NCBI GenBank assembly: GCA_050290185.1
Contig: JBNKHE010000007.1
Location: 32,001-96,000, forward strand
DNA: 64,000 bases
Source: Pontiella sp.
Lineage (GTDB): Bacteria; Verrucomicrobiota; Kiritimatiellia; Kiritimatiellales; Pontiellaceae
Direction of reading: 5' to 3'
Shown: positions 1-64,000 of the stretch, in pieces
Layout of the letters: each line of letters starts with the position of its first letter
Numbering within the stretch: the stretch's first letter is position 1
Notes under the pieces: model-generated
Told to the model about the DNA's origin: nothing
Seen by the model: only the letters and a program-made list of their open reading frames with translations
Database searches by the model: none
Translations under genes and position numbers: made by a program

Positions 1-2
1 GC

Positions 3-1697
3 GTTGAAGCAGGACAAACCCATTTCGAAGCCGGCGGCGGCGCCCGCTTCCAGGCTCCGTTCTTCTACTGCAACGAATCGGCCTTCGATATGATGGACAA
101 GTTCCGCGCAGCGGCCGGTCCCGATGCTGACCTGCAGACCCTCGCTCGTGGCATCAACGTCGTGGGGCTCGACTCCCAGTCGCGCGACATGATCGACTTG
201 CACGCAAAAATGTTCAAAAAGCACGGGATCACCACGATCCGCAACTTCGACGCCCTCAACGACGTCAATAACCTCATCGATTCCGGCAGATCCATCACCA
301 ACCACGGCCTCAACCACGAAGTCTGCGTCACGATGATGGAATTGCCTCCCGGTTGCGAAGGCGCGCACACCGTCGAGTTCTACCAGAAGACCCTGCAAGG
401 CATTCTCGATGCGGGTATCCCGTTCACCAGCGTCTGCTTCAAGGATGCTTCGGGCACCTCCGCACCTAAGAAGGTCTACGACACGATCGCCATGGCTCGC
501 AAAATCCTGCCGGGCGACACCAAAATCGTTTTCCACTCCCATGAAACCGCCGGTGTCGGCACGGTTGGCTATATCGCCGCCATCAAGGCCGGCGCCGACC
601 AGGTGGACTGCTCGATGGCTCCGGCCTCCGGCGGTACCTGCCAGCCCGACGTCGCCACCCTGTGGCACGCGCTCCGTGGCGAAGACTACGATCTCGACAT
701 CGATATCGACAAGATGATGCATGCCGAGTCCGTCTTCAAGGATTGCATGGCCGACTACATGCTGCCTCCGGAAGCCAAGGCCGTCGAGCCGATGATTCCG
801 TGGTCCCCGATGCCGGGTGGAGCGCTCACCGCGAACACGCAGATGATGCGCGACAACAACATGATGGACAAATACGAAGAGTGCATCCACGCCATGGGCG
901 AAGTGGTTCGCCGCGGCGGATTCGGCACCTCCGTGACGCCGGTTTCGCAGTTCTACTTCCAGCAGGCGTTCAACAACGTCATCTTTGGTCCATGGGAAAA
1001 GATTGCCGAAGGCTATGGCAAGATGGTGCTCGGCTACTTCGGCAAGACACCGGTCGAGCCCGATCCGGAAATTGTGAAGGTTGCCGCCGAAAAACTCGAA
1101 CTCGAGCCTACCACCGCCAATCCAGTCGATCTGAACGACGCCGATCCCTCCAAGGGTATCGACGCCGCGAAGGCCATGCTCAAGGAGAACAGCCTCGAGG
1201 AAACCGAAGAAAACATCTTCATTGCGGGTGCCTGCAAGCAGAAGGGGATCGACTTCCTGCTCGGCAAGATGGAAATCAACGGCGTACGCAAGGGTGCGTT
1301 GACTCCGGCTGCTCCTGCCGCGACTGCCGGCGGCGATGGCGGATACACCGTAACCGTCAACGGCAAGCAGTTTGCGGTTGAGGTGAAGGGCGACAAAGCC
1401 ACGGTCAACGGCAAGTCCTACGACATCGGTGTGGCGGACGGCGTGGACGCTGCGGGTACGGCTGTTGCCCACGAGTCGGCCGACTCCATTGAGGTGACTG
1501 CACCGATGAATGCCAAAGTGGTGAAGCTCAGCGTGGGTGTTGGCGACCATGTGAATGAAGGCGATGTGCTCTTCGTGGTTGAGGCCATGAAGATGGAAGT
1601 CGATGTGAAGGCTTCTGCCGGCGGCACGATTTCCTCGATTGCCGTTGCTGCGGGCGAACAGGTAACCGCCGGCCAGGCGCTAGCCTCCATCAACTAA
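3..1697 (+). CDS. oadA: Oxaloacetate decarboxylase alpha / pyruvate carboxylase B-type carboxyltransferase with C-terminal biotin carrier (5' truncated by window edge)
   Basis: Frame open from nt 3 ([17 protein letters not shown]...); [17 protein letters not shown] metal motif, VTPVSQF; C-terminal EAMKM biotinylation motif; followed by beta subunit. Confidence 0.88.
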
Positions 1698-1725
1698 GTC
1701 GCAACCGCGAACGGAGATTTTAAAC

Positions 1726-3198
1726 ATGAAGAAATTCATTACCATGGGCCTCGTCGCTGCCGCCATTTTTGGCGGAGCCGTGTGGGCGCAGGCCGAAGAG
1801 GCCGGTGCTACGACGGAAAGCGTTAAGGCCGAGAAGCACATTTCAATCGGTGGCGGCTTCCTGAAGCTGTGGCACGAAACGGGAATCTATCGTTTCATGC
1901 ATCCCCAAACACCGGAAGAGAAGGCCGCAGCCTACCGCGATGCGCTCATTAAAACCGTGGAAGCCGAGGTTTCCGCAGGACATTTCCACGGTGCGATGAA
2001 CGAAATCCACAAGGCACACGGGGTTGAAAATGAGTTGATCGAATCGCTGACCAAGCAAGTTGAAGAGGCCGAAGCGAAGGGCTATGTTCCGTCGCGCATC
2101 GTGCCCGAGGGGGTCGGACAATTCATCATGATCCTGGTTGGGTTGCTACTGATCTTCCTGGCCATCAAGAAGGGGTTCGAACCGTTGCTCCTGTTGCCGA
2201 TTGGCTTTGGCTGCATCTTGACCAACATTCCGATGGCCGGGATTGCCGACGGGCCGATGCCCGGACAGCCGGGCGGCTTCCTCTACTATTTCTATACCGT
2301 GGGTGTTCAGTCAGGTGTGTTCCCGTTGCTCATCTTCATGGGGGTTGGGGCGATGACCGACTTCGGTCCACTGCTGGCCAACCCGAAGACGGCCCTGTTG
2401 GGGGCCGCTGCGCAGTTCGGCATTTTCTGTGCGTTGCTCGGCGCCATGGCCATGGGCGGGCTATTCACGCTTGAAGATGCTGCCGCCATCGGCATCATTG
2501 GTGGTGCAGATGGTCCGACTGCCATTTTCCTGGCTTCGCGGCTATCGCCGAATCTGCTGGGTGCCATTGCCGTTGCGGCCTACTCGTACATGGCGCTGGT
2601 TCCGATCATCCAGCCGCCGATCATGAAATTGCTGACCACCAAGGCCGAGCGCGAGATCGAGATGAAGCAGCTTCGCCATGTTTCCAAGGCGGAAAAGATC
2701 ATTTTCCCCTTACTGGTCCTCATTCTTTGCTTGCTCCTGCTACCGTCGGCCACGCCGCTGATCGGCATGCTAATGCTCGGTAACCTGATGAAGGAAAGTG
2801 CTGTCGTCGATCGTCTATCCGATACGGCCCAGAACGCATTGATCAACATTGTCACGATCATGCTGGGAACGGCGGTTGGTTCCAAGCTAGCGGCCGACAA
2901 GTTCCTGAACGTCCAGACCCTTGGTATTCTGGGGCTTGGGCTGGGAGCCTTTATCATCGGTACCGCCACCGGGGTGTTGCTGGCCAAGCTGATGAACGCA
3001 TTGAGCAAGGACAAGATCAATCCGTTGATCGGTTCCGCCGGGGTATCCGCCGTGCCGATGGCCGCGCGTGTATCCAATAAGGTCGGACTGGAATCGAACC
3101 CGCACAACTTCCTGCTCATGCATGCCATGGGCCCGAACGTAGCCGGCGTGATCGGTTCCGCCGTGGCTGCGGGTGTGCTGCTCGCGCTTTGCGGATAG
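1726..3198 (+). CDS. oadB: Na+-transporting decarboxylase beta subunit with N-terminal extension
   Basis: [65 protein letters not shown] motifs. Confidence 0.95.
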
Positions 3199-3219
3199 CA
3201 TTCGGTTGCAGGTGTTTAC

Positions 3220-3248
3220 AAGGGCCGCTGCACAGCGGTCCTTTTTTG
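3220..3248 (+). terminator. Rho-independent terminator after oadB
   Basis: agggccgctg-ca-cagcggtcct hairpin followed by T run. Confidence 0.8.
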
Positions 3249-3288
3249 TTTTCCGCCTTTCGATGTTTTGTGGCAGATTAATCTTCGT

Positions 3289-4083
3289 ATGAAAATTCCC
3301 TTCACGAAAATGCATGGGGCCGGCAACGACTTTATCGTGATCGATGACCGTGCTCAGACGTTTCCGATCGAAGACCATTCGTTCGTTGCACAGATGTGCG
3401 CCCGGCGCACGGGCATCGGCAGCGATGGAATTATCCTGTTGCAACCGTCCGAATCCGCCGATCTGAAAATGCGTTTTATCAATCCGGATGGCCACGAGGT
3501 TGAGATGTGCGGCAACGGTGCGCGTTGTTTTGCGCGTCTGGCTTTTGAACTTGATGCGGCGCCGGAGTGCATGATGATAGAAACGGTTGCTGGACCGGTC
3601 CGTGCCGAACTGCATGGCGAATCCGTCAAAATAGATCTGGGCCCTTCTTCGGATATCCAGCTTGATGTGCCGCTGGGGCTGAAATGGAAAACTGATTTTG
3701 TGAACACCGGTGTGCCGCATGTGGTGGTCTGGGTGGATCATGTTGATTCAATAGATGTTGTGAAATGGGGCAAAATGGTTCGCTACCACGAGCAGTTTTC
3801 CCCTCGGGGAACCAATGTGAATTTTGCGAAGGTTGAAGCCGATGGCACCTTGACGAGCCGTACCTATGAACGGGGCGTGGAGGGGGAAACGCAGGCCTGC
3901 GGCACAGGGACAGCGGCCGTCGCGGTTCTGGCGGCCCGGCGTGGTTGGGTGTCTTTGCCGGTCGCCGTGCATTGCGCTAGCGGTTATGATCTGGTAATTG
4001 ATGAACAACACGGGATGACTACCCTGACGGGCAACGCGGAAAAGGTTTTTGAAGGGGAGAGCGAATATGGAAATCGGGTTTAG
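3289..4083 (+). CDS. dapF: Diaminopimelate epimerase
   Basis: FTKMHGAGNDF, EMCGNGARC, NTGVPH, TYERGVEGETQACGTG. Confidence 0.96.
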   Translation: MKIPFTKMHGAGNDFIVIDDRAQTFPIEDHSFVAQMCARRTGIGSDGIILLQPSESADLKMRFINPDGHEVEMCGNGARCFARLAFELDAAPECMMIETVAGPVRAELHGESVKIDLGPSSDIQLDVPLGLKWKTDFVNTGVPHVVVWVDHVDSIDVVKWGKMVRYHEQFSPRGTNVNFAKVEADGTLTSRTYERGVEGETQACGTGTAAVAVLAARRGWVSLPVAVHCASGYDLVIDEQHGMTTLTGNAEKVFEGESEYGNRV

Positions 4084-4570
4084 CCTAGGTTCCAATCTAT
4101 ACAACCGAAAGCGACTGCTCATGCAGGCCAAAAACCTGTTGTTGTCGGCGCCTCGAACCCTTTTTGCCGATCAGTCTCCGATCTATGAGACCACGCCGGT
4201 TGATGTGAAGCCGGAATATCAGGATATGGCGTATCTGAATTCGGTCGTGATCGTGGAAAGCGAGCTGCCGTTGGAAAGCTGGCTTTCGTATATCGGCAAG
4301 ATTGAAAACATGCTTGGACGGGAACGGAGCGAGGATCGGAATGCGCCGCGCCCGATCGATATCGATATCATTTATGCCGGAGAACAGATCATCGATAGCG
4401 GCGGACTCGAGGTGCCACACCCGCGCTGGGCAGAGCGACGCTTTGTGGTTCAACCGCTCAACGATGTCCGGCCAGAGATGGTGCTTCCGGAAACAAACAA
4501 GCCGGTGTCGGACATTCTTCGCTCATTGCCGCCGGATGATGGCCTGAGTATATTCGAAGAGAGATGGTGA
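4067..4570 (+). CDS. folK: 2-amino-4-hydroxy-6-hydroxymethyldihydropteridine diphosphokinase
   Basis: SLGSNL, SPIYET, YLNSVV, PRPIDIDI, PHPR..ERRFV. Confidence 0.95.
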   Translation: MEIGFSLGSNLYNRKRLLMQAKNLLLSAPRTLFADQSPIYETTPVDVKPEYQDMAYLNSVVIVESELPLESWLSYIGKIENMLGRERSEDRNAPRPIDIDIIYAGEQIIDSGGLEVPHPRWAERRFVVQPLNDVRPEMVLPETNKPVSDILRSLPPDDGLSIFEERW

Positions 4571-4633
4571 GCGTATTTCGTATTGCTTGACTCCTTCCTT
4601 CCGAAAAAACTTTATACGCGATACAGATTTATT

Positions 4634-5425
4634 ATGAAATGGACTGCTGCAAAACTTAAGGCGCTGAAAGGCGAGAAGAAAATCGCGATGGTAACGGCGT
4701 ACGATGCGCTGACGGCTTCGCTGGTTGACGGCGCCGATATTCCCGCCGTGCTCGTGGGCGATTCTCTGGCAAATACTGTGCTGGGATATGAAACCACCCT
4801 CCCGGTGAGCATGGAAGAAATGCTGCATCACGCTGCTGCGGTTTCGCGCGGTGTTAAGCATGCGCTTGTAATCGCCGATATGCCGTTTATGTCGTATCAA
4901 CCATCGATTGCCATGGGGTTGGAGAACGCCGGGCGCTTTCTCAAGGAGGCGCATTCAGACGCCGTAAAAATCGAGGGCGGCGCGATGCGGGGTGAACTCA
5001 TTGAAGCCCTTGTACAGAACGGGATACCCGTGTTGGGCCATATCGGCCTGACGCCGCAGAGCATCAAGGAGATGGGCGGCTACAAGGTCCAGGGAAAAAC
5101 CTCCGAACAGGCCCGCCAACTGATGGATGATGCCATGGCGGTCGAGCAGGCCGGGGCATTTGCGCTGGTGCTTGAGTGCGTGCCTGCCGAGCTGGGGACG
5201 GCCATCTCAAAATCACTTTCCATTCCAACCATTGGCATCGGCGCCGGGGAAGGCTGCGACGGCCAGGTGCTGGTCTTTACCGATCTGCTCGGTATTGGCG
5301 ATAAACCAGTTCCAAAGTTCGTCAAAAAGTTCGCGAACCTCAATCCGTTGATTACGGAAGCGCTTTCTGCCTACAAGACCGAAGTTGAAGCAGGCACCTT
5401 CCCGTCCGATGCGCAAACCTACTGA
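4634..5425 (+). CDS. panB: 3-methyl-2-oxobutanoate hydroxymethyltransferase
   Basis: TAYD, LVGDSL, ADMPFMSY, VKIEGG, GHIGLTPQS, IGIGAG..CDGQVLV. Confidence 0.97.
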   Translation: MKWTAAKLKALKGEKKIAMVTAYDALTASLVDGADIPAVLVGDSLANTVLGYETTLPVSMEEMLHHAAAVSRGVKHALVIADMPFMSYQPSIAMGLENAGRFLKEAHSDAVKIEGGAMRGELIEALVQNGIPVLGHIGLTPQSIKEMGGYKVQGKTSEQARQLMDDAMAVEQAGAFALVLECVPAELGTAISKSLSIPTIGIGAGEGCDGQVLVFTDLLGIGDKPVPKFVKKFANLNPLITEALSAYKTEVEAGTFPSDAQTY

Positions 5426-5444
5426 TTTCAAGCAAGCTGCTCGC

Positions 5445-6290
5445 ATGGAAATTATTCGTACACCTGAAGCAATGCAGCAACGCGCCTTGGCTCTGAGGCG
5501 GGACGGGCGTGTGATCGGCCTCGTGCCTACGATGGGGTTTCTGCATGAGGGGCATCTTTCATTGATGCGTATTGCGCGCAAAAAATGCGATGTGCTGGTG
5601 GTGAGTATTTTCGTTAATCCCACACAGTTTGGGCCGAACGAAGATCTGGATGCCTATCCCCGCGACTTTGAGCGCGATGAAGCGCTTTGTGAAAAAGCGG
5701 GGGGCGATATCGTTTTCTATCCCGAGCCGGGAAACATGTATGCTTCCGATGCCAGCGTATGGGTGGACGAAAATGCGCTTTCAGGTGTGCTGTGCGGTGC
5801 TTCACGGGCCGGGCACTTTCGAGGGGTCTGCACCGTGGTGGCCAAGCTGTTCAATATCGTACAACCCGATCTGGCCGTGTTCGGCGAGAAGGATGCCCAG
5901 CAACTGCGCATCATCGAACGAATGGTGCGTGACCTTGATTTTCCTGTTGAAATCATTCGTGGCCCGATCGTACGAGAGCCGGATGGACTGGCAATGAGTT
6001 CCCGAAACAAGTATTTATCTGCCGGGCAGCGCCAGAATGCTCTGTGCCTGCGCCGGGCCTTGGATCGTGCAAAGACCTTGATCGATGAAGGGGAAGGGGA
6101 CGTTGCCGTGATCCAACAGGCCATGAGGGATCTTATTGGTCAGGTGCCAGAAGCGACCATCGATTATGTTGAGCTCGTGCATGACGAAACGCTGGGCACT
6201 TTGGATCGCGTTGAAGGGCGAATTCTGGTTGCCCTCGCGGTAAAAATCGGTTCTACGAGGCTGATCGACAACCTTGTGGTTAAGGTGTAG
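5445..6290 (+). CDS. panC: Pantoate--beta-alanine ligase
   Basis: VPTMGFLHEGH, SIFVNPTQF, FGEKDAQQ, REPDGLAMSSRN, RLIDN. Confidence 0.97.
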   Translation: MEIIRTPEAMQQRALALRRDGRVIGLVPTMGFLHEGHLSLMRIARKKCDVLVVSIFVNPTQFGPNEDLDAYPRDFERDEALCEKAGGDIVFYPEPGNMYASDASVWVDENALSGVLCGASRAGHFRGVCTVVAKLFNIVQPDLAVFGEKDAQQLRIIERMVRDLDFPVEIIRGPIVREPDGLAMSSRNKYLSAGQRQNALCLRRALDRAKTLIDEGEGDVAVIQQAMRDLIGQVPEATIDYVELVHDETLGTLDRVEGRILVALAVKIGSTRLIDNLVVKV

Positions 6291-6398
6291 AGGTTTGTCA
6301 ATGAATCGCTTGCGATTCCCGCTTCATTTTTCGGATGTTTTTGTTTGAAAGCATTGGGCACATCATTACATTGAAGGCCGCTTTTGGAAACAAAAGAA

Positions 6399-6472
6399 GG
6401 TGCGGTAGCCAAGCGGTTAGGCAGTGGATTGCAAATCCATCTAGATCGGTTCGACTCCGATCCGCACCTCCA
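6399..6472 (+). tRNA. tRNA-Cys(GCA)
   Basis: GGTGCGG/CCGCACC acceptor stem, anticodon arm GTGGA-TTGCAAA-TCCAT, T-loop GTTCGACTC, encoded CCA. Confidence 0.95.
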
Positions 6473-6505
6473 GCTTTTTTCAGGTCGTTAATCAGGAGAA
6501 ATAAA

Positions 6506-6889
6506 ATGTCTGTTCCGCAGGATCTGTTCTACACTAAAACCCACGAATGGGTTTCCCTCGAAGATGGCGTTGCAATTATCGGCATTACAGACTTTGCCCA
6601 AAGCCAGTTGTCCGACCTTACCTTTGTAGAGCTTCCGGAAGTCGGAACGGAATTCAGCGGTGGAGACGAAGCTGCCGTTGTTGAATCCGTCAAGGCCGCA
6701 GCGGATGTGTATGCACCGATTGCCGGTGAAGTGATCGAAGTGAATGGCGATCTCGAAGATGCTCCCGAACTGATCAACAACGATGCGTTTGGAAAAGGGT
6801 GGCTGTTCAAGCTTAAGGTCGTCGATGAGTCCGATGTGGACAATCTGCTTGATCCTGAATCATACGAAGATCTTTGCCCGCAAGACTAA
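6506..6889 (+). CDS. gcvH: Glycine cleavage system H protein (lipoyl carrier)
   Basis: THEWV, IGITDFAQ, VESVKAA lipoyl-Lys, PELIN..AFGKGWL; RBS AGGAG. Confidence 0.96.
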   Translation: MSVPQDLFYTKTHEWVSLEDGVAIIGITDFAQSQLSDLTFVELPEVGTEFSGGDEAAVVESVKAAADVYAPIAGEVIEVNGDLEDAPELINNDAFGKGWLFKLKVVDESDVDNLLDPESYEDLCPQD

Positions 6890-6910
6890 GGCGGGGAGAG
6901 GTTTGATTTC

Positions 6911-6940
6911 AAGGAGGATGCAAATCCTCCTTTTTTATTT
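6911..6940 (+). terminator. Rho-independent terminator between gcvH and lipB
   Basis: aaggaggat-gcaa-atcctcctt hairpin plus T run. Confidence 0.7.
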
Positions 6941-6942
6941 AA

Positions 6943-7650
6943 ATGATGAATGCCTGGTCCGTCAGTTTTAATGAACCCGTTCCTTATCAGCAGGGGCTGG
7001 ATATCCAGCGCCGCCTGTTGAAGGCTCGCCAGGAAAACCGAATCCCCGATACCGTGCTGATCCTGCAGCACACCCCCGTCGTCACACTGGGCAACCGCGG
7101 GCGCGATAACTATCTGCTCAAGACCGAAGAGGAATACCGCGAACTGGGCATTGAGGTGTTCCATGCCGAACGTGGCGGTGACGTCACCTTTCACGGGCCG
7201 GGTCAGTGGGTGCTTTATCCCATCCTCTTTCTTGGCGGTAACGAAGCCGACTCGCACGGCTATCTCAACAATCTGGAAGAGATCGCCATCCGCACGCTGG
7301 GCGATTACGGCATCGAAGGCTTCCGGCGCGAAGGCAAGTCCGGTGCCTGGACTGATGCCGGCAAGATCGCGGCCATCGGGTTCCGCTTGAAGAAATGGGT
7401 TTCATTCCACGGCATGAGCTTCAACGTCTGCAACGACCTGATGGGATTTGATACCATCGTTCCCTGCGGACTTGTCGGGGAACCCGTTGCCACTATGAAA
7501 ACTATACTGGGTGATGCCCTTCCGGAAATGGACCTGGTCCGCGACTCCCTCCTTAATCATTTCTCCTCCGTTTGTAAACGTGAGTTGGAACGGTTCAAGG
7601 CGGATGGTGAGATGCCCCCCATTTTGCAGGACTTGGTGAGTGAAAAGTGA
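6943..7650 (+). CDS. lipB: Lipoyl(octanoyl) transferase
   Basis: LQHTPVVTLG, RGGDVTFHGPGQ, KIAAIG, FHGMSFN, IVPCG. Confidence 0.94.
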   Translation: MMNAWSVSFNEPVPYQQGLDIQRRLLKARQENRIPDTVLILQHTPVVTLGNRGRDNYLLKTEEEYRELGIEVFHAERGGDVTFHGPGQWVLYPILFLGGNEADSHGYLNNLEEIAIRTLGDYGIEGFRREGKSGAWTDAGKIAAIGFRLKKWVSFHGMSFNVCNDLMGFDTIVPCGLVGEPVATMKTILGDALPEMDLVRDSLLNHFSSVCKRELERFKADGEMPPILQDLVSEK

Positions 7651-7701
7651 CGATGGAGTCGTGACTTTCTATTGATGGAAATCATGGGCCGCAAGGCATT
7701 C

Positions 7702-7724
7702 CACGCCTCACGCCTCACGCCTCA
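7702..7724. repeat. Heptamer tandem repeat (CACGCCT)x3 at the surE stop
   Basis: cacgcct cacgcct cacgcct ca read directly. Confidence 0.8.
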
Positions 7725-8483
7725 ATATTCCTCATTCCAACTGCCGACCTGTTCGAGGCATTGCTTGGCCGTGAGGTCGATATGGATGGGGGTGAGGGCG
7801 ACATAACCTTCCTTGACCAGCCGCTCGTCCGTTTCTGCATTGTCGTCGAGCATCTTCATGTCGCCGTCGAGCCAGTAGTACTTGTTGCCGCGCGGATCGC
7901 TATGCTCCGTGAATTTTTCAATGAAGCGCGAGCGGCCCATCTGACCAACCCGCATGCCCTTGAGTTGATCGAACGGAAGGTTGGGAATGTTGACATTGAG
8001 CAAAACACCGTCCGGCAGGGGATTGTCGGCCACCTTTGCCACGATGTCCGCCGCGACCTTGGCTGCGGTTTCCCAATGGGGGTTCTGGTAGGTACACAGG
8101 GAGAGGGCAACGGAGGGGACGCCAAGAATGGCGGCTTCGCTGGCAGCGGAAACGGTCCCGGAATAGAGTACGCTGATGCCGGTATTCGAACCAAGGTTGA
8201 TGCCGCTGACCACCAGGTCGGGAGGATTGTCCTTGTGCAGAAAACTCACGGCCAGTTTGACGCAGTCGGCCGGGGTGCCATCGACCGCGACACCCGACAA
8301 CCCGCTTTCATCTTCAACAGGCATGGTGCGGATTGGATCATAAATTGTAATCGCATGACCGGCAGCACTTCGTTCGGTGGCGGGTGCGCATACATGCAGC
8401 TCACCCAGATGGCCGATAGCCTGGTGGAGTTCCGCGATCCCGCGCGCATGGATGCCGTCATCGTTGCAAAGTAGAATTTTCAT
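7722..8483 (-). CDS. surE: 5'/3'-nucleotidase SurE
   Basis: ILLCNDDGI, GTPADCV, SGINLGSN, YSGTVSAA, LNVNIP. Confidence 0.96.
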   Translation of the reverse strand: MKILLCNDDGIHARGIAELHQAIGHLGELHVCAPATERSAAGHAITIYDPIRTMPVEDESGLSGVAVDGTPADCVKLAVSFLHKDNPPDLVVSGINLGSNTGISVLYSGTVSAASEAAILGVPSVALSLCTYQNPHWETAAKVAADIVAKVADNPLPDGVLLNVNIPNLPFDQLKGMRVGQMGRSRFIEKFTEHSDPRGNKYYWLDGDMKMLDDNAETDERLVKEGYVALTPIHIDLTAKQCLEQVGSWNEEY

Positions 8484-8585
8484 GGAAAAGAATATGGCGG
8501 CCTCGACTTGAAACATCAATGCCGATAGAAAACAAACCTGCATTTCGCAGTGCATTGTTCCGGCGTTATTTGCAATCCTTCATCC

Positions 8586-9335
8586 ATGAATCTGATTCTA
8601 CTCCATGCCGATGAAGTTGATGCTGACGGTCGCTGCGAATTGACCGGGAATCGAGCGCGCCATGTTCGGAAGGTGCTCAAGGCTGATGTGGGCAAGACCC
8701 TGCGGATTGGCTTGATAAATGGTCCCTTGGGAACCGGCGAGGTGGACCGGGTGGATTCGGGCCACATTGGCATAAAATGCATTTTCGAAGCGGACGTACT
8801 GCCCAAACCGCGTATCGATCTGTTGCTTGCCATGCCGAGGCCGAAGGTAATGAAACGCCTCTGGGCGCAGCTGGCTGCGCTGGGGGTGGGGCGGATCGTA
8901 CTGCTGCGGGCCGACAAGGTGGAGCGCTACTATTTCGATAGTCATGTGCTGGAGCCGGACTTCTACAATGAACTGTTGATTGAAGGATTGCAGCAGGCGC
9001 GTTGCACCCATCTGCCAGAGGTGCTGATCAGACCTTTGTTCAAGCCCTTCGTGGAAGATGAGCTGGATCCTGTTTTTGGTGATCATCTCAAACTGCTGGC
9101 CGATCCTTCCGGAAAGAAGCGGTTGGGCGACTTTTTCGCTTCCACTGCGGATTTCGAACGAACCATCCTCGCTATTGGACCGGAAGGTGGCTGGACACCC
9201 TATGAACTGGATCGGCTTCAGGAGCGTGGTTTTCAACTCTTCGGCATGGGCCGACGTATTCTGCGGACCGATACCGCAACCGTTAGCCTGATCGCACTAC
9301 TTGCTGAATATTCAATTCGGGACTATACTTATTAA
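8586..9335 (+). CDS. rsmE: 16S rRNA m3U1498 methyltransferase
   Basis: RHVRKVL, EGLQQAR, IGPEGGW, RILRTDTA SPOUT motifs. Confidence 0.9.
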   Translation: MNLILLHADEVDADGRCELTGNRARHVRKVLKADVGKTLRIGLINGPLGTGEVDRVDSGHIGIKCIFEADVLPKPRIDLLLAMPRPKVMKRLWAQLAALGVGRIVLLRADKVERYYFDSHVLEPDFYNELLIEGLQQARCTHLPEVLIRPLFKPFVEDELDPVFGDHLKLLADPSGKKRLGDFFASTADFERTILAIGPEGGWTPYELDRLQERGFQLFGMGRRILRTDTATVSLIALLAEYSIRDYTY

Positions 9336-9455
9336 ATAGTGAACACGATGGGGCATCGATGGGGTTGGTGACTATTCTTTCCGTACTCGGACTCCATATA
9401 AATACGGGAATTCAGGGAGGATATTTAACTCTATCCTTGTCGCCTTGGCCTAATT

Positions 9456-9471
9456 CGATATATTTATATCG
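9456..9471. promoter_or_regulatory. Perfect inverted repeat, candidate operator upstream of hoxF
   Basis: CGATATA-TT-TATATCG in an AT-rich stretch about 50 nt before the hoxF start. Confidence 0.4.
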
Positions 9472-9518
9472 TATAGAGAGACTGTTGGATAAAACCCTTT
9501 GTCGAGAGGAGAGGATCC

Positions 9519-11333
9519 ATGAGCGAGCTGATACTGACGATCAAGGAAATCTGCGCAAAATACGGCAACGACCGAGCACGGTTGATGGATATGGTGCGGG
9601 AGGTGCAAGAAACATTCGACCATGTCCCTCGCGAGGCATTCGACCTTATCGCAAAGGAGGCGAAGACGCATCGAGTTGAGGTGGAAAGTGTCGTTTCTTT
9701 CTATGCGTTCCTGTCCGACAAGAAGCAGGGAGAGGTCGTCATCCGGCTTTGCGATGATATTATTGACCGCTTTCAAGGGAGTAGCGAGGTGGGCGAGACG
9801 CTCTGCAAGGAGCTGAACATTGACTTCGGCGAAACCACTCAGGATGGATGCATCACGCTTGAGAAGACGCCGTGTATTGGTATGAGCGATCAGGCTCCGG
9901 CAATGATGGTTAACGACACCGTCGTTACCAACCTGACCCCGGATAAGATCCCTCATCTGGTAAAACAGCTACGAAAGAATCCCGATCCGAGGGCGCTGGT
10001 GACAGAAGTTGGCGACGGCAACAATGCCGACCCTCTGGTCATGCAAATGGTAAAAAACAATATTTGCGTGGCTGGAACCGTAATCCTTTCTGATTACCGC
10101 AAAGACAGCGGTCTGCGCAAGGCATTGACCCAAACCCCCGAAGAGGTAATCGAAGACGTCAAGGGTTCCGGGCTTCGCGGCCGCGGCGGGGCGGGATTTC
10201 TGACTGGTTTTAAATGGGAACTGACCCGGCAGGCAGCCGGAACCGAAAAGTTCGTCCTTTGCAATGCCGACGAAGGAGAGCCGGGCACGTTCAAGGACCG
10301 CGTGTTGCTGACCGAGCGTGCCGACCTGGTGCTGGAAGGCATGACGGTGGCGGCCTACGCCATCGGTGCAGAAACGGGTATTATCTATCTTCGCGGCGAA
10401 TACGCCTATCTACGCGCATTCCTTGAGGACAAGATGAACCAGCGGCGCAGTGCCAACCTGCTCGGAAACAATATTCTCGACAAAGAAGGCTTTAATTTTG
10501 ACGTCCGGATTCAGATGGGTGCCGGAGCATATGTGTGCGGCGAGGAAACCTCGCTCATCAGTTCGTGTGAAGGCACACGCGGCGATCCGACCGACCGCAC
10601 GCCGTTCCCGGTGGTGAAAGGCTACATGGTTTCACCAACAGCCGTAAACAATGTAGAAAGCTACTGTTGCGCCGCGCGGATTATGGACAAAGGGCCGGGT
10701 TGGTTTTCCTCCCTCGGCACCGAACGCAGTGCAGGGACCAAGCTGCTCAGCGTCTGCGGCGATTGTGCGCGTCCGGGTATCTACGAAGTGGAGTTCGGTA
10801 CCAAGCTGCGCGAAGTTCTTGACCTTGCAGGAGCGGAGGATGTGGCTTGTGTCTGCGTGGGCGGCCCCTCCGGACAGATGGTGGGTCCGGCCCAATTCGA
10901 CCTGGGCATCAGCTACGAGGAACTCTCGACCGGCGGCTCGATGATGGTTTTCAGCAATCGGCGCGACATCCTCGAGGTAGCCGAAGCGTTCATGGAATTC
11001 TTCGTGGATGAAAGCTGTGGCTACTGCGTACCTTGCCGTGTCGGCAACGTGCTGTTGAAGAATCGACTGGAACGCGTTCGCAAGGGCGAGGGAGCACAGG
11101 GTGATCTCGACTATCTGCAACGCTTGGGCGAGAGCATCAAGTTCTCCAGCCGCTGCGGGCTGGGGCAGACCTCGCCCAATCCGATTCTCTCTACGTTGAA
11201 AAACTTTCGCCCCGTCTACAATGCCTTGGTCAAGGATGACAAAAGCGGGCTCAACAAGTCGTTCAACATCATGAAAGCCGTCGAGGAGGCCAGTGCCATC
11301 GCCGGCCGCCGTTCTGAAATTTTCCATGCCTAG
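9519..11333 (+). CDS. hoxF: NAD-reducing [NiFe]-hydrogenase diaphorase large subunit (NuoE-like + NuoF-like fusion)
   Basis: GLRGRGGAGF, CNADEGEPGTFKDR, GAYVCGEET, ESCGYCVPCRVG..CGLG. Confidence 0.93.
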   Translation: MSELILTIKEICAKYGNDRARLMDMVREVQETFDHVPREAFDLIAKEAKTHRVEVESVVSFYAFLSDKKQGEVVIRLCDDIIDRFQGSSEVGETLCKELNIDFGETTQDGCITLEKTPCIGMSDQAPAMMVNDTVVTNLTPDKIPHLVKQLRKNPDPRALVTEVGDGNNADPLVMQMVKNNICVAGTVILSDYRKDSGLRKALTQTPEEVIEDVKGSGLRGRGGAGFLTGFKWELTRQAAGTEKFVLCNADEGEPGTFKDRVLLTERADLVLEGMTVAAYAIGAETGIIYLRGEYAYLRAFLEDKMNQRRSANLLGNNILDKEGFNFDVRIQMGAGAYVCGEETSLISSCEGTRGDPTDRTPFPVVKGYMVSPTAVNNVESYCCAARIMDKGPGWFSSLGTERSAGTKLLSVCGDCARPGIYEVEFGTKLREVLDLAGAEDVACVCVGGPSGQMVGPAQFDLGISYEELSTGGSMMVFSNRRDILEVAEAFMEFFVDESCGYCVPCRVGNVLLKNRLERVRKGEGAQGDLDYLQRLGESIKFSSRCGLGQTSPNPILSTLKNFRPVYNALVKDDKSGLNKSFNIMKAVEEASAIAGRRSEIFHA

Positions 11334-11343
11334 GAGGAATATT

Positions 11344-12051
11344 ATGAGCGATATGGTGAAAATTACGATCGATGGAAAAGAAATCGAAGCAACGGCCGGA
11401 CAGACCATCATGGAAGCTGCGGATGCGGCGGGGATTTATATCCCTCGCCTCTGTTCCCATCCGGATTTGAAGCCGATCGGTAGCTGCCGTGTTTGTACGG
11501 TCATCTGCGACGGCCGCCCGCAGGCCGCCTGTGTCAAGCCGGTGATGGAGGGCATGGTAATCCAGAACGACACCCCCGAGCTGCTGCAGCATCGACGAAA
11601 CATCATCGACATGATGTTTGTGGAGGGGAACCATTTCTGCATGTTCTGCGAAAAGAGCGGCAACTGCGAGCTGCAGGCGTTGGCCTACCGCTTCGGGATT
11701 ACGGCCCCGCAATATCCTTTTCAATTTCCCGAGAAGGAGGTCGATGCCTCTCATCCGGATATCATGCTCGACCACAACCGCTGCATCATGTGTGCGCGCT
11801 GTGTGCGCGCATCGCAGGAGCTCGATGGAAAGAATGTGTTCCAGTCGATCGGTCGCGGGTTCAATAGAAAGATCGGTGTCAACGGCGAGAAGGCGCTCGG
11901 GGATACCGATATGGCAGTCATCGACAAGGCCGCAGAAATTTGTCCGGTCGGATGCATTATCAAGAAGCGCGTCGGTTTTGAAGTCCCGGTCGGACAGCGG
12001 CTGTACGACAAGGAACCGATCGGTTCCGATATCGAGGAGGTGCGGTCATGA
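11344..12051 (+). CDS. hoxU: Hydrogenase diaphorase small (Fe-S) subunit
   Basis: IPRLC..GSCRVC..AC [2Fe-2S]; HFCMFCEKSGNCELQ; CIMCARCVR; CPVG. Confidence 0.93.
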   Translation: MSDMVKITIDGKEIEATAGQTIMEAADAAGIYIPRLCSHPDLKPIGSCRVCTVICDGRPQAACVKPVMEGMVIQNDTPELLQHRRNIIDMMFVEGNHFCMFCEKSGNCELQALAYRFGITAPQYPFQFPEKEVDASHPDIMLDHNRCIMCARCVRASQELDGKNVFQSIGRGFNRKIGVNGEKALGDTDMAVIDKAAEICPVGCIIKKRVGFEVPVGQRLYDKEPIGSDIEEVRS

Positions 12052-12593
12052 GCAAACCCCGGGTTGCCACTACTTCACTGGCCGGCTGTTTCGGCTGCCA
12101 TATGTCGTTGCTCGATATCGACGAGCGCATTCTCGAGCTGATCGAGCTGATCGACTTCGACCGCTCGCCGGTTGATGATTTCAAGCACATCACGCAACGC
12201 TGCGCCATCGGTTTGATTGAAGGCGGATGTTGCAACGAAGAAAACGTGCATGTACTGCACGAGTTCAGAGAAAACTGCGACATCCTGATTTCGTTCGGTG
12301 ATTGCGCCACGATGGGCGGCATTCCCGCCATGCGGAATAATATTCCGCTGGGAGAATGCATCAATGAAGCCTATCTCGACGGTATAACCGTCTACAACCC
12401 CAAGGGCATCGTGCCGCAGGATCCGGAGATTCCGTTGCTTCTCGACAAGGTGTATCCCGCGCATGAAGTCGTGAAAATCGACTATTTCCTGCCCGGTTGC
12501 CCGCCATCGGCCGATACGCTGTGGGCGGCGCTCACCGCCTTGCTTACCGACCAGCCAGTCGAGCTTCCGTACGAACTGCTGAAATACGACTAG
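12048..12593 (+). CDS. hoxY: [NiFe]-hydrogenase small subunit
   Basis: LAGCFGCHMS, GDCATMGG, LPGCPP; short single-cluster form. Confidence 0.93.
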   Translation: MSKPRVATTSLAGCFGCHMSLLDIDERILELIELIDFDRSPVDDFKHITQRCAIGLIEGGCCNEENVHVLHEFRENCDILISFGDCATMGGIPAMRNNIPLGECINEAYLDGITVYNPKGIVPQDPEIPLLLDKVYPAHEVVKIDYFLPGCPPSADTLWAALTALLTDQPVELPYELLKYD

Positions 12594-12603
12594 GAGATTT
12601 ACG

Positions 12604-14034
12604 ATGAGTACAAAGAAAATCACGATCGAGCCGGTAACACGCGTAGAAGGACATGGAAAAGTGACTATCCTGCTGGATGAAGCAGGTCAAGTCAGCCAGG
12701 CGCGGTTGCACATTGTCGAATTCCGCGGCTTCGAACGTTTCATCCAGGGGCGGCCGTATTGGGAAATTCCGGTTCTGGTTCAGCGTTTGTGCGGCATATG
12801 TCCGGTCAGTCACCACCTCGCCGCCGCCAAGGCGATGGATGGCATCGTGGGCGTGGATCAGTTGACGCCGACGGCGGAAAAAATGCGCCGCCTGATGCAC
12901 TATGGACAAACCTTCCAGAGCCATGCATTGCACTTCTTCCATCTGGTGTCGCCCGATCTTCTTTTCGGGTTCGATGCGGACCCCGCTGAGCGCAATGTAA
13001 TTGGCGTTGCAAAAAAGTTTCCGGATCTCGCGGTGCAGGGCGTGATGATGCGCAAGTATGGCCAGGAAATCATCAAGGCTACGGCCGGCAAGAAAATTCA
13101 CGGAACGGGCGCCATCCCCGGTGGAATCAATAAGAATCTTTCGATCGGAGAGCGCGACGGTTTCCTGAAGGATATCGATCAGATGCTCGAATGGTGCCGG
13201 GCTTCGCTGAAGATTGCCAAGGATTACACGTTGGAGCATATCGATGAACTGGCTGATTTTAGCTCCTTCGATTCCAATCACGTCAGTCTGGTTCGCGAAG
13301 ACGGGGCGATGGATCTTTATCATGGAAATCTGCGGGCGATTGACGCGAAAGCGGAGAAGATATTCGACCAGGTGGATTATCAGGAATATTTCAAGTATAT
13401 CGCCGAAGAGGTGAAACCGTGGTCCTACATGAAATTTCCGTTCATTTCCTCGTTGGGGCCGGAAACCGGCTGGTACCGGGTGGGTCCGCTGTCGCGCATT
13501 AATGCCTGCGACTTTATCGACACCCCCGAAGCCGAAGCCGCACGAAAGGACTTCCTCTCCATTACCGGCGGCAAGCCGAATAACATGACCATGGCCTATC
13601 ACTGGGCACGAATGATCGAACTGCTTCACGCCGGTGAAAAAATCCGAGAGCTACTGAACGATCCGGATCTGCAAGGCACGGATCTCGTTGTGAAGGGCGA
13701 GCGCCGGAGTGAATCGGTTGGGTTGATCGAGGCGCCGCGCGGTACACTGTTCCATCATTACAAGGTCGATGAAAACGATCAGGTAACGATGGCCAACCTG
13801 ATTGTCGCGACGACCAACAACAATACGCCGATGAATCTGGCGGTGGAAGGGGTTGCCCGCAAATACCTCTCCGGTGCGGAAATCACCGAAGGCCTGCTTA
13901 ACCGGGTCGAGGTGGCGATCCGCGCCTACGATCCATGTCTTTCCTGCGCCACCCACGCCATGGGCCAGATGCCGCTGATCATCGAACTTGAAGACGCCGA
14001 AGGAAATACCCTCGACCGGAGAGTGCGCGATTAG
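12604..14034 (+). CDS. hoxH: [NiFe]-hydrogenase large subunit, group 3d
   Basis: PVTRVEGHG, RGFE, RLCGICPVSH (L1), EAPRGTLFH, YDPCLSCATH (L2) plus cleavable C-terminal tail. Confidence 0.96.
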   Translation: MSTKKITIEPVTRVEGHGKVTILLDEAGQVSQARLHIVEFRGFERFIQGRPYWEIPVLVQRLCGICPVSHHLAAAKAMDGIVGVDQLTPTAEKMRRLMHYGQTFQSHALHFFHLVSPDLLFGFDADPAERNVIGVAKKFPDLAVQGVMMRKYGQEIIKATAGKKIHGTGAIPGGINKNLSIGERDGFLKDIDQMLEWCRASLKIAKDYTLEHIDELADFSSFDSNHVSLVREDGAMDLYHGNLRAIDAKAEKIFDQVDYQEYFKYIAEEVKPWSYMKFPFISSLGPETGWYRVGPLSRINACDFIDTPEAEAARKDFLSITGGKPNNMTMAYHWARMIELLHAGEKIRELLNDPDLQGTDLVVKGERRSESVGLIEAPRGTLFHHYKVDENDQVTMANLIVATTNNNTPMNLAVEGVARKYLSGAEITEGLLNRVEVAIRAYDPCLSCATHAMGQMPLIIELEDAEGNTLDRRVRD

Positions 14035-14476
14035 CATTCTAGTCATAGGATATGGAAATCCGGGTCGTCTGGACGATGGCCTGGGGCCTGCATTTGCCGA
14101 GCAGATTGAATCCCTCGGATTGCCGGACATGACTGTAGAATCCAACTATCAACTCAACATCGAAGATGCCGAGCTGATATCAAACTACGATGTCGTGATT
14201 TTTGCCGATGCATCCGTCGCCGCCGTCGAGCCGTTTGAATTTAAGCCGATGATCGCAAAGAATCCAGTCGTTGGATTTTCCAGTCACAGCATCAGCGCCG
14301 AATCGCTGCTCGGTCTTGCCGAGCAGTTGTTTGGGAAAAGACCCGTTGCATACGCCATGGCCATTCGGGGCTATGCGTTCGATGAATTTGGCGAACAGCT
14401 GTCTGAATCAGCTGAGGCTAATCTGGCCGTTGCAGAAGAATTTTTCCGGAAGTGGGTGGAAGCAATAGCACGTTAG
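13988..14476 (+). CDS. hoxW: Hydrogenase maturation protease (start codon uncertain)
   Basis: ILVIGYGNPGRLDDGLG, VIFADA, FSSH, FGEQLS; directly after hoxH. Confidence 0.88.
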   Translation: MKTPKEIPSTGECAISILVIGYGNPGRLDDGLGPAFAEQIESLGLPDMTVESNYQLNIEDAELISNYDVVIFADASVAAVEPFEFKPMIAKNPVVGFSSHSISAESLLGLAEQLFGKRPVAYAMAIRGYAFDEFGEQLSESAEANLAVAEEFFRKWVEAIAR

Positions 14477-14755
14477 CTCGTTCTGTGCCCTTGCATTCCG
14501 GTGATTCCTCGCTTGGCAGAGCCACCTGCCAAACGTCTTTCGACGCCAATCTCCTTTTCCGGAGAGCACTTCGTATTCATTCGCGATCGTACGTCGGTAT
14601 GATTTTTAATGTTTAAATATGTAAACTATTGGACCGCCGCAGGCCATTGTCATTCCCCGCATCTTGCGTAGCATTTTCTCACGATGAATTTGGTTTGGAG
14701 TTGATGCTTAATCCATCGGCTAGTGCTTCAATGCAAGGTGAAATGGAAGGTCGCT

Positions 14756-16660
14756 ATGGCGAAAATGTTCAATAGACCGAAGAAGGCAAACAAGGGTGCA
14801 CCGAGCGGTCTTGTGATCAGCCTGATATTCCATGCGGCGGCGTTTTTTATTGCCGGTCTGTTCGTTATTTTCACGGTGGTCAACGCTCCGGAACCCGAGT
14901 TCGAAGCGCCTCCGCCGATAGAGCGCCCGAAGATGAAGCTCAAAAAACCAAAGGTGAAGGTCAAGAAAAGTTCCAACCCCAAGCCTTCGTCACGGATCGT
15001 GGCCAAGGTCAAAACCAAGCAGATGCCTGAGATCCAGCTTCCCGACCTGATGGGGACAGGCGAGGGGTTGCTCGGCGGAACCGGGATGGGCGGCGAATTC
15101 ATGGATCTGCCCGAAGTCAAGGAGTTGACCATTTTCGGCACCGAGATGACCACGGGAAATGATCTGGTCGGCACCTTCTTCGACTTTAAGCGAACCAGTA
15201 GTGGCCTGAGCAAGCCTGTTAATATCGACCACTATGTACGTCCGTATATGATGGACGAAGTCATGCTCGATTTTCTGGAGAACGACTGGGATGTCTCGGT
15301 GTGGAATAAATATTATCATTCTCCGAAAAAGCTCTATGCCTCCACTATCTGCATCGGATGCACCGATTCCGTCGCAGCACCAGAAGCCTTCGGAGAAGAT
15401 ACCGAGGGATACGCGTGGGCGATTCTCTATCGCGGCAAGCTGGTTTATCCGGAGGATATCAAATTCCGGTTCAGAGGGGCTGGTGTACCTATTGCGGTGC
15501 GGGTAGATGGCAAGGTAGTGCTGATGTGCACCTTCCATTCCCAGGGAGCCGAGCAGTTTTATTATCCGATATGGAAATCGAGCGCGGGTGACACATTTAC
15601 CTATGCGATGGGGAACAACAAACAGGAAATCGGAGACTGGATCGAGTTGAAAGGTGGGGAGCCCGTCGATATCGAGGTTCTCATTGCGGATTTGGAGGGC
15701 GGGGTGATTACCGCCATGCTGGGGGTTGAGGTCGAAGGAGAAGAGTATCCACGGAACCCCTACGGTGGCGGCCCCACCATTCCTGTTTTCAAGACAGACA
15801 ACCTGACCCGTGCGCAGATCGATGCCCTCTATGTTGATGTCTTTCCCGGTGATGTTTGTCTAACCAACGGGCCGGTGTTCTGTGATTATGTGCCTAAGCC
15901 GATCATACTTGACGAATCGCCCGTAACGAATCGCCCGAAGGTGTTCTTGAAGGACGCGCTCAAGACTATGCGTGCATGGACTAGTTCCGAAGGGAAGACG
16001 CTCGAAGGGAAGTTGCTGATCGATGCCAATGATTACATCCTGCTGGAAAGCAATGATGGGCAAAAGAAGGTTCCGAAAACGCTATTGTCTGAAGACGATC
16101 TTAAGTTCCTGGACATGGCAACGCCGCCGCAGTTCAAGATCGAGTTTTCCAAGAGAAGCGAGCAAGTGGATATGACCCGGAAGGCCAATCCCAATGTGGG
16201 GATCATCGGTGCTTTGGCGGTCTTCAACTACACGTTTGGCGTCAAGATGAAATGCAGCGGAAAAATCGACTACGACCATCCGCTGACCGTCGAGTATTTT
16301 GCCATCGGAGGGGAAATCAACGGTGATGAGTATATCCTGCTGGACCGGAAATCCAGTATCATCACGCCGGGGGTCGCAAAAAAGTTTTCGTATGAGTTCC
16401 ATGGCCGCCCGGTGCGGCTCAAAAAATATGCATACCGGGCCGGCTCTCCATTTCACGGAAGGCGGACGGACGGTTACCTGATCGTCGTGACTGATGAAGA
16501 GGACAGGATTGTTCAATACAAGACCTCGAACAAATTCCTGTTCGATAATCTGGACAAGCTAAAGAGGCTTCCGGTGAATGCTTTTTTCGATAAAAACGGT
16601 GACAGGGCCTATCCGACTCGTCCCACCGATGCCGACCGACCGTCATGGACCCTGATGTAA
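14756..16660 (+). CDS. Uncharacterised membrane-anchored protein: SxxxH TM helix, Pro/Lys-rich linker, PA14-like domain, SHD1-like domain
   Basis: VISLIFHAAAFFIAG helix; EAPPPIERPKMKLKKPK linker; WAILYRGKL..KFRFRG..VRVDGK; RAWTSSEGKTLEGKL..LSEDD; domain names by pattern recognition only. Confidence 0.7.
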   Translation: MAKMFNRPKKANKGAPSGLVISLIFHAAAFFIAGLFVIFTVVNAPEPEFEAPPPIERPKMKLKKPKVKVKKSSNPKPSSRIVAKVKTKQMPEIQLPDLMGTGEGLLGGTGMGGEFMDLPEVKELTIFGTEMTTGNDLVGTFFDFKRTSSGLSKPVNIDHYVRPYMMDEVMLDFLENDWDVSVWNKYYHSPKKLYASTICIGCTDSVAAPEAFGEDTEGYAWAILYRGKLVYPEDIKFRFRGAGVPIAVRVDGKVVLMCTFHSQGAEQFYYPIWKSSAGDTFTYAMGNNKQEIGDWIELKGGEPVDIEVLIADLEGGVITAMLGVEVEGEEYPRNPYGGGPTIPVFKTDNLTRAQIDALYVDVFPGDVCLTNGPVFCDYVPKPIILDESPVTNRPKVFLKDALKTMRAWTSSEGKTLEGKLLIDANDYILLESNDGQKKVPKTLLSEDDLKFLDMATPPQFKIEFSKRSEQVDMTRKANPNVGIIGALAVFNYTFGVKMKCSGKIDYDHPLTVEYFAIGGEINGDEYILLDRKSSIITPGVAKKFSYEFHGRPVRLKKYAYRAGSPFHGRRTDGYLIVVTDEEDRIVQYKTSNKFLFDNLDKLKRLPVNAFFDKNGDRAYPTRPTDADRPSWTLM

Positions 16661-16886
16661 GCCCATTTGGTTTATGGGCGGTCTGTGCGCTCCATAAAAA
16701 GTTCTTGTACATGGGTGTTGGGATAGCGATGTAAGTTCAAAGCTTAATTAAGTATTGGTATATATCAATGCGTGGTGGTGGGCATATCCGTAGACATAGT
16801 TTCATTGATCTACCCATAACGATGTTTTGTATGGGTATGATACTTGGACTGCAAAATTTGCAGTCCGCCTGTTTCCAAGGAGAAGC

Positions 16887-17103
16887 GTGGTGAGTTCGGG
16901 GTCATTCAAAGGACCTGAAAAGGTTAACAAGTGGGCGCCGAACGGACTTGTTATCCGCCTGACATTCCATGCGAATGCATTTTTCATTGCATTCGGTATA
17001 CGAGGTGATTCGCCGCGAGCGGATCCACCATGCCTGCCGGCTTCTCAAGGAAACCGGCACCACGCCTTCCGACTACCGCCGGGAATTCCGTTTTTTGAGC
17101 TGA
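16887..17103 (+). pseudogene. Chimeric remnant: 5' end of a paralogue of the 14756 gene fused to the 3' end of an AraC/XylR-type regulator
   Basis: 16887-16992 encodes FKGPEKVNKWAPNGLVIRLTFHANAFFIA (cf. FNRPKKANKGAPSGLVISLIFHAAAFFIA); 16993-17103 in another frame encodes SVYEVIRRERIHHACRLLKETGTTPSDYRREFRFLS*. Confidence 0.75.
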
Positions 17104-17208
17104 GTATAAAATTCGCAAGTCAGCCGATATAATGCGTTAAATACGTATTCATATTTCCCGTATGTTCGTTAAGATGCATGCCGTTTTTTTAACAGAAGGA
17201 GAGCCATA

Positions 17209-18306
17209 GTGAATTTGAAAATAAAACCTGCTGAAGAGTGCCGTTACGATATTCTATCCTTGGGTGAAGTGATGCTTCGCCTTGATCCCGGTGAAGGGCG
17301 TATCCGTACGGCCCGCCAATTCCGCGCATGGGAAGGTGGAGGAGAATACAATGTGGCCCGTGGATTGCGTCGCTGCTTCGACCAGCGCGCGGCGGTCGTG
17401 ACGGCGTTTGCCAAGAACGAAGTCGGCCTTCTGATGGAGGACTTCATTCTGCAGGGCGGGGTGGATACGTCGCTCATCCAGTGGGCGGATTATGACGGCA
17501 TCGGGCGCACGGTCCGCAACGGCATGAACTTTACCGAACGCGGCTTCGGTATTCGTGGGGCCGTGGGTTGCTCGGATCGCGGTAACACGGCGGCCTCGCA
17601 GTTGAAGGCGGGCGATATCGATTGGGAATATATCTTCGGCACGCTCGGTGTGCGTTGGTTTCATACGGGCGGGATCTTTGCAGCGCTGTCCGAAACCACC
17701 GGCGAAGTGGTGATTGAAGCCGCCAAGACCGCTAAGAAGTACGGCACGATTGTTTCGTACGACCTGAATTACCGTCCTTCGCTCTGGAAGGGTTTCGGTG
17801 GTCTGGAAAAATGCCGGGAAATCAACCGCGAAATCGCTCAGTATGTCGATGTTATGATCGGCAATGAAGAGGACTTCACCGCCTGCCTCGGTTTCGAAGT
17901 GGAAGGTGCCGATGACAATTTGACCGACCTGGAAGTCGATGCCTTCAAAAAAATGATCGCTTCGGCCATCAAGGAGTTTCCAAACTTCAAAGCGACGGCA
18001 ACCACCATGCGCGGTGTCAAGACGGCGACAGTCAACGACTGGGGTGCGATGTGCTGGGCGGACGGCGAATTCTATACATCGACGCATCGACCGGAACTGG
18101 AAATCATGGATCGCGTTGGTGGGGGGGACAGTTTTGCCTCCGGCTTTATTTACGGCATGATGATCCTGCAGGATCCGGCGAAAGCCATTGAATACGGCGC
18201 AGCGCACGGTGCCCTGGCCATGACCACTCCCGGCGACACCACTATGGCATCGCTTGCTGAAGTTGAAAAAATCGTCGCCGGTGCCGGCGCACGGGTAGAC
18301 CGCTAA
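17209..18306 (+). CDS. kdgK: 2-dehydro-3-deoxygluconokinase (PfkB family)
   Basis: LGEVMLRL, GGGEYNVA, YDLNYRPSLW, DRVGGGDSF; GTG start with AGGAG RBS; adjacent eda. Confidence 0.88.
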   Translation: MNLKIKPAEECRYDILSLGEVMLRLDPGEGRIRTARQFRAWEGGGEYNVARGLRRCFDQRAAVVTAFAKNEVGLLMEDFILQGGVDTSLIQWADYDGIGRTVRNGMNFTERGFGIRGAVGCSDRGNTAASQLKAGDIDWEYIFGTLGVRWFHTGGIFAALSETTGEVVIEAAKTAKKYGTIVSYDLNYRPSLWKGFGGLEKCREINREIAQYVDVMIGNEEDFTACLGFEVEGADDNLTDLEVDAFKKMIASAIKEFPNFKATATTMRGVKTATVNDWGAMCWADGEFYTSTHRPELEIMDRVGGGDSFASGFIYGMMILQDPAKAIEYGAAHGALAMTTPGDTTMASLAEVEKIVAGAGARVDR

Positions 18307-18317
18307 GGAGAAAAACC

Positions 18318-18953
18318 ATGTTGAACGAACTGTTAAAACGGCCGGTGATTCCGGTGATTGTAATTGACGATGCCAACGATGCTGAACCGCTGGCTGAAGC
18401 CTTGCTAAAGGGCGGAATGGATGTGATTGAGGTGACGTGCCGTACGGCGGCAGCTCCCGAAGCGCTGGCGCGTATCAAGAAGTCGTTTCCGGAGATGCTG
18501 ATTGGTGCCGGTACGGTCGTAACGCCCGAGCAGGCGCAGATGTGCATCGATACCGGAGTCAGCTTTGGTCTTGCGCCGGGATTGAATCCCGACACGGTCG
18601 CGTTCTTCCAGGAAAGCGACACACTTTTCATTCCCGGTGTAATGACGCCGTCGGAGATCGAAGCTGGACTGGGGCTGGGTTGCAAGCTGCTGAAATTTTT
18701 CCCGGCCGGTGCCGCGGGTGGGGTAAACATGCTCAAGAATCTGGGAGCTCCTTATGGACCGCTGGGAGTGCAATTCTGCCCGACCGGCGGGGTCAGCCTC
18801 GATAACATGCTCGACTATCTGTCGATGCCGATCGTCAGTGCGATCGGTGGATCGTGGCTGGCCACGAAACAGCAGATTGCCGACAAGCAGTGGGATGTGA
18901 TTACTCAGCAGGTCAAGGATGCCTTGGCCAGAGCTGCCGATTGCCAGAAGTAG
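18318..18953 (+). CDS. eda: KDPG/KHG aldolase
   Basis: IEVT.RT, IGAGTV, PGVMTPSEI, KFFPA, FCPTGGV. Confidence 0.94.
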   Translation: MLNELLKRPVIPVIVIDDANDAEPLAEALLKGGMDVIEVTCRTAAAPEALARIKKSFPEMLIGAGTVVTPEQAQMCIDTGVSFGLAPGLNPDTVAFFQESDTLFIPGVMTPSEIEAGLGLGCKLLKFFPAGAAGGVNMLKNLGAPYGPLGVQFCPTGGVSLDNMLDYLSMPIVSAIGGSWLATKQQIADKQWDVITQQVKDALARAADCQK

Positions 18954-18965
18954 ATTGCGTCGGGC

Positions 18966-19631
18966 TCATTCGAAGTTCGCCTTAAACGAGTCGAATGCAT
19001 TCTTTAGATCGCCAAGTTCCTTTTGGAGCCTGGCGATTTCTATTTCCATGGCTTCGATACGGTCATCGGAGGAACCGGGGTGGGATTCGACCGCGGGGGC
19101 CGTTGCTGGTTCCTCAATATGCCCGGACGGGTCTCCGCCGAAGAGGTGGGCCCAGCGGCGTTCGCGCTTGCCGGGCTCGCGTGGCAGGTGGACGACAAAT
19201 GGGCCTTCCGAGTGATTAGCCAGTCCCTGAAGAATCTCTTCCACTTCGCTGGCGTCGGCGAGTGGGTGTAGGCGTGCGGCATGGGCGCGGAGATCGCCGG
19301 GAGTCTGAGGGCCACGGATAAACAGTTCGCAGAGAATAGCCATCTTGGCGGGTGAAAAATTCCAGTGCGCGGCCATGTTGTGCCGGTACTTTAGGGACCG
19401 GCTTCCGGTCGAACTGACTTCCATGGCCAGTTTGTGGTCCATCCGCAGCTTGTCCAGTACGTGTTCGACGGTCAGTTCATCAAGTGCCATGACGGGATGG
19501 CGGTTTGATTTTTGGTTGCAGGCGTTTGTCAGGGCATTAAGCGTGAGCGGATAGTATTCCGGGGTTGCGATTTCCTTTTCGATTAGACAACCGAGTACGC
19601 GCTCTTCAATGGGATTCAGTTCCAGATCCAT
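18966..19631 (-). CDS. YceH/DUF480 family protein
   Basis: ERVLGCLIEKEIATPEYYPLTLNAL..ACNQKSNR, RGPQT.G.LR, RWAHL. Confidence 0.92.
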   Translation of the reverse strand: MDLELNPIEERVLGCLIEKEIATPEYYPLTLNALTNACNQKSNRHPVMALDELTVEHVLDKLRMDHKLAMEVSSTGSRSLKYRHNMAAHWNFSPAKMAILCELFIRGPQTPGDLRAHAARLHPLADASEVEEILQGLANHSEGPFVVHLPREPGKRERRWAHLFGGDPSGHIEEPATAPAVESHPGSSDDRIEAMEIEIARLQKELGDLKNAFDSFKANFE

Positions 19632-19798
19632 AGAATCTCCTCCAAGTATCATATCATATGATAGTCGCATGGATTGCTCTGAGGAACGTTTTTCTCGTTA
19701 GAGACCATCGATGGAAACCTTTTTTGCAGTCTTGTTGCGATATATCAATTCGTGTGGGCGTTGGGGAAAATAAATTCCATGCCCAAGGAAATATCCCT

Positions 19799-20848
19799 CT
19801 ATTGAGCCATCTGCACGTTGACCTTGAAAAAGCCTTGGTTTTCTGCCGAGACGGCCGTCGATGTGTAGCTGTTCTGAGGGAAGGTAATACCCGTTTCCAG
19901 AGACGTGAACGCGCTACCTAGTTTGTCGTTCCATGTTATCGAGTATGTTCTTCCTTCCACGGCATTCCAGTTGATTACGACTTCGGAAGAAGGTTGGGTA
20001 ACCGAATTCGTGACTGAAATCTGGAAAAAGGACGCACTGTTCGTTGGGATCGTGCCGGCAATATACTCGTCCAGATTGTTGTAGCCATCGGAGTCGGGGT
20101 CGTTGGTGGCGACACAACTGGCCGTGCTGGAAAAATACTGAGATTCCCATGAGTCGGGTATATTGTCTGCGTCGAAATCCACGACGACAGAACTCAAGTC
20201 CGAGTAGCTGAAGTTGGAAGGTGTTCCATTTCCATCCGACAAGCCGACAATCACGCTACTGCCGTAGTTTGCAGAGACGTTTATCCATGACATACGGATG
20301 GTTCCATCAAAAAATATTTCGCACTGGGCCGTGCATAGTTGATTTGTATCGTTGCTGAAATGAGGAACATCCAAGTATGTGATCACAAACCGGTCATCAA
20401 GTTCTTCAGATTTAACCTGGCCGCTGTCCCTGGTGTCCAGATCGGTGTAAAACAAGGAAATCCGTGCCTGGGAAAAATGGTTGCTGACTGATGCCGTCCA
20501 CGTTGTGTCTATGGATTCGAATGTTAGGTAGCCGTTGCTCCCGATATATACGGTGTCATAGGTTGTGCCATATAATGAAACACTGGTGTTAATATTGACC
20601 GCAATTGAACCGTCGTCCGTTCCTGCCCATAAGAGCCCTGTGGCGTCCGTCGTGTCAACCGGAAGGTTGGTGATTCCCACTCCGCTTTCCGAGTAGAAAT
20701 TCTCCGAACCATCTGGGGTGAATGTTAGCGAGACGCCATTCAAATCAAAGTTTCCACTAAAATACTGCGTATAGTAATTGGCAGAAATAGCGGTTGTGCA
20801 AAACAAGAAAATCTGCACCAGAACAACGATTAAACTTTTACAATTCAT
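19799..20848 (-). CDS. Secreted protein with nidogen(NIDO)-like domain and PVC-type C-terminal domain
   Basis: Signal peptide; DDGS, VYIGSNGYLTF, ISLFYTDLD, FFDGTI; C-terminal DFDADNIPDSWE..DPDSDG.NNLDEYIAGT.P..FFKVNV. Confidence 0.72.
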   Translation of the reverse strand: MNCKSLIVVLVQIFLFCTTAISANYYTQYFSGNFDLNGVSLTFTPDGSENFYSESGVGITNLPVDTTDATGLLWAGTDDGSIAVNINTSVSLYGTTYDTVYIGSNGYLTFESIDTTWTASVSNHFSQARISLFYTDLDTRDSGQVKSEELDDRFVITYLDVPHFSNDTNQLCTAQCEIFFDGTIRMSWINVSANYGSSVIVGLSDGNGTPSNFSYSDLSSVVVDFDADNIPDSWESQYFSSTASCVATNDPDSDGYNNLDEYIAGTIPTNSASFFQISVTNSVTQPSSEVVINWNAVEGRTYSITWNDKLGSAFTSLETGITFPQNSYTSTAVSAENQGFFKVNVQMAQ

Positions 20849-21510
20849 GTTTCCTGCTCCTAAGGTCGAGTATTCGATGGCTGTGTAATCGTATAGAATA
20901 TTAACACAATCATCGTTATGTTGCATGAAATGACTGGCTTTATACAAGTTTTGTTTCCGATGGTTGTGTTTCATTCGAGATGTTTTAAGTGTCGTTGTGA
21001 AGGATCAGCATCCTCTCATATTTTTGATGTATCCCCACGTAGCGCGTCGACTCGAAGGGTCGCATACTTCGGTTTAGCGGAGAACGTGTGAGCCGTTGGG
21101 CAGTTCGCAATACTTAGCCATCACATGGATTGAACGGAATCTTGAGGTGTTGGCGGCCGATCCAAACAGTGTTTTATTCCTATTGTACTTGCTCCATACA
21201 TACGGCCACCAGATTGCATTTGAACGAGAGATGGTTGATAGGGATGTCCGTATTATTTGTCATGCGAACTCATTGTGCATTGGATGATGCCAGGGTTTGA
21301 TATTGTTGGGAAAAAGTGCGAAAAAGCAGGTTCATTGTACAAAAGGGTGAGTGGTTGGTTGCATCTCAGCTTTTTTCTTTGGCTTGTTAGCCCGAATCTA
21401 CCGCTTGATCCATATGGTCATTCACAAGGTGGATATTTCGGTTGAACCGAGGAGAGAAAAGCACTTGTATCCACTGCATTCATAAATTTTACGAAAAGGA
21501 TTGGAACCCG

Positions 21511-21849
21511 ATGGATTTAATACGTGTAGCAGACGCTCTGGATGCTGAGCTGGTCTGGGGCCCCGCGGGGTGGGAGCAGATCAATATAGAAACGGTTTTT
21601 GCTTCGGACCTGATGAGCGATGTGCTGATGAGCGACCGCGATGAACTGCTGTTGATTACTTCGCTTTCCACCGAACAGTCGATTCGGTCGGCCAGCATTG
21701 TCGGTTCTGAAGCCGTGATGATTGCCAACGGAAAGACGGTGACAGCCGGTATGGTGGAGCTGGCACAGGATCAGGACATCGCTCTTTTTTGCACCCGTTT
21801 TCCAAAATACGAGTCCTGCGTAAAGCTGGGCCGGGTGCTGGGAACCTGA
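21511..21849 (+). CDS. DRTGG-domain protein
   Basis: FASDLMSDVL..LLITSL..SIRSA..GK; RBS AAGGA. Confidence 0.82.
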   Translation: MDLIRVADALDAELVWGPAGWEQINIETVFASDLMSDVLMSDRDELLLITSLSTEQSIRSASIVGSEAVMIANGKTVTAGMVELAQDQDIALFCTRFPKYESCVKLGRVLGT

Positions 21850-22781
21850 TGGATGAGGCGCGCACAGAGCCGCTCCAGTCTTCGTTGCGGGTGCAGGAGT
21901 TGATCTATGGACTCCGGATCAGCGAAGTGATGACCAGTAAGGTTTTCGCTGTATCCCGTAACTGCACGATGCAGGACGTACGCATCATCATGAAGGAAAA
22001 TTCGATCAGCGGTGTGCCGGTGGTGGATAGCAAGCGTGTCGTTGGTATTGTTACCATGAACGATCTTATGAATGCTCTGGAACAGGGGGCCATGGACGAT
22101 TGTGTGACGCAGTGGATGGCGGGCGATGTGCAAACTCTGGCAGAGGATATGCCGCTCTCATTTGCCATCTCGGCATTTGGGAAATTCCCATTTCGTCAGT
22201 TTCCGATCGTGAACAAGAAAAACGAACTCGTGGGGATCATCACGTTCCGGAACATCAACCTGGCATTGATCCGGGAGCTTTCGCGCCAACTGCGCGAAAT
22301 GGAAAACAAGCATGAAAATCCCGCGGATCCGGAATCGTTGGCTCTGGTGAAGGTTTATCAGTTGCATCGCTATGATTTTGAAAACGGCGGAAAGGCTTCG
22401 AGCGAAATCAAACGCTTCCTGAAGGAGCGCGGCATATCGTCCAAGCTGATCCGGCGGGTTGCTGTGGCCAGCTATGAGCTGGAAATCAATCTGGTTGCTC
22501 ATTCGATCGGAGGGATGCTTGCTTTCGATATCAATGAACGCCGGGTGAAGATTTCGTCGCATGACCGGGGGCCGGGCATTGCGGACATTGACCAGGCCAT
22601 GACGGAAGGCTATTCAACGGCGAATGAATGGATCCGTTCGCAGGGTTTCGGGGCAGGGATGGGATTGCCGAATGTTAATCGGGTTTCCGACGAGTTTGCC
22701 ATCAAGTCCTCCGTTGGCATGGGAACCATGGTGCAGTCGATTATCTATTTGAACCGGGAGGATGAAGATGAAAATCAGTGA
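21849..22781 (+). CDS. CBS-pair fused to RsbT/anti-sigma-factor-type Ser/Thr kinase (HATPase_c)
   Basis: ISGVPVVD and FPIVN..VGII CBS motifs; VASYELEINLVAH (N box), DRGPGI (G1), GYST, GFGAGMGLPN (G2). Confidence 0.85.
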   Translation: MDEARTEPLQSSLRVQELIYGLRISEVMTSKVFAVSRNCTMQDVRIIMKENSISGVPVVDSKRVVGIVTMNDLMNALEQGAMDDCVTQWMAGDVQTLAEDMPLSFAISAFGKFPFRQFPIVNKKNELVGIITFRNINLALIRELSRQLREMENKHENPADPESLALVKVYQLHRYDFENGGKASSEIKRFLKERGISSKLIRRVAVASYELEINLVAHSIGGMLAFDINERRVKISSHDRGPGIADIDQAMTEGYSTANEWIRSQGFGAGMGLPNVNRVSDEFAIKSSVGMGTMVQSIIYLNREDEDENQ

Positions 22782-23112
22782 TCTTGGAAGGCTGGAAGGC
22801 CTTGTTTGTCTACAAAACGACTATGATGACGCGGAGCTTTCGGGAGGCTATACCTCCGACCTGCTAAGCGACGTGATGGCCCATGCCGAGGAAGGAGCCG
22901 TATTGATCACGATCCAGGCGCATAAGAATACTATTGCAGTGGCCACATTGGCCGGCGTGGGTGCGATAGTTTTCTGCAACAACCGGCCGGTATCCGACGA
23001 TGTGCTGGAATCGGCCCGTAAAGAGGGTATTGCGATTTTTCGTGCATCGGCCAACCAGTTCACGGTTTCTGCCGCAGTTGCCCAGCATCTCGGGAGTTGC
23101 CCCGCCTGCTAG
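22768..23112 (+). CDS. Second DRTGG-domain protein
   Basis: GYTSDLLSDVMA..LITIQAHKNTIAVA; overlaps the kinase stop. Confidence 0.82.
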   Translation: MKISDLGRLEGLVCLQNDYDDAELSGGYTSDLLSDVMAHAEEGAVLITIQAHKNTIAVATLAGVGAIVFCNNRPVSDDVLESARKEGIAIFRASANQFTVSAAVAQHLGSCPAC

Positions 23113-23121
23113 GAGAAGTCG

Positions 23122-23826
23122 ATGCACTATCGAGCGGATTTTCATATACACAGTTGCTTGTCGCCCTGTGCTTCGTTGGAAATGTCGCCGGCAGCAATTG
23201 TTCGCCAGGCCAAGGATGTGGGCTTGAATGCGATAGCGCTTACCGACCATAACGCGGCATTCAACCTGCCTGCATTTGCGTCCGTGTGCCAACGCCTCGA
23301 TATGGATTGTCTTTATGGCCTGGAGGTCACGTCGGTCGAGGAGGCGCATATGCTTTGCCTCTTTGACGAGCTGGATGCGGCGCTTGAATTGGGCGAACGC
23401 GTGTATGCCAGCCTTCCCGATATCCGCAATCAACCAGACCGCTTTGGCGATCAACCGATTATTGACGAGCATGAGGAGATTCTTGGATTTGCCGAGAAAT
23501 TTCTGATCAGTGCCTCGTCATATGATATTGGTTCGCTGCTGGACCAGGTGCATTCGCTGGGCGGCTTGTTTGCGCCGGCGCACATCGACCGGGCGGTGTT
23601 TGGCGTTATTGCCCAGTTGGGTTTTCTTCCAGAAGAGGATTTCGATGCGGTTGAACTGACGCCGCGTGGCCGCCGCACACTGGCCCAGAACTACCCGATT
23701 CTTCGGAATTCGGACTCACATCAGCTTTCAACCATAGGATCGGCTTGCAGTGAATTTGATCTCGACCGGCTCAGCGTGCGCAACCTGCGTGAGTGCCTAC
23801 ATGCCCAGCGCGATCGTATGCGTTGA
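23122..23826 (+). CDS. PHP-family metal-dependent phosphoesterase
   Basis: DFHIHSCLSPC, ALTDHN, GLE..EEAH, AHIDR, NSDSH. Confidence 0.9.
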   Translation: MHYRADFHIHSCLSPCASLEMSPAAIVRQAKDVGLNAIALTDHNAAFNLPAFASVCQRLDMDCLYGLEVTSVEEAHMLCLFDELDAALELGERVYASLPDIRNQPDRFGDQPIIDEHEEILGFAEKFLISASSYDIGSLLDQVHSLGGLFAPAHIDRAVFGVIAQLGFLPEEDFDAVELTPRGRRTLAQNYPILRNSDSHQLSTIGSACSEFDLDRLSVRNLRECLHAQRDRMR

Positions 23827-26115
23827 GTTTTCTGTAGACACCGCTTTGGCCGCGGACTGCCGGATCCATTTTTTAAGCAGCAGCTGGGGGTAGGCGGGGG
23901 TGAAGTTGTAGGATAAAGCCAGATCGTCGAATGGTTGCTCCAAGTCTGGAAAACGATAGCTCAGCGCGACGCATAGGAGCGCCTTTTCCTGTGCGCTGAT
24001 GTCGAGATTCCGGATGGCTTCCAGGGTTGTTGTTTCTTCTCCGGAAAGCATCTTTACGATCCTGTTGTAACTGCTCCGGCCAGCGTCAACCTCTCGGATG
24101 GCTTTTTCCATGTTTCGCTCGGCTATCTGGAGCTTGTTTTGGCTCATTGCCGCACAATAAAGCACCAGGTGTTCCCAGTAGGGATGGTCCCTCTTTTGTG
24201 AAATTAGGGCGTCAGCGTCTGCAATCTGATCGCGGTGCAGGAATTCCTCCAGTGCGGTATGGGGGTTGCCCATGTCGGCCATGCATTCCAGATAGTCGCT
24301 AATATTGCCGACTGCGTAGAATCGAATGGCATTAAGATGAAGCAGATCTTCGGGCCACTTTTCACCGATTCTGGAGATTTCTGTGGCTGCTTCCTTGTGA
24401 TAGCCGGCGCACGTTAGGTAGAGCACGGTTCTGTCCGCGAGGCTTCGTGATTGTGACTGGATCCGGGTTTTCAGTGTGTCGGAGAGAAGCGAGTCATAGT
24501 CACGTAATGCAAGGAGTATGTTTTCGTTCAATTCCCTGAAGGCTCCGTTTTGAGGGGATCGTTGCATGGCTTGGGTAGAGAAGGGCAGGGCTTCTTTGAA
24601 CTGGCCGCGGATATAATGATCGTGTGCAATGGCATAGAGTCCGAGTCCGCCCATGGCGTTGTTTTTATCCGCGTGTTCATAAAGCCGGTATGCGCTTTGG
24701 CGGTCTCTCACAACCCGGGCTAGCAGGTAGTAATTCGTTGCGTCGTCCGGGTTGCTGTTGCAGCGCAATGTGTATTCATGTTCCAAGTCATGCCGAGGGT
24801 GGTTGATCGTCATATAGTTCTGGTAGTAGAGGTGCCAGGGAAGCAGAGACGGCGCGGCGTCCATTCCTTTGCGCAGGAATGCAAGAATCTCGGAATCGTC
24901 GGCCCCTTTGAAGGCGACCTGCAAAAGCTCTGCGGACTCTTTCAGTGCCGGATTCATGCGCAGTGCGTGGCGGGCATATGCGGTGGCAGAATCTTCCTGC
25001 TCAAGTCGGAGCATCAATTTCACCATGGCCATATGGGATTCGGGACGATAGAGGCTTATGGATGGTATCCTCTTCGCCTTGGGTGAAATTTTATGCAGAC
25101 CATGTTGAGGTTCTGATATCCCCGTGAAGAGGCGGATTCGGCCGGAGGATGAATAGGTGGTTTGGTTGTTTTTGTTATGGTCTGAAGATGCCGCTATCGC
25201 AAGCAAAGCCATGTTGTCTGGATTAATCACAAGCAGATGCTTTTCCAGCAGTTGCTTGATCAAGGGAATCGAGTACCGGAAGGATTGCGGAGGACTGTCT
25301 TCCATTTTTAATTCGTGTTCACCGAGCCTTAGTTTAATCTGTTTAGCATCACCGGGTTCGAGTTCATAGGTTTGATCGTCCAAGGCGAATCCATATTTTT
25401 GGAGTGAGCCGTTAACGATCCATGCCTTGTAGTTCTGCAATGATGAAACAGCCATGGTAATCATAACTATGGCAGCGGTTGCTGTGAGGGTAATAAGCGG
25501 CGTATAAGCGCGCAGGGGCGATTCTGGTTGAACCTTGAGTGCATCGAGATCTTTCGTTCCCTCCGAGGCTTCAAGCAAGCTTTGGCAATAGGCCAGTAGC
25601 TCTTCGGCTTGTTTACCTGCTCCAAGTACAATGGCCTTGCGGCAGTAATTCATGGCTTCCTGATATTCACTGAAGCGGCTCAGGCCCTGTGCGATGAGAT
25701 GCTGGATCTGCATGTTGGTTTCGAAGCGCAGACCGTACGATTTTCGTACATCATGGAACCACGATTCCATATCGTAGACCATTAATGTATGCAAGGCATG
25801 TGCACAGTTTTGAGGGTTGTCGGGCTCGGAGGCAAATCCCTCCATCATGAGATCGAGGTTGCGTTGCCGCTCCTTTGCGTACTTGCGGGCAGAGGTGACT
25901 CCCCGGTTGCCACATTGCGGGCATTCGTCAACCATGCGAAATTTGCCAATCGGCAGGAGTGGAATATTTACCAGTTTTGCGAAACGAGTGGTGGAATAGG
26001 TACTAAGCATCGTCAGCCGATGACATGCATCACATCGGCAAAAATGGGTCGTTATGTCGGATTTTCCAATATATTCCGTCTCAAACAGCATTGCATTCCC
26101 CGTAGTCACTACCAT
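23797..26115 (-). CDS. Uncharacterised membrane protein: N-terminal zinc ribbon, TPR-like repeats, one TM helix, C-terminal TPR region (start may be 26091)
   Basis: CDAC...IPLLP...CPQC; LITLTATAAIVMITMAV helix; helical repeats such as YYLLAR and ALPFSTQAMQRSP. Confidence 0.7.
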   Translation of the reverse strand: MVVTTGNAMLFETEYIGKSDITTHFCRCDACHRLTMLSTYSTTRFAKLVNIPLLPIGKFRMVDECPQCGNRGVTSARKYAKERQRNLDLMMEGFASEPDNPQNCAHALHTLMVYDMESWFHDVRKSYGLRFETNMQIQHLIAQGLSRFSEYQEAMNYCRKAIVLGAGKQAEELLAYCQSLLEASEGTKDLDALKVQPESPLRAYTPLITLTATAAIVMITMAVSSLQNYKAWIVNGSLQKYGFALDDQTYELEPGDAKQIKLRLGEHELKMEDSPPQSFRYSIPLIKQLLEKHLLVINPDNMALLAIAASSDHNKNNQTTYSSSGRIRLFTGISEPQHGLHKISPKAKRIPSISLYRPESHMAMVKLMLRLEQEDSATAYARHALRMNPALKESAELLQVAFKGADDSEILAFLRKGMDAAPSLLPWHLYYQNYMTINHPRHDLEHEYTLRCNSNPDDATNYYLLARVVRDRQSAYRLYEHADKNNAMGGLGLYAIAHDHYIRGQFKEALPFSTQAMQRSPQNGAFRELNENILLALRDYDSLLSDTLKTRIQSQSRSLADRTVLYLTCAGYHKEAATEISRIGEKWPEDLLHLNAIRFYAVGNISDYLECMADMGNPHTALEEFLHRDQIADADALISQKRDHPYWEHLVLYCAAMSQNKLQIAERNMEKAIREVDAGRSSYNRIVKMLSGEETTTLEAIRNLDISAQEKALLCVALSYRFPDLEQPFDDLALSYNFTPAYPQLLLKKWIRQSAAKAVSTENSTHTIALGM

Positions 26116-26265
26116 TTGGTGAAACTTACAAAAAATAATGAGCCAAACTAGAGTAAGCAGATAGTGTGCAAACTATCTTGTATATGTACTAAAAAATGCA
26201 GCTTATATCCCGTTTAGATGGCTCGGGTGCTGTGGCTACGGACTGATTGTGGAGTTGAGTCGTTG

Positions 26266-27024
26266 TTATTTCTTTTTGTCTTTTACAAAGACGGATTGGG
26301 AAGAACCGTTTCGACGACGATCGATATCAAACAATCCGGTCGCCTCAAAGAGGAGCGTAAACGTACGGTATCCATAGCTGCGGGGGTCGAAATCGGGATA
26401 TTGACGTTTAATCAAGCTGCCGCAGGCCGACAACAGTGCCCATCCATCTTCATCCGCATACTCATCGACGGCATTCCTAAGGGTCTTAACCAGTTTGGTG
26501 TCCTGACAGAGTTCGCGTTTGGATTTTCTTGATGTGTTCTTTGGCACATCTTTTTCGCTTTCGGGTTTTTCTTCGTCAGTTGCCTGAAGCACTTCGGTCA
26601 GGATAAAATCATCGCAGGCATTGCGGAATGCAACCGGCGTTTTACCTTCGCCAACTCCGAAAACATAAATCTGGGATTCTTTTAATCGGGAAGCCAGCTT
26701 GGTGAAATCGCTATCGCTCGTTACGAGTGCGAAAGCATCGAACTGGTCGGAGTAGAGCAGATCCATGGCGTCAATAATCATGGCGGCATCGGAGGAGTTC
26801 TTGCCCTGGGTATAGGAAAACTGCTGAACCGGGTTTATCGCCAGTTCGTTTAGCGGTTGTTTCCAGTTTTTCAGATGGTTGCTGCTCCAGTCGCCGTAGG
26901 CTTTTTTTACGATGATATGGCCGTGCTTGGACAGTTCGTTCAAGACGGCACCCATTACGCTGTGCTGAGCATTTTCGGCATCGATTAAAACGGCGATTTT
27001 TTTTGCGGCATCAATATCTTTCAT
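26266..27024 (-). CDS. NYN-domain (LabA/DUF88) protein with C-terminal OST-HTH/LOTUS domain
   Basis: IAVLIDAEN, YGDW, GKNSSD, TSDSDF, ACDDF; PDFDPRSYGY. Confidence 0.9.
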   Translation of the reverse strand: MKDIDAAKKIAVLIDAENAQHSVMGAVLNELSKHGHIIVKKAYGDWSSNHLKNWKQPLNELAINPVQQFSYTQGKNSSDAAMIIDAMDLLYSDQFDAFALVTSDSDFTKLASRLKESQIYVFGVGEGKTPVAFRNACDDFILTEVLQATDEEKPESEKDVPKNTSRKSKRELCQDTKLVKTLRNAVDEYADEDGWALLSACGSLIKRQYPDFDPRSYGYRTFTLLFEATGLFDIDRRRNGSSQSVFVKDKKK

Positions 27025-27149
27025 TTCTGGCCTGGCCTTTCGTTGATTCGTCAGAAGCATACCGTCAGTTTCCCAATTTCGCAAGTGCGGTGGATTGCAA
27101 GTCGTTCGTGAAAATGCGATAACGCACACGTAGGAAGGAAGGTTTTAGC

Positions 27150-28232
27150 ATGGCGAAAGAATTATTTATTCAGTGGGGCTTCCCTCAACAGGAAACATTT
27201 CTGATGGCGGGGCCGTGCAGTGCGGAAAGCGAAGAACAGGTTTTGACGATTGCCCGTGCGCTTGCGGGACAGGGGGTGGGCGTTATGCGTGCCGGTCTGT
27301 GGAAGCCCAGAACACGGCCCGGCAGTTTTGAAGGGGTTGGTTTGAAGGGGTTGGCCTGGCTGGATCGTGCACGTGCTGAAACTGGGTTGAAGGTCGGCAC
27401 CGAAGTTGCGGAACCTTCCCACGTTGAAGCCTGTCTGGAATATGGTTTGGATATGCTGTGGATCGGTGCGCGAACCACAACCAATCCCTTTTCCGTGCAA
27501 TCGATTGCCGATGCCTTGCGCGGAACGGATGTGCCGGTGCTGGTTAAGAATCCGATGAGCGAGGATGTCGGTTTGTGGATAGGGGCTTTGGAGCGCCTGG
27601 CCAATGCGGGGCTTTCAAAGCTGGGTGCAATTCATCGGGGTGTGGGATCTTCATTGGAGATGCGCTACCGCAATTCGCCTGCATGGAAAATGCCCATCGA
27701 GCTGATGCGGAGAATGCCGGAGCTTCCGGTGTTGTGTGATCCCAGCCATATTTGCGGCAGAGCCGACCTGATTGCGACGATTGCCCAGGAAGCCATGGAT
27801 CTTCTTTTTGATGGATTGATGGTGGAGGTGCATTGCGATCCACCGCATGCGTTGTCCGATGCAGCTCAGCAACTCACCCCTGATGAATTTATACGAATGG
27901 TTGCTGGGCTGAATCTGCCCCATGCGGCGGGAGGTCGACCGGAATTCATGAAACTCATGAGTGAATTGCGCGAAAAAGTTGACGGTCTCGATAGTCATCT
28001 CTTGGAGGTCTTGCGCCAGCGCATGGATATCGTGAAGGAAATGGGAAGGTTGAAGTCGAATGAGAATATATCCACACTTCAGCCTGAAAGGTGGCAGACG
28101 ATTCTTAATGACCGTATAGATAAAGGGAATCGCATGGGGTTTGAGGATGGCTTTGTAGAAAGCCTTATGCAACTTATTCATGCGGAGGCGATTCGCCAGC
28201 AGGAGGTCGGCAGGATCGGAACGGATATCTAG
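27150..28232 (+). CDS. Bifunctional DAHP synthase (type I-beta) / chorismate mutase
   Basis: AGPCSAESEEQ, WKPRTRPGSFEG, IGART, KNP, HRG, CDPSH, LSDAAQQ; C-terminal LREKVD.LD..L..R..K AroQ domain. Confidence 0.92.
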   Translation: MAKELFIQWGFPQQETFLMAGPCSAESEEQVLTIARALAGQGVGVMRAGLWKPRTRPGSFEGVGLKGLAWLDRARAETGLKVGTEVAEPSHVEACLEYGLDMLWIGARTTTNPFSVQSIADALRGTDVPVLVKNPMSEDVGLWIGALERLANAGLSKLGAIHRGVGSSLEMRYRNSPAWKMPIELMRRMPELPVLCDPSHICGRADLIATIAQEAMDLLFDGLMVEVHCDPPHALSDAAQQLTPDEFIRMVAGLNLPHAAGGRPEFMKLMSELREKVDGLDSHLLEVLRQRMDIVKEMGRLKSNENISTLQPERWQTILNDRIDKGNRMGFEDGFVESLMQLIHAEAIRQQEVGRIGTDI

Positions 28233-28555
28233 ATAAGAATGAGTTTAGGTATGGTGTTGGGGGGGGGCAAAAAATGGAGTCTCAAACGACCTTGTTGGGT
28301 TTTTACAGCAATTGGAACTTTCATTACACGACCTGTCCTTATATAACTTGATTTTGAGAATAGCGTAGTTGTGGTTGAGATGCGATGGCAGGTTCTTCTG
28401 GATGGAGTAGGCCGTGTGTCGGAATCGGCGCAGAGGGCAAGGTTGCGACGAGGAATAAAGATTGACGCAGGTTGTGATTTCAGGCATCTCTGTAGCCAGA
28501 CTATCTAGATGTGCACTGGGGAGTATACTACACAGTTTTAGGGAACGAGTTGAAG

Positions 28556-31500
28556 ATGTTGACTAAAAAACTATGCCGATTTTCGGCAATTCGAACTTAC
28601 TTGTTGGTATTCGGTATTTTGCTGGGACTTTCTGCGGCCTGCCTAGCTCAGGAAAGCGATGAGCCAACTCCCCCGGAAATTCTTGCTCAGGCGATGCAGA
28701 TGCTGCGAACCGAGCAATACGATGAAGCTATCGATCTGCTCTATGTCTATCTGGATGCCGTAGAAAAATCCAAGATGAGACGCGTTTTGGAAATCGCCCA
28801 GGATACGCGTTATAAACTCGCCACCCTTCTTATTTCCAAGGACCGCAAAGGGGAAGCGATTGATGTATTGGAGACGTATGTTTCGTTGCAGCCGGCAAAG
28901 CACATCCGGAAAGCGCGAAAAATGTTGGTCGCGTGTTACTTTGATGAAGAGAAATACGCGGAGTGCCTGCCGGCCATTACCAATGCGCTCTACTACAACG
29001 AGCACCCAATTGTATACGAAGAGGAAAAGAAGAGCGCCTTTGATCGAGAGCGACAGGATGCTTTCCTGGATGAAGGTGAAAAGGAAGAACCTGATCTCCC
29101 GTATTCGGCGGACGAGCTTGAGATGCTCAATTTCACGATGGGCGAATGCTATTTTAATCTCGGCCAGATGGAGGCCTGTCTCGAACCCTTTACCTATGTA
29201 GTCGATCGCACGAAAAATGAGCAGCGGAAAGGCTACTCGATCATGCAGATGATCAATGCGTTGATCGAGATACAAGGCTTTGATCGAATCATAGACTGGG
29301 TTCCTGCCCTTTACAAAACTCCTGCCCGTTTTGATATCCGGGTAAATCTGGCGTTGCTGAGAGCGGCCGCGGCTCTGTTTGAAACGGGTGAGTATGACAG
29401 CGCGTTGCCTCTGTACCGCATGATTCTTCCGCGCGAAGAATTAATCGAGTATCAGGAAAAGAAAATCAAACAAATGCGTATAGACGCAGGGCTTCCACCT
29501 GAATTCGGGGAAGAGCTTACGTCTGATGAGGCGCTCTTGTTCGGCACAGCGGATGCAGAGCGTGAAATGGATGACTCTTCATCCGCTATGACACTGGCTG
29601 CAGGCGTGCGGCTTGTAGAGGATGATGAAAAACAAGAGAAGAAGATGGAGCAGCCGGCCGAGGTGCTTGAACTTCAAATGTTGCTCGAAACGCTCAAGGG
29701 CATGGCTCCGTACGAAGACTACGTTGATTTTCAGATGGCCCAGCTTTACAAAAACGTCGACCGCTACTGGGAAGCCATTAAGTTCTACGATACGGTTTAC
29801 GCTGCGGAAGATGCCGGAGATATAGGCGAACGCTCCATATACGAGGCCGTCTCCGTTTTGATCAACAACCTTAGTCTACGCGAAGATGCGGAGAAACGGG
29901 CCTTCAGCTATCTGGAATCCCATCACACGGGAAGGTACCCCCGTTTGGTGGCTTATGTTCTTACCAGCTACTATCAGCGGAACAGGGCGTGGAAAGATGT
30001 AAAAAACATTCGCCCGTATATTGAACAAATTGAACGAACAAATGATGTTCTGCTGGTTAAGTACGATACGGAATTGTACTTCATGCAGGGGGTGGCTGAC
30101 TTGATGCTTCAGCATTACTCCAATGCGGTCGAACGCTTCCAGTATGTCATGGATGAATTTCCAGATACGGATCAGGAAGCCAATAGCCTGTTCTGGTGTG
30201 GATTCTCCTACCTCTGTCTCGATCAACACGAAAAAGCCTACGACTGTTTCGAGCGCTATACCCGCGATTTCGCGAACCTTGACCCGGATAAATCGATGCT
30301 GGACGAAGCCTATTACCAAGGCGGCATCTGCCTTTTCGGTCTGGATCGGCTGGATGAAGCCAAGGATAGGTTCTCCTACGTCATCGATACCTATGGGACG
30401 AATTCCACGGTATATCCCGATTCCTGCAATATGCGCGGGGATATTCTGGGATCGTTGGGTGGGACCAATCTGGACTTGGCCATCCAGGACTATAAAAATT
30501 CTTTCGCCAATGCAACCAAGGCCACCCAGGCCACATACGCCACGTTCAAGATGTGTGACATCTTCAAGGCGGATGAACACTATTATGGTTTGGACTACGT
30601 ACTGGAGGCCGTAAACCTTTATCTAGCGAAATGGGGGGACAGAGGGGCGGATATTGCCAAGGCCCTGTTCTGGCTAGGTCGTGCCGAGATTCAGCGAGGC
30701 AGGTACGAAGCCGCTGCGGAAAGCTATATGCAGGCCGTAATTGATTATGGCGGTGACCTGCGGCAGGACGGGGTTGATATGATGATTCCCGAACTGGTTA
30801 AGATCTGTACCGTATTCCTCAGTGAAGATCAGGCAGAAGTGATTAAAGAGCGGTTGCGTATCGCCATGGAATCCACCGATAATCAAGTGTTAAAACTCCG
30901 TCTGCGCGTCACGCTTGCCAAATTCGATGACAGCGTGGTTGAACTGGGCAAAAAACTACTCAAGGAGTTGCCAGATCTAAATAATGCATCACCGCCGGTA
31001 TTGTCCGCTATTTGCGAAGCTTCATTTGAATTGAATGACTATTCCCGGTCTGCCGAACTACTCCGTACGTTTAAATACAAGTTTGAAGATTCGGACTACA
31101 TGCGCTCCGCCTACAAATTACGCGCTTCCGGACAAATCATCAATGGTGACCTTGATGGGGCGCTGGAAACAGTGATCGCTGCACAAGAAGAGTACGGCAC
31201 CGACCGTACGGTATCGTGGGCGCAGTTGATGAAGGCGCAAACCCTGCTTTCTCAATCCCAGTTGTTTAGTAGCGATGATCCGCTGACGCAGGACAAGCTT
31301 AAGGAGGCGGCCAAATTGCAGTTGCAGATGCAGCAGGGCAAGCTTCTGGCCATCAATGAGCAACTGACTCAGCTCCAGAACAAATCCGAGAAGATGGATG
31401 ATTCGCGATTGCTGGCTGAGAAGGGCGAGCTTGATGAGAAAATCTCCAATCTACAGCGTGCTGTGGAAGGCAAGAGTGGGGAGACGAACGTCAGAGCGTT

Positions 31501-32020
31501 GCTGGCGCGCTGCACGCTTGATGAGGCCCGCGAGGAGAACAAGAATGTCATGAGTGTTCCAGAGTGGCGAGGCGAACCTTTTGCCCAGGCGACTTATCAG
31601 TTGGGTGAGGTCGAGGAAGAGGCTGGAAATCTTCTCGAGGCACACGGCTACTACCAGCGGGCGTATTTCCAGTATAAGGGGCTTGGCGAATGGTGTGCGA
31701 AGGGCTACCTCGCGGCAGCCAACGTCTTGAAGAAACTGTCCGAAGATCCGAGTCTGGATTCAGAGCAAAGAAGCGAATATGAAGACGCCAGAATCAGCAC
31801 CCTTAAAGCAATGTTGCTCGACGAGTATGCAAATGAAAGCCCGCAGGCACAGGAGGCTCGTGATATCCTGGGTCCGACTGTAGTTGCAGGTATAGAGACG
31901 CTTATTGCTTCGGGGGTGGAAACCAATATTGAAGTGATTGTAGAAAGCAAGAAGGCGGACCCCGATAAAGTCGAGCCGTCGGATAAAAACACCAATTCGG
32001 CTACGGAAGGGAATGCGTAA
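28556..32020 (+). CDS. Giant secreted/periplasmic TPR protein
   Basis: Signal peptide ending ACLA-QE; many TPR-like helices (AYYQGG, ALFWLGR, ATYQLGE, YQRAY..Y..W). Confidence 0.85.
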   Translation: MLTKKLCRFSAIRTYLLVFGILLGLSAACLAQESDEPTPPEILAQAMQMLRTEQYDEAIDLLYVYLDAVEKSKMRRVLEIAQDTRYKLATLLISKDRKGEAIDVLETYVSLQPAKHIRKARKMLVACYFDEEKYAECLPAITNALYYNEHPIVYEEEKKSAFDRERQDAFLDEGEKEEPDLPYSADELEMLNFTMGECYFNLGQMEACLEPFTYVVDRTKNEQRKGYSIMQMINALIEIQGFDRIIDWVPALYKTPARFDIRVNLALLRAAAALFETGEYDSALPLYRMILPREELIEYQEKKIKQMRIDAGLPPEFGEELTSDEALLFGTADAEREMDDSSSAMTLAAGVRLVEDDEKQEKKMEQPAEVLELQMLLETLKGMAPYEDYVDFQMAQLYKNVDRYWEAIKFYDTVYAAEDAGDIGERSIYEAVSVLINNLSLREDAEKRAFSYLESHHTGRYPRLVAYVLTSYYQRNRAWKDVKNIRPYIEQIERTNDVLLVKYDTELYFMQGVADLMLQHYSNAVERFQYVMDEFPDTDQEANSLFWCGFSYLCLDQHEKAYDCFERYTRDFANLDPDKSMLDEAYYQGGICLFGLDRLDEAKDRFSYVIDTYGTNSTVYPDSCNMRGDILGSLGGTNLDLAIQDYKNSFANATKATQATYATFKMCDIFKADEHYYGLDYVLEAVNLYLAKWGDRGADIAKALFWLGRAEIQRGRYEAAAESYMQAVIDYGGDLRQDGVDMMIPELVKICTVFLSEDQAEVIKERLRIAMESTDNQVLKLRLRVTLAKFDDSVVELGKKLLKELPDLNNASPPVLSAICEASFELNDYSRSAELLRTFKYKFEDSDYMRSAYKLRASGQIINGDLDGALETVIAAQEEYGTDRTVSWAQLMKAQTLLSQSQLFSSDDPLTQDKLKEAAKLQLQMQQGKLLAINEQLTQLQNKSEKMDDSRLLAEKGELDEKISNLQRAVEGKSGETNVRALLARCTLDEAREENKNVMSVPEWRGEPFAQATYQLGEVEEEAGNLLEAHGYYQRAYFQYKGLGEWCAKGYLAAANVLKKLSEDPSLDSEQRSEYEDARISTLKAMLLDEYANESPQAQEARDILGPTVVAGIETLIASGVETNIEVIVESKKADPDKVEPSDKNTNSATEGNA

Positions 32021-33066
32021 TGAAAAAGGTTCTTTCAATATTTTTCGTACTCGCTTCCATCACGCTTTTTGCTCAAGGGCAGGAGCAATCGGGCATTGCC
32101 GCAAAAATTACAGCCGCCAATGGCCGGCAATTTCCCGTTTTTTTGCAGGGCATGAAAGATGATGAAATTGTCTTTCAACTCTATAAGAGTACATCAAATA
32201 AGGCGGTTCCGGCGCATCTGATTACTAATGTTGAGTTTGTTGGTCGCTTTGATGCTGATGGTATTGAACAGTTTTTTAGTACGGGTGACTATCAGGGCAT
32301 GATCGATAAAATGAATGCGGATTTAAAGCCCTCCTTTGATGACTACTGGCAGTATATGTCGATAGACAACAACCTGCAGGATATCTATACCATGCTCATG
32401 AAGGCTTATCTGAGGATGGGTAATGATGTCAAAGCGAGCGAGGCGGCTGCCATCCTGTTAAAGAACCCGGATGCCGGCGTCAAGGGGCAGGCCGAATCCA
32501 TTGCAATAATAGCAGCTCTGGGCGAGGGCCGGGTTTCCGACGCGGAAGCTATGCTCGGTGAGATTAACTCTGCTCCTGGAAAACTCTATCTCGGTGCTTG
32601 TGTTGAAAGAGCAAAGGGGTTGCCCAAGCAGGCCATTCAGCTTATTACGCAGTTGATCGCAGAATATGGCAACGATCTGGACTGGATGCCTCAGGCCGAG
32701 CTGCTTAGTGCTCACCTATACGTGGATATGGGGATGACCAACTCTGCCATCAACACGGCGCGGCAGGTGAAGAATATCTATGCAAAATCGGACGTTGGCA
32801 ATGAAGCTGCCAGATTCCAGGAAGAACTTGTTTTAGCGCAACAGAAAGCCGAAGAGGCGGCTAAAGCCAAGGCTGAAAAGGAAGAAGCCGATCGGGCTGC
32901 AGTCAAGGCACGGGCCGCCGAACGAGCCAAAGGATATGGATTCAATGTCGATACGGAGTCGGAAGAAGCGAATTCGGTCGATCAGGAAGACGGTGGGACA
33001 GCGGACGGATCAGCGACAGGGGATCAGGAGGGTACTGAGGAATCTGCACCCGCTCCAGATGCCTAG
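32020..33066 (+). CDS. Secreted TPR-like protein with acidic disordered tail
   Basis: Signal peptide ending LFA-QG; helical repeats; translationally coupled to the upstream gene (TAATG). Confidence 0.8.
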   Translation: MKKVLSIFFVLASITLFAQGQEQSGIAAKITAANGRQFPVFLQGMKDDEIVFQLYKSTSNKAVPAHLITNVEFVGRFDADGIEQFFSTGDYQGMIDKMNADLKPSFDDYWQYMSIDNNLQDIYTMLMKAYLRMGNDVKASEAAAILLKNPDAGVKGQAESIAIIAALGEGRVSDAEAMLGEINSAPGKLYLGACVERAKGLPKQAIQLITQLIAEYGNDLDWMPQAELLSAHLYVDMGMTNSAINTARQVKNIYAKSDVGNEAARFQEELVLAQQKAEEAAKAKAEKEEADRAAVKARAAERAKGYGFNVDTESEEANSVDQEDGGTADGSATGDQEGTEESAPAPDA

Positions 33067-33139
33067 GGTTGATTTAAGTCAGGCTTTTATTTAACCAGGT
33101 AGTTGAATTAATCTGAATAAGTAAACGGAGGAAACAGGA

Positions 33140-33922
33140 ATGAAGAAAAGAATCTTGATGATGATGCTGCTTTTCGCGGCAGGAGTGGTTCTGGCTCAGG
33201 ATGGAGGTACATTGGCGGTCGCGGCAGATGAGCCGGTCGAGAAGATTAGCCTCTGGGGCTTGATTAAGACTGGTGGTTGGGCTATGTGGCCGTTGGGCGG
33301 TTTCTCATTCTTTATGGTTGCTCTTGTGATCCAGAACTTCATTGCCTTGCGTCCTAAAACCCTCCTGCATACGGAAATGATGCCCGAGTTGCTTGACTAC
33401 ATGCTCAACGACAAGGTCAAGACCTCTCTCATCTACTGCCGCAAGCATCCATCCATGTTCACGAACACGTTCGGTGCCGGACTGGAACGTTGCCTTGATG
33501 TGGAAGGCACATATGATTTTAGTAAAGTGAAGGAGTCTGTGGAAGAAGCATCCGTGGAACAGCTTTCCAAGCTCATGAAGCCTATCGATTATCTTTCGAT
33601 CATTGGCGCCAGTGCTCCGATGCTTGGTCTCTTGGGTACGGTATCCGGTATGATCAAGGCCTTCCATACCATGGGTTCGCAGGGTATGGGTAATCCAGAC
33701 CAGCTTGCCGCCAATATTGGTGAGGCGCTTATTACTACCGCGACAGGTCTGATCATCGCTATTCCGGCCATGTTCTTCTTTTTCTTCTTCAAGAAGGGAT
33801 TTCAGAAGACCTTGGCGACGCTGGGTCGCAACGTGGGTTTCCTTTTTGATGCACTGGAAAGCGGCAAGACCCCGGCAGCTTACATGGATTTGGAAGCACT
33901 CGAGAAACTGGATCGCGATTAG
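33140..33922 (+). CDS. MotA/TolQ/ExbB proton channel protein
   Basis: GGWAMWPL, APMLGLLGTVSGMIKAF, IGEALITTATGLIIAIPA. Confidence 0.94.
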   Translation: MKKRILMMMLLFAAGVVLAQDGGTLAVAADEPVEKISLWGLIKTGGWAMWPLGGFSFFMVALVIQNFIALRPKTLLHTEMMPELLDYMLNDKVKTSLIYCRKHPSMFTNTFGAGLERCLDVEGTYDFSKVKESVEEASVEQLSKLMKPIDYLSIIGASAPMLGLLGTVSGMIKAFHTMGSQGMGNPDQLAANIGEALITTATGLIIAIPAMFFFFFFKKGFQKTLATLGRNVGFLFDALESGKTPAAYMDLEALEKLDRD

Positions 33923-33974
33923 TTTTCCGTACGGCCTTGCGAGGCATCCACGCTCTCAAGTATAGGATCTTATT

Positions 33975-34379
33975 ATGAAACTGGAATCCAAAGAACTCGG
34001 AGATGAGATAGAGATTGATATGTCGCCTATGATCGACATGGTCTTCCTTCTCTTGATCTTCTTCATTGTTGCTTCCCAGATTATTGATGAAAAACCGAAG
34101 ATTAACGTTCCTGCAGCGGCGGCAGCCTCCATTCCGGAAACGCTTGACAACCGGCTGATGATTACCGTGACGAAAGATGATGTGTTTTTCTTCCGGTTGC
34201 AGGAGGTTACGTTCGATGAGTTAACCATCAAGATTCAACAGGAGTTTGAAGCCAATTCTGATCTGCGTATCCTGATTCGCGCCGACGCAGAGGTGCCGTA
34301 TAAGACCAATGAAAAAATCATGATGGCGTGCGCAGAAGTAGGTGCTGTTGATATAATCTTTTCCGCAGTTGAGGAGTAG
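33975..34379 (+). CDS. ExbD/TolR family protein 1
   Basis: DMSPMIDMVFLLLIFF, LIRADA. Confidence 0.93.
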   Translation: MKLESKELGDEIEIDMSPMIDMVFLLLIFFIVASQIIDEKPKINVPAAAAASIPETLDNRLMITVTKDDVFFFRLQEVTFDELTIKIQQEFEANSDLRILIRADAEVPYKTNEKIMMACAEVGAVDIIFSAVEE

Positions 34380-34386
34380 GAGACCC

Positions 34387-34824
34387 ATGGACCTTTCCAG
34401 TCAATATGAAGATGCAAAAATGGAACTGCAGATCGCTCCGTTGATCGACGTCGTGTTTCTTTTGCTGATTTACTTTATGGTAACGGCGCAGATTGTTCAG
34501 AAGGAAGGGGATATCCCCTTCATGTTGCCTGCCGACGTGCCGACGGTTGAAATGATTGACATCCCGGTTGAAGCGCGTATCCGCATCAACCCGGACGATT
34601 CCGTGATGCTTGAAGGCATGTCGTTCTCCTCATCAGATCGGAAGCTGGAGGGGTTGATCAACCAGATCGTTGGGCTTCGGAAAATGGCGGAAGCACAGCG
34701 GTCACCGTTCTTTGTTACGCTCGATCCGAATGAAGATACCCTGCACCGTCGGATTATCGACGTTATGGATGCATGCGCCGCGGCCAAGGTGAAGAACCTG
34801 ACCTTTGCGAAGAAGGGATCCTAG
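34387..34824 (+). CDS. ExbD/TolR family protein 2
   Basis: IAPLIDVVFLLLIYFMVT, IDVMDAC. Confidence 0.92.
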   Translation: MDLSSQYEDAKMELQIAPLIDVVFLLLIYFMVTAQIVQKEGDIPFMLPADVPTVEMIDIPVEARIRINPDDSVMLEGMSFSSSDRKLEGLINQIVGLRKMAEAQRSPFFVTLDPNEDTLHRRIIDVMDACAAAKVKNLTFAKKGS

Positions 34825-34852
34825 TTTTACTTATCAGATTCGTTTCCGAAGA

Positions 34853-34881
34853 GGGCCGTGCTTTTTGCGCGGCCTTTTTTT
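34853..34881 (+). terminator. Rho-independent terminator after exbD2
   Basis: gggccgtgc-ttttt-gcgcggcc hairpin plus T7. Confidence 0.8.
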
Positions 34882-34973
34882 CAGCTTTAAATTGTCGGAG
34901 CGGGATATATAATACATGGGTCATGTGAAGGAGAGGTATTAGCGGTAACGATCGTAATGAAAGGAGCTACGGT

Positions 34974-35402
34974 ATGAAATTTGCGGAATATCAGGATGTC
35001 AAATTAAAGAATCAGATTGCACCTTTGATCGATGTGGTCTTTCTTCTGTTGATTTATTTCATGGTTACGGCAACCCTCATCAAGAAGGAAGGCGATATTT
35101 CCTTTTCAATTCCTGTTTCGGGAGCGCCTATGACTGATTGGCCGGTGGAAGCCTATATTCAGATAGCCAACGATGGTGCTGTAACTCTAGAAGGCATGCA
35201 TTTCGACAGTTCCGATCGTGAATTACGCGACCTGGTGGGCCAAATTGCTTCGCTAAAGCAACTGGCCGATTCGCAGCAAACGGATTTCATCGTTACACTG
35301 GCTCCTTCGGATGACACGATGCATGGTCGTGTAATCGATGTCATGGATGCCTGCAGGGATGCCAAGGTCAGGCACTTGGCCTTTGCTCATAAAAATACAT
35401 GA
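34974..35402 (+). CDS. ExbD/TolR family protein 3 (paralogue of protein 2)
   Basis: IAPLIDVVFLLLIYFMVT..KEGDI, LEGM.F.SSDR.L, IDVMDAC shared with exbD2. Confidence 0.92.
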   Translation: MKFAEYQDVKLKNQIAPLIDVVFLLLIYFMVTATLIKKEGDISFSIPVSGAPMTDWPVEAYIQIANDGAVTLEGMHFDSSDRELRDLVGQIASLKQLADSQQTDFIVTLAPSDDTMHGRVIDVMDACRDAKVRHLAFAHKNT

Positions 35403-35423
35403 GGTGAACCATCGCAGTTTATG

Positions 35424-35451
35424 GGGCCGTGTGTTTTCGCACGGCCTTTTT
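35424..35451 (+). terminator. Rho-independent terminator after exbD3
   Basis: ggccgtgtg-tttt-cgcacggcc hairpin plus T run; similar to the 34853 terminator. Confidence 0.78.
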
Positions 35452-35520
35452 GTTGGTTATGCTTCCAATGGTCCTTTTTTTACGTAAGATGCCTGATTCA
35501 ATTTCAACACAGGAAAACCA

Positions 35521-36327
35521 ATGAAGAAAACCAGGGTTGATCGCAAGTTCGCCGAGTTGGCAAAGCAGAAAAAAAAGGGGTTCATTGCCTATCTTTCAGC
35601 CGGGGATCCCAATCTGGCCGATACGGTCGACATTGTCCTGCGGTTGGAAGATGCTGGTGTGGACCTCGTGGAACTTGGCTTGCCTTTTTCAGATCCGTTG
35701 GCTGACGGGCGGGTAAACCAGGAGGCGGCCACCCGCGCGCTCGAAGCAGGCTCCACCTTTGACGGTGTTATGGAATGTGTCGCTAAAATCCGCGAACGCA
35801 GCCAGATTCCCATGATTTTCTATGCCTACATGAACCCATTGCTGTCGCGTGGATTCGAGCAATCCATGACCGCGGCCGCGCAGGCCGGAATTGATGGTTT
35901 TCTCCTGCTGGATCTGCCATTCGAGGAGGCCGGGCCATACAGGCAGTCGTTGAAGGATAATGAACTTAATGCCATTCAATTGGTAACACCAACGACGCCG
36001 GACGAGCGGATTGATAAAATCGTAAAGCGCGCAAGCGGCTTCATCTACTGTGTTTCACGCGAAGGTGTGACCGGAGTGCAGGATCATATTGCGGAAGGGG
36101 CGCAAGGCCTCGTGCAACGCATCAAAGATCGAAGCAGCCATCCGGTTGCGCTCGGTTTTGGTATCGGAACGCCGGAACAGGCGCGTGACGCTGCCATGCT
36201 GGCAGATGCGGTGGTCGTGGGGAGTGCCATCGTCAACCAATTCCACAACAATCCGCACACATCTGACGGCCGAGCCTCCGCCGCCGCCTTCGTCGCCGAT
36301 ATGGTTAAAGCCGTGAAGAGTGTATAG
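35521..36327 (+). CDS. trpA: Tryptophan synthase alpha chain
   Basis: AGDP, ELGLPFSDPLADG, YMNP, DLP.EE, VS..GVTG, GFGI, VVGSA. Confidence 0.96.
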   Translation: MKKTRVDRKFAELAKQKKKGFIAYLSAGDPNLADTVDIVLRLEDAGVDLVELGLPFSDPLADGRVNQEAATRALEAGSTFDGVMECVAKIRERSQIPMIFYAYMNPLLSRGFEQSMTAAAQAGIDGFLLLDLPFEEAGPYRQSLKDNELNAIQLVTPTTPDERIDKIVKRASGFIYCVSREGVTGVQDHIAEGAQGLVQRIKDRSSHPVALGFGIGTPEQARDAAMLADAVVVGSAIVNQFHNNPHTSDGRASAAAFVADMVKAVKSV

Positions 36328-36352
36328 ATCGAAATTTCAACGGAGCAGGGAT

Positions 36353-37435
36353 ATGGCAGGACGGTTTGCAGTCATTATGGCCGGAGGGAAAGGGGAGCGT
36401 TTTTGGCCCCTCAGCACATCCAAACGGCCCAAGCAACTGCTGGCACTGGTGGGTGACAAACCTTTGATTGCTCAGGCGGTCGAACGTCTGGACGGCTTGG
36501 TTCCTCCCGAAAATGTTTTTGTAGTCACCAATGCCGATCTCGTCGAGGCCACCCGGCAGGCCGCCCCGCTTATTCCTCCGGAAAATATCGTCGGCGAGCC
36601 GGTTGGACGCGATACCGCTGCGGCGGTTGCATGTGGCGGGGCACTCGTAAAAGCCCGCGATGAAAATGGAGTGTTTGCCGTTTTGACGGCCGATCAGGTC
36701 ATGGGCGATCTCGATGTCTTTTCTTCCACGCTTAAGGGCGGCATGGATCTGGCCGAACAGAACGACATTCTCGTAACCATTGGCATCAAGCCGACTCATC
36801 CCGCAACAGGTTTCGGCTACATAGAATCGGGCGAAGCATTTGATACCGCAGAAGGGGTCGAATTCCGCAAAGCCGATCGTTTCGTCGAAAAACCAGATGA
36901 AACCACCGCTGCTGAATACCTTTCCACCGGAAAGTTCTATTGGAACTCTGGCATGTTCATTTGGTCCATTCCCTCACTGGAAAAGGCATTCGCGAATCAT
37001 TGTGGGGAAATGTGCAGGCTGATGAATGAACTGACCGGCTATGCCGCAACCGGAAAGATCGTTGAAGGCATGGATGCGACCTATCCCTCGCTGGATAAAA
37101 TTTCCATCGACTATGCGCTGATGGAAAAGGCCGACAATATTATCATGGCCTGCGGCACCTTTGCCTGGGATGATGTGGGTTCCTGGCCCGCGTTGGAAAG
37201 CCACTTTCCTCAGGATGAAGCGGGCAATACAAAAATTGGTTCCGTTGAATCGCTGGATGCTTCCGGCAATATCATTATGTCCGAGGGACACCTGACTGCC
37301 GTCATTGGCGTCAGTGATCTCGTGGTCGTTCAGGCCGAAGGAGTTACCTTAGTCTGCCCGAAGGACCGCGCGCAGGACATCAAGAAGATGGTCATCGCGC
37401 TCCGGGATAAAGGTGGCTACACCAAACTACTGTAG
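36353..37435 (+). CDS. manC: Mannose-1-phosphate guanylyltransferase
   Basis: IMAGGKGERFWPLS..PKQ, EPVGRDTA, GFGYI, FVEKPD, WNSGMF, WDDVGSW. Confidence 0.93.
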   Translation: MAGRFAVIMAGGKGERFWPLSTSKRPKQLLALVGDKPLIAQAVERLDGLVPPENVFVVTNADLVEATRQAAPLIPPENIVGEPVGRDTAAAVACGGALVKARDENGVFAVLTADQVMGDLDVFSSTLKGGMDLAEQNDILVTIGIKPTHPATGFGYIESGEAFDTAEGVEFRKADRFVEKPDETTAAEYLSTGKFYWNSGMFIWSIPSLEKAFANHCGEMCRLMNELTGYAATGKIVEGMDATYPSLDKISIDYALMEKADNIIMACGTFAWDDVGSWPALESHFPQDEAGNTKIGSVESLDASGNIIMSEGHLTAVIGVSDLVVVQAEGVTLVCPKDRAQDIKKMVIALRDKGGYTKLL

Positions 37436-37530
37436 GTGCGGGCCGGTATGGGCCCGCTGTGCAGATTAGGCACTCAAAAGCTATTGCCAAACCTTGCTGG
37501 TTTGGTATCTTCCTCGTCTTTCCCGCTCAT

Positions 37531-37615
37531 GCCGGAGTGGCGAAATTGGTAGACGCACGGGATTCAAAATCCCGCGACTTCGGTCATGTGGGTTCGAGTC
37601 CCACCTCCGGCACCA
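37531..37615 (+). tRNA. tRNA-Leu(CAA)
   Basis: GCCGGAG/CTCCGGC acceptor stem, CGGGA-TTCAAAA-TCCCG anticodon arm, long variable arm, GTTCGAGTC, CCA. Confidence 0.96.
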
Positions 37616-37618
37616 GCT

Positions 37619-38770
37619 TTACTTCTCCGATCCAAGCCCGAAACGCTGGTATTCCTCGATGGCGTAGCGGTCGGTACAGCCGGCGACATAGTCGCATGCC
37701 GTGCGCCACAGTCCTTCTTGTTCGATGCGGGCGCGGGCTTTTTGTCCCATGGTTTCGGGATGCTCGATGTAGTGGAGGAAGAGTTTGCGCATCATGCCCA
37801 CCGATTCCCGCGTGGCGACGGCGACACCGTGGTGGAAGTAGAGGTTTTCGAACATGAAGGCTGAAAATTCGTCGAGTATCCGTTTCATGTCCGGGCTGAA
37901 GTCGACGACTCGCTGCGGTGCGGTCATGACCTCGCGGACGCTGTCAGGCTCCAGTTTATCCAGGGTTCCGAAGGCGTATTCGGTGACATCAAAAACCTGA
38001 AGTTCCAACATGCGGCGGATCGTGGCGCGCACGAACTGGTATTCGGAGAGGTTGGGATAGCGCTCTTGGGTGGCGGACGCCGCCATGCGCCAGAATTCCG
38101 TCGTTTCCAGTTGGGGCAACGTCACAATGCCGGCTTCGAGCCCGTCGTCGACATCGTGGGCATGATAGGTCATGTCGTCGGCGATGTCGGCGATCTGGGC
38201 TTCGATCGATTGGAGCGGGCCGATCGGATGGCCGTCCAGCGAGGCTCCTTCGATATGCGCTTCGTGCTTCAGCAAACCAGCGCGTACCTCCCAGCTCAGG
38301 TTCAAACCGCGGAAGCCGGGATAGGGCGATTCTATGACCTCGATGCACCGCAGGCTTTGCAGGTTGTGGTCGAATCCACCATGACCGGTCATCAGCGCGT
38401 CAAGGGCGTCTTCGCCGGCATGGCCAAACGGGCTGTGGCCGATGTCGTGCGCGAGGCAGATGCATTCGGTCAGGTCCTCGTTGGCTTTGAGGATGCGGGC
38501 CAGCGTACGGCCGACGGCCGACATTTCCATGGTATGGGTCAGGCGCGTGCGGTAGTGGTCGGCGGTGCCGTTCACGAAAACTTGCGTCTTGTATTCCAGC
38601 CGCCGGAAACAGCGGCTGTGGAAAATGCGGTCGCGGTCGCGCGCAAAGCACGAGCGCAGCGGATGCGGCGGTTCGTCGTGTTTGCGCCCGAAACTATTCG
38701 CGCTTTTGGTGGCAAAGGGGGCCAAATGGCTCTCTTCCGTCGATTCCCAGTCTTTTCTCGCATGCTTCAT
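37619..38770 (-). CDS. dgt: dNTP triphosphohydrolase (dGTPase-like, HD family)
   Basis: RDRDRI.HS..FRRL..KTQVF, RTRLTH, AHDIGH.PFGHAGE, ADD..Y..HD, DYVAG.TD. Confidence 0.92.
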   Translation of the reverse strand: MKHARKDWESTEESHLAPFATKSANSFGRKHDEPPHPLRSCFARDRDRIFHSRCFRRLEYKTQVFVNGTADHYRTRLTHTMEMSAVGRTLARILKANEDLTECICLAHDIGHSPFGHAGEDALDALMTGHGGFDHNLQSLRCIEVIESPYPGFRGLNLSWEVRAGLLKHEAHIEGASLDGHPIGPLQSIEAQIADIADDMTYHAHDVDDGLEAGIVTLPQLETTEFWRMAASATQERYPNLSEYQFVRATIRRMLELQVFDVTEYAFGTLDKLEPDSVREVMTAPQRVVDFSPDMKRILDEFSAFMFENLYFHHGVAVATRESVGMMRKLFLHYIEHPETMGQKARARIEQEGLWRTACDYVAGCTDRYAIEEYQRFGLGSEK

Positions 38771-38823
38771 AGGGGATGGACTATAAGGTACGCCATTCAC
38801 GAGATCAAACCGGAGAAGTTCGA

Positions 38824-39360
38824 ATGTACGAAAAAACCCTTTCACGAAAGACGGTCTACGAAGGCCACATCATCAACGTGGATGTGCTGGATGTGGAGCT
38901 GGAAAACGGCAGGAAATCGATCCGCGAGATCGTGCAGCACGGCGTGGCCGTGGCGATCATTCCCCGGCTGGCCGATGGGCGCTTCGCCTTTATCCGACAG
39001 TTCCGCAAGCCGATGGAGCGGGTCTGCTTTGAAGTCTGTGCCGGCAATGTCGATCACGACGGCGAGCATGAGGCCGAAACCGCCATCCGCGAGCTGCAGG
39101 AGGAAACCGGCTACATCGCCGAATCGATGGAGTTGCTTGGGCCGATCTTCCCGAGCGTCGGCTACTGCACCGAACGCATCGACGTGTTCTACTGCGAGGT
39201 CACCGGCAAGGGCGAAACGTCGTTCGACGACGACGAGCGCATCGAAACCGTTATGGTCTCCGAGGCCGAGATGGACGAAATGATCCGCAACAACGAAATC
39301 GCCGATGCCAAGACCCTCGCCGCCTGGATGCTCTATAAATCCAAGAAAGTGAACGTGTAG
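38824..39360 (+). CDS. NUDIX hydrolase, ADP-ribose pyrophosphatase-like
   Basis: REIVQH, QFR.P, AG..D....ETAIRELQEETGY Nudix box, DAKT. Confidence 0.9.
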   Translation: MYEKTLSRKTVYEGHIINVDVLDVELENGRKSIREIVQHGVAVAIIPRLADGRFAFIRQFRKPMERVCFEVCAGNVDHDGEHEAETAIRELQEETGYIAESMELLGPIFPSVGYCTERIDVFYCEVTGKGETSFDDDERIETVMVSEAEMDEMIRNNEIADAKTLAAWMLYKSKKVNV

Positions 39361-39528
39361 GCACGAAGATTTAAACGTGCGTGAAAGTAACCCACCTTCA
39401 GCGCATATGTTCGGGAAAACAGCGATGCCCGAGCGAGAAACTGGTATAATTTGCCTGTAAAGATTCGGAATAAATGTCTCCCCGGTTTGTTGGGGAAATC
39501 GCCCAACTGCTTGATGGGCCATTATATA

Positions 39529-39544
39529 TGGCACTTATAATGCT
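39529..39544 (+). promoter_or_regulatory. Candidate sigma54 (-24/-12) promoter
   Basis: TGGCAC-TTATA-ATGCT with exact GG-N10-GC spacing, 27 nt before the ATG at 39572; also contains TATAAT. Confidence 0.55.
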
Positions 39545-39571
39545 ACGTTATGATCATTAACTGGGAGATAA

Positions 39572-39898
39572 ATGATGAAAACACGCGAACAAGCTGAAGA
39601 AATGGGAGTTGTGGAGCAGGATATGGAATGTGTCGGATTCCACGAACTGCTGGACTGGCAGATTATTCAATATCGCCAATCGGTGGATGAATACCGCAAG
39701 GAGCTTTCCCGAGAGCAGCATCGTTGCGTATCCTGGCAGGAAGCTGAACAGGAATTTTCAAAAATGGGCCTGAAGGACATGGGAGAACAATGGCGCGTTG
39801 AATATTGTGGACTCGTTTGCCCCGAAAGAAATAAGTGCCTGCTTGCCATGCAGTTTCTCAATGCCCGCCATACTGAACCGATGTACAAGGCCGGCTGA
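39572..39898 (+). CDS. Small hypothetical protein with C-terminal Cys motif
   Basis: GGGAGA RBS; 108 aa; YCGLVCPERNKC. Confidence 0.72.
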   Translation: MMKTREQAEEMGVVEQDMECVGFHELLDWQIIQYRQSVDEYRKELSREQHRCVSWQEAEQEFSKMGLKDMGEQWRVEYCGLVCPERNKCLLAMQFLNARHTEPMYKAG

Positions 39899-40168
39899 AT
39901 ACATTGTTTCCACTCGATATAAAAGCGTCCCTATTTCCAAGTGGAGTTTCTTGGTTTCCAGATTTACTACCTGTCTCAGAGGTGTTGGAAAGTAGGCAGG
40001 TAATTTTTTGCCGAACGTTCCAAATCTATTAACGAAGGATGTTTATGCCGTAGTTCGTCGGCGGTCTCGTGTTCCTGATGGGAATTGACCTTGTATTTCT
40101 CACAATGCATGAAATAGGATTCCGCCCGTTGAAGAACTCGGTTATTGATAACGGAGAAAGGAAAAAAG

Positions 40169-40366
40169 ATGACTAAACTACTGATCATGGTGGCGTGGCT
40201 TGTTGCTAGTGTTCTGTCCGTCAATGCTCTGGATCGAAGTCTACGGGTCTACATTTTAGACTACGAAGTCAAACGCCCCCGCATCCTCAGGACCATCATC
40301 ATTGCGATGATCTGGTTAGCTGTCACTCTCGGCTGCCTTGTAGCAGTCGTCGGAGGAGAGCAGTAG
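40169..40366 (+). CDS. Small two-helix membrane protein
   Basis: AAGGA RBS; two hydrophobic stretches; terminator downstream. Confidence 0.6.
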   Translation: MTKLLIMVAWLVASVLSVNALDRSLRVYILDYEVKRPRILRTIIIAMIWLAVTLGCLVAVVGGEQ

Positions 40367-40438
40367 AAGGGCGGGCTCGAAAGCATAGGCAGCTTTCTTG
40401 ATATGGTCTGATGGATAGAGAACGATAAGCTGTCATAG

Positions 40439-40470
40439 GGCGTTCCGAGACTCGGGACGCCTTTTTATTT
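40439..40470 (+). terminator. Rho-independent terminator
   Basis: ggcgttccgag-a-ctcgggacgcc hairpin plus ttttt. Confidence 0.7.
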
Positions 40471-40535
40471 GTGGTTGCAGGAGCAGCGGTTTCGCGGCAT
40501 GCACTATTCACATCAGCCGGATATTCCCATACAGC

Positions 40536-40847
40536 TTATGCGGCAAACGAATCCACCCCGTGTTCCTTGGAAACGGACTCGCTGTCACGATAGGATTCCA
40601 GAAAACTGATGAGAGCGTTCAACGCGGCATCCGCATCCTGGCCATCCGCTGCCAGCTCCAGCATTTGGCCATGGGTAACGCCTAGGATTAGAATCTCGAA
40701 CAGGCTCCGTGCATCGGCACGATGATTATCGACGATAATCGTAATACTTGCATCGTACGCGCAAGCGATCCTTGCCATTTCGGCAGCAGGTCTCATGTGT
40801 AATCCAAGCCGGTTCTTTAGTTTTATCGTCCGATTCTTCCGTTTCAT
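40536..40847 (-). CDS. HPr-family phosphocarrier protein
   Basis: NRLGLHMRPAA (His15 motif), ADARSLFEIL (Ser46 motif), ADGQDA..AL. Confidence 0.92.
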   Translation of the reverse strand: MKRKNRTIKLKNRLGLHMRPAAEMARIACAYDASITIIVDNHRADARSLFEILILGVTHGQMLELAADGQDADAALNALISFLESYRDSESVSKEHGVDSFAA

Positions 40848-40935
40848 TTTCTGCACCTTTCTCCACACAGGATTCCATACCATATTGCATCGGTTTCGGC
40901 TTACGTGTTGCCCCGGATACAAGACTGATAAAATG

Positions 40936-40951
40936 TGCATGTCTTAGGCCA
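40936..40951 (-). promoter_or_regulatory. Candidate sigma54 (-24/-12) promoter for the HPr gene
   Basis: Minus strand TGGCCT-AAGAC-ATGCA with GG-N10-GC spacing, next to an AT-rich tract. Confidence 0.45.
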
Positions 40952-41386
40952 ATAAGAATGAAATAACATGCATTTTATAAAAAATATAAAAACACTGCTG
41001 TTTTTTCTGAAAAATTCCTTTGGGCAGAATGGATTGCAGAGTGTTTGCCCCGTGTATAATTTCAGTATTGAGAATCTTTTGCCTCATTCCTGTCGTCCGG
41101 ATGCGTTCGCACACCGTCTGGCGAGTGTCCCGGTTGCAGATGAGCGGTTCTGAGACGAAAGTTTAATGCGATACAAGTCCTCAACGGTAAGCTTAGTATC
41201 AACTTAGATTCAATACTTGCTCTCAAGTACGCTATCGCTGAACTGAAACGGCAAAGCTACGTGTCCCAATTCCTGCTCGGCAAGTCGGATAAACTTGTGG
41301 GGGGCTGCGATATTCTAGAGTTGTATGGACAGGAGTAGGATATGGATCTGCACGGTTGCTGGTTCATATTCATCCCCATCCATATT

Positions 41387-43615
41387 CTAGCGCCTTCGAC
41401 GGCGTTTGCCTTGGACGCGGGGTTTGCCGGTTTTGAGATCGGGCTGGATTCGGGGCTTGCGTTGGCGGCGGGGCTGGGCGAGCTGATCGGCGAGGACAAA
41501 GTCGATGAATCCTCGGGCGGTGTCGACTTTGGCGAGCGCGACTTCCACTTTCTGTCCGATGGTAAACATGACTTTTCCTGAGCGCGTGCGCGCCTGGGTC
41601 ATCTCTTCGTTGGCTTCAAGCCAGTCGGAGGTGATGGAGGCGAAGGTGACCATGCCGCGCTGGAGCGAGTCTGGCAGTTCAACGATCATGCCCTTGCCTT
41701 TGATGGAGACGATGTAGCCTTTGAAGGTGGCCGTCAGCGATGAATTCATCAGCTCGCTGTAATATTCGACGCGTTTCTTTTCGATGCTCTTCTTTTCCAG
41801 TTCGTCGGCCTTTTGTTCTGTTTCGGTGCAGTGGCGGGCAATCTCCTCGATCTGGTCGCCGGACATGCCGAATTCGGTTTCTTTTTCGACGGCCTTAAGC
41901 AGGCGGTGTACAAGGAGGTCGGGATAGCGGCGGATGGGTGAGGTGAAGTGTGTGTAGTCGTCGAACGCGAGGCCGAAGTGGCCGATCTGTTCGGCGGCAT
42001 ATTCCGCGCGTTTGAAGCTGCGTAGGATGGCGAGGTTGGCGGTGTATTCCACTGGAGTGCCGGCGGCCATGCGAATGGCCTCGTTGATCTCCTGCCGAGT
42101 CTGGGGAAGAGCGGGAATGCCTAGCGCCTGCAGCTCCATCCCCATGGAGGTCCACTGCTCTTCGTCGGGTTCGGCATGGATGCGGTAGATGGCGGGCTTC
42201 TCGGCGGCGATCAGGATTTCGGCGACGGCGCGGTTGGCTAAGAGCATGCAATCTTCGATCAGCTGATAAGCTTCTTTCGATTCCGAACGCGGCATCATTT
42301 TTTCGACCTTGCCCTTGTTGTTGAGCTTGATCTCGATTTCGGGGGTGTTGATTTCCACCGAGCCGTTGGAAACGCGCAGGGCACGGATCTTCTGCACCAG
42401 AGGCCAGAGGTTTTCCAATCGTTGCAATACATGCGCGGGAATGCCGTGGTCGGTTTTCCCATCGATAAATTTCTGCACCTGGGTATAGGTGAGCCGGGCC
42501 TTGGAATGAATCACCGAGGGGAACGATTCATAGCCGAGAATTTCGCCATCTTCGCTGAGGTGCAGGTGGACCGAATGGGTCAGATGGTCGTTTTCGGGAT
42601 TGAGGCTGCACACTTTGGTGGTCAGCTCGCGCGGAAGCATCATGACGGCGCGGTCGACGAGATAGATGCTATTGCCGCGGCGGTAGGCTTCCTTGTCGAT
42701 CTTTGAGCCGGGAAGGACGTAGGTGGAGACGTCGGCGATATGAACGCCGAGTTCCCAGCCGCCGTCGGGATGCGGTTCGAGCGATACGGCGTCGTCGTAG
42801 TCCTTCGCGGTTTCGGGGTCGATCGTGAAGGTGACGGCGTTGCGCAGGTCGCGTCGGCCTTCCAGGCGTTCGGGGGTGACTTCGCCGGAGATATTCTCTG
42901 CTTCTGCGATGACTTCCGTCGGGAAGGCCTCCCGGATGCCTGCGTCGGCCAACAGCGAATCGATGTCGACGCCGGGCTGCGACATTTCGCCGAGGTCCTC
43001 GACAATGGTGCCCATGAGCGGGCGAAAGGGATCTTTCCAATCTTCCAGTTGAACGATCACCTTGTGATTTCCGGGAATATTCTTTGTGTCTTCGACACGG
43101 ACATCCTGCCGGAAGCCGGGGGAATCGGGGATGACGTAGGAATAGTAGGGGGTGTGTTTAAGCAAGCCGACGGTACGGTCGGTGGCACGCTCAAGCACTC
43201 GTGCGACGCGCCCTTCGGCGCGGAGATCGGTCTGTCCTCGCCGTTCACGGCGCTGGGCAGCATATTCGGAGTGGAAGACTTCGATGGCGACCTTGTCGTT
43301 GGGCAGGGCGACGCCGGTGTTGCGGTCGGAGATGTAGATCTCGGACTCGCCCTCCTGGTCGGGGATGAAGATGGCGCCGCCTTTGGCCATCATCCGGATG
43401 GTGCCGACTATTTCGTTGCCGGATTGAGGAAGCCCCCAGCGGTTTTTACGCAGGCGTGTGATCTTGCCGGCGGCTTCGAGTTCGTAGAGTTCGTGACGGA
43501 AATCGGCCCGTTTCCCTTTGCTATCCACTTTTAATGCTTTGGCGAGCTCGTGCTGCTTCATGGGGTGATAGCCCGCGGATGACATAAATTGCAAAAGTTG
43601 GGACTCGAAGCTCAT
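41387..43615 (-). CDS. rnr: Ribonuclease R
   Basis: N-terminal HTH, cold-shock domains, FTIDPETAKDYDDA, HFGL..YTHFTSPIRRYPDL, S1 domain, basic tail. Confidence 0.95.
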   Translation of the reverse strand: MSFESQLLQFMSSAGYHPMKQHELAKALKVDSKGKRADFRHELYELEAAGKITRLRKNRWGLPQSGNEIVGTIRMMAKGGAIFIPDQEGESEIYISDRNTGVALPNDKVAIEVFHSEYAAQRRERRGQTDLRAEGRVARVLERATDRTVGLLKHTPYYSYVIPDSPGFRQDVRVEDTKNIPGNHKVIVQLEDWKDPFRPLMGTIVEDLGEMSQPGVDIDSLLADAGIREAFPTEVIAEAENISGEVTPERLEGRRDLRNAVTFTIDPETAKDYDDAVSLEPHPDGGWELGVHIADVSTYVLPGSKIDKEAYRRGNSIYLVDRAVMMLPRELTTKVCSLNPENDHLTHSVHLHLSEDGEILGYESFPSVIHSKARLTYTQVQKFIDGKTDHGIPAHVLQRLENLWPLVQKIRALRVSNGSVEINTPEIEIKLNNKGKVEKMMPRSESKEAYQLIEDCMLLANRAVAEILIAAEKPAIYRIHAEPDEEQWTSMGMELQALGIPALPQTRQEINEAIRMAAGTPVEYTANLAILRSFKRAEYAAEQIGHFGLAFDDYTHFTSPIRRYPDLLVHRLLKAVEKETEFGMSGDQIEEIARHCTETEQKADELEKKSIEKKRVEYYSELMNSSLTATFKGYIVSIKGKGMIVELPDSLQRGMVTFASITSDWLEANEEMTQARTRSGKVMFTIGQKVEVALAKVDTARGFIDFVLADQLAQPRRQRKPRIQPDLKTGKPRVQGKRRRRR

Positions 43616-43639
43616 ATAGGGTTCCTGTATTTAGTATGC

Positions 43640-45094
43640 ATGAAAGTAGTGTTTCTTAGTAGTGAGATTGTACCATTCGCATCGACGGGTGGTCTAGGAG
43701 ATGTTTGCGCGGCCTTGCCGAAGGTCCTGGCTAAGCAGGGTGTGGAAACAATCCGCATGATTCCGCTCTATCAGCAGATTGACCGCGAAAAGTTCAAATT
43801 GACGAAGTGCGACATTGAGTTGCATATCCCGTTGGGAAACGCCTGGTTTTATGGCACGGTCTGGCAGCAGAAGTTTGAGGGCGTCACCACCTATTTTATC
43901 CATAACGAAGAATTCTTCGAACGTTCTGGAATGTACGGCACCTTGGATCATGGCTACGCCGACAACTTTGAGCGGTTTCTGTTTTTCCAGAAAGCTGTCG
44001 TTCGACTGATCGATGAATGGAATATTCAGCCCGATATCGTGCATTGTAACGACTGGCAGACCGCGCTGATACCGATGTTGCTGTATCACGGTATCGACGG
44101 CCATTTTCGCAATGGCCAGGAGAGGACGCTCATGACCATCCATAATCTGGCCCATCATGGATGGGCCCCTGCGGAAAAATTCTACATGACGAATCTTCCG
44201 GATGCCTGTTATACGATGGAGACCCTCGAATTCTACGGCGAAATTAACATGCTCAAGGGCGGTCTGGTGGGGGCAACTGCCATCAATGCCGTAAGTCCTA
44301 CTTATGCGGACGAGATCAAGACGCCCCAGTTTGGCTGCAGGCTGAACGGTGTGCTGTACCACCGTAGACATGTGTTGCACGGTATCCTGAACGGGATCGA
44401 TTACAAGCGCTGGAATCCTGCGACGGACCAGTATATTTCTGCTCATTACTCGATCGATGATCTATCGGGAAAGATGATCTGCAAGAAAGACGTGCAAAAG
44501 GCCGCCGGATTTCAAGTGGACTCCAACGTGCCGTTACTGGGTATGATTACTCGCCTCGATCGGCAGAAGGGGATCGATATCATTGCCGACGCAATTGAAG
44601 ATATTGTAGCGACCGGCGCTCAACTGGTGATTCTTGGCACCGGGGACAGCTATTACGAGGAGGCCTGTCGTGATTGGGCCGCGCGCTGGCCGATGCAGGT
44701 TTGTGCCTGGATCGAGTTTTCGCAAGCGCTGGCTCACCAGATTGAAGCCGGGGTTGATATTTTTCTCATGCCGTCTGAATTTGAGCCGTGCGGTCAGAAC
44801 CAGATGTATAGCATGCGTTATGGCACCATTCCCTTGGTGCATGGCGTCGGTGGTCTGGAAGACTCGGTGGCCGATTATGCCGAGAAGGGTGGAACCGGCT
44901 TCAAGTTTCACGGGCATTCGCCTGAAATCTTCATGCAGTGTTTAGACCGGGCACTGAATGTGTATAGAGACGGCAGGAAATGGACCGCACTGAAGAAGCG
45001 GGCGATGAAGCAGGATTTCTCTGTCGTGCATATGGCGAAGGATTACATGGCACTGTATGAAGCGATTCTCTCAGGCAATGCAACGGTGGATTGA
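43640..45094 (+). CDS. glgA: Glycogen synthase (GT5)
   Basis: SEIVPFASTGGLGDV, HCNDWQT, TIHNL, VSPTYA.EI, GILNGID, RL..QKG, PSEFEPCG. Confidence 0.93.
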   Translation: MKVVFLSSEIVPFASTGGLGDVCAALPKVLAKQGVETIRMIPLYQQIDREKFKLTKCDIELHIPLGNAWFYGTVWQQKFEGVTTYFIHNEEFFERSGMYGTLDHGYADNFERFLFFQKAVVRLIDEWNIQPDIVHCNDWQTALIPMLLYHGIDGHFRNGQERTLMTIHNLAHHGWAPAEKFYMTNLPDACYTMETLEFYGEINMLKGGLVGATAINAVSPTYADEIKTPQFGCRLNGVLYHRRHVLHGILNGIDYKRWNPATDQYISAHYSIDDLSGKMICKKDVQKAAGFQVDSNVPLLGMITRLDRQKGIDIIADAIEDIVATGAQLVILGTGDSYYEEACRDWAARWPMQVCAWIEFSQALAHQIEAGVDIFLMPSEFEPCGQNQMYSMRYGTIPLVHGVGGLEDSVADYAEKGGTGFKFHGHSPEIFMQCLDRALNVYRDGRKWTALKKRAMKQDFSVVHMAKDYMALYEAILSGNATVD

Positions 45095-45509
45095 TAAATG
45101 GTTTAAAACCACGGCAGAAGCCTCGCACCTTCGATCAGGGAAATGGGGCGAGAAACAGGCTGTCCGCTTCCTGAAATCCAGGCACTATAAAATCCTTGGT
45201 CAACGTGTGCGGGTCGGTCGGCACGATGAGATCGATGTCGTAACTGAGCATAAGGGCGTTCTGGTTTTCGTTGAGGTCAAGACGCGGAAAAACGAGACAT
45301 ACGGACGTCCGTTTTCGGCCGTGAACAACGACAAGCGCAAACGGCTGTCTCGCGCTGCGGTCGGCTATTTGAAAAAGCGAAACCTCAAGCCCTGTTTTAT
45401 CCGCTTCGATGTGATCGAAGTCATCGGTGAGTCCGGTAGGGGGGAGCCGGAAATCCGCCACATCGAAAATGCCTTTCAGCTCGACGCGCACTACAAGCTG
45501 TGGTGGTAG
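45078..45509 (+). CDS. YraN family (UPF0102) putative endonuclease
   Basis: GKWGE..A, EIDVV, VFVEVKTR, RFDVIEV, HIENAF. Confidence 0.9.
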   Translation: MQRWIDKWFKTTAEASHLRSGKWGEKQAVRFLKSRHYKILGQRVRVGRHDEIDVVTEHKGVLVFVEVKTRKNETYGRPFSAVNNDKRKRLSRAAVGYLKKRNLKPCFIRFDVIEVIGESGRGEPEIRHIENAFQLDAHYKLWW

Positions 45510-45516
45510 CATCTTT

Positions 45517-48500
45517 TTATGGCATGAAGACAGGAGTGTTGGTCATTGGTTTGACCGTCAGTTCCACGTATTCATCTACCCCGCCTGTGATGGTAGGATA
45601 GAAGTTTGTGGTTGCGGGAGAGGTTATTTCAAACCGGTTTGTCGCGGTGTAGACACCAATCCCATACGGTTCAGGGCTGAGTGTGGAAAATGAAAAGCGA
45701 CCTTCCGCATCCGTTGTTGAGTTGTATCCCGTCATTGGCAGCATGGCTTGATCAGAAAGTTTTCCAATTCCAACCAATACCCCTGCAAGCGGCGATCCGG
45801 TTTTCTGGTCAATAACCTTGCCGTTGAAGACCAGTCCTTTTTCGAGGGCATAGGTCTGATCAGATCCCGGCTCAACCTTTTCCTCGATCGGTTGCCACTC
45901 GTTTCCTGGATCTATTGATATGTAGTATTCAAGATCGGGGTGGGCATTAATGCCGCTGAATTTTATCGACCCGTTTGCATCGGTGAAATACCGGGGTCTT
46001 TGCGCGCTGAAACCGTGGCGCACCCCGTTTATCACGGCGAAGGCGGAAAAACGAACAGGTATGTCTGCCGCGGGGGATCCATCCGGCATGAATACCCTTC
46101 TTGTGACTGTCTCCAGAGAAACAGGTTCCAATGTTATTTCCTGAACAGGATTCTGCTCCGTTATAGTGACCGGATCGCTGATCAGCAGGGTATTTCCAGA
46201 GTGGGCAATGATTCGGTAGGTATAATCCAATGGTAGCGAGGTGTAGGAAAAACGTCCATTCTTTGGGCGTTTGGAGCCATACCCCAGCAGTTCCATCAAT
46301 TCACGTTCTTTGCGGAAGGCCTCCTTTGCCGCCTTGGAATGATGTTCTTTCCCCTCCACGGGAGTTAGCGGCAAGATCGGTCGGATATCCAGTTTCATGT
46401 CATCCAGAGACTGCTCTCCGGAATCCAATAGGATGCCGGAAATTCCTCCTGCGGGCTTAAGCATATAACTCAGTTGATAGGGAGTATTTCCCGGTTCAAT
46501 CAGCCGTTCGTGCGCGGCCTCATAGCCTTCGGATTCCGCTAGGTATCCAGCCAGTCCCTGACCCCGGCCAAGCATCACATAGATGGGGGCGGGAAACGAA
46601 GCGCGGCCAACGCCGTTTGAGATGTCGACCTGCATCTGGCTCCATCCGGAGCTTCCGCGATCACCCGCTTCTTTGCTCTGGTAGTACGCCGTGCAGTGCC
46701 CCTGGGCCTTGGGCAGGTTGTCGGGTGTGATGAAGGTGAATTCGATGGTTCGAGAACCGTTTTTCCAGACCGGCCGATCATCATCGATATTAATGGTCAC
46801 CGTTTTTTCCGTGGCTGGATCGAACTCGAGGGTCACCTCTTTTTTTGTGCCATTTGGCTGAATGGTTATTTCGTCCCCTCGCAGCTCATAAAGTTCGAAG
46901 TACCCAACTCCATCCTTTATTTCAACAGGAGCCTTGTGGCCCTCGATCCATTGTCTTCCTCCGAACCACTTCCCGGCTTCGCCTTTGGTCGCATAGGTGT
47001 GATACGTCACGGCAAATTGGTTGTTATTCTCAACAGGTACCTTTTCGAGCCGCGAGAGGTCTCCGATGATCCGGCCCCTGATCATGACGCTTCTTTCCAC
47101 CAGGGTGAGGTTTGTGACCTTGTTGGTGGCGAAAATGTCGTCTGCCAGCAGCCGGTTGTATCCATCGCCCTTTACAGAGAGGCCATACGCGATATCGTCT
47201 TCCAACGTGTCAATCTGCAGGGCTCCGTTTTCATCAGTCGTTCCCCACAGGATTCCCGGATCCCCATAGCGCATGTTTTTCGTTTGCCTTTTTTTGGAGC
47301 GCAGGAACACCTCTGCCCCGACAACCGGTTGTCCGGTTTTTCCGGAGATCACCTTGAATTCGTGCATCAGCCCATTCTTCAGCGTAATGACCAAGGGCCG
47401 GCTCTTTTCCAGCGTGAAGGCCTGATTTTCCAGCGGCTGGAAGCCTTTGGCCTTGATGCTTATTCTTACAGGATGCTGGGAACCATCTTCGATGGAAACC
47501 ATCCCGTTCGCATCGGTGGTTTTCTTGACCGGGAAGCATAATCCCGTCCAACCGTTGCCGCCGGTCTCAACGGCATAAAACCATTGAATCTCCAGCGCAG
47601 GCAGCGGCTTCCCCTCCTCATTTACAATCTGGATCGATGAAGTAAATCCGCGTTTAAGCTCAATGTTTATGTTCTCGATATTGTGTCCATTGCGGGGATG
47701 AATGGTTTCCGAAAAAAACGGAGCATATCCGGGGACATATGAAGCAACACGTATATCCGGGCGGTTTTGCACTTCAACGCTGAACGAGAGATCATCATTG
47801 GCGCGTCCTCCGTATGAACTGGAATAGCTTTTGGATGAGACCACGGTTAAGTCAGGATGCTTTGGAATCACATCTCCTTCGGGGATAATGAATCGTCCGG
47901 ATACGGTGATTTTTACCGGGTCTTCCCTGACAGCCTGAGGGGAGAGCTTCTCCTGGAAGTCTCTACTGTATAACTCCTGCAGTTTTTCAATGCGCTCCTT
48001 CGGGGTCATGATCCTGGCCACGGCATCGACCGTGGCATCGGCGGCTTTTGAAAGTGTGAAGAGCGAGAGTGCGGCCAGCAGGGTGATTGCGGAGAGGCGG
48101 GCCCAGCCTATTTTGATGCCGGGTTTGTAGCGGGGATGGATGATGCGTTTGATGCGGTCGACCGCCGAATCGGGCCGGTTGTCGCTAAAGTGGGCGGCCA
48201 GGGGTTCGAGTGGTGGTTGATTCAATGATGCTGTACGCGCAAACTCGTCGGTCAACGCCTTGGCATACTCGATACTGCATCCGGTGGTTTCGATGCTTTC
48301 CCGATCGCAGCACGCTTCGCGTTCGATTCGGATTTGCCGACTGATCCACCATACGGCCGGATTGAAGAACAGAACGGTTTCTATGAACAATTGTGCGAGA
48401 TTCACGAGATAGTCCCACCGTCGGATATGCGTCAATTCGTGCGCGAGTATGGCTTCGATGTGTGCGGGGGGCAGGGTGGTCATCATGGACGCCGGAACCA

Positions 48501-49119
48501 GTAGCATTGGTTTTAAAAATCCGATTACCCCGGGTGTTGCCAACGTGGTGGTCGCCATCATGCTGATTTTTTGCCGGATACCCATGCGTTCGCAGAGGTT
48601 TCGGAAGGTTTCGGTCCATCGGGCGTCGGTAATTTGGATGGCTTTTCTGCGATGCCGGGCCGCTCCGCACAAGAGTGCAAACATACGCAGTAACATCAGT
48701 GCAATACCGGTTAGCCACAATATGATCAGCCCGTTGAGGTTGTTCTTTTGGGTCGGTGGACTGGTTATTTCAGGCCGATTGATGACGGAAACCGGTGATG
48801 ACGGTTCGACCGAATAGGATGCGTTTGCCGATCGAGCTACCTTCGTGACTTTCTCTATGTGTGAAGTCACACCAGAGGCAGGGGGAGTACCGGCTGGTTC
48901 CTGCCGAAGAATGGAGAAGGTGACGAGCCAGCTGAACAGGATGAAAAAGAGTGCGGCGGTGCTGAGCCAATAACGCCAGCGACATTGTGCACTGGTTAGG
49001 AATTTCAACGCGAACATCAAGAGCGCGGAAACGACGATGCCCTGCCATAGCGAATGCAGTAGCGATTCTGCCAGGAGAGCAGCCGTCGGGGAGGCGATAA
49101 AGGTGTGGATGCTAGTCAT
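45517..49119 (-). CDS. BlaR1/MecR1 peptidase M56 protein with a very large extracytoplasmic beta-sandwich (carboxypeptidase-regulatory-like) region
   Basis: HSLWQG, RWRY, PGVIG..KP, AHELTHIRRWD, FFNPAVWW, EREACCD; repeated G.P..G..V / TTD..G.F units. Confidence 0.9.
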   Translation of the reverse strand: MTSIHTFIASPTAALLAESLLHSLWQGIVVSALLMFALKFLTSAQCRWRYWLSTAALFFILFSWLVTFSILRQEPAGTPPASGVTSHIEKVTKVARSANASYSVEPSSPVSVINRPEITSPPTQKNNLNGLIILWLTGIALMLLRMFALLCGAARHRRKAIQITDARWTETFRNLCERMGIRQKISMMATTTLATPGVIGFLKPMLLVPASMMTTLPPAHIEAILAHELTHIRRWDYLVNLAQLFIETVLFFNPAVWWISRQIRIEREACCDRESIETTGCSIEYAKALTDEFARTASLNQPPLEPLAAHFSDNRPDSAVDRIKRIIHPRYKPGIKIGWARLSAITLLAALSLFTLSKAADATVDAVARIMTPKERIEKLQELYSRDFQEKLSPQAVREDPVKITVSGRFIIPEGDVIPKHPDLTVVSSKSYSSSYGGRANDDLSFSVEVQNRPDIRVASYVPGYAPFFSETIHPRNGHNIENINIELKRGFTSSIQIVNEEGKPLPALEIQWFYAVETGGNGWTGLCFPVKKTTDANGMVSIEDGSQHPVRISIKAKGFQPLENQAFTLEKSRPLVITLKNGLMHEFKVISGKTGQPVVGAEVFLRSKKRQTKNMRYGDPGILWGTTDENGALQIDTLEDDIAYGLSVKGDGYNRLLADDIFATNKVTNLTLVERSVMIRGRIIGDLSRLEKVPVENNNQFAVTYHTYATKGEAGKWFGGRQWIEGHKAPVEIKDGVGYFELYELRGDEITIQPNGTKKEVTLEFDPATEKTVTINIDDDRPVWKNGSRTIEFTFITPDNLPKAQGHCTAYYQSKEAGDRGSSGWSQMQVDISNGVGRASFPAPIYVMLGRGQGLAGYLAESEGYEAAHERLIEPGNTPYQLSYMLKPAGGISGILLDSGEQSLDDMKLDIRPILPLTPVEGKEHHSKAAKEAFRKERELMELLGYGSKRPKNGRFSYTSLPLDYTYRIIAHSGNTLLISDPVTITEQNPVQEITLEPVSLETVTRRVFMPDGSPAADIPVRFSAFAVINGVRHGFSAQRPRYFTDANGSIKFSGINAHPDLEYYISIDPGNEWQPIEEKVEPGSDQTYALEKGLVFNGKVIDQKTGSPLAGVLVGIGKLSDQAMLPMTGYNSTTDAEGRFSFSTLSPEPYGIGVYTATNRFEITSPATTNFYPTITGGVDEYVELTVKPMTNTPVFMP

Positions 49120-49502
49120 TTGTTCTTCCCTTCATCGGCAATGGCTTCGTTGATGATTCTACGCATTTCGAGCAATTCATCGGAAGATGCGTTGCTGGAT
49201 GCCAGATGCTGCACCAATCCGGAAAGCGAACCATCGAATGTGTTTTTAACAAATTGAAGGGCCAAGCTACCTAATACGGAGTCTTTTTCCCTGGTCGGCG
49301 AGTAGTGGTAGATTCCTCCGCACTTAACCCGTTGAAGAAATCCCTTTTTGTGCAGGCGTTGGACCACCGTCAGTATGGTGGTGCGCGCATAGCCCCTTTT
49401 TTCGACGAGAATTTCCGTGACCTCCGGTACGGTACATTCCTGCTTGTCCCAAATGATTTTCAGGACATCGAGTTCAAGTTGTCCCAACGATGATGTTTTC
49501 AT
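49116..49502 (-). CDS. BlaI/MecI/CopY family repressor
   Basis: LELDVLKIIW, TV.EV, ARTTILT...RL..KG, F.GS...LV. Confidence 0.94.
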   Translation of the reverse strand: MKTSSLGQLELDVLKIIWDKQECTVPEVTEILVEKRGYARTTILTVVQRLHKKGFLQRVKCGGIYHYSPTREKDSVLGSLALQFVKNTFDGSLSGLVQHLASSNASSDELLEMRRIINEAIADEGKNK

Positions 49503-49518
49503 GGTTTCTCCTCGAAAT

Positions 49519-49553
49519 ACTACAGTTGTAGTGTTTGATACTACGCGTGTAGT
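49519..49553. promoter_or_regulatory. Tandem BlaI-type operators
   Basis: ACTACA-GT-TGTAGT (49519-49532, perfect) and ACTACG-CG-TGTAGT (49540-49553); match the TACA-NN-TGTA consensus; 21-bp period. Confidence 0.85.
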
Positions 49554-49853
49554 CTTCTGGCAACTGAGATCTTAAAAAAAATGCATAACTGCATGCATAC
49601 GTTCCAGAGGGAAAGGCGTGTGGTTTAACTCCTAGGGCCTGGAGTTGCGGGAGAAATGGGCATGGCGCGCTTGAAATCGAGTGCGAGGCGGATGCGGACC
49701 TCCATCCCAGCCATGCATCTGCCTACGCTAGAGACCTTGCATTTATGCAGGGAGATACGATGCGGATAAAAGCTATCCGCATCGGCTGCACGCGATGTCT
49801 TCCATCTCGTTGAGTGAAGCGTAGCTTGGACTTTGGCGGAGACGGGGTAAATA

Positions 49854-49885
49854 ATGGAGCCACGGGTTTGCCCGTGGGGCTCCAT
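49854..49885. repeat. Strong palindrome downstream of sodN (terminator or REP-like)
   Basis: atggagc-cacggg-tttg-cccgtg-gg-gctccat. Confidence 0.55.
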
Positions 49886-49897
49886 GTTCTTGGTTTC

Positions 49898-50344
49898 CTA
49901 CATCGTCGGCTGAGCGGTTATTTCGCCGAAGTAAAGCTTTTCAAACTGATGGACGAGTTCATGAAGTTTTTCCACGTTGGCGTGATCGGTGGTCTGTTTG
50001 CACTTCATTGCATAGATCACCATTTCATGGAGTTTAGAGATTTTAAGGGCATAGTCGTCGCAACCAGGCTTAATGCGCTGCGCCATGAAATAGGCGGTCA
50101 CGATTTCGCTGAATTCGTCGGCTTGCTTGTCTTTGATCATGACCCATCGAACGGTCTGGTTTTGGTTTTCATTGGCCTCGATTTTCGTCATGGCCTTCTC
50201 AATGACGGATATCTGTTCTTCCATCAGCGTGATCCGCATCGGATCGTCGTAGATCCCGCACGGCATCTGGCAATGTGCCCATACGGTTGTGGTGATGGCT
50301 GCAAACAGGACCGTAATAGTAATATATATGGCTGCTTTTTTCAT
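49898..50344 (-). CDS. sodN: Nickel superoxide dismutase precursor with signal peptide
   Basis: Hydrophobic leader ending VWA, then the Ni-hook HCQMPCGIYD; RWV..K; KCKQ. Confidence 0.93.
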   Translation of the reverse strand: MKKAAIYITITVLFAAITTTVWAHCQMPCGIYDDPMRITLMEEQISVIEKAMTKIEANENQNQTVRWVMIKDKQADEFSEIVTAYFMAQRIKPGCDDYALKISKLHEMVIYAMKCKQTTDHANVEKLHELVHQFEKLYFGEITAQPTM

Positions 50345-50372
50345 GATGTACTCCTTCTGTTTATGGTTATCC

Positions 50373-50996
50373 TTACAGTGTGTTGAAGATGCGGTCCCCG
50401 GCATCACCGAGACCGGGAACGATGTAGGCATTTTTGTTGAGGCGCGAATCAATGGTGCAGCAAAAAATATCCACATCCGGGTGGGCCATGGATACCTTTT
50501 CAACGCCTTCAGGTGCCGCGATGATGCAAAGCAGGGAAATGGTTTGCGCTCCCCAGTCCTTAACCATGGCAATACCTTCGCTGGCCGACCCGCCGGTGGC
50601 CAGCATGGGATCCAGCACGAATGCGATTGGAGGCGGCGAATCGGAAAACTTGCGATAATATTCCACGGGCTGGTGCGTCGACTCGTCGCGGTAGAATCCC
50701 AGGTGCCAGACTTCGGCCTGTGGAATCATGTCCAGCACGGCATCGCACATGCCGAGGCCGGCCCGTAGTATGGGAACCAGCCCAAGCCGGCATTCGAGCT
50801 CGCTGCATTCCATGGTTTCAAGCGGGGTTTCAACAGTCCTGGAACGCAGAGGCAGAGAAGCTGTTGCTTCATAACCCAGCAACAGGCTGAGACGGCGGAC
50901 TTGATCGCGGAAGAGCTGGGGCGGGGTATTTTTATCGCGCAGCGCAGCCAGATGATGGCTGACCAGCGGATGTTTGAGTTCTACAACCCGGCCCAT
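50373..50996 (-). CDS. upp: Uracil phosphoribosyltransferase
   Basis: HPL, VPILRAGLGM, LDPMLATGGS, YIVPGLGDAGDR. Confidence 0.97.
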   Translation of the reverse strand: MGRVVELKHPLVSHHLAALRDKNTPPQLFRDQVRRLSLLLGYEATASLPLRSRTVETPLETMECSELECRLGLVPILRAGLGMCDAVLDMIPQAEVWHLGFYRDESTHQPVEYYRKFSDSPPPIAFVLDPMLATGGSASEGIAMVKDWGAQTISLLCIIAAPEGVEKVSMAHPDVDIFCCTIDSRLNKNAYIVPGLGDAGDRIFNTL

Positions 50997-51008
50997 GGCG
51001 GCTCCTTC

Positions 51009-52568
51009 CTATTTGGCGTATTCCACGCACCGGGTCTCGCGAATGACCGTGACCCGCACAGTTCCGGGGATCTTGACGGTATCCCCGATCTCTTTGGCAA
51101 TGTTCTTGGCCAGTAGCGATGCACCGTGGTCGTTGAATTTGGTGGGTTCAACCATGATACGTATTTCCCGGCCCGCCTGTACGGCATAACTGCTCTTAAC
51201 GCCGGCATACTGGCTGGCGATTTTTTCGATCTGTTCCAGTCGCTGGAGATAGAGGTCGGTGGTTTCGGCGCGGGCTCCCGGGCGGGCGGCGGTAATGGCA
51301 TCGGCGGCATCGCAGAGTACGGCGTAAACGGTTTCGCGTTCCATATCCTCGTGATGCGAGCCGACGGCATTCCAAACCACGCGGTCTTCGCCGTATTTCC
51401 GCAGCAGGTTTGCTCCAAGAACAGCGTGGCCTCCTTCGGCCTCATGGTCGATGGCCTTGCCGATGTCATGGAAGATTCCAACGCGTTTGGCGATCTTGGG
51501 ATCCAAACCCATTTCGCCTGCCATCAGGGCCATGATATGTGCCGCTTCCATGGAGTGGTCGAGCATGTTCTGTTTGTAGCTGGTGCGGAATTTAAGCTTG
51601 CCCAGCGTATGTACCAGCTCGGGGGCCACACCGGTGATCCCCAGTTTAAACAAGGCGTCCTCGCCTGCCTGCCGGGTCGTTTCATCGATCTCTTTCCTTA
51701 CGTTGGCTACCGTTTCCTCGATGCGCGCGGGATGGATGCGGCCGTCTTCGATCAGGCGCTGGAGGGCTACACGGGCCACTTCTCGACGGATGGGATCGTA
51801 GCAGGAAAGAACCACCACTTCGGGCGTTTCATCGATGAGTACGTTGACGCCGGTTTCGGCCTCGAACGATTTAATATTGCGGCCTTCGCGGCCGATGATC
51901 CGCCCCTTGATGTCGTCGCTTTCAAGTGCAACGGCACTTGTGGTTAAATCGGAAACAGTTTCGGCGGCATAGCGTTGGATGGCGGTTGCAATGATTTCGC
52001 GTGCCTTTTTCTTCGCCTCTTCCTTTGCATCCTTCTGAATGTGGCGGACGAGAGCATTGGCTTCTCCCTGAAGCTCGCTTTCCATCCGTTTCATAATGGT
52101 TTTTCGGGCTTCATCCCTGGAGAGCTGTGCTGCTTGTTCCACGCAGTTTGTCTCTTCGGTTATGAGTTTGTCGAGGTCGCGTTGCTTCTCGTGGAGAACG
52201 GCCTTCTGGTCGCCAATCTCGGTCATGCGTCCAGAAAGTTCCAGTTCTTTGGAACTAAGCATTTCAAGCTTGCTCGTCAGATTTTTTTCGCGATCGACGA
52301 CGCGTTTTTCGAGATCTAGAATTTCTCTGCGCTGGCTGGTATTTTCCTTTTCTGCTTTTTCGCGTGCTCTGAGTACAGCGTCCTTTGCTTGGATTTTGGC
52401 TTCGCGGCGGATCGCATCGGCTTCTCTGTTGACTTCGGCCAAAATGGCCTTGGCCTGTTTGCTTGCCGCTATGGCATTGGTTTTGGTGAGATAGGCATGG
52501 AAAAAGAATCCCAGCACCAAAAAACCAAGGCTAATAAGCAGTCCTTGTCCTGCATATAATTCTTCCAC
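51009..52568 (-). CDS. rny: Ribonuclease Y
   Basis: GTG start after AGGAGG; N-terminal TM and coiled coil; KGRIIGREGRNI (KH); FRTSY.QN, HDIGKA (HD); AVQAGREIR. Confidence 0.95.
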   Translation of the reverse strand: MEELYAGQGLLISLGFLVLGFFFHAYLTKTNAIAASKQAKAILAEVNREADAIRREAKIQAKDAVLRAREKAEKENTSQRREILDLEKRVVDREKNLTSKLEMLSSKELELSGRMTEIGDQKAVLHEKQRDLDKLITEETNCVEQAAQLSRDEARKTIMKRMESELQGEANALVRHIQKDAKEEAKKKAREIIATAIQRYAAETVSDLTTSAVALESDDIKGRIIGREGRNIKSFEAETGVNVLIDETPEVVVLSCYDPIRREVARVALQRLIEDGRIHPARIEETVANVRKEIDETTRQAGEDALFKLGITGVAPELVHTLGKLKFRTSYKQNMLDHSMEAAHIMALMAGEMGLDPKIAKRVGIFHDIGKAIDHEAEGGHAVLGANLLRKYGEDRVVWNAVGSHHEDMERETVYAVLCDAADAITAARPGARAETTDLYLQRLEQIEKIASQYAGVKSSYAVQAGREIRIMVEPTKFNDHGASLLAKNIAKEIGDTVKIPGTVRVTVIRETRCVEYAK

Positions 52569-52694
52569 GGTTACCTCCTGTTTCATGTTAGGCCACGCCC
52601 CGTAGAAAACCCGATGCAATCAGACGGCACCATATGGGCGGCATGACCCCCTTATAATTGAATTCACAGCGTATACTGTGACACAGGAGTTTGT

Positions 52695-53264
52695 CTAATG
52701 TTCGTTTCGAACTTTAACGATTTTTGTCTGTGTGATCACAAAATCGACAGGAATGTCGTGAGAGTCGATGGGGATGTGTGGAAATAGCTGGAAATCGAAG
52801 GCGACCGCGGTGGAAATTCCAGAAAATCCGTGCAGCAGGCGGTCATAATATCCACCGCCGCGCCCGAGTCGGTTCCCTGCGGGATCAAATGCGACTCCCG
52901 GCACAATTATCAGATCCACACTCTCCACCGCCAGCAAGGAAGGCGATTCCGGTTCCAGAATGCCATAATTGCCCGTTATAAAGCGTGTTTCGGAACATAT
53001 GCCGGCCAGCTCATAGTAATTACCTTCGGTATTGAACACCGGGATGCAGGTTTGTTTTTCCTGTTTCCAGCAAAGTTCGAACAGTGCATCCAGTTTCACC
53101 TCACCCTTAATGGCGTTATAGAGCGCAACCATTTTTGCCCTTTTAAACGCATCGAGTGTCTGAACCTTTTGGATGATCGCTTCGCTGGCGCGCATAATCC
53201 ATTGAGGATCCAGCACGTCCCGTTTTCCAGCAATGTCTTTCCGTAGCTGGGTTTTTGAGGTCAT
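52695..53264 (-). CDS. 5-formyltetrahydrofolate cyclo-ligase
   Basis: K..LR, GILEP, DLIIVPGVAFD..GNRLGRGGGYYDR, HD..VD. Confidence 0.94.
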   Translation of the reverse strand: MTSKTQLRKDIAGKRDVLDPQWIMRASEAIIQKVQTLDAFKRAKMVALYNAIKGEVKLDALFELCWKQEKQTCIPVFNTEGNYYELAGICSETRFITGNYGILEPESPSLLAVESVDLIIVPGVAFDPAGNRLGRGGGYYDRLLHGFSGISTAVAFDFQLFPHIPIDSHDIPVDFVITQTKIVKVRNEH

Positions 53265-54577
53265 TTTTTCTTCCTCAGCGAGTTCCAGTAATCGATCCGT
53301 TTACGGATCGTCTCTTCGTATCCTTGATCCGTTGGTTCGTAGTAAACCTTTTCGGTTGGTACATATTGCTGGTCGACGAAATGGCCTGCTCCATCATGGG
53401 CATATTTGTACTTCTCGCCGCCCTTATCGGGTTTTGGGCCGCTCTGGAGATATTTGGGGATGGGAAGGGTGCGTCCGTTTTCCACATCATCCAACGCTGT
53501 GTTGATCGCACGATAGGCGGCGTTGCTTTTGGGTGCGCACGCGAGATATGTCGTAGCCTGCGCTAGTGTAATGCGTGCTTCCGGCATGCCGATAAACTCC
53601 ACCGCCTGCATCGCGGAGACGGCCAAGGTAATGCCGCGCGGATCAGCGTTGCCGATGTCTTCCGAGGCCAGAATGATAAGACGCCGGGCGATAAAGCGCG
53701 GATCCTCTCCGGCATAGAGCATTTTGGCCAGCCAGTAGACGGCGGCATTCGGGTCGGAACCCCGCACGCTCTTGATGAAGGCCGAGATTGTGTCGTAATG
53801 CTCATCTTCATCATGATCATAGACGACCGCCTTCTTTTGCACCGATTCCTCGATTTCATAGCGGGTGAGGTGAACGATGCCATCTTCTTGCGGGGGGGTG
53901 GTCAGTGCGGCAATCTCAAGGGCGTTCAAGGCGCGGCGCGCATCCCCTTCGCAGACGGCCGCCAGATGCCGTAATCCCTCTTCGGTTGATGTGACCATGC
54001 TGTTTAGGCCAATTTGCGCGGTCATGGCGCGTTGAAGTATTTCGAGGATGGCAGGTTCGGTAAGCGATTGGAGCTGGTAAATCTGTGAGCGGGAATTAAG
54101 CGGTGTATTGATGAAGAAGAACGGATTGTGGGTGGTCGCTCCGATCAGGATGATGTTGCCGTTTTCCACATAGGGAAGCAGGACATCCTGCTGTGATTTG
54201 TTGAAACGATGGATTTCATCGATAAACAGGATCGTATCCTGTCCATTCATCTTTTTCCAATGGGTGGCTCCTTCCAGAATTTTGCGGAGGATGGCGACGT
54301 TGGCCAGAACGCCGCTGGCGCGCTCGAATCTGCGGTTGGTCGTTTTTGCAATGACCTCTGCCAGCGTGGTCTTGCCGCAACCGGGTGGTCCATAGAGGAT
54401 GATGCTTCCCAGACGGTCGGCTTCGATGGCGCGGCGAAGCAGTTTGCCATCGCCCAGGATATGTTCCTGTCCAACGATGTCCTCCAAACGCTGCGGTCTC
54501 ATGCGTGCCGCCAGCGGGGCGGTGCCGGCTCCGGCTTTTAGTTCGGTCCTATCCGGTTTTTCATTAAAGAGATCCAT
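53261..54577 (-). CDS. rarA: Replication-associated recombination protein A (MgsA/RarA)
   Basis: PLAARMRP, GQEH, GPPGCGKTT, DEIHRFNKSQQD, GDAR, SAFIKSVRGSD, SEDIGNAD. Confidence 0.95.
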   Translation of the reverse strand: MDLFNEKPDRTELKAGAGTAPLAARMRPQRLEDIVGQEHILGDGKLLRRAIEADRLGSIILYGPPGCGKTTLAEVIAKTTNRRFERASGVLANVAILRKILEGATHWKKMNGQDTILFIDEIHRFNKSQQDVLLPYVENGNIILIGATTHNPFFFINTPLNSRSQIYQLQSLTEPAILEILQRAMTAQIGLNSMVTSTEEGLRHLAAVCEGDARRALNALEIAALTTPPQEDGIVHLTRYEIEESVQKKAVVYDHDEDEHYDTISAFIKSVRGSDPNAAVYWLAKMLYAGEDPRFIARRLIILASEDIGNADPRGITLAVSAMQAVEFIGMPEARITLAQATTYLACAPKSNAAYRAINTALDDVENGRTLPIPKYLQSGPKPDKGGEKYKYAHDGAGHFVDQQYVPTEKVYYEPTDQGYEETIRKRIDYWNSLRKKK

Positions 54578-54687
54578 GGAGGGAAGATAGCGCGGAAAAG
54601 GGTTTAGATGAACTGCGAATGATCGGAAATGCGTATGATTCTGCCAACCGGCACGAATCAAAAACAAGAAAACGAAGCTTTGGAAAA

Positions 54688-54878
54688 GGAACCCCGCAAT
54701 GGCCGTCTGGTAGGCGTGCCTCTATCACCGTGGTAATAGATGTGGGAGCGAATCAAGCCAGTTCCCGGAACCCTCCCTTGTTCAAGGGCATGCGGTTGCC
54801 AGCCTGAAGCATAAGCTCCCTGATAAGTATCATTGGGTAGGAGGAAGAGCCTAAAGTCGCGTACCTCGCAGAGCATCA
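54688..54878 (-). ncRNA. ssrS: Putative 6S RNA (boundaries approximate)
   Basis: About 190 nt non-coding; 5' CTCTGCGA pairs with 3' TTGCGGGG; internal TTGAAC..GGTTC and 3' GGCACGCCTACC resemble 6S conserved elements; upstream of the 5-FCL and rny genes. Confidence 0.68.
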
Positions 54879-55005
54879 TCCCTTTCCTAAGCTTCAATAA
54901 ACATATAGCACATGGAGACGTTGGGTACGATGAAAAAATGGTTTTAGAAGCCATTTGTTCGAGTTGGAATTTGCTATTCGAACTGCGCAGGGATACCTTA
55001 ATGTC

Positions 55006-55497
55006 ATGGGAAGTTTGAAACAAACACTACTGAACAAAGATCATGCAGGATTGCAGTTTCTTAAGTATGTGATATGCGGTGGGTTGGCTTTTCTCGTCGA
55101 CTACACCGTTTTTTATTTTTTGGCTATCCGGCTTTTCCCGGCGCTGACGCCGGATGACTTTGTTGCCCGGTTGCTTGGCCTGAAACTGGCCCCCATCTCC
55201 GAGGCGCTGCAGTTGCGAAACTATTGGATTTGCATCTCCACGGGTTTTGTTTTCTCTAATGTAGTAGCCTATGTCACGAATGTACTTTTTGTCTTCAAGG
55301 GCGGAAAGCACAAGGTTCACCATGAGGTGCTGTTGTTTTTTGGTATTTCTCTGGTTTCATTCCTTTTGAGCAGTCTGACCGGCGATCTGCTGATCCGGTT
55401 TTTTGAGGTGCAGACCAGCGTATCAAAGCTGGTGGCCATCGTATTCGCGATATTGATCAATTATTCCGGCCGGAAGTTTTTCATCTTTCACGGATAG
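55006..55497 (+). CDS. GtrA family membrane protein
   Basis: QFLKYVICGGLAFLVD, N..FVF, SKLVA, NY..RKFFIF. Confidence 0.85.
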   Translation: MGSLKQTLLNKDHAGLQFLKYVICGGLAFLVDYTVFYFLAIRLFPALTPDDFVARLLGLKLAPISEALQLRNYWICISTGFVFSNVVAYVTNVLFVFKGGKHKVHHEVLLFFGISLVSFLLSSLTGDLLIRFFEVQTSVSKLVAIVFAILINYSGRKFFIFHG

Positions 55498-56353
55498 AAT
55501 GATCCTGGTCCATTTTCTTGTACACCCGCACATAATCTATCTCATAACGGGTCGGGAAATCCGTATGGGACGGGTCGCCCCCCATCTTTCCTCCGATAGC
55601 CAGGTTCAGCAGCAGGTATTGCGGTTGATGAAACGGGTTTTTCGGTCCCCATTGGTCATCAGGATTGACCGCCTGGGCAAGATCGATCGTATTCAGCAGG
55701 ATCCCGTCGATGTAGAGTTTGATGGCATGCTCGTCCCAATCCATGCACCAGACGTGGAATTTTTGATCGAAGCCGGAGTCGTTGAAAGATGAGACCGGCT
55801 TTCTGGTGCTGTCCCATTCCGGAACGGAGCGCTGTCCCGTGCCCCAGCAGGCGTTGGCCAGAATATTTCCGTCATAGAACTCCATCAGGTCGATTTCACC
55901 ATTATGCGGCCAATGACCATCGACCCCGAGAAACCAGATAGCAGGCCAAAGGCCCTTCTCGGTTTTTATGCGTGCCTTGATCTCAAAACGACCATATTTC
56001 CAGCTGTGCCGTCCTTTCGTGGTTAGACACGCCGAGGTGTATTCAATCGTTTTCCGGTTTCTCCGCCAGTCGGGGCTTCCTTTTTCATAACGTGGATTTG
56101 TTTTATGCTCCCTTAGTCCTTCAATGACGAGGAAGCCGTTTTCGCAAAAGGCATTATCGGATTGATACCACTGCAACTCTTCGTTTCGGACAAAGCCATG
56201 CTCATAAGTCCAGTTTATCGGATTCGGTTCGCCGCCATTTTCAAATTCATCGGCCCAAACCAGCTGGTAACCTTTTAAATCACCTCCGTCGGCAAAGCAG
56301 GAGGCCACCGCGGCCATGAGAGATGTTATCGTGAGTATTGTGCGGGCTTGCAT
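55481..56353 (-). CDS. Secreted glycoside hydrolase family 16
   Basis: Signal peptide; WADEF, NEELQWY, YGRFE..A, WPAIW, GEIDLME catalytic motif, LNLAIGG, DYVRVY. Confidence 0.93.
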   Translation of the reverse strand: MQARTILTITSLMAAVASCFADGGDLKGYQLVWADEFENGGEPNPINWTYEHGFVRNEELQWYQSDNAFCENGFLVIEGLREHKTNPRYEKGSPDWRRNRKTIEYTSACLTTKGRHSWKYGRFEIKARIKTEKGLWPAIWFLGVDGHWPHNGEIDLMEFYDGNILANACWGTGQRSVPEWDSTRKPVSSFNDSGFDQKFHVWCMDWDEHAIKLYIDGILLNTIDLAQAVNPDDQWGPKNPFHQPQYLLLNLAIGGKMGGDPSHTDFPTRYEIDYVRVYKKMDQDHSIRER

Positions 56354-56405
56354 GGCAATCCTGCCTGTTTTGTTGTGCTGGTAAACGTTTGTCGGACGAT
56401 GGTGT

Positions 56406-57053
56406 TTAGCGGCGGTTCAGCCGCTCGATTTTATCGAGAATGTGTTTGGCGCAGGCCTCTTTGCCGATGCAGCCCCAGTATTCGAAATCCTCAGCATCCG
56501 TAGCGAGGAAGCTGAAGGTTCCGGTTGTTGCGCCTAGGGTTGACGGGCTGTTGAGAACGATTCCGTCGAGCTGCTTATCCTGTAGTTTCCGCCGGGCGTT
56601 TGTTTCGCCGTCGGAGGTCTGCAGTGCGAAGCCTATCGCGATCTGGTTCTGATGCTTTTGGCCTGAGAACGTTTTGGCGATGTCGGGGGTCGGCCGCAGG
56701 TGAAGAACTAATTCTTCCGCTGATTTGGGCATTTTTTCCGCATGTTTCGTCGCGGGCGTGTAATCGGCCACGGCGGCGGCAAAGATAATGGCATTGGTGT
56801 GGGGAAACAGGCCGGATGCCGCAGCAAGCATGTCATCGGCACTGACAACCTGATGGATCTTTCCGTTTCCATCCAGCCGGGGAAGATTTTCCGGGGAAAC
56901 CGGTCCGCTCACAAACTCAACCGTGTATCCGCGTTGCACGGCTTCCTCCGCAATGGCTTTGCCCATCAAGCCACTGCTGGCATTTCCGATGAACCGCACA
57001 GGATCTATATATTCATGCGTTGGACCGGAAAGAATGAGGACCGTTTTTTTCAC
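56406..57053 (-). CDS. coaB: Phosphopantothenate--cysteine ligase (stand-alone)
   Basis: SGPTHEYIDPVRFIGNASSG.MG, AAAVADY, PDI, IGFA, KL..K.LD.IVLN. Confidence 0.9.
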   Translation of the reverse strand: MKKTVLILSGPTHEYIDPVRFIGNASSGLMGKAIAEEAVQRGYTVEFVSGPVSPENLPRLDGNGKIHQVVSADDMLAAASGLFPHTNAIIFAAAVADYTPATKHAEKMPKSAEELVLHLRPTPDIAKTFSGQKHQNQIAIGFALQTSDGETNARRKLQDKQLDGIVLNSPSTLGATTGTFSFLATDAEDFEYWGCIGKEACAKHILDKIERLNRR

Positions 57054-57090
57054 AGGGGCAAGCTTCCTTCGGAGAAAAGGTTTTTTTGCG

Positions 57091-57645
57091 CTAGAATACG
57101 GAGTTAAGGATGATCTGGGTGATAACCGTGGGTGTACTCATCCGTCCATATCCGCTTGTGCCGCATGCCAGCCGGCCTTTTTCAGGCCCGACCTGGTGCC
57201 ATCCAAGTTTCAGCAGTTTGCGCGCGTTTTCCTCGACAATCGGTTGCTCCCACATCTGAACATTCATTGCCGGGCAAAAGATGCGTTTGCAATCGGACTT
57301 CAGTGAAAGTGCGCTGCAGCAGACTATGTCATCGCCAAAGCCATGTGCAATCTTCGCAATGGCATTAGCCGTGGCAGGAATCACGGCGAATGCATCGGCT
57401 TCGGTGGCAGGGTACAGATGGGGGTAGATCACATCGTTTCCGTCCGACGCGATATCGGGAAACATCGAGGTAATTACCTTTTGCTGTGTGATGGCAGCAA
57501 ACGTGAGCGGTGCGACAAATTTCGTTGCCGATTCCGTCATGACAATTCGTACGTCGCAGTTGGCTTTTACCAATTGGCTCGCCACCTCAACCGTCTTGTA
57601 GGCGGCAATGCCCCCTGTTACGCCGATCAGTACTTTAGGTTTCAT
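57091..57645 (-). CDS. coaC: Phosphopantothenoylcysteine decarboxylase (stand-alone)
   Basis: GVTGGIAAYK, MT.SA..FV, PATAN..AK.A.G, PAMN..MW, GRLACG..G.GRM. Confidence 0.9.
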   Translation of the reverse strand: MKPKVLIGVTGGIAAYKTVEVASQLVKANCDVRIVMTESATKFVAPLTFAAITQQKVITSMFPDIASDGNDVIYPHLYPATEADAFAVIPATANAIAKIAHGFGDDIVCCSALSLKSDCKRIFCPAMNVQMWEQPIVEENARKLLKLGWHQVGPEKGRLACGTSGYGRMSTPTVITQIILNSVF

Positions 57646-57738
57646 AGTCGCTACGCTCCTTTGGTTGTTGCGTTGCAGAAAGGCCGGTTTTCCACCGTTC
57701 AACCATTGTGGTGAACGACCAGAAACCGGGAAACCGGT

Positions 57739-58296
57739 TTATACTTCCATGATGTCTTTTTCCTTGGCCGCGAGCATGGTGTCCATTTTTTTGATGTGCT
57801 CGTCGGTGCTTTTCTGGATTTGATCCAGGGCGGCATCGCGTTCGTCCTCGGTGACATCGCCATTCTTTTGAAAAGATTTGATTTGATCGTTGGCGTCGCG
57901 ACGGATGTTGCGGACGGCCACGCGTTGCTCCTCGGTAACGCGTCCCGCCATTTTAACCATATCTTTGCGGCGTTCTTCGGAAAGCTCCGGAATCGGAACG
58001 CGGATCAGGCGGCCATCATTCATCGGGGTGATACCTATATTGGCCGCAACGATGGCTTTTTCAATCAGGCCAAGCGAAGAAGGATCGAACGGACTGATCA
58101 CAATCAGCCGTGGTTCGGGGGTGGAAATGTTGGCAATATCGCGCAGGCGGGTGGGAGTCCCGTAATAGTCCACGGTAATGGTATCCACCAGAGCCGGATT
58201 GGCCTTGCCCGTACGGAGTCCTGAGAGTTCCTGTTGCAGGAACTGCACGGTTTTATTCATCTTGTCTTCAGTTTCGAGTATTACATCGTCGATCAT
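57739..58296 (-). CDS. frr: Ribosome recycling factor
   Basis: LRTGKA, VDYYG, P.L.EERR, RNIRRD. Confidence 0.97.
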   Translation of the reverse strand: MIDDVILETEDKMNKTVQFLQQELSGLRTGKANPALVDTITVDYYGTPTRLRDIANISTPEPRLIVISPFDPSSLGLIEKAIVAANIGITPMNDGRLIRVPIPELSEERRKDMVKMAGRVTEEQRVAVRNIRRDANDQIKSFQKNGDVTEDERDAALDQIQKSTDEHIKKMDTMLAAKEKDIMEV

Positions 58297-58313
58297 CTGT
58301 TTTCTCCCTGCCG

Positions 58314-59027
58314 TTAACCATGGGTGACGAGTGTGCCGGAATCCTTGCCGGCGAGCACTTCAACCATACCGTTTTTCTTGAAAAAGTCGAAGACTACAAT
58401 AGGAATGTCGTTTTCCATGCACAACGAAAAAGCGGCAGCATCCATAATCTTTAGCTGCTTGGACAGTGCATCCTGATAGGAGATTTCCTCAAAACGCGTA
58501 GCTGAAGGATCCTTCACCGGATCAGCGGTGTAGATCCCATCAACCTTGGTCGCTTTCATGAGTACGTCGGCTTCGATCTCGGACGCACGTAAAGCCGCGG
58601 CGCTATCGGTTGTGAAATACGGATTGCCTGTGCCCGCGCCGAAGATAACCACACGACCTTTTTCCAGATGGCGTATGGCCTTGCGGCGGATGAAAGGCTC
58701 GGCGATGGCCGGCATCGAGATGGCGGTCATGACGCGGGTTTGGATGCCAGCGCCTTCCAATGCATTCTGTATGGCCAGTGAATTAATCACTGTGGCAAGC
58801 ATGCCCATGTAGTCGCCCGTTGTGCGGTCGGTGCCTTTGCCGGCTCCGGCCAATCCCCGGAAAATATTCCCTCCGCCAACCACCACAGCAATTTCGGCAC
58901 CCATATCGAGCATCTGCTTAAATTCGGCAGCAATTTTTTCCAGCAGTTCTGGGTCGTGATTGAGTCCTTTTTCCTTGTTCTGCAATGCTTCGCCGCTGAT
59001 TTTTAACAGAATGCGTTTATACTTCAT
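58314..59027 (-). CDS. pyrH: UMP kinase
   Basis: LLKISGEAL, GGGNIFRG, DYMGMLAT, GNPYFTTD, KVDGIY, MD. Confidence 0.97.
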   Translation of the reverse strand: MKYKRILLKISGEALQNKEKGLNHDPELLEKIAAEFKQMLDMGAEIAVVVGGGNIFRGLAGAGKGTDRTTGDYMGMLATVINSLAIQNALEGAGIQTRVMTAISMPAIAEPFIRRKAIRHLEKGRVVIFGAGTGNPYFTTDSAAALRASEIEADVLMKATKVDGIYTADPVKDPSATRFEEISYQDALSKQLKIMDAAAFSLCMENDIPIVVFDFFKKNGMVEVLAGKDSGTLVTHG

Positions 59028-59120
59028 AAATTCCTTTCATGTGTTCAGGCCAAAAGATTAGAACATGCATGTGGCAGTGTAAATTTCCAATCGCCGGAAT
59101 CTTGGATGGATGTGTAAGAA

Positions 59121-60329
59121 ATGAAGCGTTTTTGTTTGTTGATGGGGGTGCTGGCCGGAGTCACGGCCGGAGTGGCTGTTCTTTGGTTTTCTCAAGGAAG
59201 AACCAGTGTTGCCCAACCTCCTGTCCGGGCGCTATGGATTACCCGTTTTGACTACGCGGAGCCCGCGGATGTTGGTCACATCATTTCGAACGTTGTTGCC
59301 GCCGGTTTTACCGATGTGTTTTTTCAGATCAGGGGCAACGGAACGGTATTTTACAATAGCCGCATAGAGCCTTGGGCCTATGAACTTTCCGGCGAAGATG
59401 TTTCCCTGCTGGGTACCGATCCCGGTTGGGATCCGTTACAGCTGGCGATCGATGAAGCAAAGGGGACGGGGCTCCGAATCCATGCCTATATCAATGTGCT
59501 TCCGGGCTGGAAGGGGCTATCGGATCCCCCGGCTGCTGCAAGGCAGCTCTGGACCGAGCATCCTGACTGGTTCATGGTGGATTCCATGGGGCAAAAGATG
59601 CTGCCGACTGCTGGTTGGTACTCGTTTGTCAATCCGGTGCTACCGGAGGTGCGCGAACATTTGTGCGACATCGTTCGGGAACTCTGCCGCTATAATATCG
59701 CCGGCGTTCACCTCGATTATATTCGCTACCCGCACGACTACCACATTGTGGCAGGACCACGTTATCCTGATGCGACGGAAGAGGAACTCATGCGCCACTC
59801 CGATTTTTCGTACGATCCGGCTTCAATCGGGGGGCTGGCAGCGGCATACGGTGCGGACGTCACCAAGGAGGACGTGACTGAATTCCGTTGTGATTCGGTG
59901 ACCCGGGTTGTTCTCGACATATCCCGCACCCTGCAGGAGGAACGGCCGGGAAGCTGTTTGCTGAGCGCCAGCGTGATGGGGAATCCGGTGGAGGGTAAGC
60001 ATTATGCCTATCAGGATTCCGGCGAGTGGATCCGCCACGGAGTGCTCGATTGGGCGGTGCAAATGAACTATGGAACCCGATCGTTCGAACGTTACTTAAA
60101 GGGTGTGAAAAAAGCCGGGGGGAGAAAAGGATTCCGAAATTCGGTTCTGGTCGGCATTAACTGCAAGAATGATATTGATGATCTCCTTGCACAAATAGAG
60201 CTGGTTGAAGAATCAGGGTGTCGGGGGCTGGCGTTGTTTTCCTACAGCTTTCTTTTCGACGAACATCATCAACCTACAGAAAAGGGCCGGATACTTCTTC
60301 CAAAGATCCGGCCCGCTTCAATGAATTGA
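59121..60329 (+). CDS. GHL10 (family-10-like glycosyl hydrolase, YddW-like) protein
   Basis: N-terminal anchor; RALWITRF, FQIRG, DPL, RIHA, NP..PEVR, GVHLDYIRYP, QD...W, QMNY. Confidence 0.85.
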   Translation: MKRFCLLMGVLAGVTAGVAVLWFSQGRTSVAQPPVRALWITRFDYAEPADVGHIISNVVAAGFTDVFFQIRGNGTVFYNSRIEPWAYELSGEDVSLLGTDPGWDPLQLAIDEAKGTGLRIHAYINVLPGWKGLSDPPAAARQLWTEHPDWFMVDSMGQKMLPTAGWYSFVNPVLPEVREHLCDIVRELCRYNIAGVHLDYIRYPHDYHIVAGPRYPDATEEELMRHSDFSYDPASIGGLAAAYGADVTKEDVTEFRCDSVTRVVLDISRTLQEERPGSCLLSASVMGNPVEGKHYAYQDSGEWIRHGVLDWAVQMNYGTRSFERYLKGVKKAGGRKGFRNSVLVGINCKNDIDDLLAQIELVEESGCRGLALFSYSFLFDEHHQPTEKGRILLPKIRPASMN

Positions 60330-60334
60330 ATGGG

Positions 60335-62356
60335 TTACAGGCTGTCGGGGAGGGCAAGATCCTTCAGGCCTTGTTCCTGCTTTTCCATGGGTGCCGGTTG
60401 ATCCGCGATCGGTACTTCTACTTCGTCCGATTTATTGTGTTCAGCAAGTTGTCTGGCCGTCTCAACGGCCTGTTCAACTTCCTGTTTAAGGGTCGCTTTC
60501 TTATTGGCATCGCTTTCGCGGTCCGCGGCATATTTGCAGGCGTTTGCGTAAGACATCCATGCCTGCAGGTTTTTAGGGGCCAGTTCCGTGGCGGTCTTGA
60601 GCGATGCCACCGCGCCCGTGAAATCCTTTAGCAACAACTGGCTGTTGCCCATGCCGATCCATGCGCCGGGAATCCGGGCATTGTTTTGGAGGAGCAGGGC
60701 AAAGATGTTTTCCGACTCCTTGGGCCGGTTGAAGGCCAGGAATATCTTGCCCGACCCAATCAGCTCACCCGGGTTTCCCGCCCTGCAGGAATCGGCATGC
60801 CGGGCATATTCAGCACGGGCATCTTCAAGTTTTTTCAACCCCGCCTGTTGTGCTTGCGTGTTGTTCAGGATCGTACGGTATTCCTCTTTGTCCAGCAACA
60901 GGATGGCCGTGGTTCCATCAAAATACGCCAACTTCCATACTCGCTGTGATAGCAACGTGACAATACCGCTCGCGGACGAGGGGTAGAGCGTATTGATGAT
61001 GATGGCTTCAGGACGGTATTGATCCATGATGGCGTCGTACGCTTTGCGCCTGCCCATCATCATTCCGTTAAGATCCTCCAGCAACTGCTTGTCATAGCGT
61101 CCCGGTCGATAGTCGATGAAAATCTTGCGGCCGGGATACTTGAAGGCCAGATAGCCGCCGTCGGCCGCTAGGTTAATGGTTTTAGTGCCTTCGGGAAACG
61201 CGGGATCATTCATGATGGATTCGGCACCGCTGGGATAGAGTTCCTCCTGGATTCCCAGTCCAAAGTTGGATGCGCTGCCGGTTTTGACGTAGGCACAGTT
61301 GCTCGTTACGGGAATGAACGAAAGGACAAACAGCAGGATGAGTACAACACTGGTCGCAGGAATCAAATACTTGGACTGCGTGCCCATCATGTGTTCCAGG
61401 GAACTGTGGATATACTCACTGATGGCAGTAAGGCTGAGCACGATGAAAGGAAAGGCCATGACTGCAAACAGCATCGCCATTTTAGGAGAAGTCCAAACCA
61501 GGAACGCGCTGTAGATGGCCATTGCGGTCAAGGTGAGCGGAAGCCTTTTCTTCAAGGTGATCAGGCCGCCCGCACCGAGAATCATCACGAAGAGGATCAG
61601 GGGTTTGAGCACTGGAATCTGGAAATAGTCGATAAAGAGCGAAGACCAGTAGGATGGTGCTCCCGATTTGATGTTGGCAATAACCTGGCCGTGCAGTTTA
61701 AAGATCGATGGATTGATCGCCGTCACCGCGAACATGGAGACGGCTAGGATGGCATATACGCCGGCATCAATGCCCTGTTTTTTACGGGTACGAGCAGCCG
61801 CTCCCTTACTTTGCTGCGCAGTCTGAATGGCGGTCAGCGCAACAATCAGTGGTCCGTAGATGAACGATCCATGCATATTCGTCCACAGGATCTGGATGGG
61901 AATCAGGGCTCCGAACAAAATCGCCGGTTTCTTTATGGTGGTCACCATATACAGGGTGGCAGCGATGCAGAGCATCATAATCACCTGAGGCCCGACGTCC
62001 AGCGATTGGAACATCAGGTGTCCGACGATCAGCAGAGCAAAGCCCTGGCTGATGGGGCCTCCCCATTTCTTGGCTACCTGAAGCAGTAGGAGAAAGGTGC
62101 CCAGAAGACCGGCAATGTTAAGTAGGATGAGGAGGTTTGCGCCGCCGATATTCCATGCGGAGTAGGCGAGCTTGTCATAAAGCCATGTTGTGTTGACCGG
62201 ATTGTCCGCCGTTACATATGAGAGCGGGGCATTGGTTCGTCCCTGGGCGAGGTGAGTCCAAATTTCCGGAGTGCTGATGGTTCGGAAGCCAATGGCGGCG
62301 ATGAAAAGAAGCCCAAGTATTACGAGTAATGTCGGACCGAACTGCTTTTTGCTCAT
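60335..62356 (-). CDS. Polytopic membrane protein (GT-C-fold-like) with C-terminal TPRs
   Basis: About 11 TM stretches; EIWTHL..G, LWTNMHGSF, GGYL..IFIDYR; TPR AWIGMG..A..LAP. Confidence 0.65.
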   Translation of the reverse strand: MSKKQFGPTLLVILGLLFIAAIGFRTISTPEIWTHLAQGRTNAPLSYVTADNPVNTTWLYDKLAYSAWNIGGANLLILLNIAGLLGTFLLLLQVAKKWGGPISQGFALLIVGHLMFQSLDVGPQVIMMLCIAATLYMVTTIKKPAILFGALIPIQILWTNMHGSFIYGPLIVALTAIQTAQQSKGAAARTRKKQGIDAGVYAILAVSMFAVTAINPSIFKLHGQVIANIKSGAPSYWSSLFIDYFQIPVLKPLILFVMILGAGGLITLKKRLPLTLTAMAIYSAFLVWTSPKMAMLFAVMAFPFIVLSLTAISEYIHSSLEHMMGTQSKYLIPATSVVLILLFVLSFIPVTSNCAYVKTGSASNFGLGIQEELYPSGAESIMNDPAFPEGTKTINLAADGGYLAFKYPGRKIFIDYRPGRYDKQLLEDLNGMMMGRRKAYDAIMDQYRPEAIIINTLYPSSASGIVTLLSQRVWKLAYFDGTTAILLLDKEEYRTILNNTQAQQAGLKKLEDARAEYARHADSCRAGNPGELIGSGKIFLAFNRPKESENIFALLLQNNARIPGAWIGMGNSQLLLKDFTGAVASLKTATELAPKNLQAWMSYANACKYAADRESDANKKATLKQEVEQAVETARQLAEHNKSDEVEVPIADQPAPMEKQEQGLKDLALPDSL

Positions 62357-62437
62357 AACTTCTCCCTAGGTTGGTTCAGCAATGTATCAAGGTAGGATGA
62401 ATCTCAATTGATTTGCAAGTGTGGGTTTTCCTGAAAA

Positions 62438-64000
62438 TTAAAAGAGATCCAGCTGTGATATATCGGCTTTAAGCTTATGCGGACGCTTTTTAGCGATCTT
62501 GGGTTGGCCGGTCTCTCCAAGCTCGCCTTCCTCAAGGTTTTTGAGAATGTCGGATGCCCGTTGAATGACTTCGTCGGGAAGGCCGGCCAGCCGTGCCACC
62601 TGAATGCCGTAGCTTTTATCCGCCGCACCTGGAACAATCTTGCGCAGGAAAGTGATCGAGTGTCCCTTTTCCTTTACGAGCACACTGAAGTTCTGCACGT
62701 TGGGCAAGGTAAGTGCGAGATCGGTCAGTTCATGGTAGTGCGTGGCAAAGAGGGTCTTTGCCTTCATCGCCTCGTTCTTACAGAGGAACTCTGCCACCGA
62801 CCACGCAATACTGATGCCGTCAAACGTACTGGTGCCGCGTCCGATTTCGTCGAGCACGATCAGGCTCTTCGGGGTGGCGTTGTTCAGGATGTTGGCGGTC
62901 TCCTGCATTTCAACCATAAAGGTCGAGCGTCCGCGTGCCAGGTCGTCGCTGGCACCGACGCGCGTGAACACTCGATCCACGATGCCGATCTCCGCCGAGG
63001 CCGCAGGAACAAAGCAACCCATATGGGCCATGATCGTGATCAGTGCCACCTGACGGATATAGGTTGACTTACCCGCCATATTGGGACCCGTAATGATGAT
63101 CAGCTGGTGGGTTTCCCGGTCGAGTGAGGTGTCGTTGGGAACAAACCGTTCGGCATCGGGCATCTGCTCAACGACGGGATGGCGGCCGTCATGGATATTA
63201 ACGCGGCCGTCGTCAGCCATGGCCGGACGTGCATAGTTGTTCGACAGCGCACGCTCGGCAAACGTGGCCAGCACATCGACCTGTGCGATTGCCATCGCAT
63301 TGCGTTGGATGGTTTCCAGATGCTCGACCGCCTGCCGCCGGATTTCGGTAAAGATTTCCTGCTCCAGTCCTATGGAACGCTCCTGCGCGCCGAGGATCTT
63401 GTTTTCGTATTCCTTGAGTTCCGGCGTAATGAAGCGTTCGGCATTGACCAGCGTCTGCTTGCGGATGTAGTCCTCCGGCACGAGGTCGAGGTTGCTCTTA
63501 CTCACCTCGATATAATATCCGAACACCTTGTTGTGCCGCACCTTCAGTGATTTGATGCCGGTACGTTCCATTTCCGATGCCTGATACTCAGCCAGCCACT
63601 TTCGACCGAGGGAGGCTGCGTCGCGCAATTCGTCGAGTTCGTTATGATAGCCTTGCCGGATAACGCCGCCGTCTTTCAAGTTGATCGGCGGCTCGTCTAC
63701 GATGGCGGAATCGATGAGTGCTACCAATTCGGGCAGGGAGATAATCTGTTCGCCGAGTTGTTCTAGGATTGTTCCTTTGCCGGAAAGCAGGGCCTTGATC
63801 ATGGGCATCTGTTCGAGCGAAACGCCCATGGCGCGCACGTCGCGCGGGTTTCCGCTCGTCGAGCCAATGCGCGAGATCAGCCGCTCGACATCCTTGATGT
63901 CGCCCAGTACATCACGCAGCGAGCGAAGGTAGGTCTGGTTATTCACCATCAGCTCCACCGCATTGTGCCGGGCCTGGATCTGCTCCAGATTATTAAGCGG
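62438..64000 (-). CDS. mutS: DNA mismatch repair protein MutS (5' part outside the window)
   Basis: RKQTLVNAERF, GRHPVVE, TGPNMAGKSTY, STFMVEM, DEIGRGTSTFDG, FATHYHEL, SYGIQVA. Confidence 0.97.
   Translation of the reverse strand, partial: PLNNLEQIQARHNAVELMVNNQTYLRSLRDVLGDIKDVERLISRIGSTSGNPRDVRAMGVSLEQMPMIKALLSGKGTILEQLGEQIISLPELVALIDSAIVDEPPINLKDGGVIRQGYHNELDELRDAASLGRKWLAEYQASEMERTGIKSLKVRHNKVFGYYIEVSKSNLDLVPEDYIRKQTLVNAERFITPELKEYENKILGAQERSIGLEQEIFTEIRRQAVEHLETIQRNAMAIAQVDVLATFAERALSNNYARPAMADDGRVNIHDGRHPVVEQMPDAERFVPNDTSLDRETHQLIIITGPNMAGKSTYIRQVALITIMAHMGCFVPAASAEIGIVDRVFTRVGASDDLARGRSTFMVEMQETANILNNATPKSLIVLDEIGRGTSTFDGISIAWSVAEFLCKNEAMKAKTLFATHYHELTDLALTLPNVQNFSVLVKEKGHSITFLRKIVPGAADKSYGIQVARLAGLPDEVIQRASDILKNLEEGELGETGQPKIAKKRPHKLKADISQLDLF

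Follow-up and report, generated by a model that had tools for sequence, protein, structure and literature searches.

Results and Discussion

The locus examined here is a Kiritimatiellales-specific paralogue of the Akkermansia MUL1-type cassette, that is, a described kind of locus with local variation. On balance we favour the reading that its motor pulls arms encoded away from the cassette for the capture and import of polysaccharide. All positions refer to the window, i.e., the whole stretch of 64,000 nucleotides analysed (Pontiella sp., contig C7).

Locus layout: The cassette proper spans 28556-35402 on the plus strand, and the ORF positions in the original prediction are correct. TPR1 (28556..32020, 1154 aa from ATG; 1169 aa from an alternative GTG at 28511) is a giant predicted-exported, Mul1A-like TPR protein, and TPR2 (32020..33066, 348 aa) is a second predicted-exported, Mul1B-like protein. 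The ATG of TPR2 and the TGA of TPR1 overlap by one base and the genes are translationally coupled, as had been claimed for a pair of signal-peptide proteins of about 1150 and 348 aa; both signal peptides were assessed by eye only. An ExbB/TolQ-like proton channel subunit (33140..33922, 260 aa, signal-like N-terminus), ExbD1 (ExbD type 1; 33975..34379, 134 aa) and ExbD2 (ExbD type 2; 34369..34824, 151 aa) follow. Directly 3' of ExbD2 lies a terminator-like hairpin with a U-run (34848..34880; RNA fold −23 kcal/mol, z −4.5; 0/200 shuffles equally stable), which is likely the end of a five-gene core operon. A promoter-like site (34886..34913; TTTAAA-16-TATAAT, 10/12), which is a consensus match only in a region holding 7 such sites vs 8.8 expected, precedes ExbD3 (34974..35402, 142 aa), a type-2 ExbD duplicated in tandem; another terminator-like hairpin (35423..35448; 11 pairs; RNA fold −19.2 kcal/mol, z −5.1) and trpA come after it. 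The two hairpins are alike in sequence.

Motor subunits: ExbB was matched by Pfam MotA_ExbB (7.6e-28), has its motor residues intact as predicted (GLLGT at residue 163, EALITT at 195) and is equidistant from solved ExbB (5sv0, 1.4e-9) and TolQ (8odt, 1.7e-9). ExbD1, ExbD2 and ExbD3 were matched by Pfam ExbD (3e-23, 9.5e-18 and 2.1e-18, respectively); the membrane-helix Asp is retained by all three (Asp21, Asp27 and Asp20), again as predicted. ExbD3 is 57% identical to ExbD2 and stands, as a unit with its own promoter- and terminator-like elements, in the slot of the family's usual sixth gene, the arm. Three ExbD copies had been noted; the third is a local add-on outside the cassette's basic design, found in such form in 0/7 congener cassettes examined (three without extra ExbD or arm, one with arms there, one with an extra ExbD pair, and two in which the contig ends).

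TPR proteins: The predicted TPR identity holds for TPR1 by Pfam (TPR families; TPR_2, 9.8e-13); Pfam gave no family match on the 348-aa TPR2, which resembles a TPR protein in structure alone. Its AlphaFold model (pLDDT 89.2) consists of a five-strand beta domain (26-73), TPR-like helical repeats (79-253), a long helix (258-305) and a disordered acidic C-terminal tail; Foldseek returned generic TPR matches. A quick tree places TPR1 among the W-type paralogues; its C-terminal tail is acidic, and it has an additional coiled coil at about residues 903-979. Its relatives number 134, and the source-named ones are, with one exception, all from Kiritimatiellales or Verrucomicrobiota. The exception is a 737-aa partial sequence labelled Gammaproteobacteria.

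Arms encoded in trans

The usual sixth gene of the family, which comes directly after ExbD2 in 68/86 informative cassettes, encodes a TonB/TolA-like membrane arm. In the 24 arms compared the membrane helix has an invariant His and a nearly invariant Ser. The genome contains 10 full-length arm paralogues elsewhere, all with S-x3-H, and 9 of them match a PA14-class profile end to end. The claim of a receptor-less, TonB-less motor is thus valid in cis only: most cassettes carry an arm and this genome keeps ten unlinked ones.

Arm 14756..16660 (plus strand, 634 aa): This unlinked protein is encoded 12 kb upstream of the cassette; genes for a PfkB sugar kinase and KDPG aldolase lie 3' of it. Its TonB/TolA-like membrane helix bears S-x3-H and is followed by a disordered linker rich in Pro and Lys, then a PA14-like head (about 125-378) and two more beta domains. 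It is the window's own arm and the only one modelled: pLDDT 69.3 overall and 80-93 in the head; linker of about 80 disordered residues; about 16 residues before the membrane helix. Foldseek placed the head with PA14 sugar-binding domains (6qe7, 2.3e-9; 6m8m; 6x8d; target TM-score 0.57-0.58); one relative has a Pfam PA14 match and the ESM Atlas leads are likewise PA14. It is likely the in-trans partner of the motor. The statement that no TonB is encoded nearby therefore stands for the TonB C-domain and fails for the TonB-like N-terminal anchor of this arm.

Several arm genes adjoin genes of carbohydrate-active enzymes (CAZymes), and two adjoin AraC and LuxR-type regulator genes. Of the immediate neighbours of arm genes 7/18 are carbohydrate-related vs 1-2/20 neighbours of random genes, a small count with categories picked post hoc and a difference borderline at best. 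PA14-class arms are expanded in Pontiellaceae: 2-22 matches in 11/12 other genomes of the family vs one full-length match in the other 60 genomes sampled from the class.

Relation to known systems

Ton and Tol-Pal: By whole-genome family searches, no TonB C-domain, Tol-Pal component or TonB-dependent receptor was found on contig C7, in agreement with the original prediction. TonB_C is present at three sites (C1, C1, C9), TonB-dependent receptor barrels at three (C1, C1, C8), two canonical TonB operons on C1, and a complete TolQ-TolR-TolA-TolB-Pal operon on C12. A Ton or Tol-Pal housekeeping set was rejected as the identity of the cassette, since TolQRAB-Pal and both TonB operons are encoded separately; nor does the cassette lie beside either system. 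It shares with the Ton system ExbB- and ExbD-family subunits, the Asp in the membrane helix, and an arm that combines an S-x3-H helix with a Pro/Lys linker; it differs in having no TonB C-domain or receptor gene, two unlike ExbD and two TPR proteins. With Tol-Pal and CpoB/YbgF it shares a TolQ/TolR-like motor and a periplasmic TPR protein, whereas TolA, TolB and Pal lie away from it and TPR1 falls below the CpoB model cut-off. The YbgF/CpoB-like stretch of TPR1 (TIGR02795, 6.8e-17) reached 62.2 bits vs the cut-off of 90.1; a weak BamD match was also seen in the profile search. The true multi-YbgF-repeat protein, on C3, scores 217 bits.

Published operon type: The original prediction of a candidate new machine overstated the novelty. 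In PMC12204202 the same TPR-tolQ-tolR-tolR-force transducer operon type is described in PVC bacteria; it was discovered via Tichowtungia, and AF3 models have the arm His binding the motor like TonB/TolA. That paper names no phenotype, with 0 occurrences of Akkermansia or mucin. The window has its core operon genes (TPR, ExbB, ExbD), and relatives' names give Tichowtungia the same order as the window organism. Architecture and arm family (SHLS-type helix with conserved His) are shared. In the published operon the transducer lies directly downstream, whereas here it is missing from that place and ExbD3, then trpA, follow ExbD2; the published arm has a vWA head and the modelled Pontiella arm a PA14-like one; the Pontiella arms are also multiplied and scattered.

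Spread: Single-sequence search found relatives in 87/301 sampled Verrucomicrobiota genomes, and 92 canonical cassettes were identified among the fetched loci. Most of the genomes sampled from the phylum have the cassette, and its spread is phylum-wide and near-universal; all five window protein types are homologous to those of cassettes across GTDB Verrucomicrobiota. The Pontiella genome has a second cassette, on C1.

Akkermansia MUL1: MUL1 (A. muciniphila Amuc_0543-0548) is the one relative of the cassette that has been studied, and Davey et al. 2023 is reportedly the primary study. Amuc_0543 is taken to be Mul1B. The MUL1 mechanism is given here after secondary accounts. In a published annotation table Amuc_0543 and Amuc_0544 are entered as hypothetical proteins, Amuc_0546 as ExbD/TolR and Amuc_0548 as MotA/TolQ/ExbB. 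According to the secondary accounts mul1A is Amuc_0544, its transposon mutant is viable and cannot use mucus glycans, and, in a review, mucin products build up intracellularly in a MUL-dependent manner.

The link to MUL1, proposed in the original prediction, was borne out by homology. The locus of an Akkermansia-type genome (G078) contains homologues of all five window protein types, and its products come in the order published for Amuc_0540-0549 of A. muciniphila. hhalign of the Akkermansia-type TPR1 family vs the phylum family including TPR1: probability 100%, E 3.1e-46, 853 colinear columns (pairwise BLAST weak, 1.5e-4); TPR2 vs the Akkermansia-type 347-aa family: probability 98.6%, E 1.4e-15, 278 columns; ExbB vs its counterpart: 31% identical, 6e-24. 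The ExbD subtypes pair 1:1 (ExbD1-ExbDa, 1.2e-13; ExbD2-ExbDb, 2.3e-13). Both clusters encode on one strand ExbB, ExbD of types 1 and 2, a giant TPR protein and a second protein of about 347 aa, and neither has a TonB C-domain gene. They differ in order, ExbB-ExbD-ExbD-(104-aa ORF)-TPR1-TPR2 vs TPR1-TPR2-ExbB-ExbD-ExbD in the window: the motor comes first in 5/5 Akkermansia-type loci and the TPR genes in the window and 92 other cassettes. The Akkermansia-type TPR1 is on a very long branch (quick tree), and the extra type-2 ExbD occurs in the window copy only. The Akkermansia-type arm homologue has an anchor without His, and MUL1 itself may thus fall outside the arm model. Mucin use is reported for Akkermansia in the secondary accounts above; for the window copy polymer uptake is predicted.

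Proposed function and alternatives

The favoured reading, in which the window cassette would serve polymer uptake, may be put as follows. An ExbB pentamer with the ExbD1/ExbD2 pair as plug would form the proton-driven motor, in which the separately transcribed ExbD3 could replace ExbD2; TPR1 and TPR2 would make up a periplasmic scaffold. The His-bearing helix would dock the TonB-like arms encoded elsewhere on the motor, like TonB and TolA, and the motor would pull them, its work being polymer uptake as reported for Akkermansia MUL1. The arms could be partners of this cassette, of the second cassette on C1 or of other ExbB loci.

Features of the locus that speak against uptake hint at envelope maintenance, in which a second Tol-like motor tethers or remodels outer membrane and wall and the TPR proteins act like CpoB, NlpI or BamD. 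They are the sub-threshold YbgF-like stretch of TPR1 with its weak BamD match, the tail-specific protease (Prc) gene directly upstream in 4/8 relatives checked, and the near-universal spread over the phylum, more housekeeping-like than substrate-specific; ExbB is moreover no farther from TolQ than from ExbB. We consider this explanation unlikely, though the least so of the rivals: the genome has its full Tol-Pal operon and its true multi-YbgF-repeat protein elsewhere, the TPR1 score is under the cut-off, mul1A mutants of Akkermansia are reportedly viable and impaired specifically on mucus glycans, and the arm heads are modelled as sugar-binding-type PA14 folds adjoining CAZyme genes.

An adhesion or gliding motor like Agl-Glt, with PA14- or vWA-tipped arms gripping surfaces or particles and importing nothing, appears improbable. 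The Agl layout is one TolQ-like and two unlike TolR-like subunits, as here; the best-matching PA14 domains include adhesin domains (6m8m, 6x8d), and a gliding or AglZ-like role is proposed for vWA arms in PMC12204202. The arms are nevertheless predicted to be anchored in the inner membrane and have a disordered linker of only about 80 residues in the model, so that they may not reach the surface, and the MUL1 phenotype, as reported second-hand, is one of uptake or utilisation. Equally improbable is a trans-envelope signalling device, in which the arms would sense polysaccharide and the complex of motor and TPR proteins would switch on neighbouring CAZyme genes. By fold the arm head does match best the PA14 sensor domains found in RsgI anti-sigma factors of clostridia (6qe7, 2.3e-9; 6qdi), and regulator genes adjoin two arm genes; but the arms are without a cytoplasmic output domain, having only the short stretch before the membrane helix, and their invariant His is the motor-binding motif of force transducers.

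Polymer uptake through in-trans arms remains our preferred reading; a wider form of it, decidedly tentative, is that Pontiellaceae have one or two shared ExbB-ExbD-TPR engines driving interchangeable PA14-headed arms encoded in polysaccharide-degradation clusters, MUL1 being a rearranged member of a phylum-wide engine. If true, the arrangement would match that of SusC/TonB in Bacteroidota but without receptors. Large sulfated glycans could then enter Kiritimatiellota, where TonB-dependent receptors are very few, by this route, and MUL1 would not be a gut-specific invention.

How polymers pass the outer membrane of PVC bacteria without SusC/D is a question for which MUL1 is the only genetic handle, and the cassette probably aids, as our analysis suggests, the uptake of large sugar polymers in this group of marine bacteria. 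The comparison joins two literatures, the MUL1 phenotype and the phenotype-less 'vWA force transducer' operon, and adds a Pontiellaceae variant in which sugar-binding-headed arms left the operon and multiplied beside CAZyme genes and a spare ExbD is predicted to be transcribed separately. It shows that MUL1 belongs to a phylum-wide cassette, which is at odds with a recent statement (PMC13174399) describing MUL1 as a gut adaptation specific to mucin on the ground that aquatic relatives lack the synteny. The usual-order cassette is also present in a sister genus that GTDB places in one family with the Akkermansia-type genomes.

Gene cassette and motor residues

The cassette (window 28556-35402; W-type) is real and well conserved. 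It belongs to a system type that has been described, and is directly related to mucin utilisation locus 1 (MUL1, Amuc_0543-0548) of Akkermansia muciniphila. New in its Pontiellaceae form are the duplication into W-type and a second, P-type, cassette, the spare ExbD, and the detached and multiplied PA14-headed arms; the arm is a TonB/TolA-like membrane-anchored protein, usually encoded by the sixth gene of the cassette.

ORF calls gave six genes on one strand: TPR1, a giant protein of 1154 aa with ATG at 28556 (Pfam: TPR repeats); TPR2, 348 aa, the ATG of which shares one base with the TPR1 stop (Pfam: no match); ExbB, 260 aa (Pfam MotA_ExbB, 7.6e-28); ExbD1, ExbD2 and ExbD3, 134, 151 and 142 aa (Pfam ExbD, 3e-23, 9.5e-18 and 2.1e-18). 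GLLGT and EALITT are retained in ExbB, as is the membrane-helix Asp in all three ExbD proteins; the gene content and intact motor residues of the original prediction were thus confirmed by ORF calls, Pfam and residue check. The ExbB and ExbD proteins score far under every NCBIfam equivalog cut-off. Signal peptides of the exported proteins were assigned by eye. In the model of TPR2 (pLDDT 89.2) a beta domain is followed by TPR helices, then a long helix and finally an acidic tail, and Foldseek returned generic TPR matches only; assignment of the N-terminal beta domain to SHD1, a domain found in proteins adjoining arm genes, was unsupported (hhalign probability 11%, 38 columns). The flanks are metabolic and unrelated: DAHP synthase/chorismate mutase precedes the cassette, and trpA and a gene of mannose-1-phosphate guanylyltransferase type come after it. 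The other strand carries, some 2.4 kb upstream (window 23797-26115, -), a gene for a 772-aa protein that matches TPR and zinc-ribbon families only weakly.

Whole-genome family searches of the assembly (3.58 Mb, 95.5% complete) gave 8 MotA/ExbB-family, 3 TonB_C and 3 TonB-dependent receptor sites. On the window's contig they found the window ExbB and no other MotA/ExbB, TonB_C or TonB-dependent receptor site; two canonical Ton operons with receptors lie on contig C1 and a TolQ-TolR-TolA-TolB-Pal operon on contig C12. Since those systems sit elsewhere in the genome, the window locus is distinct from both housekeeping sets, Tol-Pal and Ton, and the predicted lack of a TonB C-domain, Tol-Pal genes or a receptor nearby holds. 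A CpoB-type identity of TPR1 was also considered; TPR1 has only a sub-threshold YbgF stretch in NCBIfam (62.2 bits vs cut-off 90.1). Neither this identity nor a place beside canonical TonB or TolA-Pal genes was borne out.

Two details of motor sites elsewhere in the genome are recorded here. C3 (G000:C3:131236-134497; L128:1236-4497) has a gene for an 879-aa protein built from YbgF/CpoB-type TPR repeats (217 bits, 6 stretches); the very next gene, of 213 aa, is TolQ-like and has no ExbD/TolR gene beside it. On C1 (G000:C1:473112-475638; L130) a PD-(D/E)XK nuclease-family gene (270 aa) stands between ExbB and ExbD of the receptor-ExbB-ExbD-TonB operon.

Distribution and phylogeny

The P-type cassette (G000:C1:202023-207407, -), which is complete and of the commoner type, encodes TPR1 of 938 aa, TPR2 of 288 aa, ExbB of 251 aa and ExbD proteins of 133 and 144 aa. 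P-type and W-type TPR1 share 27% identity over 901 aa (E 1.7e-102); identities are 25% for TPR2, 54% for ExbB, 44% and 50% for the ExbD proteins. When 31 TPR1 proteins were placed in a quick maximum-likelihood tree, the W-type clade (11 rows, SH-aLRT 100) was restricted to two families of the window's order and stood beside the P-type protein of this genome, from which it follows that the W/P duplication arose within the order.

A collection of 5.8 billion proteins contained 134 relatives of TPR1; those with a named source (Pontiellaceae, Pontiella species, Tichowtungia, unclassified Verrucomicrobiota) were all Kiritimatiellales or Verrucomicrobiota, bar one partial protein of 737 aa labelled Gammaproteobacteria. 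A representative library of 1.84 billion gave 673 matches at E<=1e-3, 242 at 1e-10 and 76 at 1e-30. Among sampled GTDB genomes of the phylum, relatives were found in 87 of 301 by single-sequence search; a 26-sequence profile matched 311 of 401 at 1e-10, a bimodal set of strong full-length matches and weak generic-TPR matches. No Akkermansia name occurred among the cluster members of 10 distant TPR1 representatives; one scan of genome contigs gave mostly Opitutales and no Akkermansia.

Synteny was found across the phylum: 92 cassettes with same-strand TPR1, ExbB and two ExbD were present among the fetched loci, which are non-independent and mostly Opitutales, and in 75 of the 92 the TPR2 slot was filled by an ORF of 230 aa or more. 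Among the loci that carry a name are those of Coraliomargarita, Lentimonas, Thalassobacterium, Puniceicoccaceae, Chthoniobacterales, Lentisphaerae and Kiritimatiellia. In 4 of 8 relatives scanned (L117, L123, L125, L038) a tail-specific protease (Prc/Tsp) gene lies directly upstream, which may hint at a cell-envelope link.

Relation to MUL1

The supplement of PMC11480725 gives the Akkermansia order as Amuc_0540 MreB, 0541 RNase E/G, 0542 AsnC regulator, 0543 and 0544 hypothetical, an untagged hypothetical, 0546 ExbD/TolR, 0547 hypothetical, 0548 MotA/TolQ/ExbB and 0549 endonuclease III. The same order, the AsnC regulator excepted (not found in this run), was met in a genome of the same phylum (G078; family f36, genus g59): MreB, RNase E/G, a 347-aa protein, a 1101-aa TPR protein, a 104-aa ORF, ExbD (152 aa), ExbD (168 aa), ExbB (263 aa) and endonuclease III. 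Four further genomes of genus g59 have this arrangement (L133-L137: G078, G210, G063, G255, G015).

Pairwise BLAST clearly connected the Akkermansia-type and window motors, subtype with subtype (ExbB 6e-24; ExbDa-ExbD1 1.2e-13; ExbDb-ExbD3 6.8e-16). For the TPR proteins single-sequence BLAST was unconvincing alone, and the comparison was therefore made by profiles: hhalign of Akkermansia-type TPR1 with the family that includes the window protein gave probability 100%, E 3.1e-46 and 853 colinear columns, and TPR2 gave 98.6%, E 1.4e-15 and 278 columns. The MUL1 link of the original prediction is thereby substantiated for TPR and motor proteins and by the G078 gene order. The two arrangements differ: motor genes come first and TPR genes last in Akkermansia-type genomes, whereas TPR genes come first in the window and the usual cassette. 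Akkermansia-type genomes have a single arm homologue, encoded elsewhere, with an anchor lacking the His.

According to PMC12570417, mul1A is amuc_0544, and its transposon mutant was unable to use mucus-derived glycans. PMC13174399 states that MUL1 synteny is absent in aquatic Akkermansiaceae and reads it as a mucin-specific adaptation; the usual gene order, kept in another genus of the family of the Akkermansia-type genomes, and the spread of the cassette conflict with that reading.

Arm genes

A gene of ~370-510 aa, the arm, directly follows ExbD2 in 68 of 86 cassettes with enough downstream sequence. In an alignment of 24 arms each begins with one membrane helix, in which a His is invariant and the residue four positions before it is nearly always Ser; a Pro/Lys-rich linker and a Gly-rich stretch come next, and then a head that falls into either a vWA-like or a PA14-like class. 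When the arm profile was searched against PDB sequences, the one match, a weak one, was to vWA (ITIH4, 0.0017). The system type is already published, since PMC12204202 describes the operon; that paper reaches it from Tichowtungia, gives its function as unknown, and mentions neither Akkermansia nor mucin.

No arm gene adjoins either cassette of the present genome; tblastn located 10 full-length arm genes scattered over it, all with S-x3-H: one at window 14756-16660 (+), 12 kb upstream of the cassette, and nine on C1, C3, C5, C8 and C10. The locus is TonB-less and receptor-less in cis, as had been proposed, but with 10 unlinked arms in the genome the proposal does not extend beyond the locus. 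Nine arms match the PA14-class profile end to end; the tenth (C3:25806-27182) matches it by the anchor only and groups with vWA-class heads. Two size classes occur, ~375-450 aa and 620-670 aa. The arm family is expanded in Pontiellaceae, where 11 of the 12 other genomes gave 2-22 matches to the PA14-class profile at 1e-60; among the 60 other genomes of a class-wide sample there was only one full-length match.

The model of the window arm (mean pLDDT 69.3; head 80-93) has a membrane helix (17-41), a disordered linker (42-124), a beta-rich head (125-378) and two more beta domains. In Foldseek the head matched clostridial RsgI PA14 sensor domains (6qe7 at 2.3e-9), a yeast GH3 into which a PA14 domain is inserted, and the sugar-binding PA14 of RTX adhesins, the last with a target TM-score of 0.57-0.58 (6m8m, 6x8d). 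One relative has a Pfam PA14 match at the cut-off; neighbours in the ESM Atlas belong to PA14 clusters and count as leads only. Directly upstream of the window arm gene lies an NADH-linked [NiFe]-hydrogenase-type cluster (window 9519-14034, +) made up of a NuoE/F-like fusion, a NuoG-like ferredoxin, and small and large hydrogenase subunits.

Three arm genes are followed by a gene of ~250 aa, with Pfam SHD1 in two. The immediate neighbours of arm genes also include sugar kinases, GH43 enzymes, a GDSL esterase, and proteins of the beta-helix, F5/8-type C domain and ConA-like lectin/glucanase kinds. Immediate neighbours were carbohydrate-related in 7 of 18 cases for arm genes vs 1-2 of 20 for random genes, an excess that is only suggestive, given the small sample and categories picked after looking.

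Proposed mechanism

By family, ExbB would form the ring of a proton channel plugged by the Asp-bearing ExbD proteins; that two unlike ExbD subtypes constantly occur as a pair suggests a heterodimeric plug. The invariant His and published models point to arms that would bind the motor rim in the manner of TonB and TolA; their heads would then be pulled by proton flow. TPR1 and TPR2 may constitute a periplasmic scaffold, consistent with their translational coupling, export signals and TPR fold. The output would be capture or import of polysaccharide, for which the arms' PA14 heads and gene neighbours argue together with the MUL1 phenotype; envelope maintenance, adhesion or gliding, and signalling are the rival outputs for the same machine.

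Operon ends and ExbD3

A strong hairpin with U-run follows ExbD2 (34848-34880; -23 kcal/mol, z -4.5), and a similar one follows ExbD3 (35423-35448; -19.2 kcal/mol, z -5.1). Between them lies a promoter-like site (10 of 12 positions), in a scan that as a whole was not above chance (7 sites vs 8.8 expected). ExbD3, 57% identical to ExbD2, is read as a tandem copy of ExbD2 plus its terminator and is now probably a separate small transcription unit; it may serve as an alternative type-2 subunit that is controlled separately.

The W-type cassettes of congeners were compared. Three have five genes and nothing further, one has two arm genes after ExbD2, and two stop at the contig end. Because these cassettes differ at that place, the third ExbD, present in the window as predicted, is a local add-on and no fixed part of the design. 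The remaining congener cassette (L145; G383:C111:81001-91000) has seven genes, its extra ExbD copies having come by another route than in the window, namely tandem duplication of the ExbD1-ExbD2 pair.
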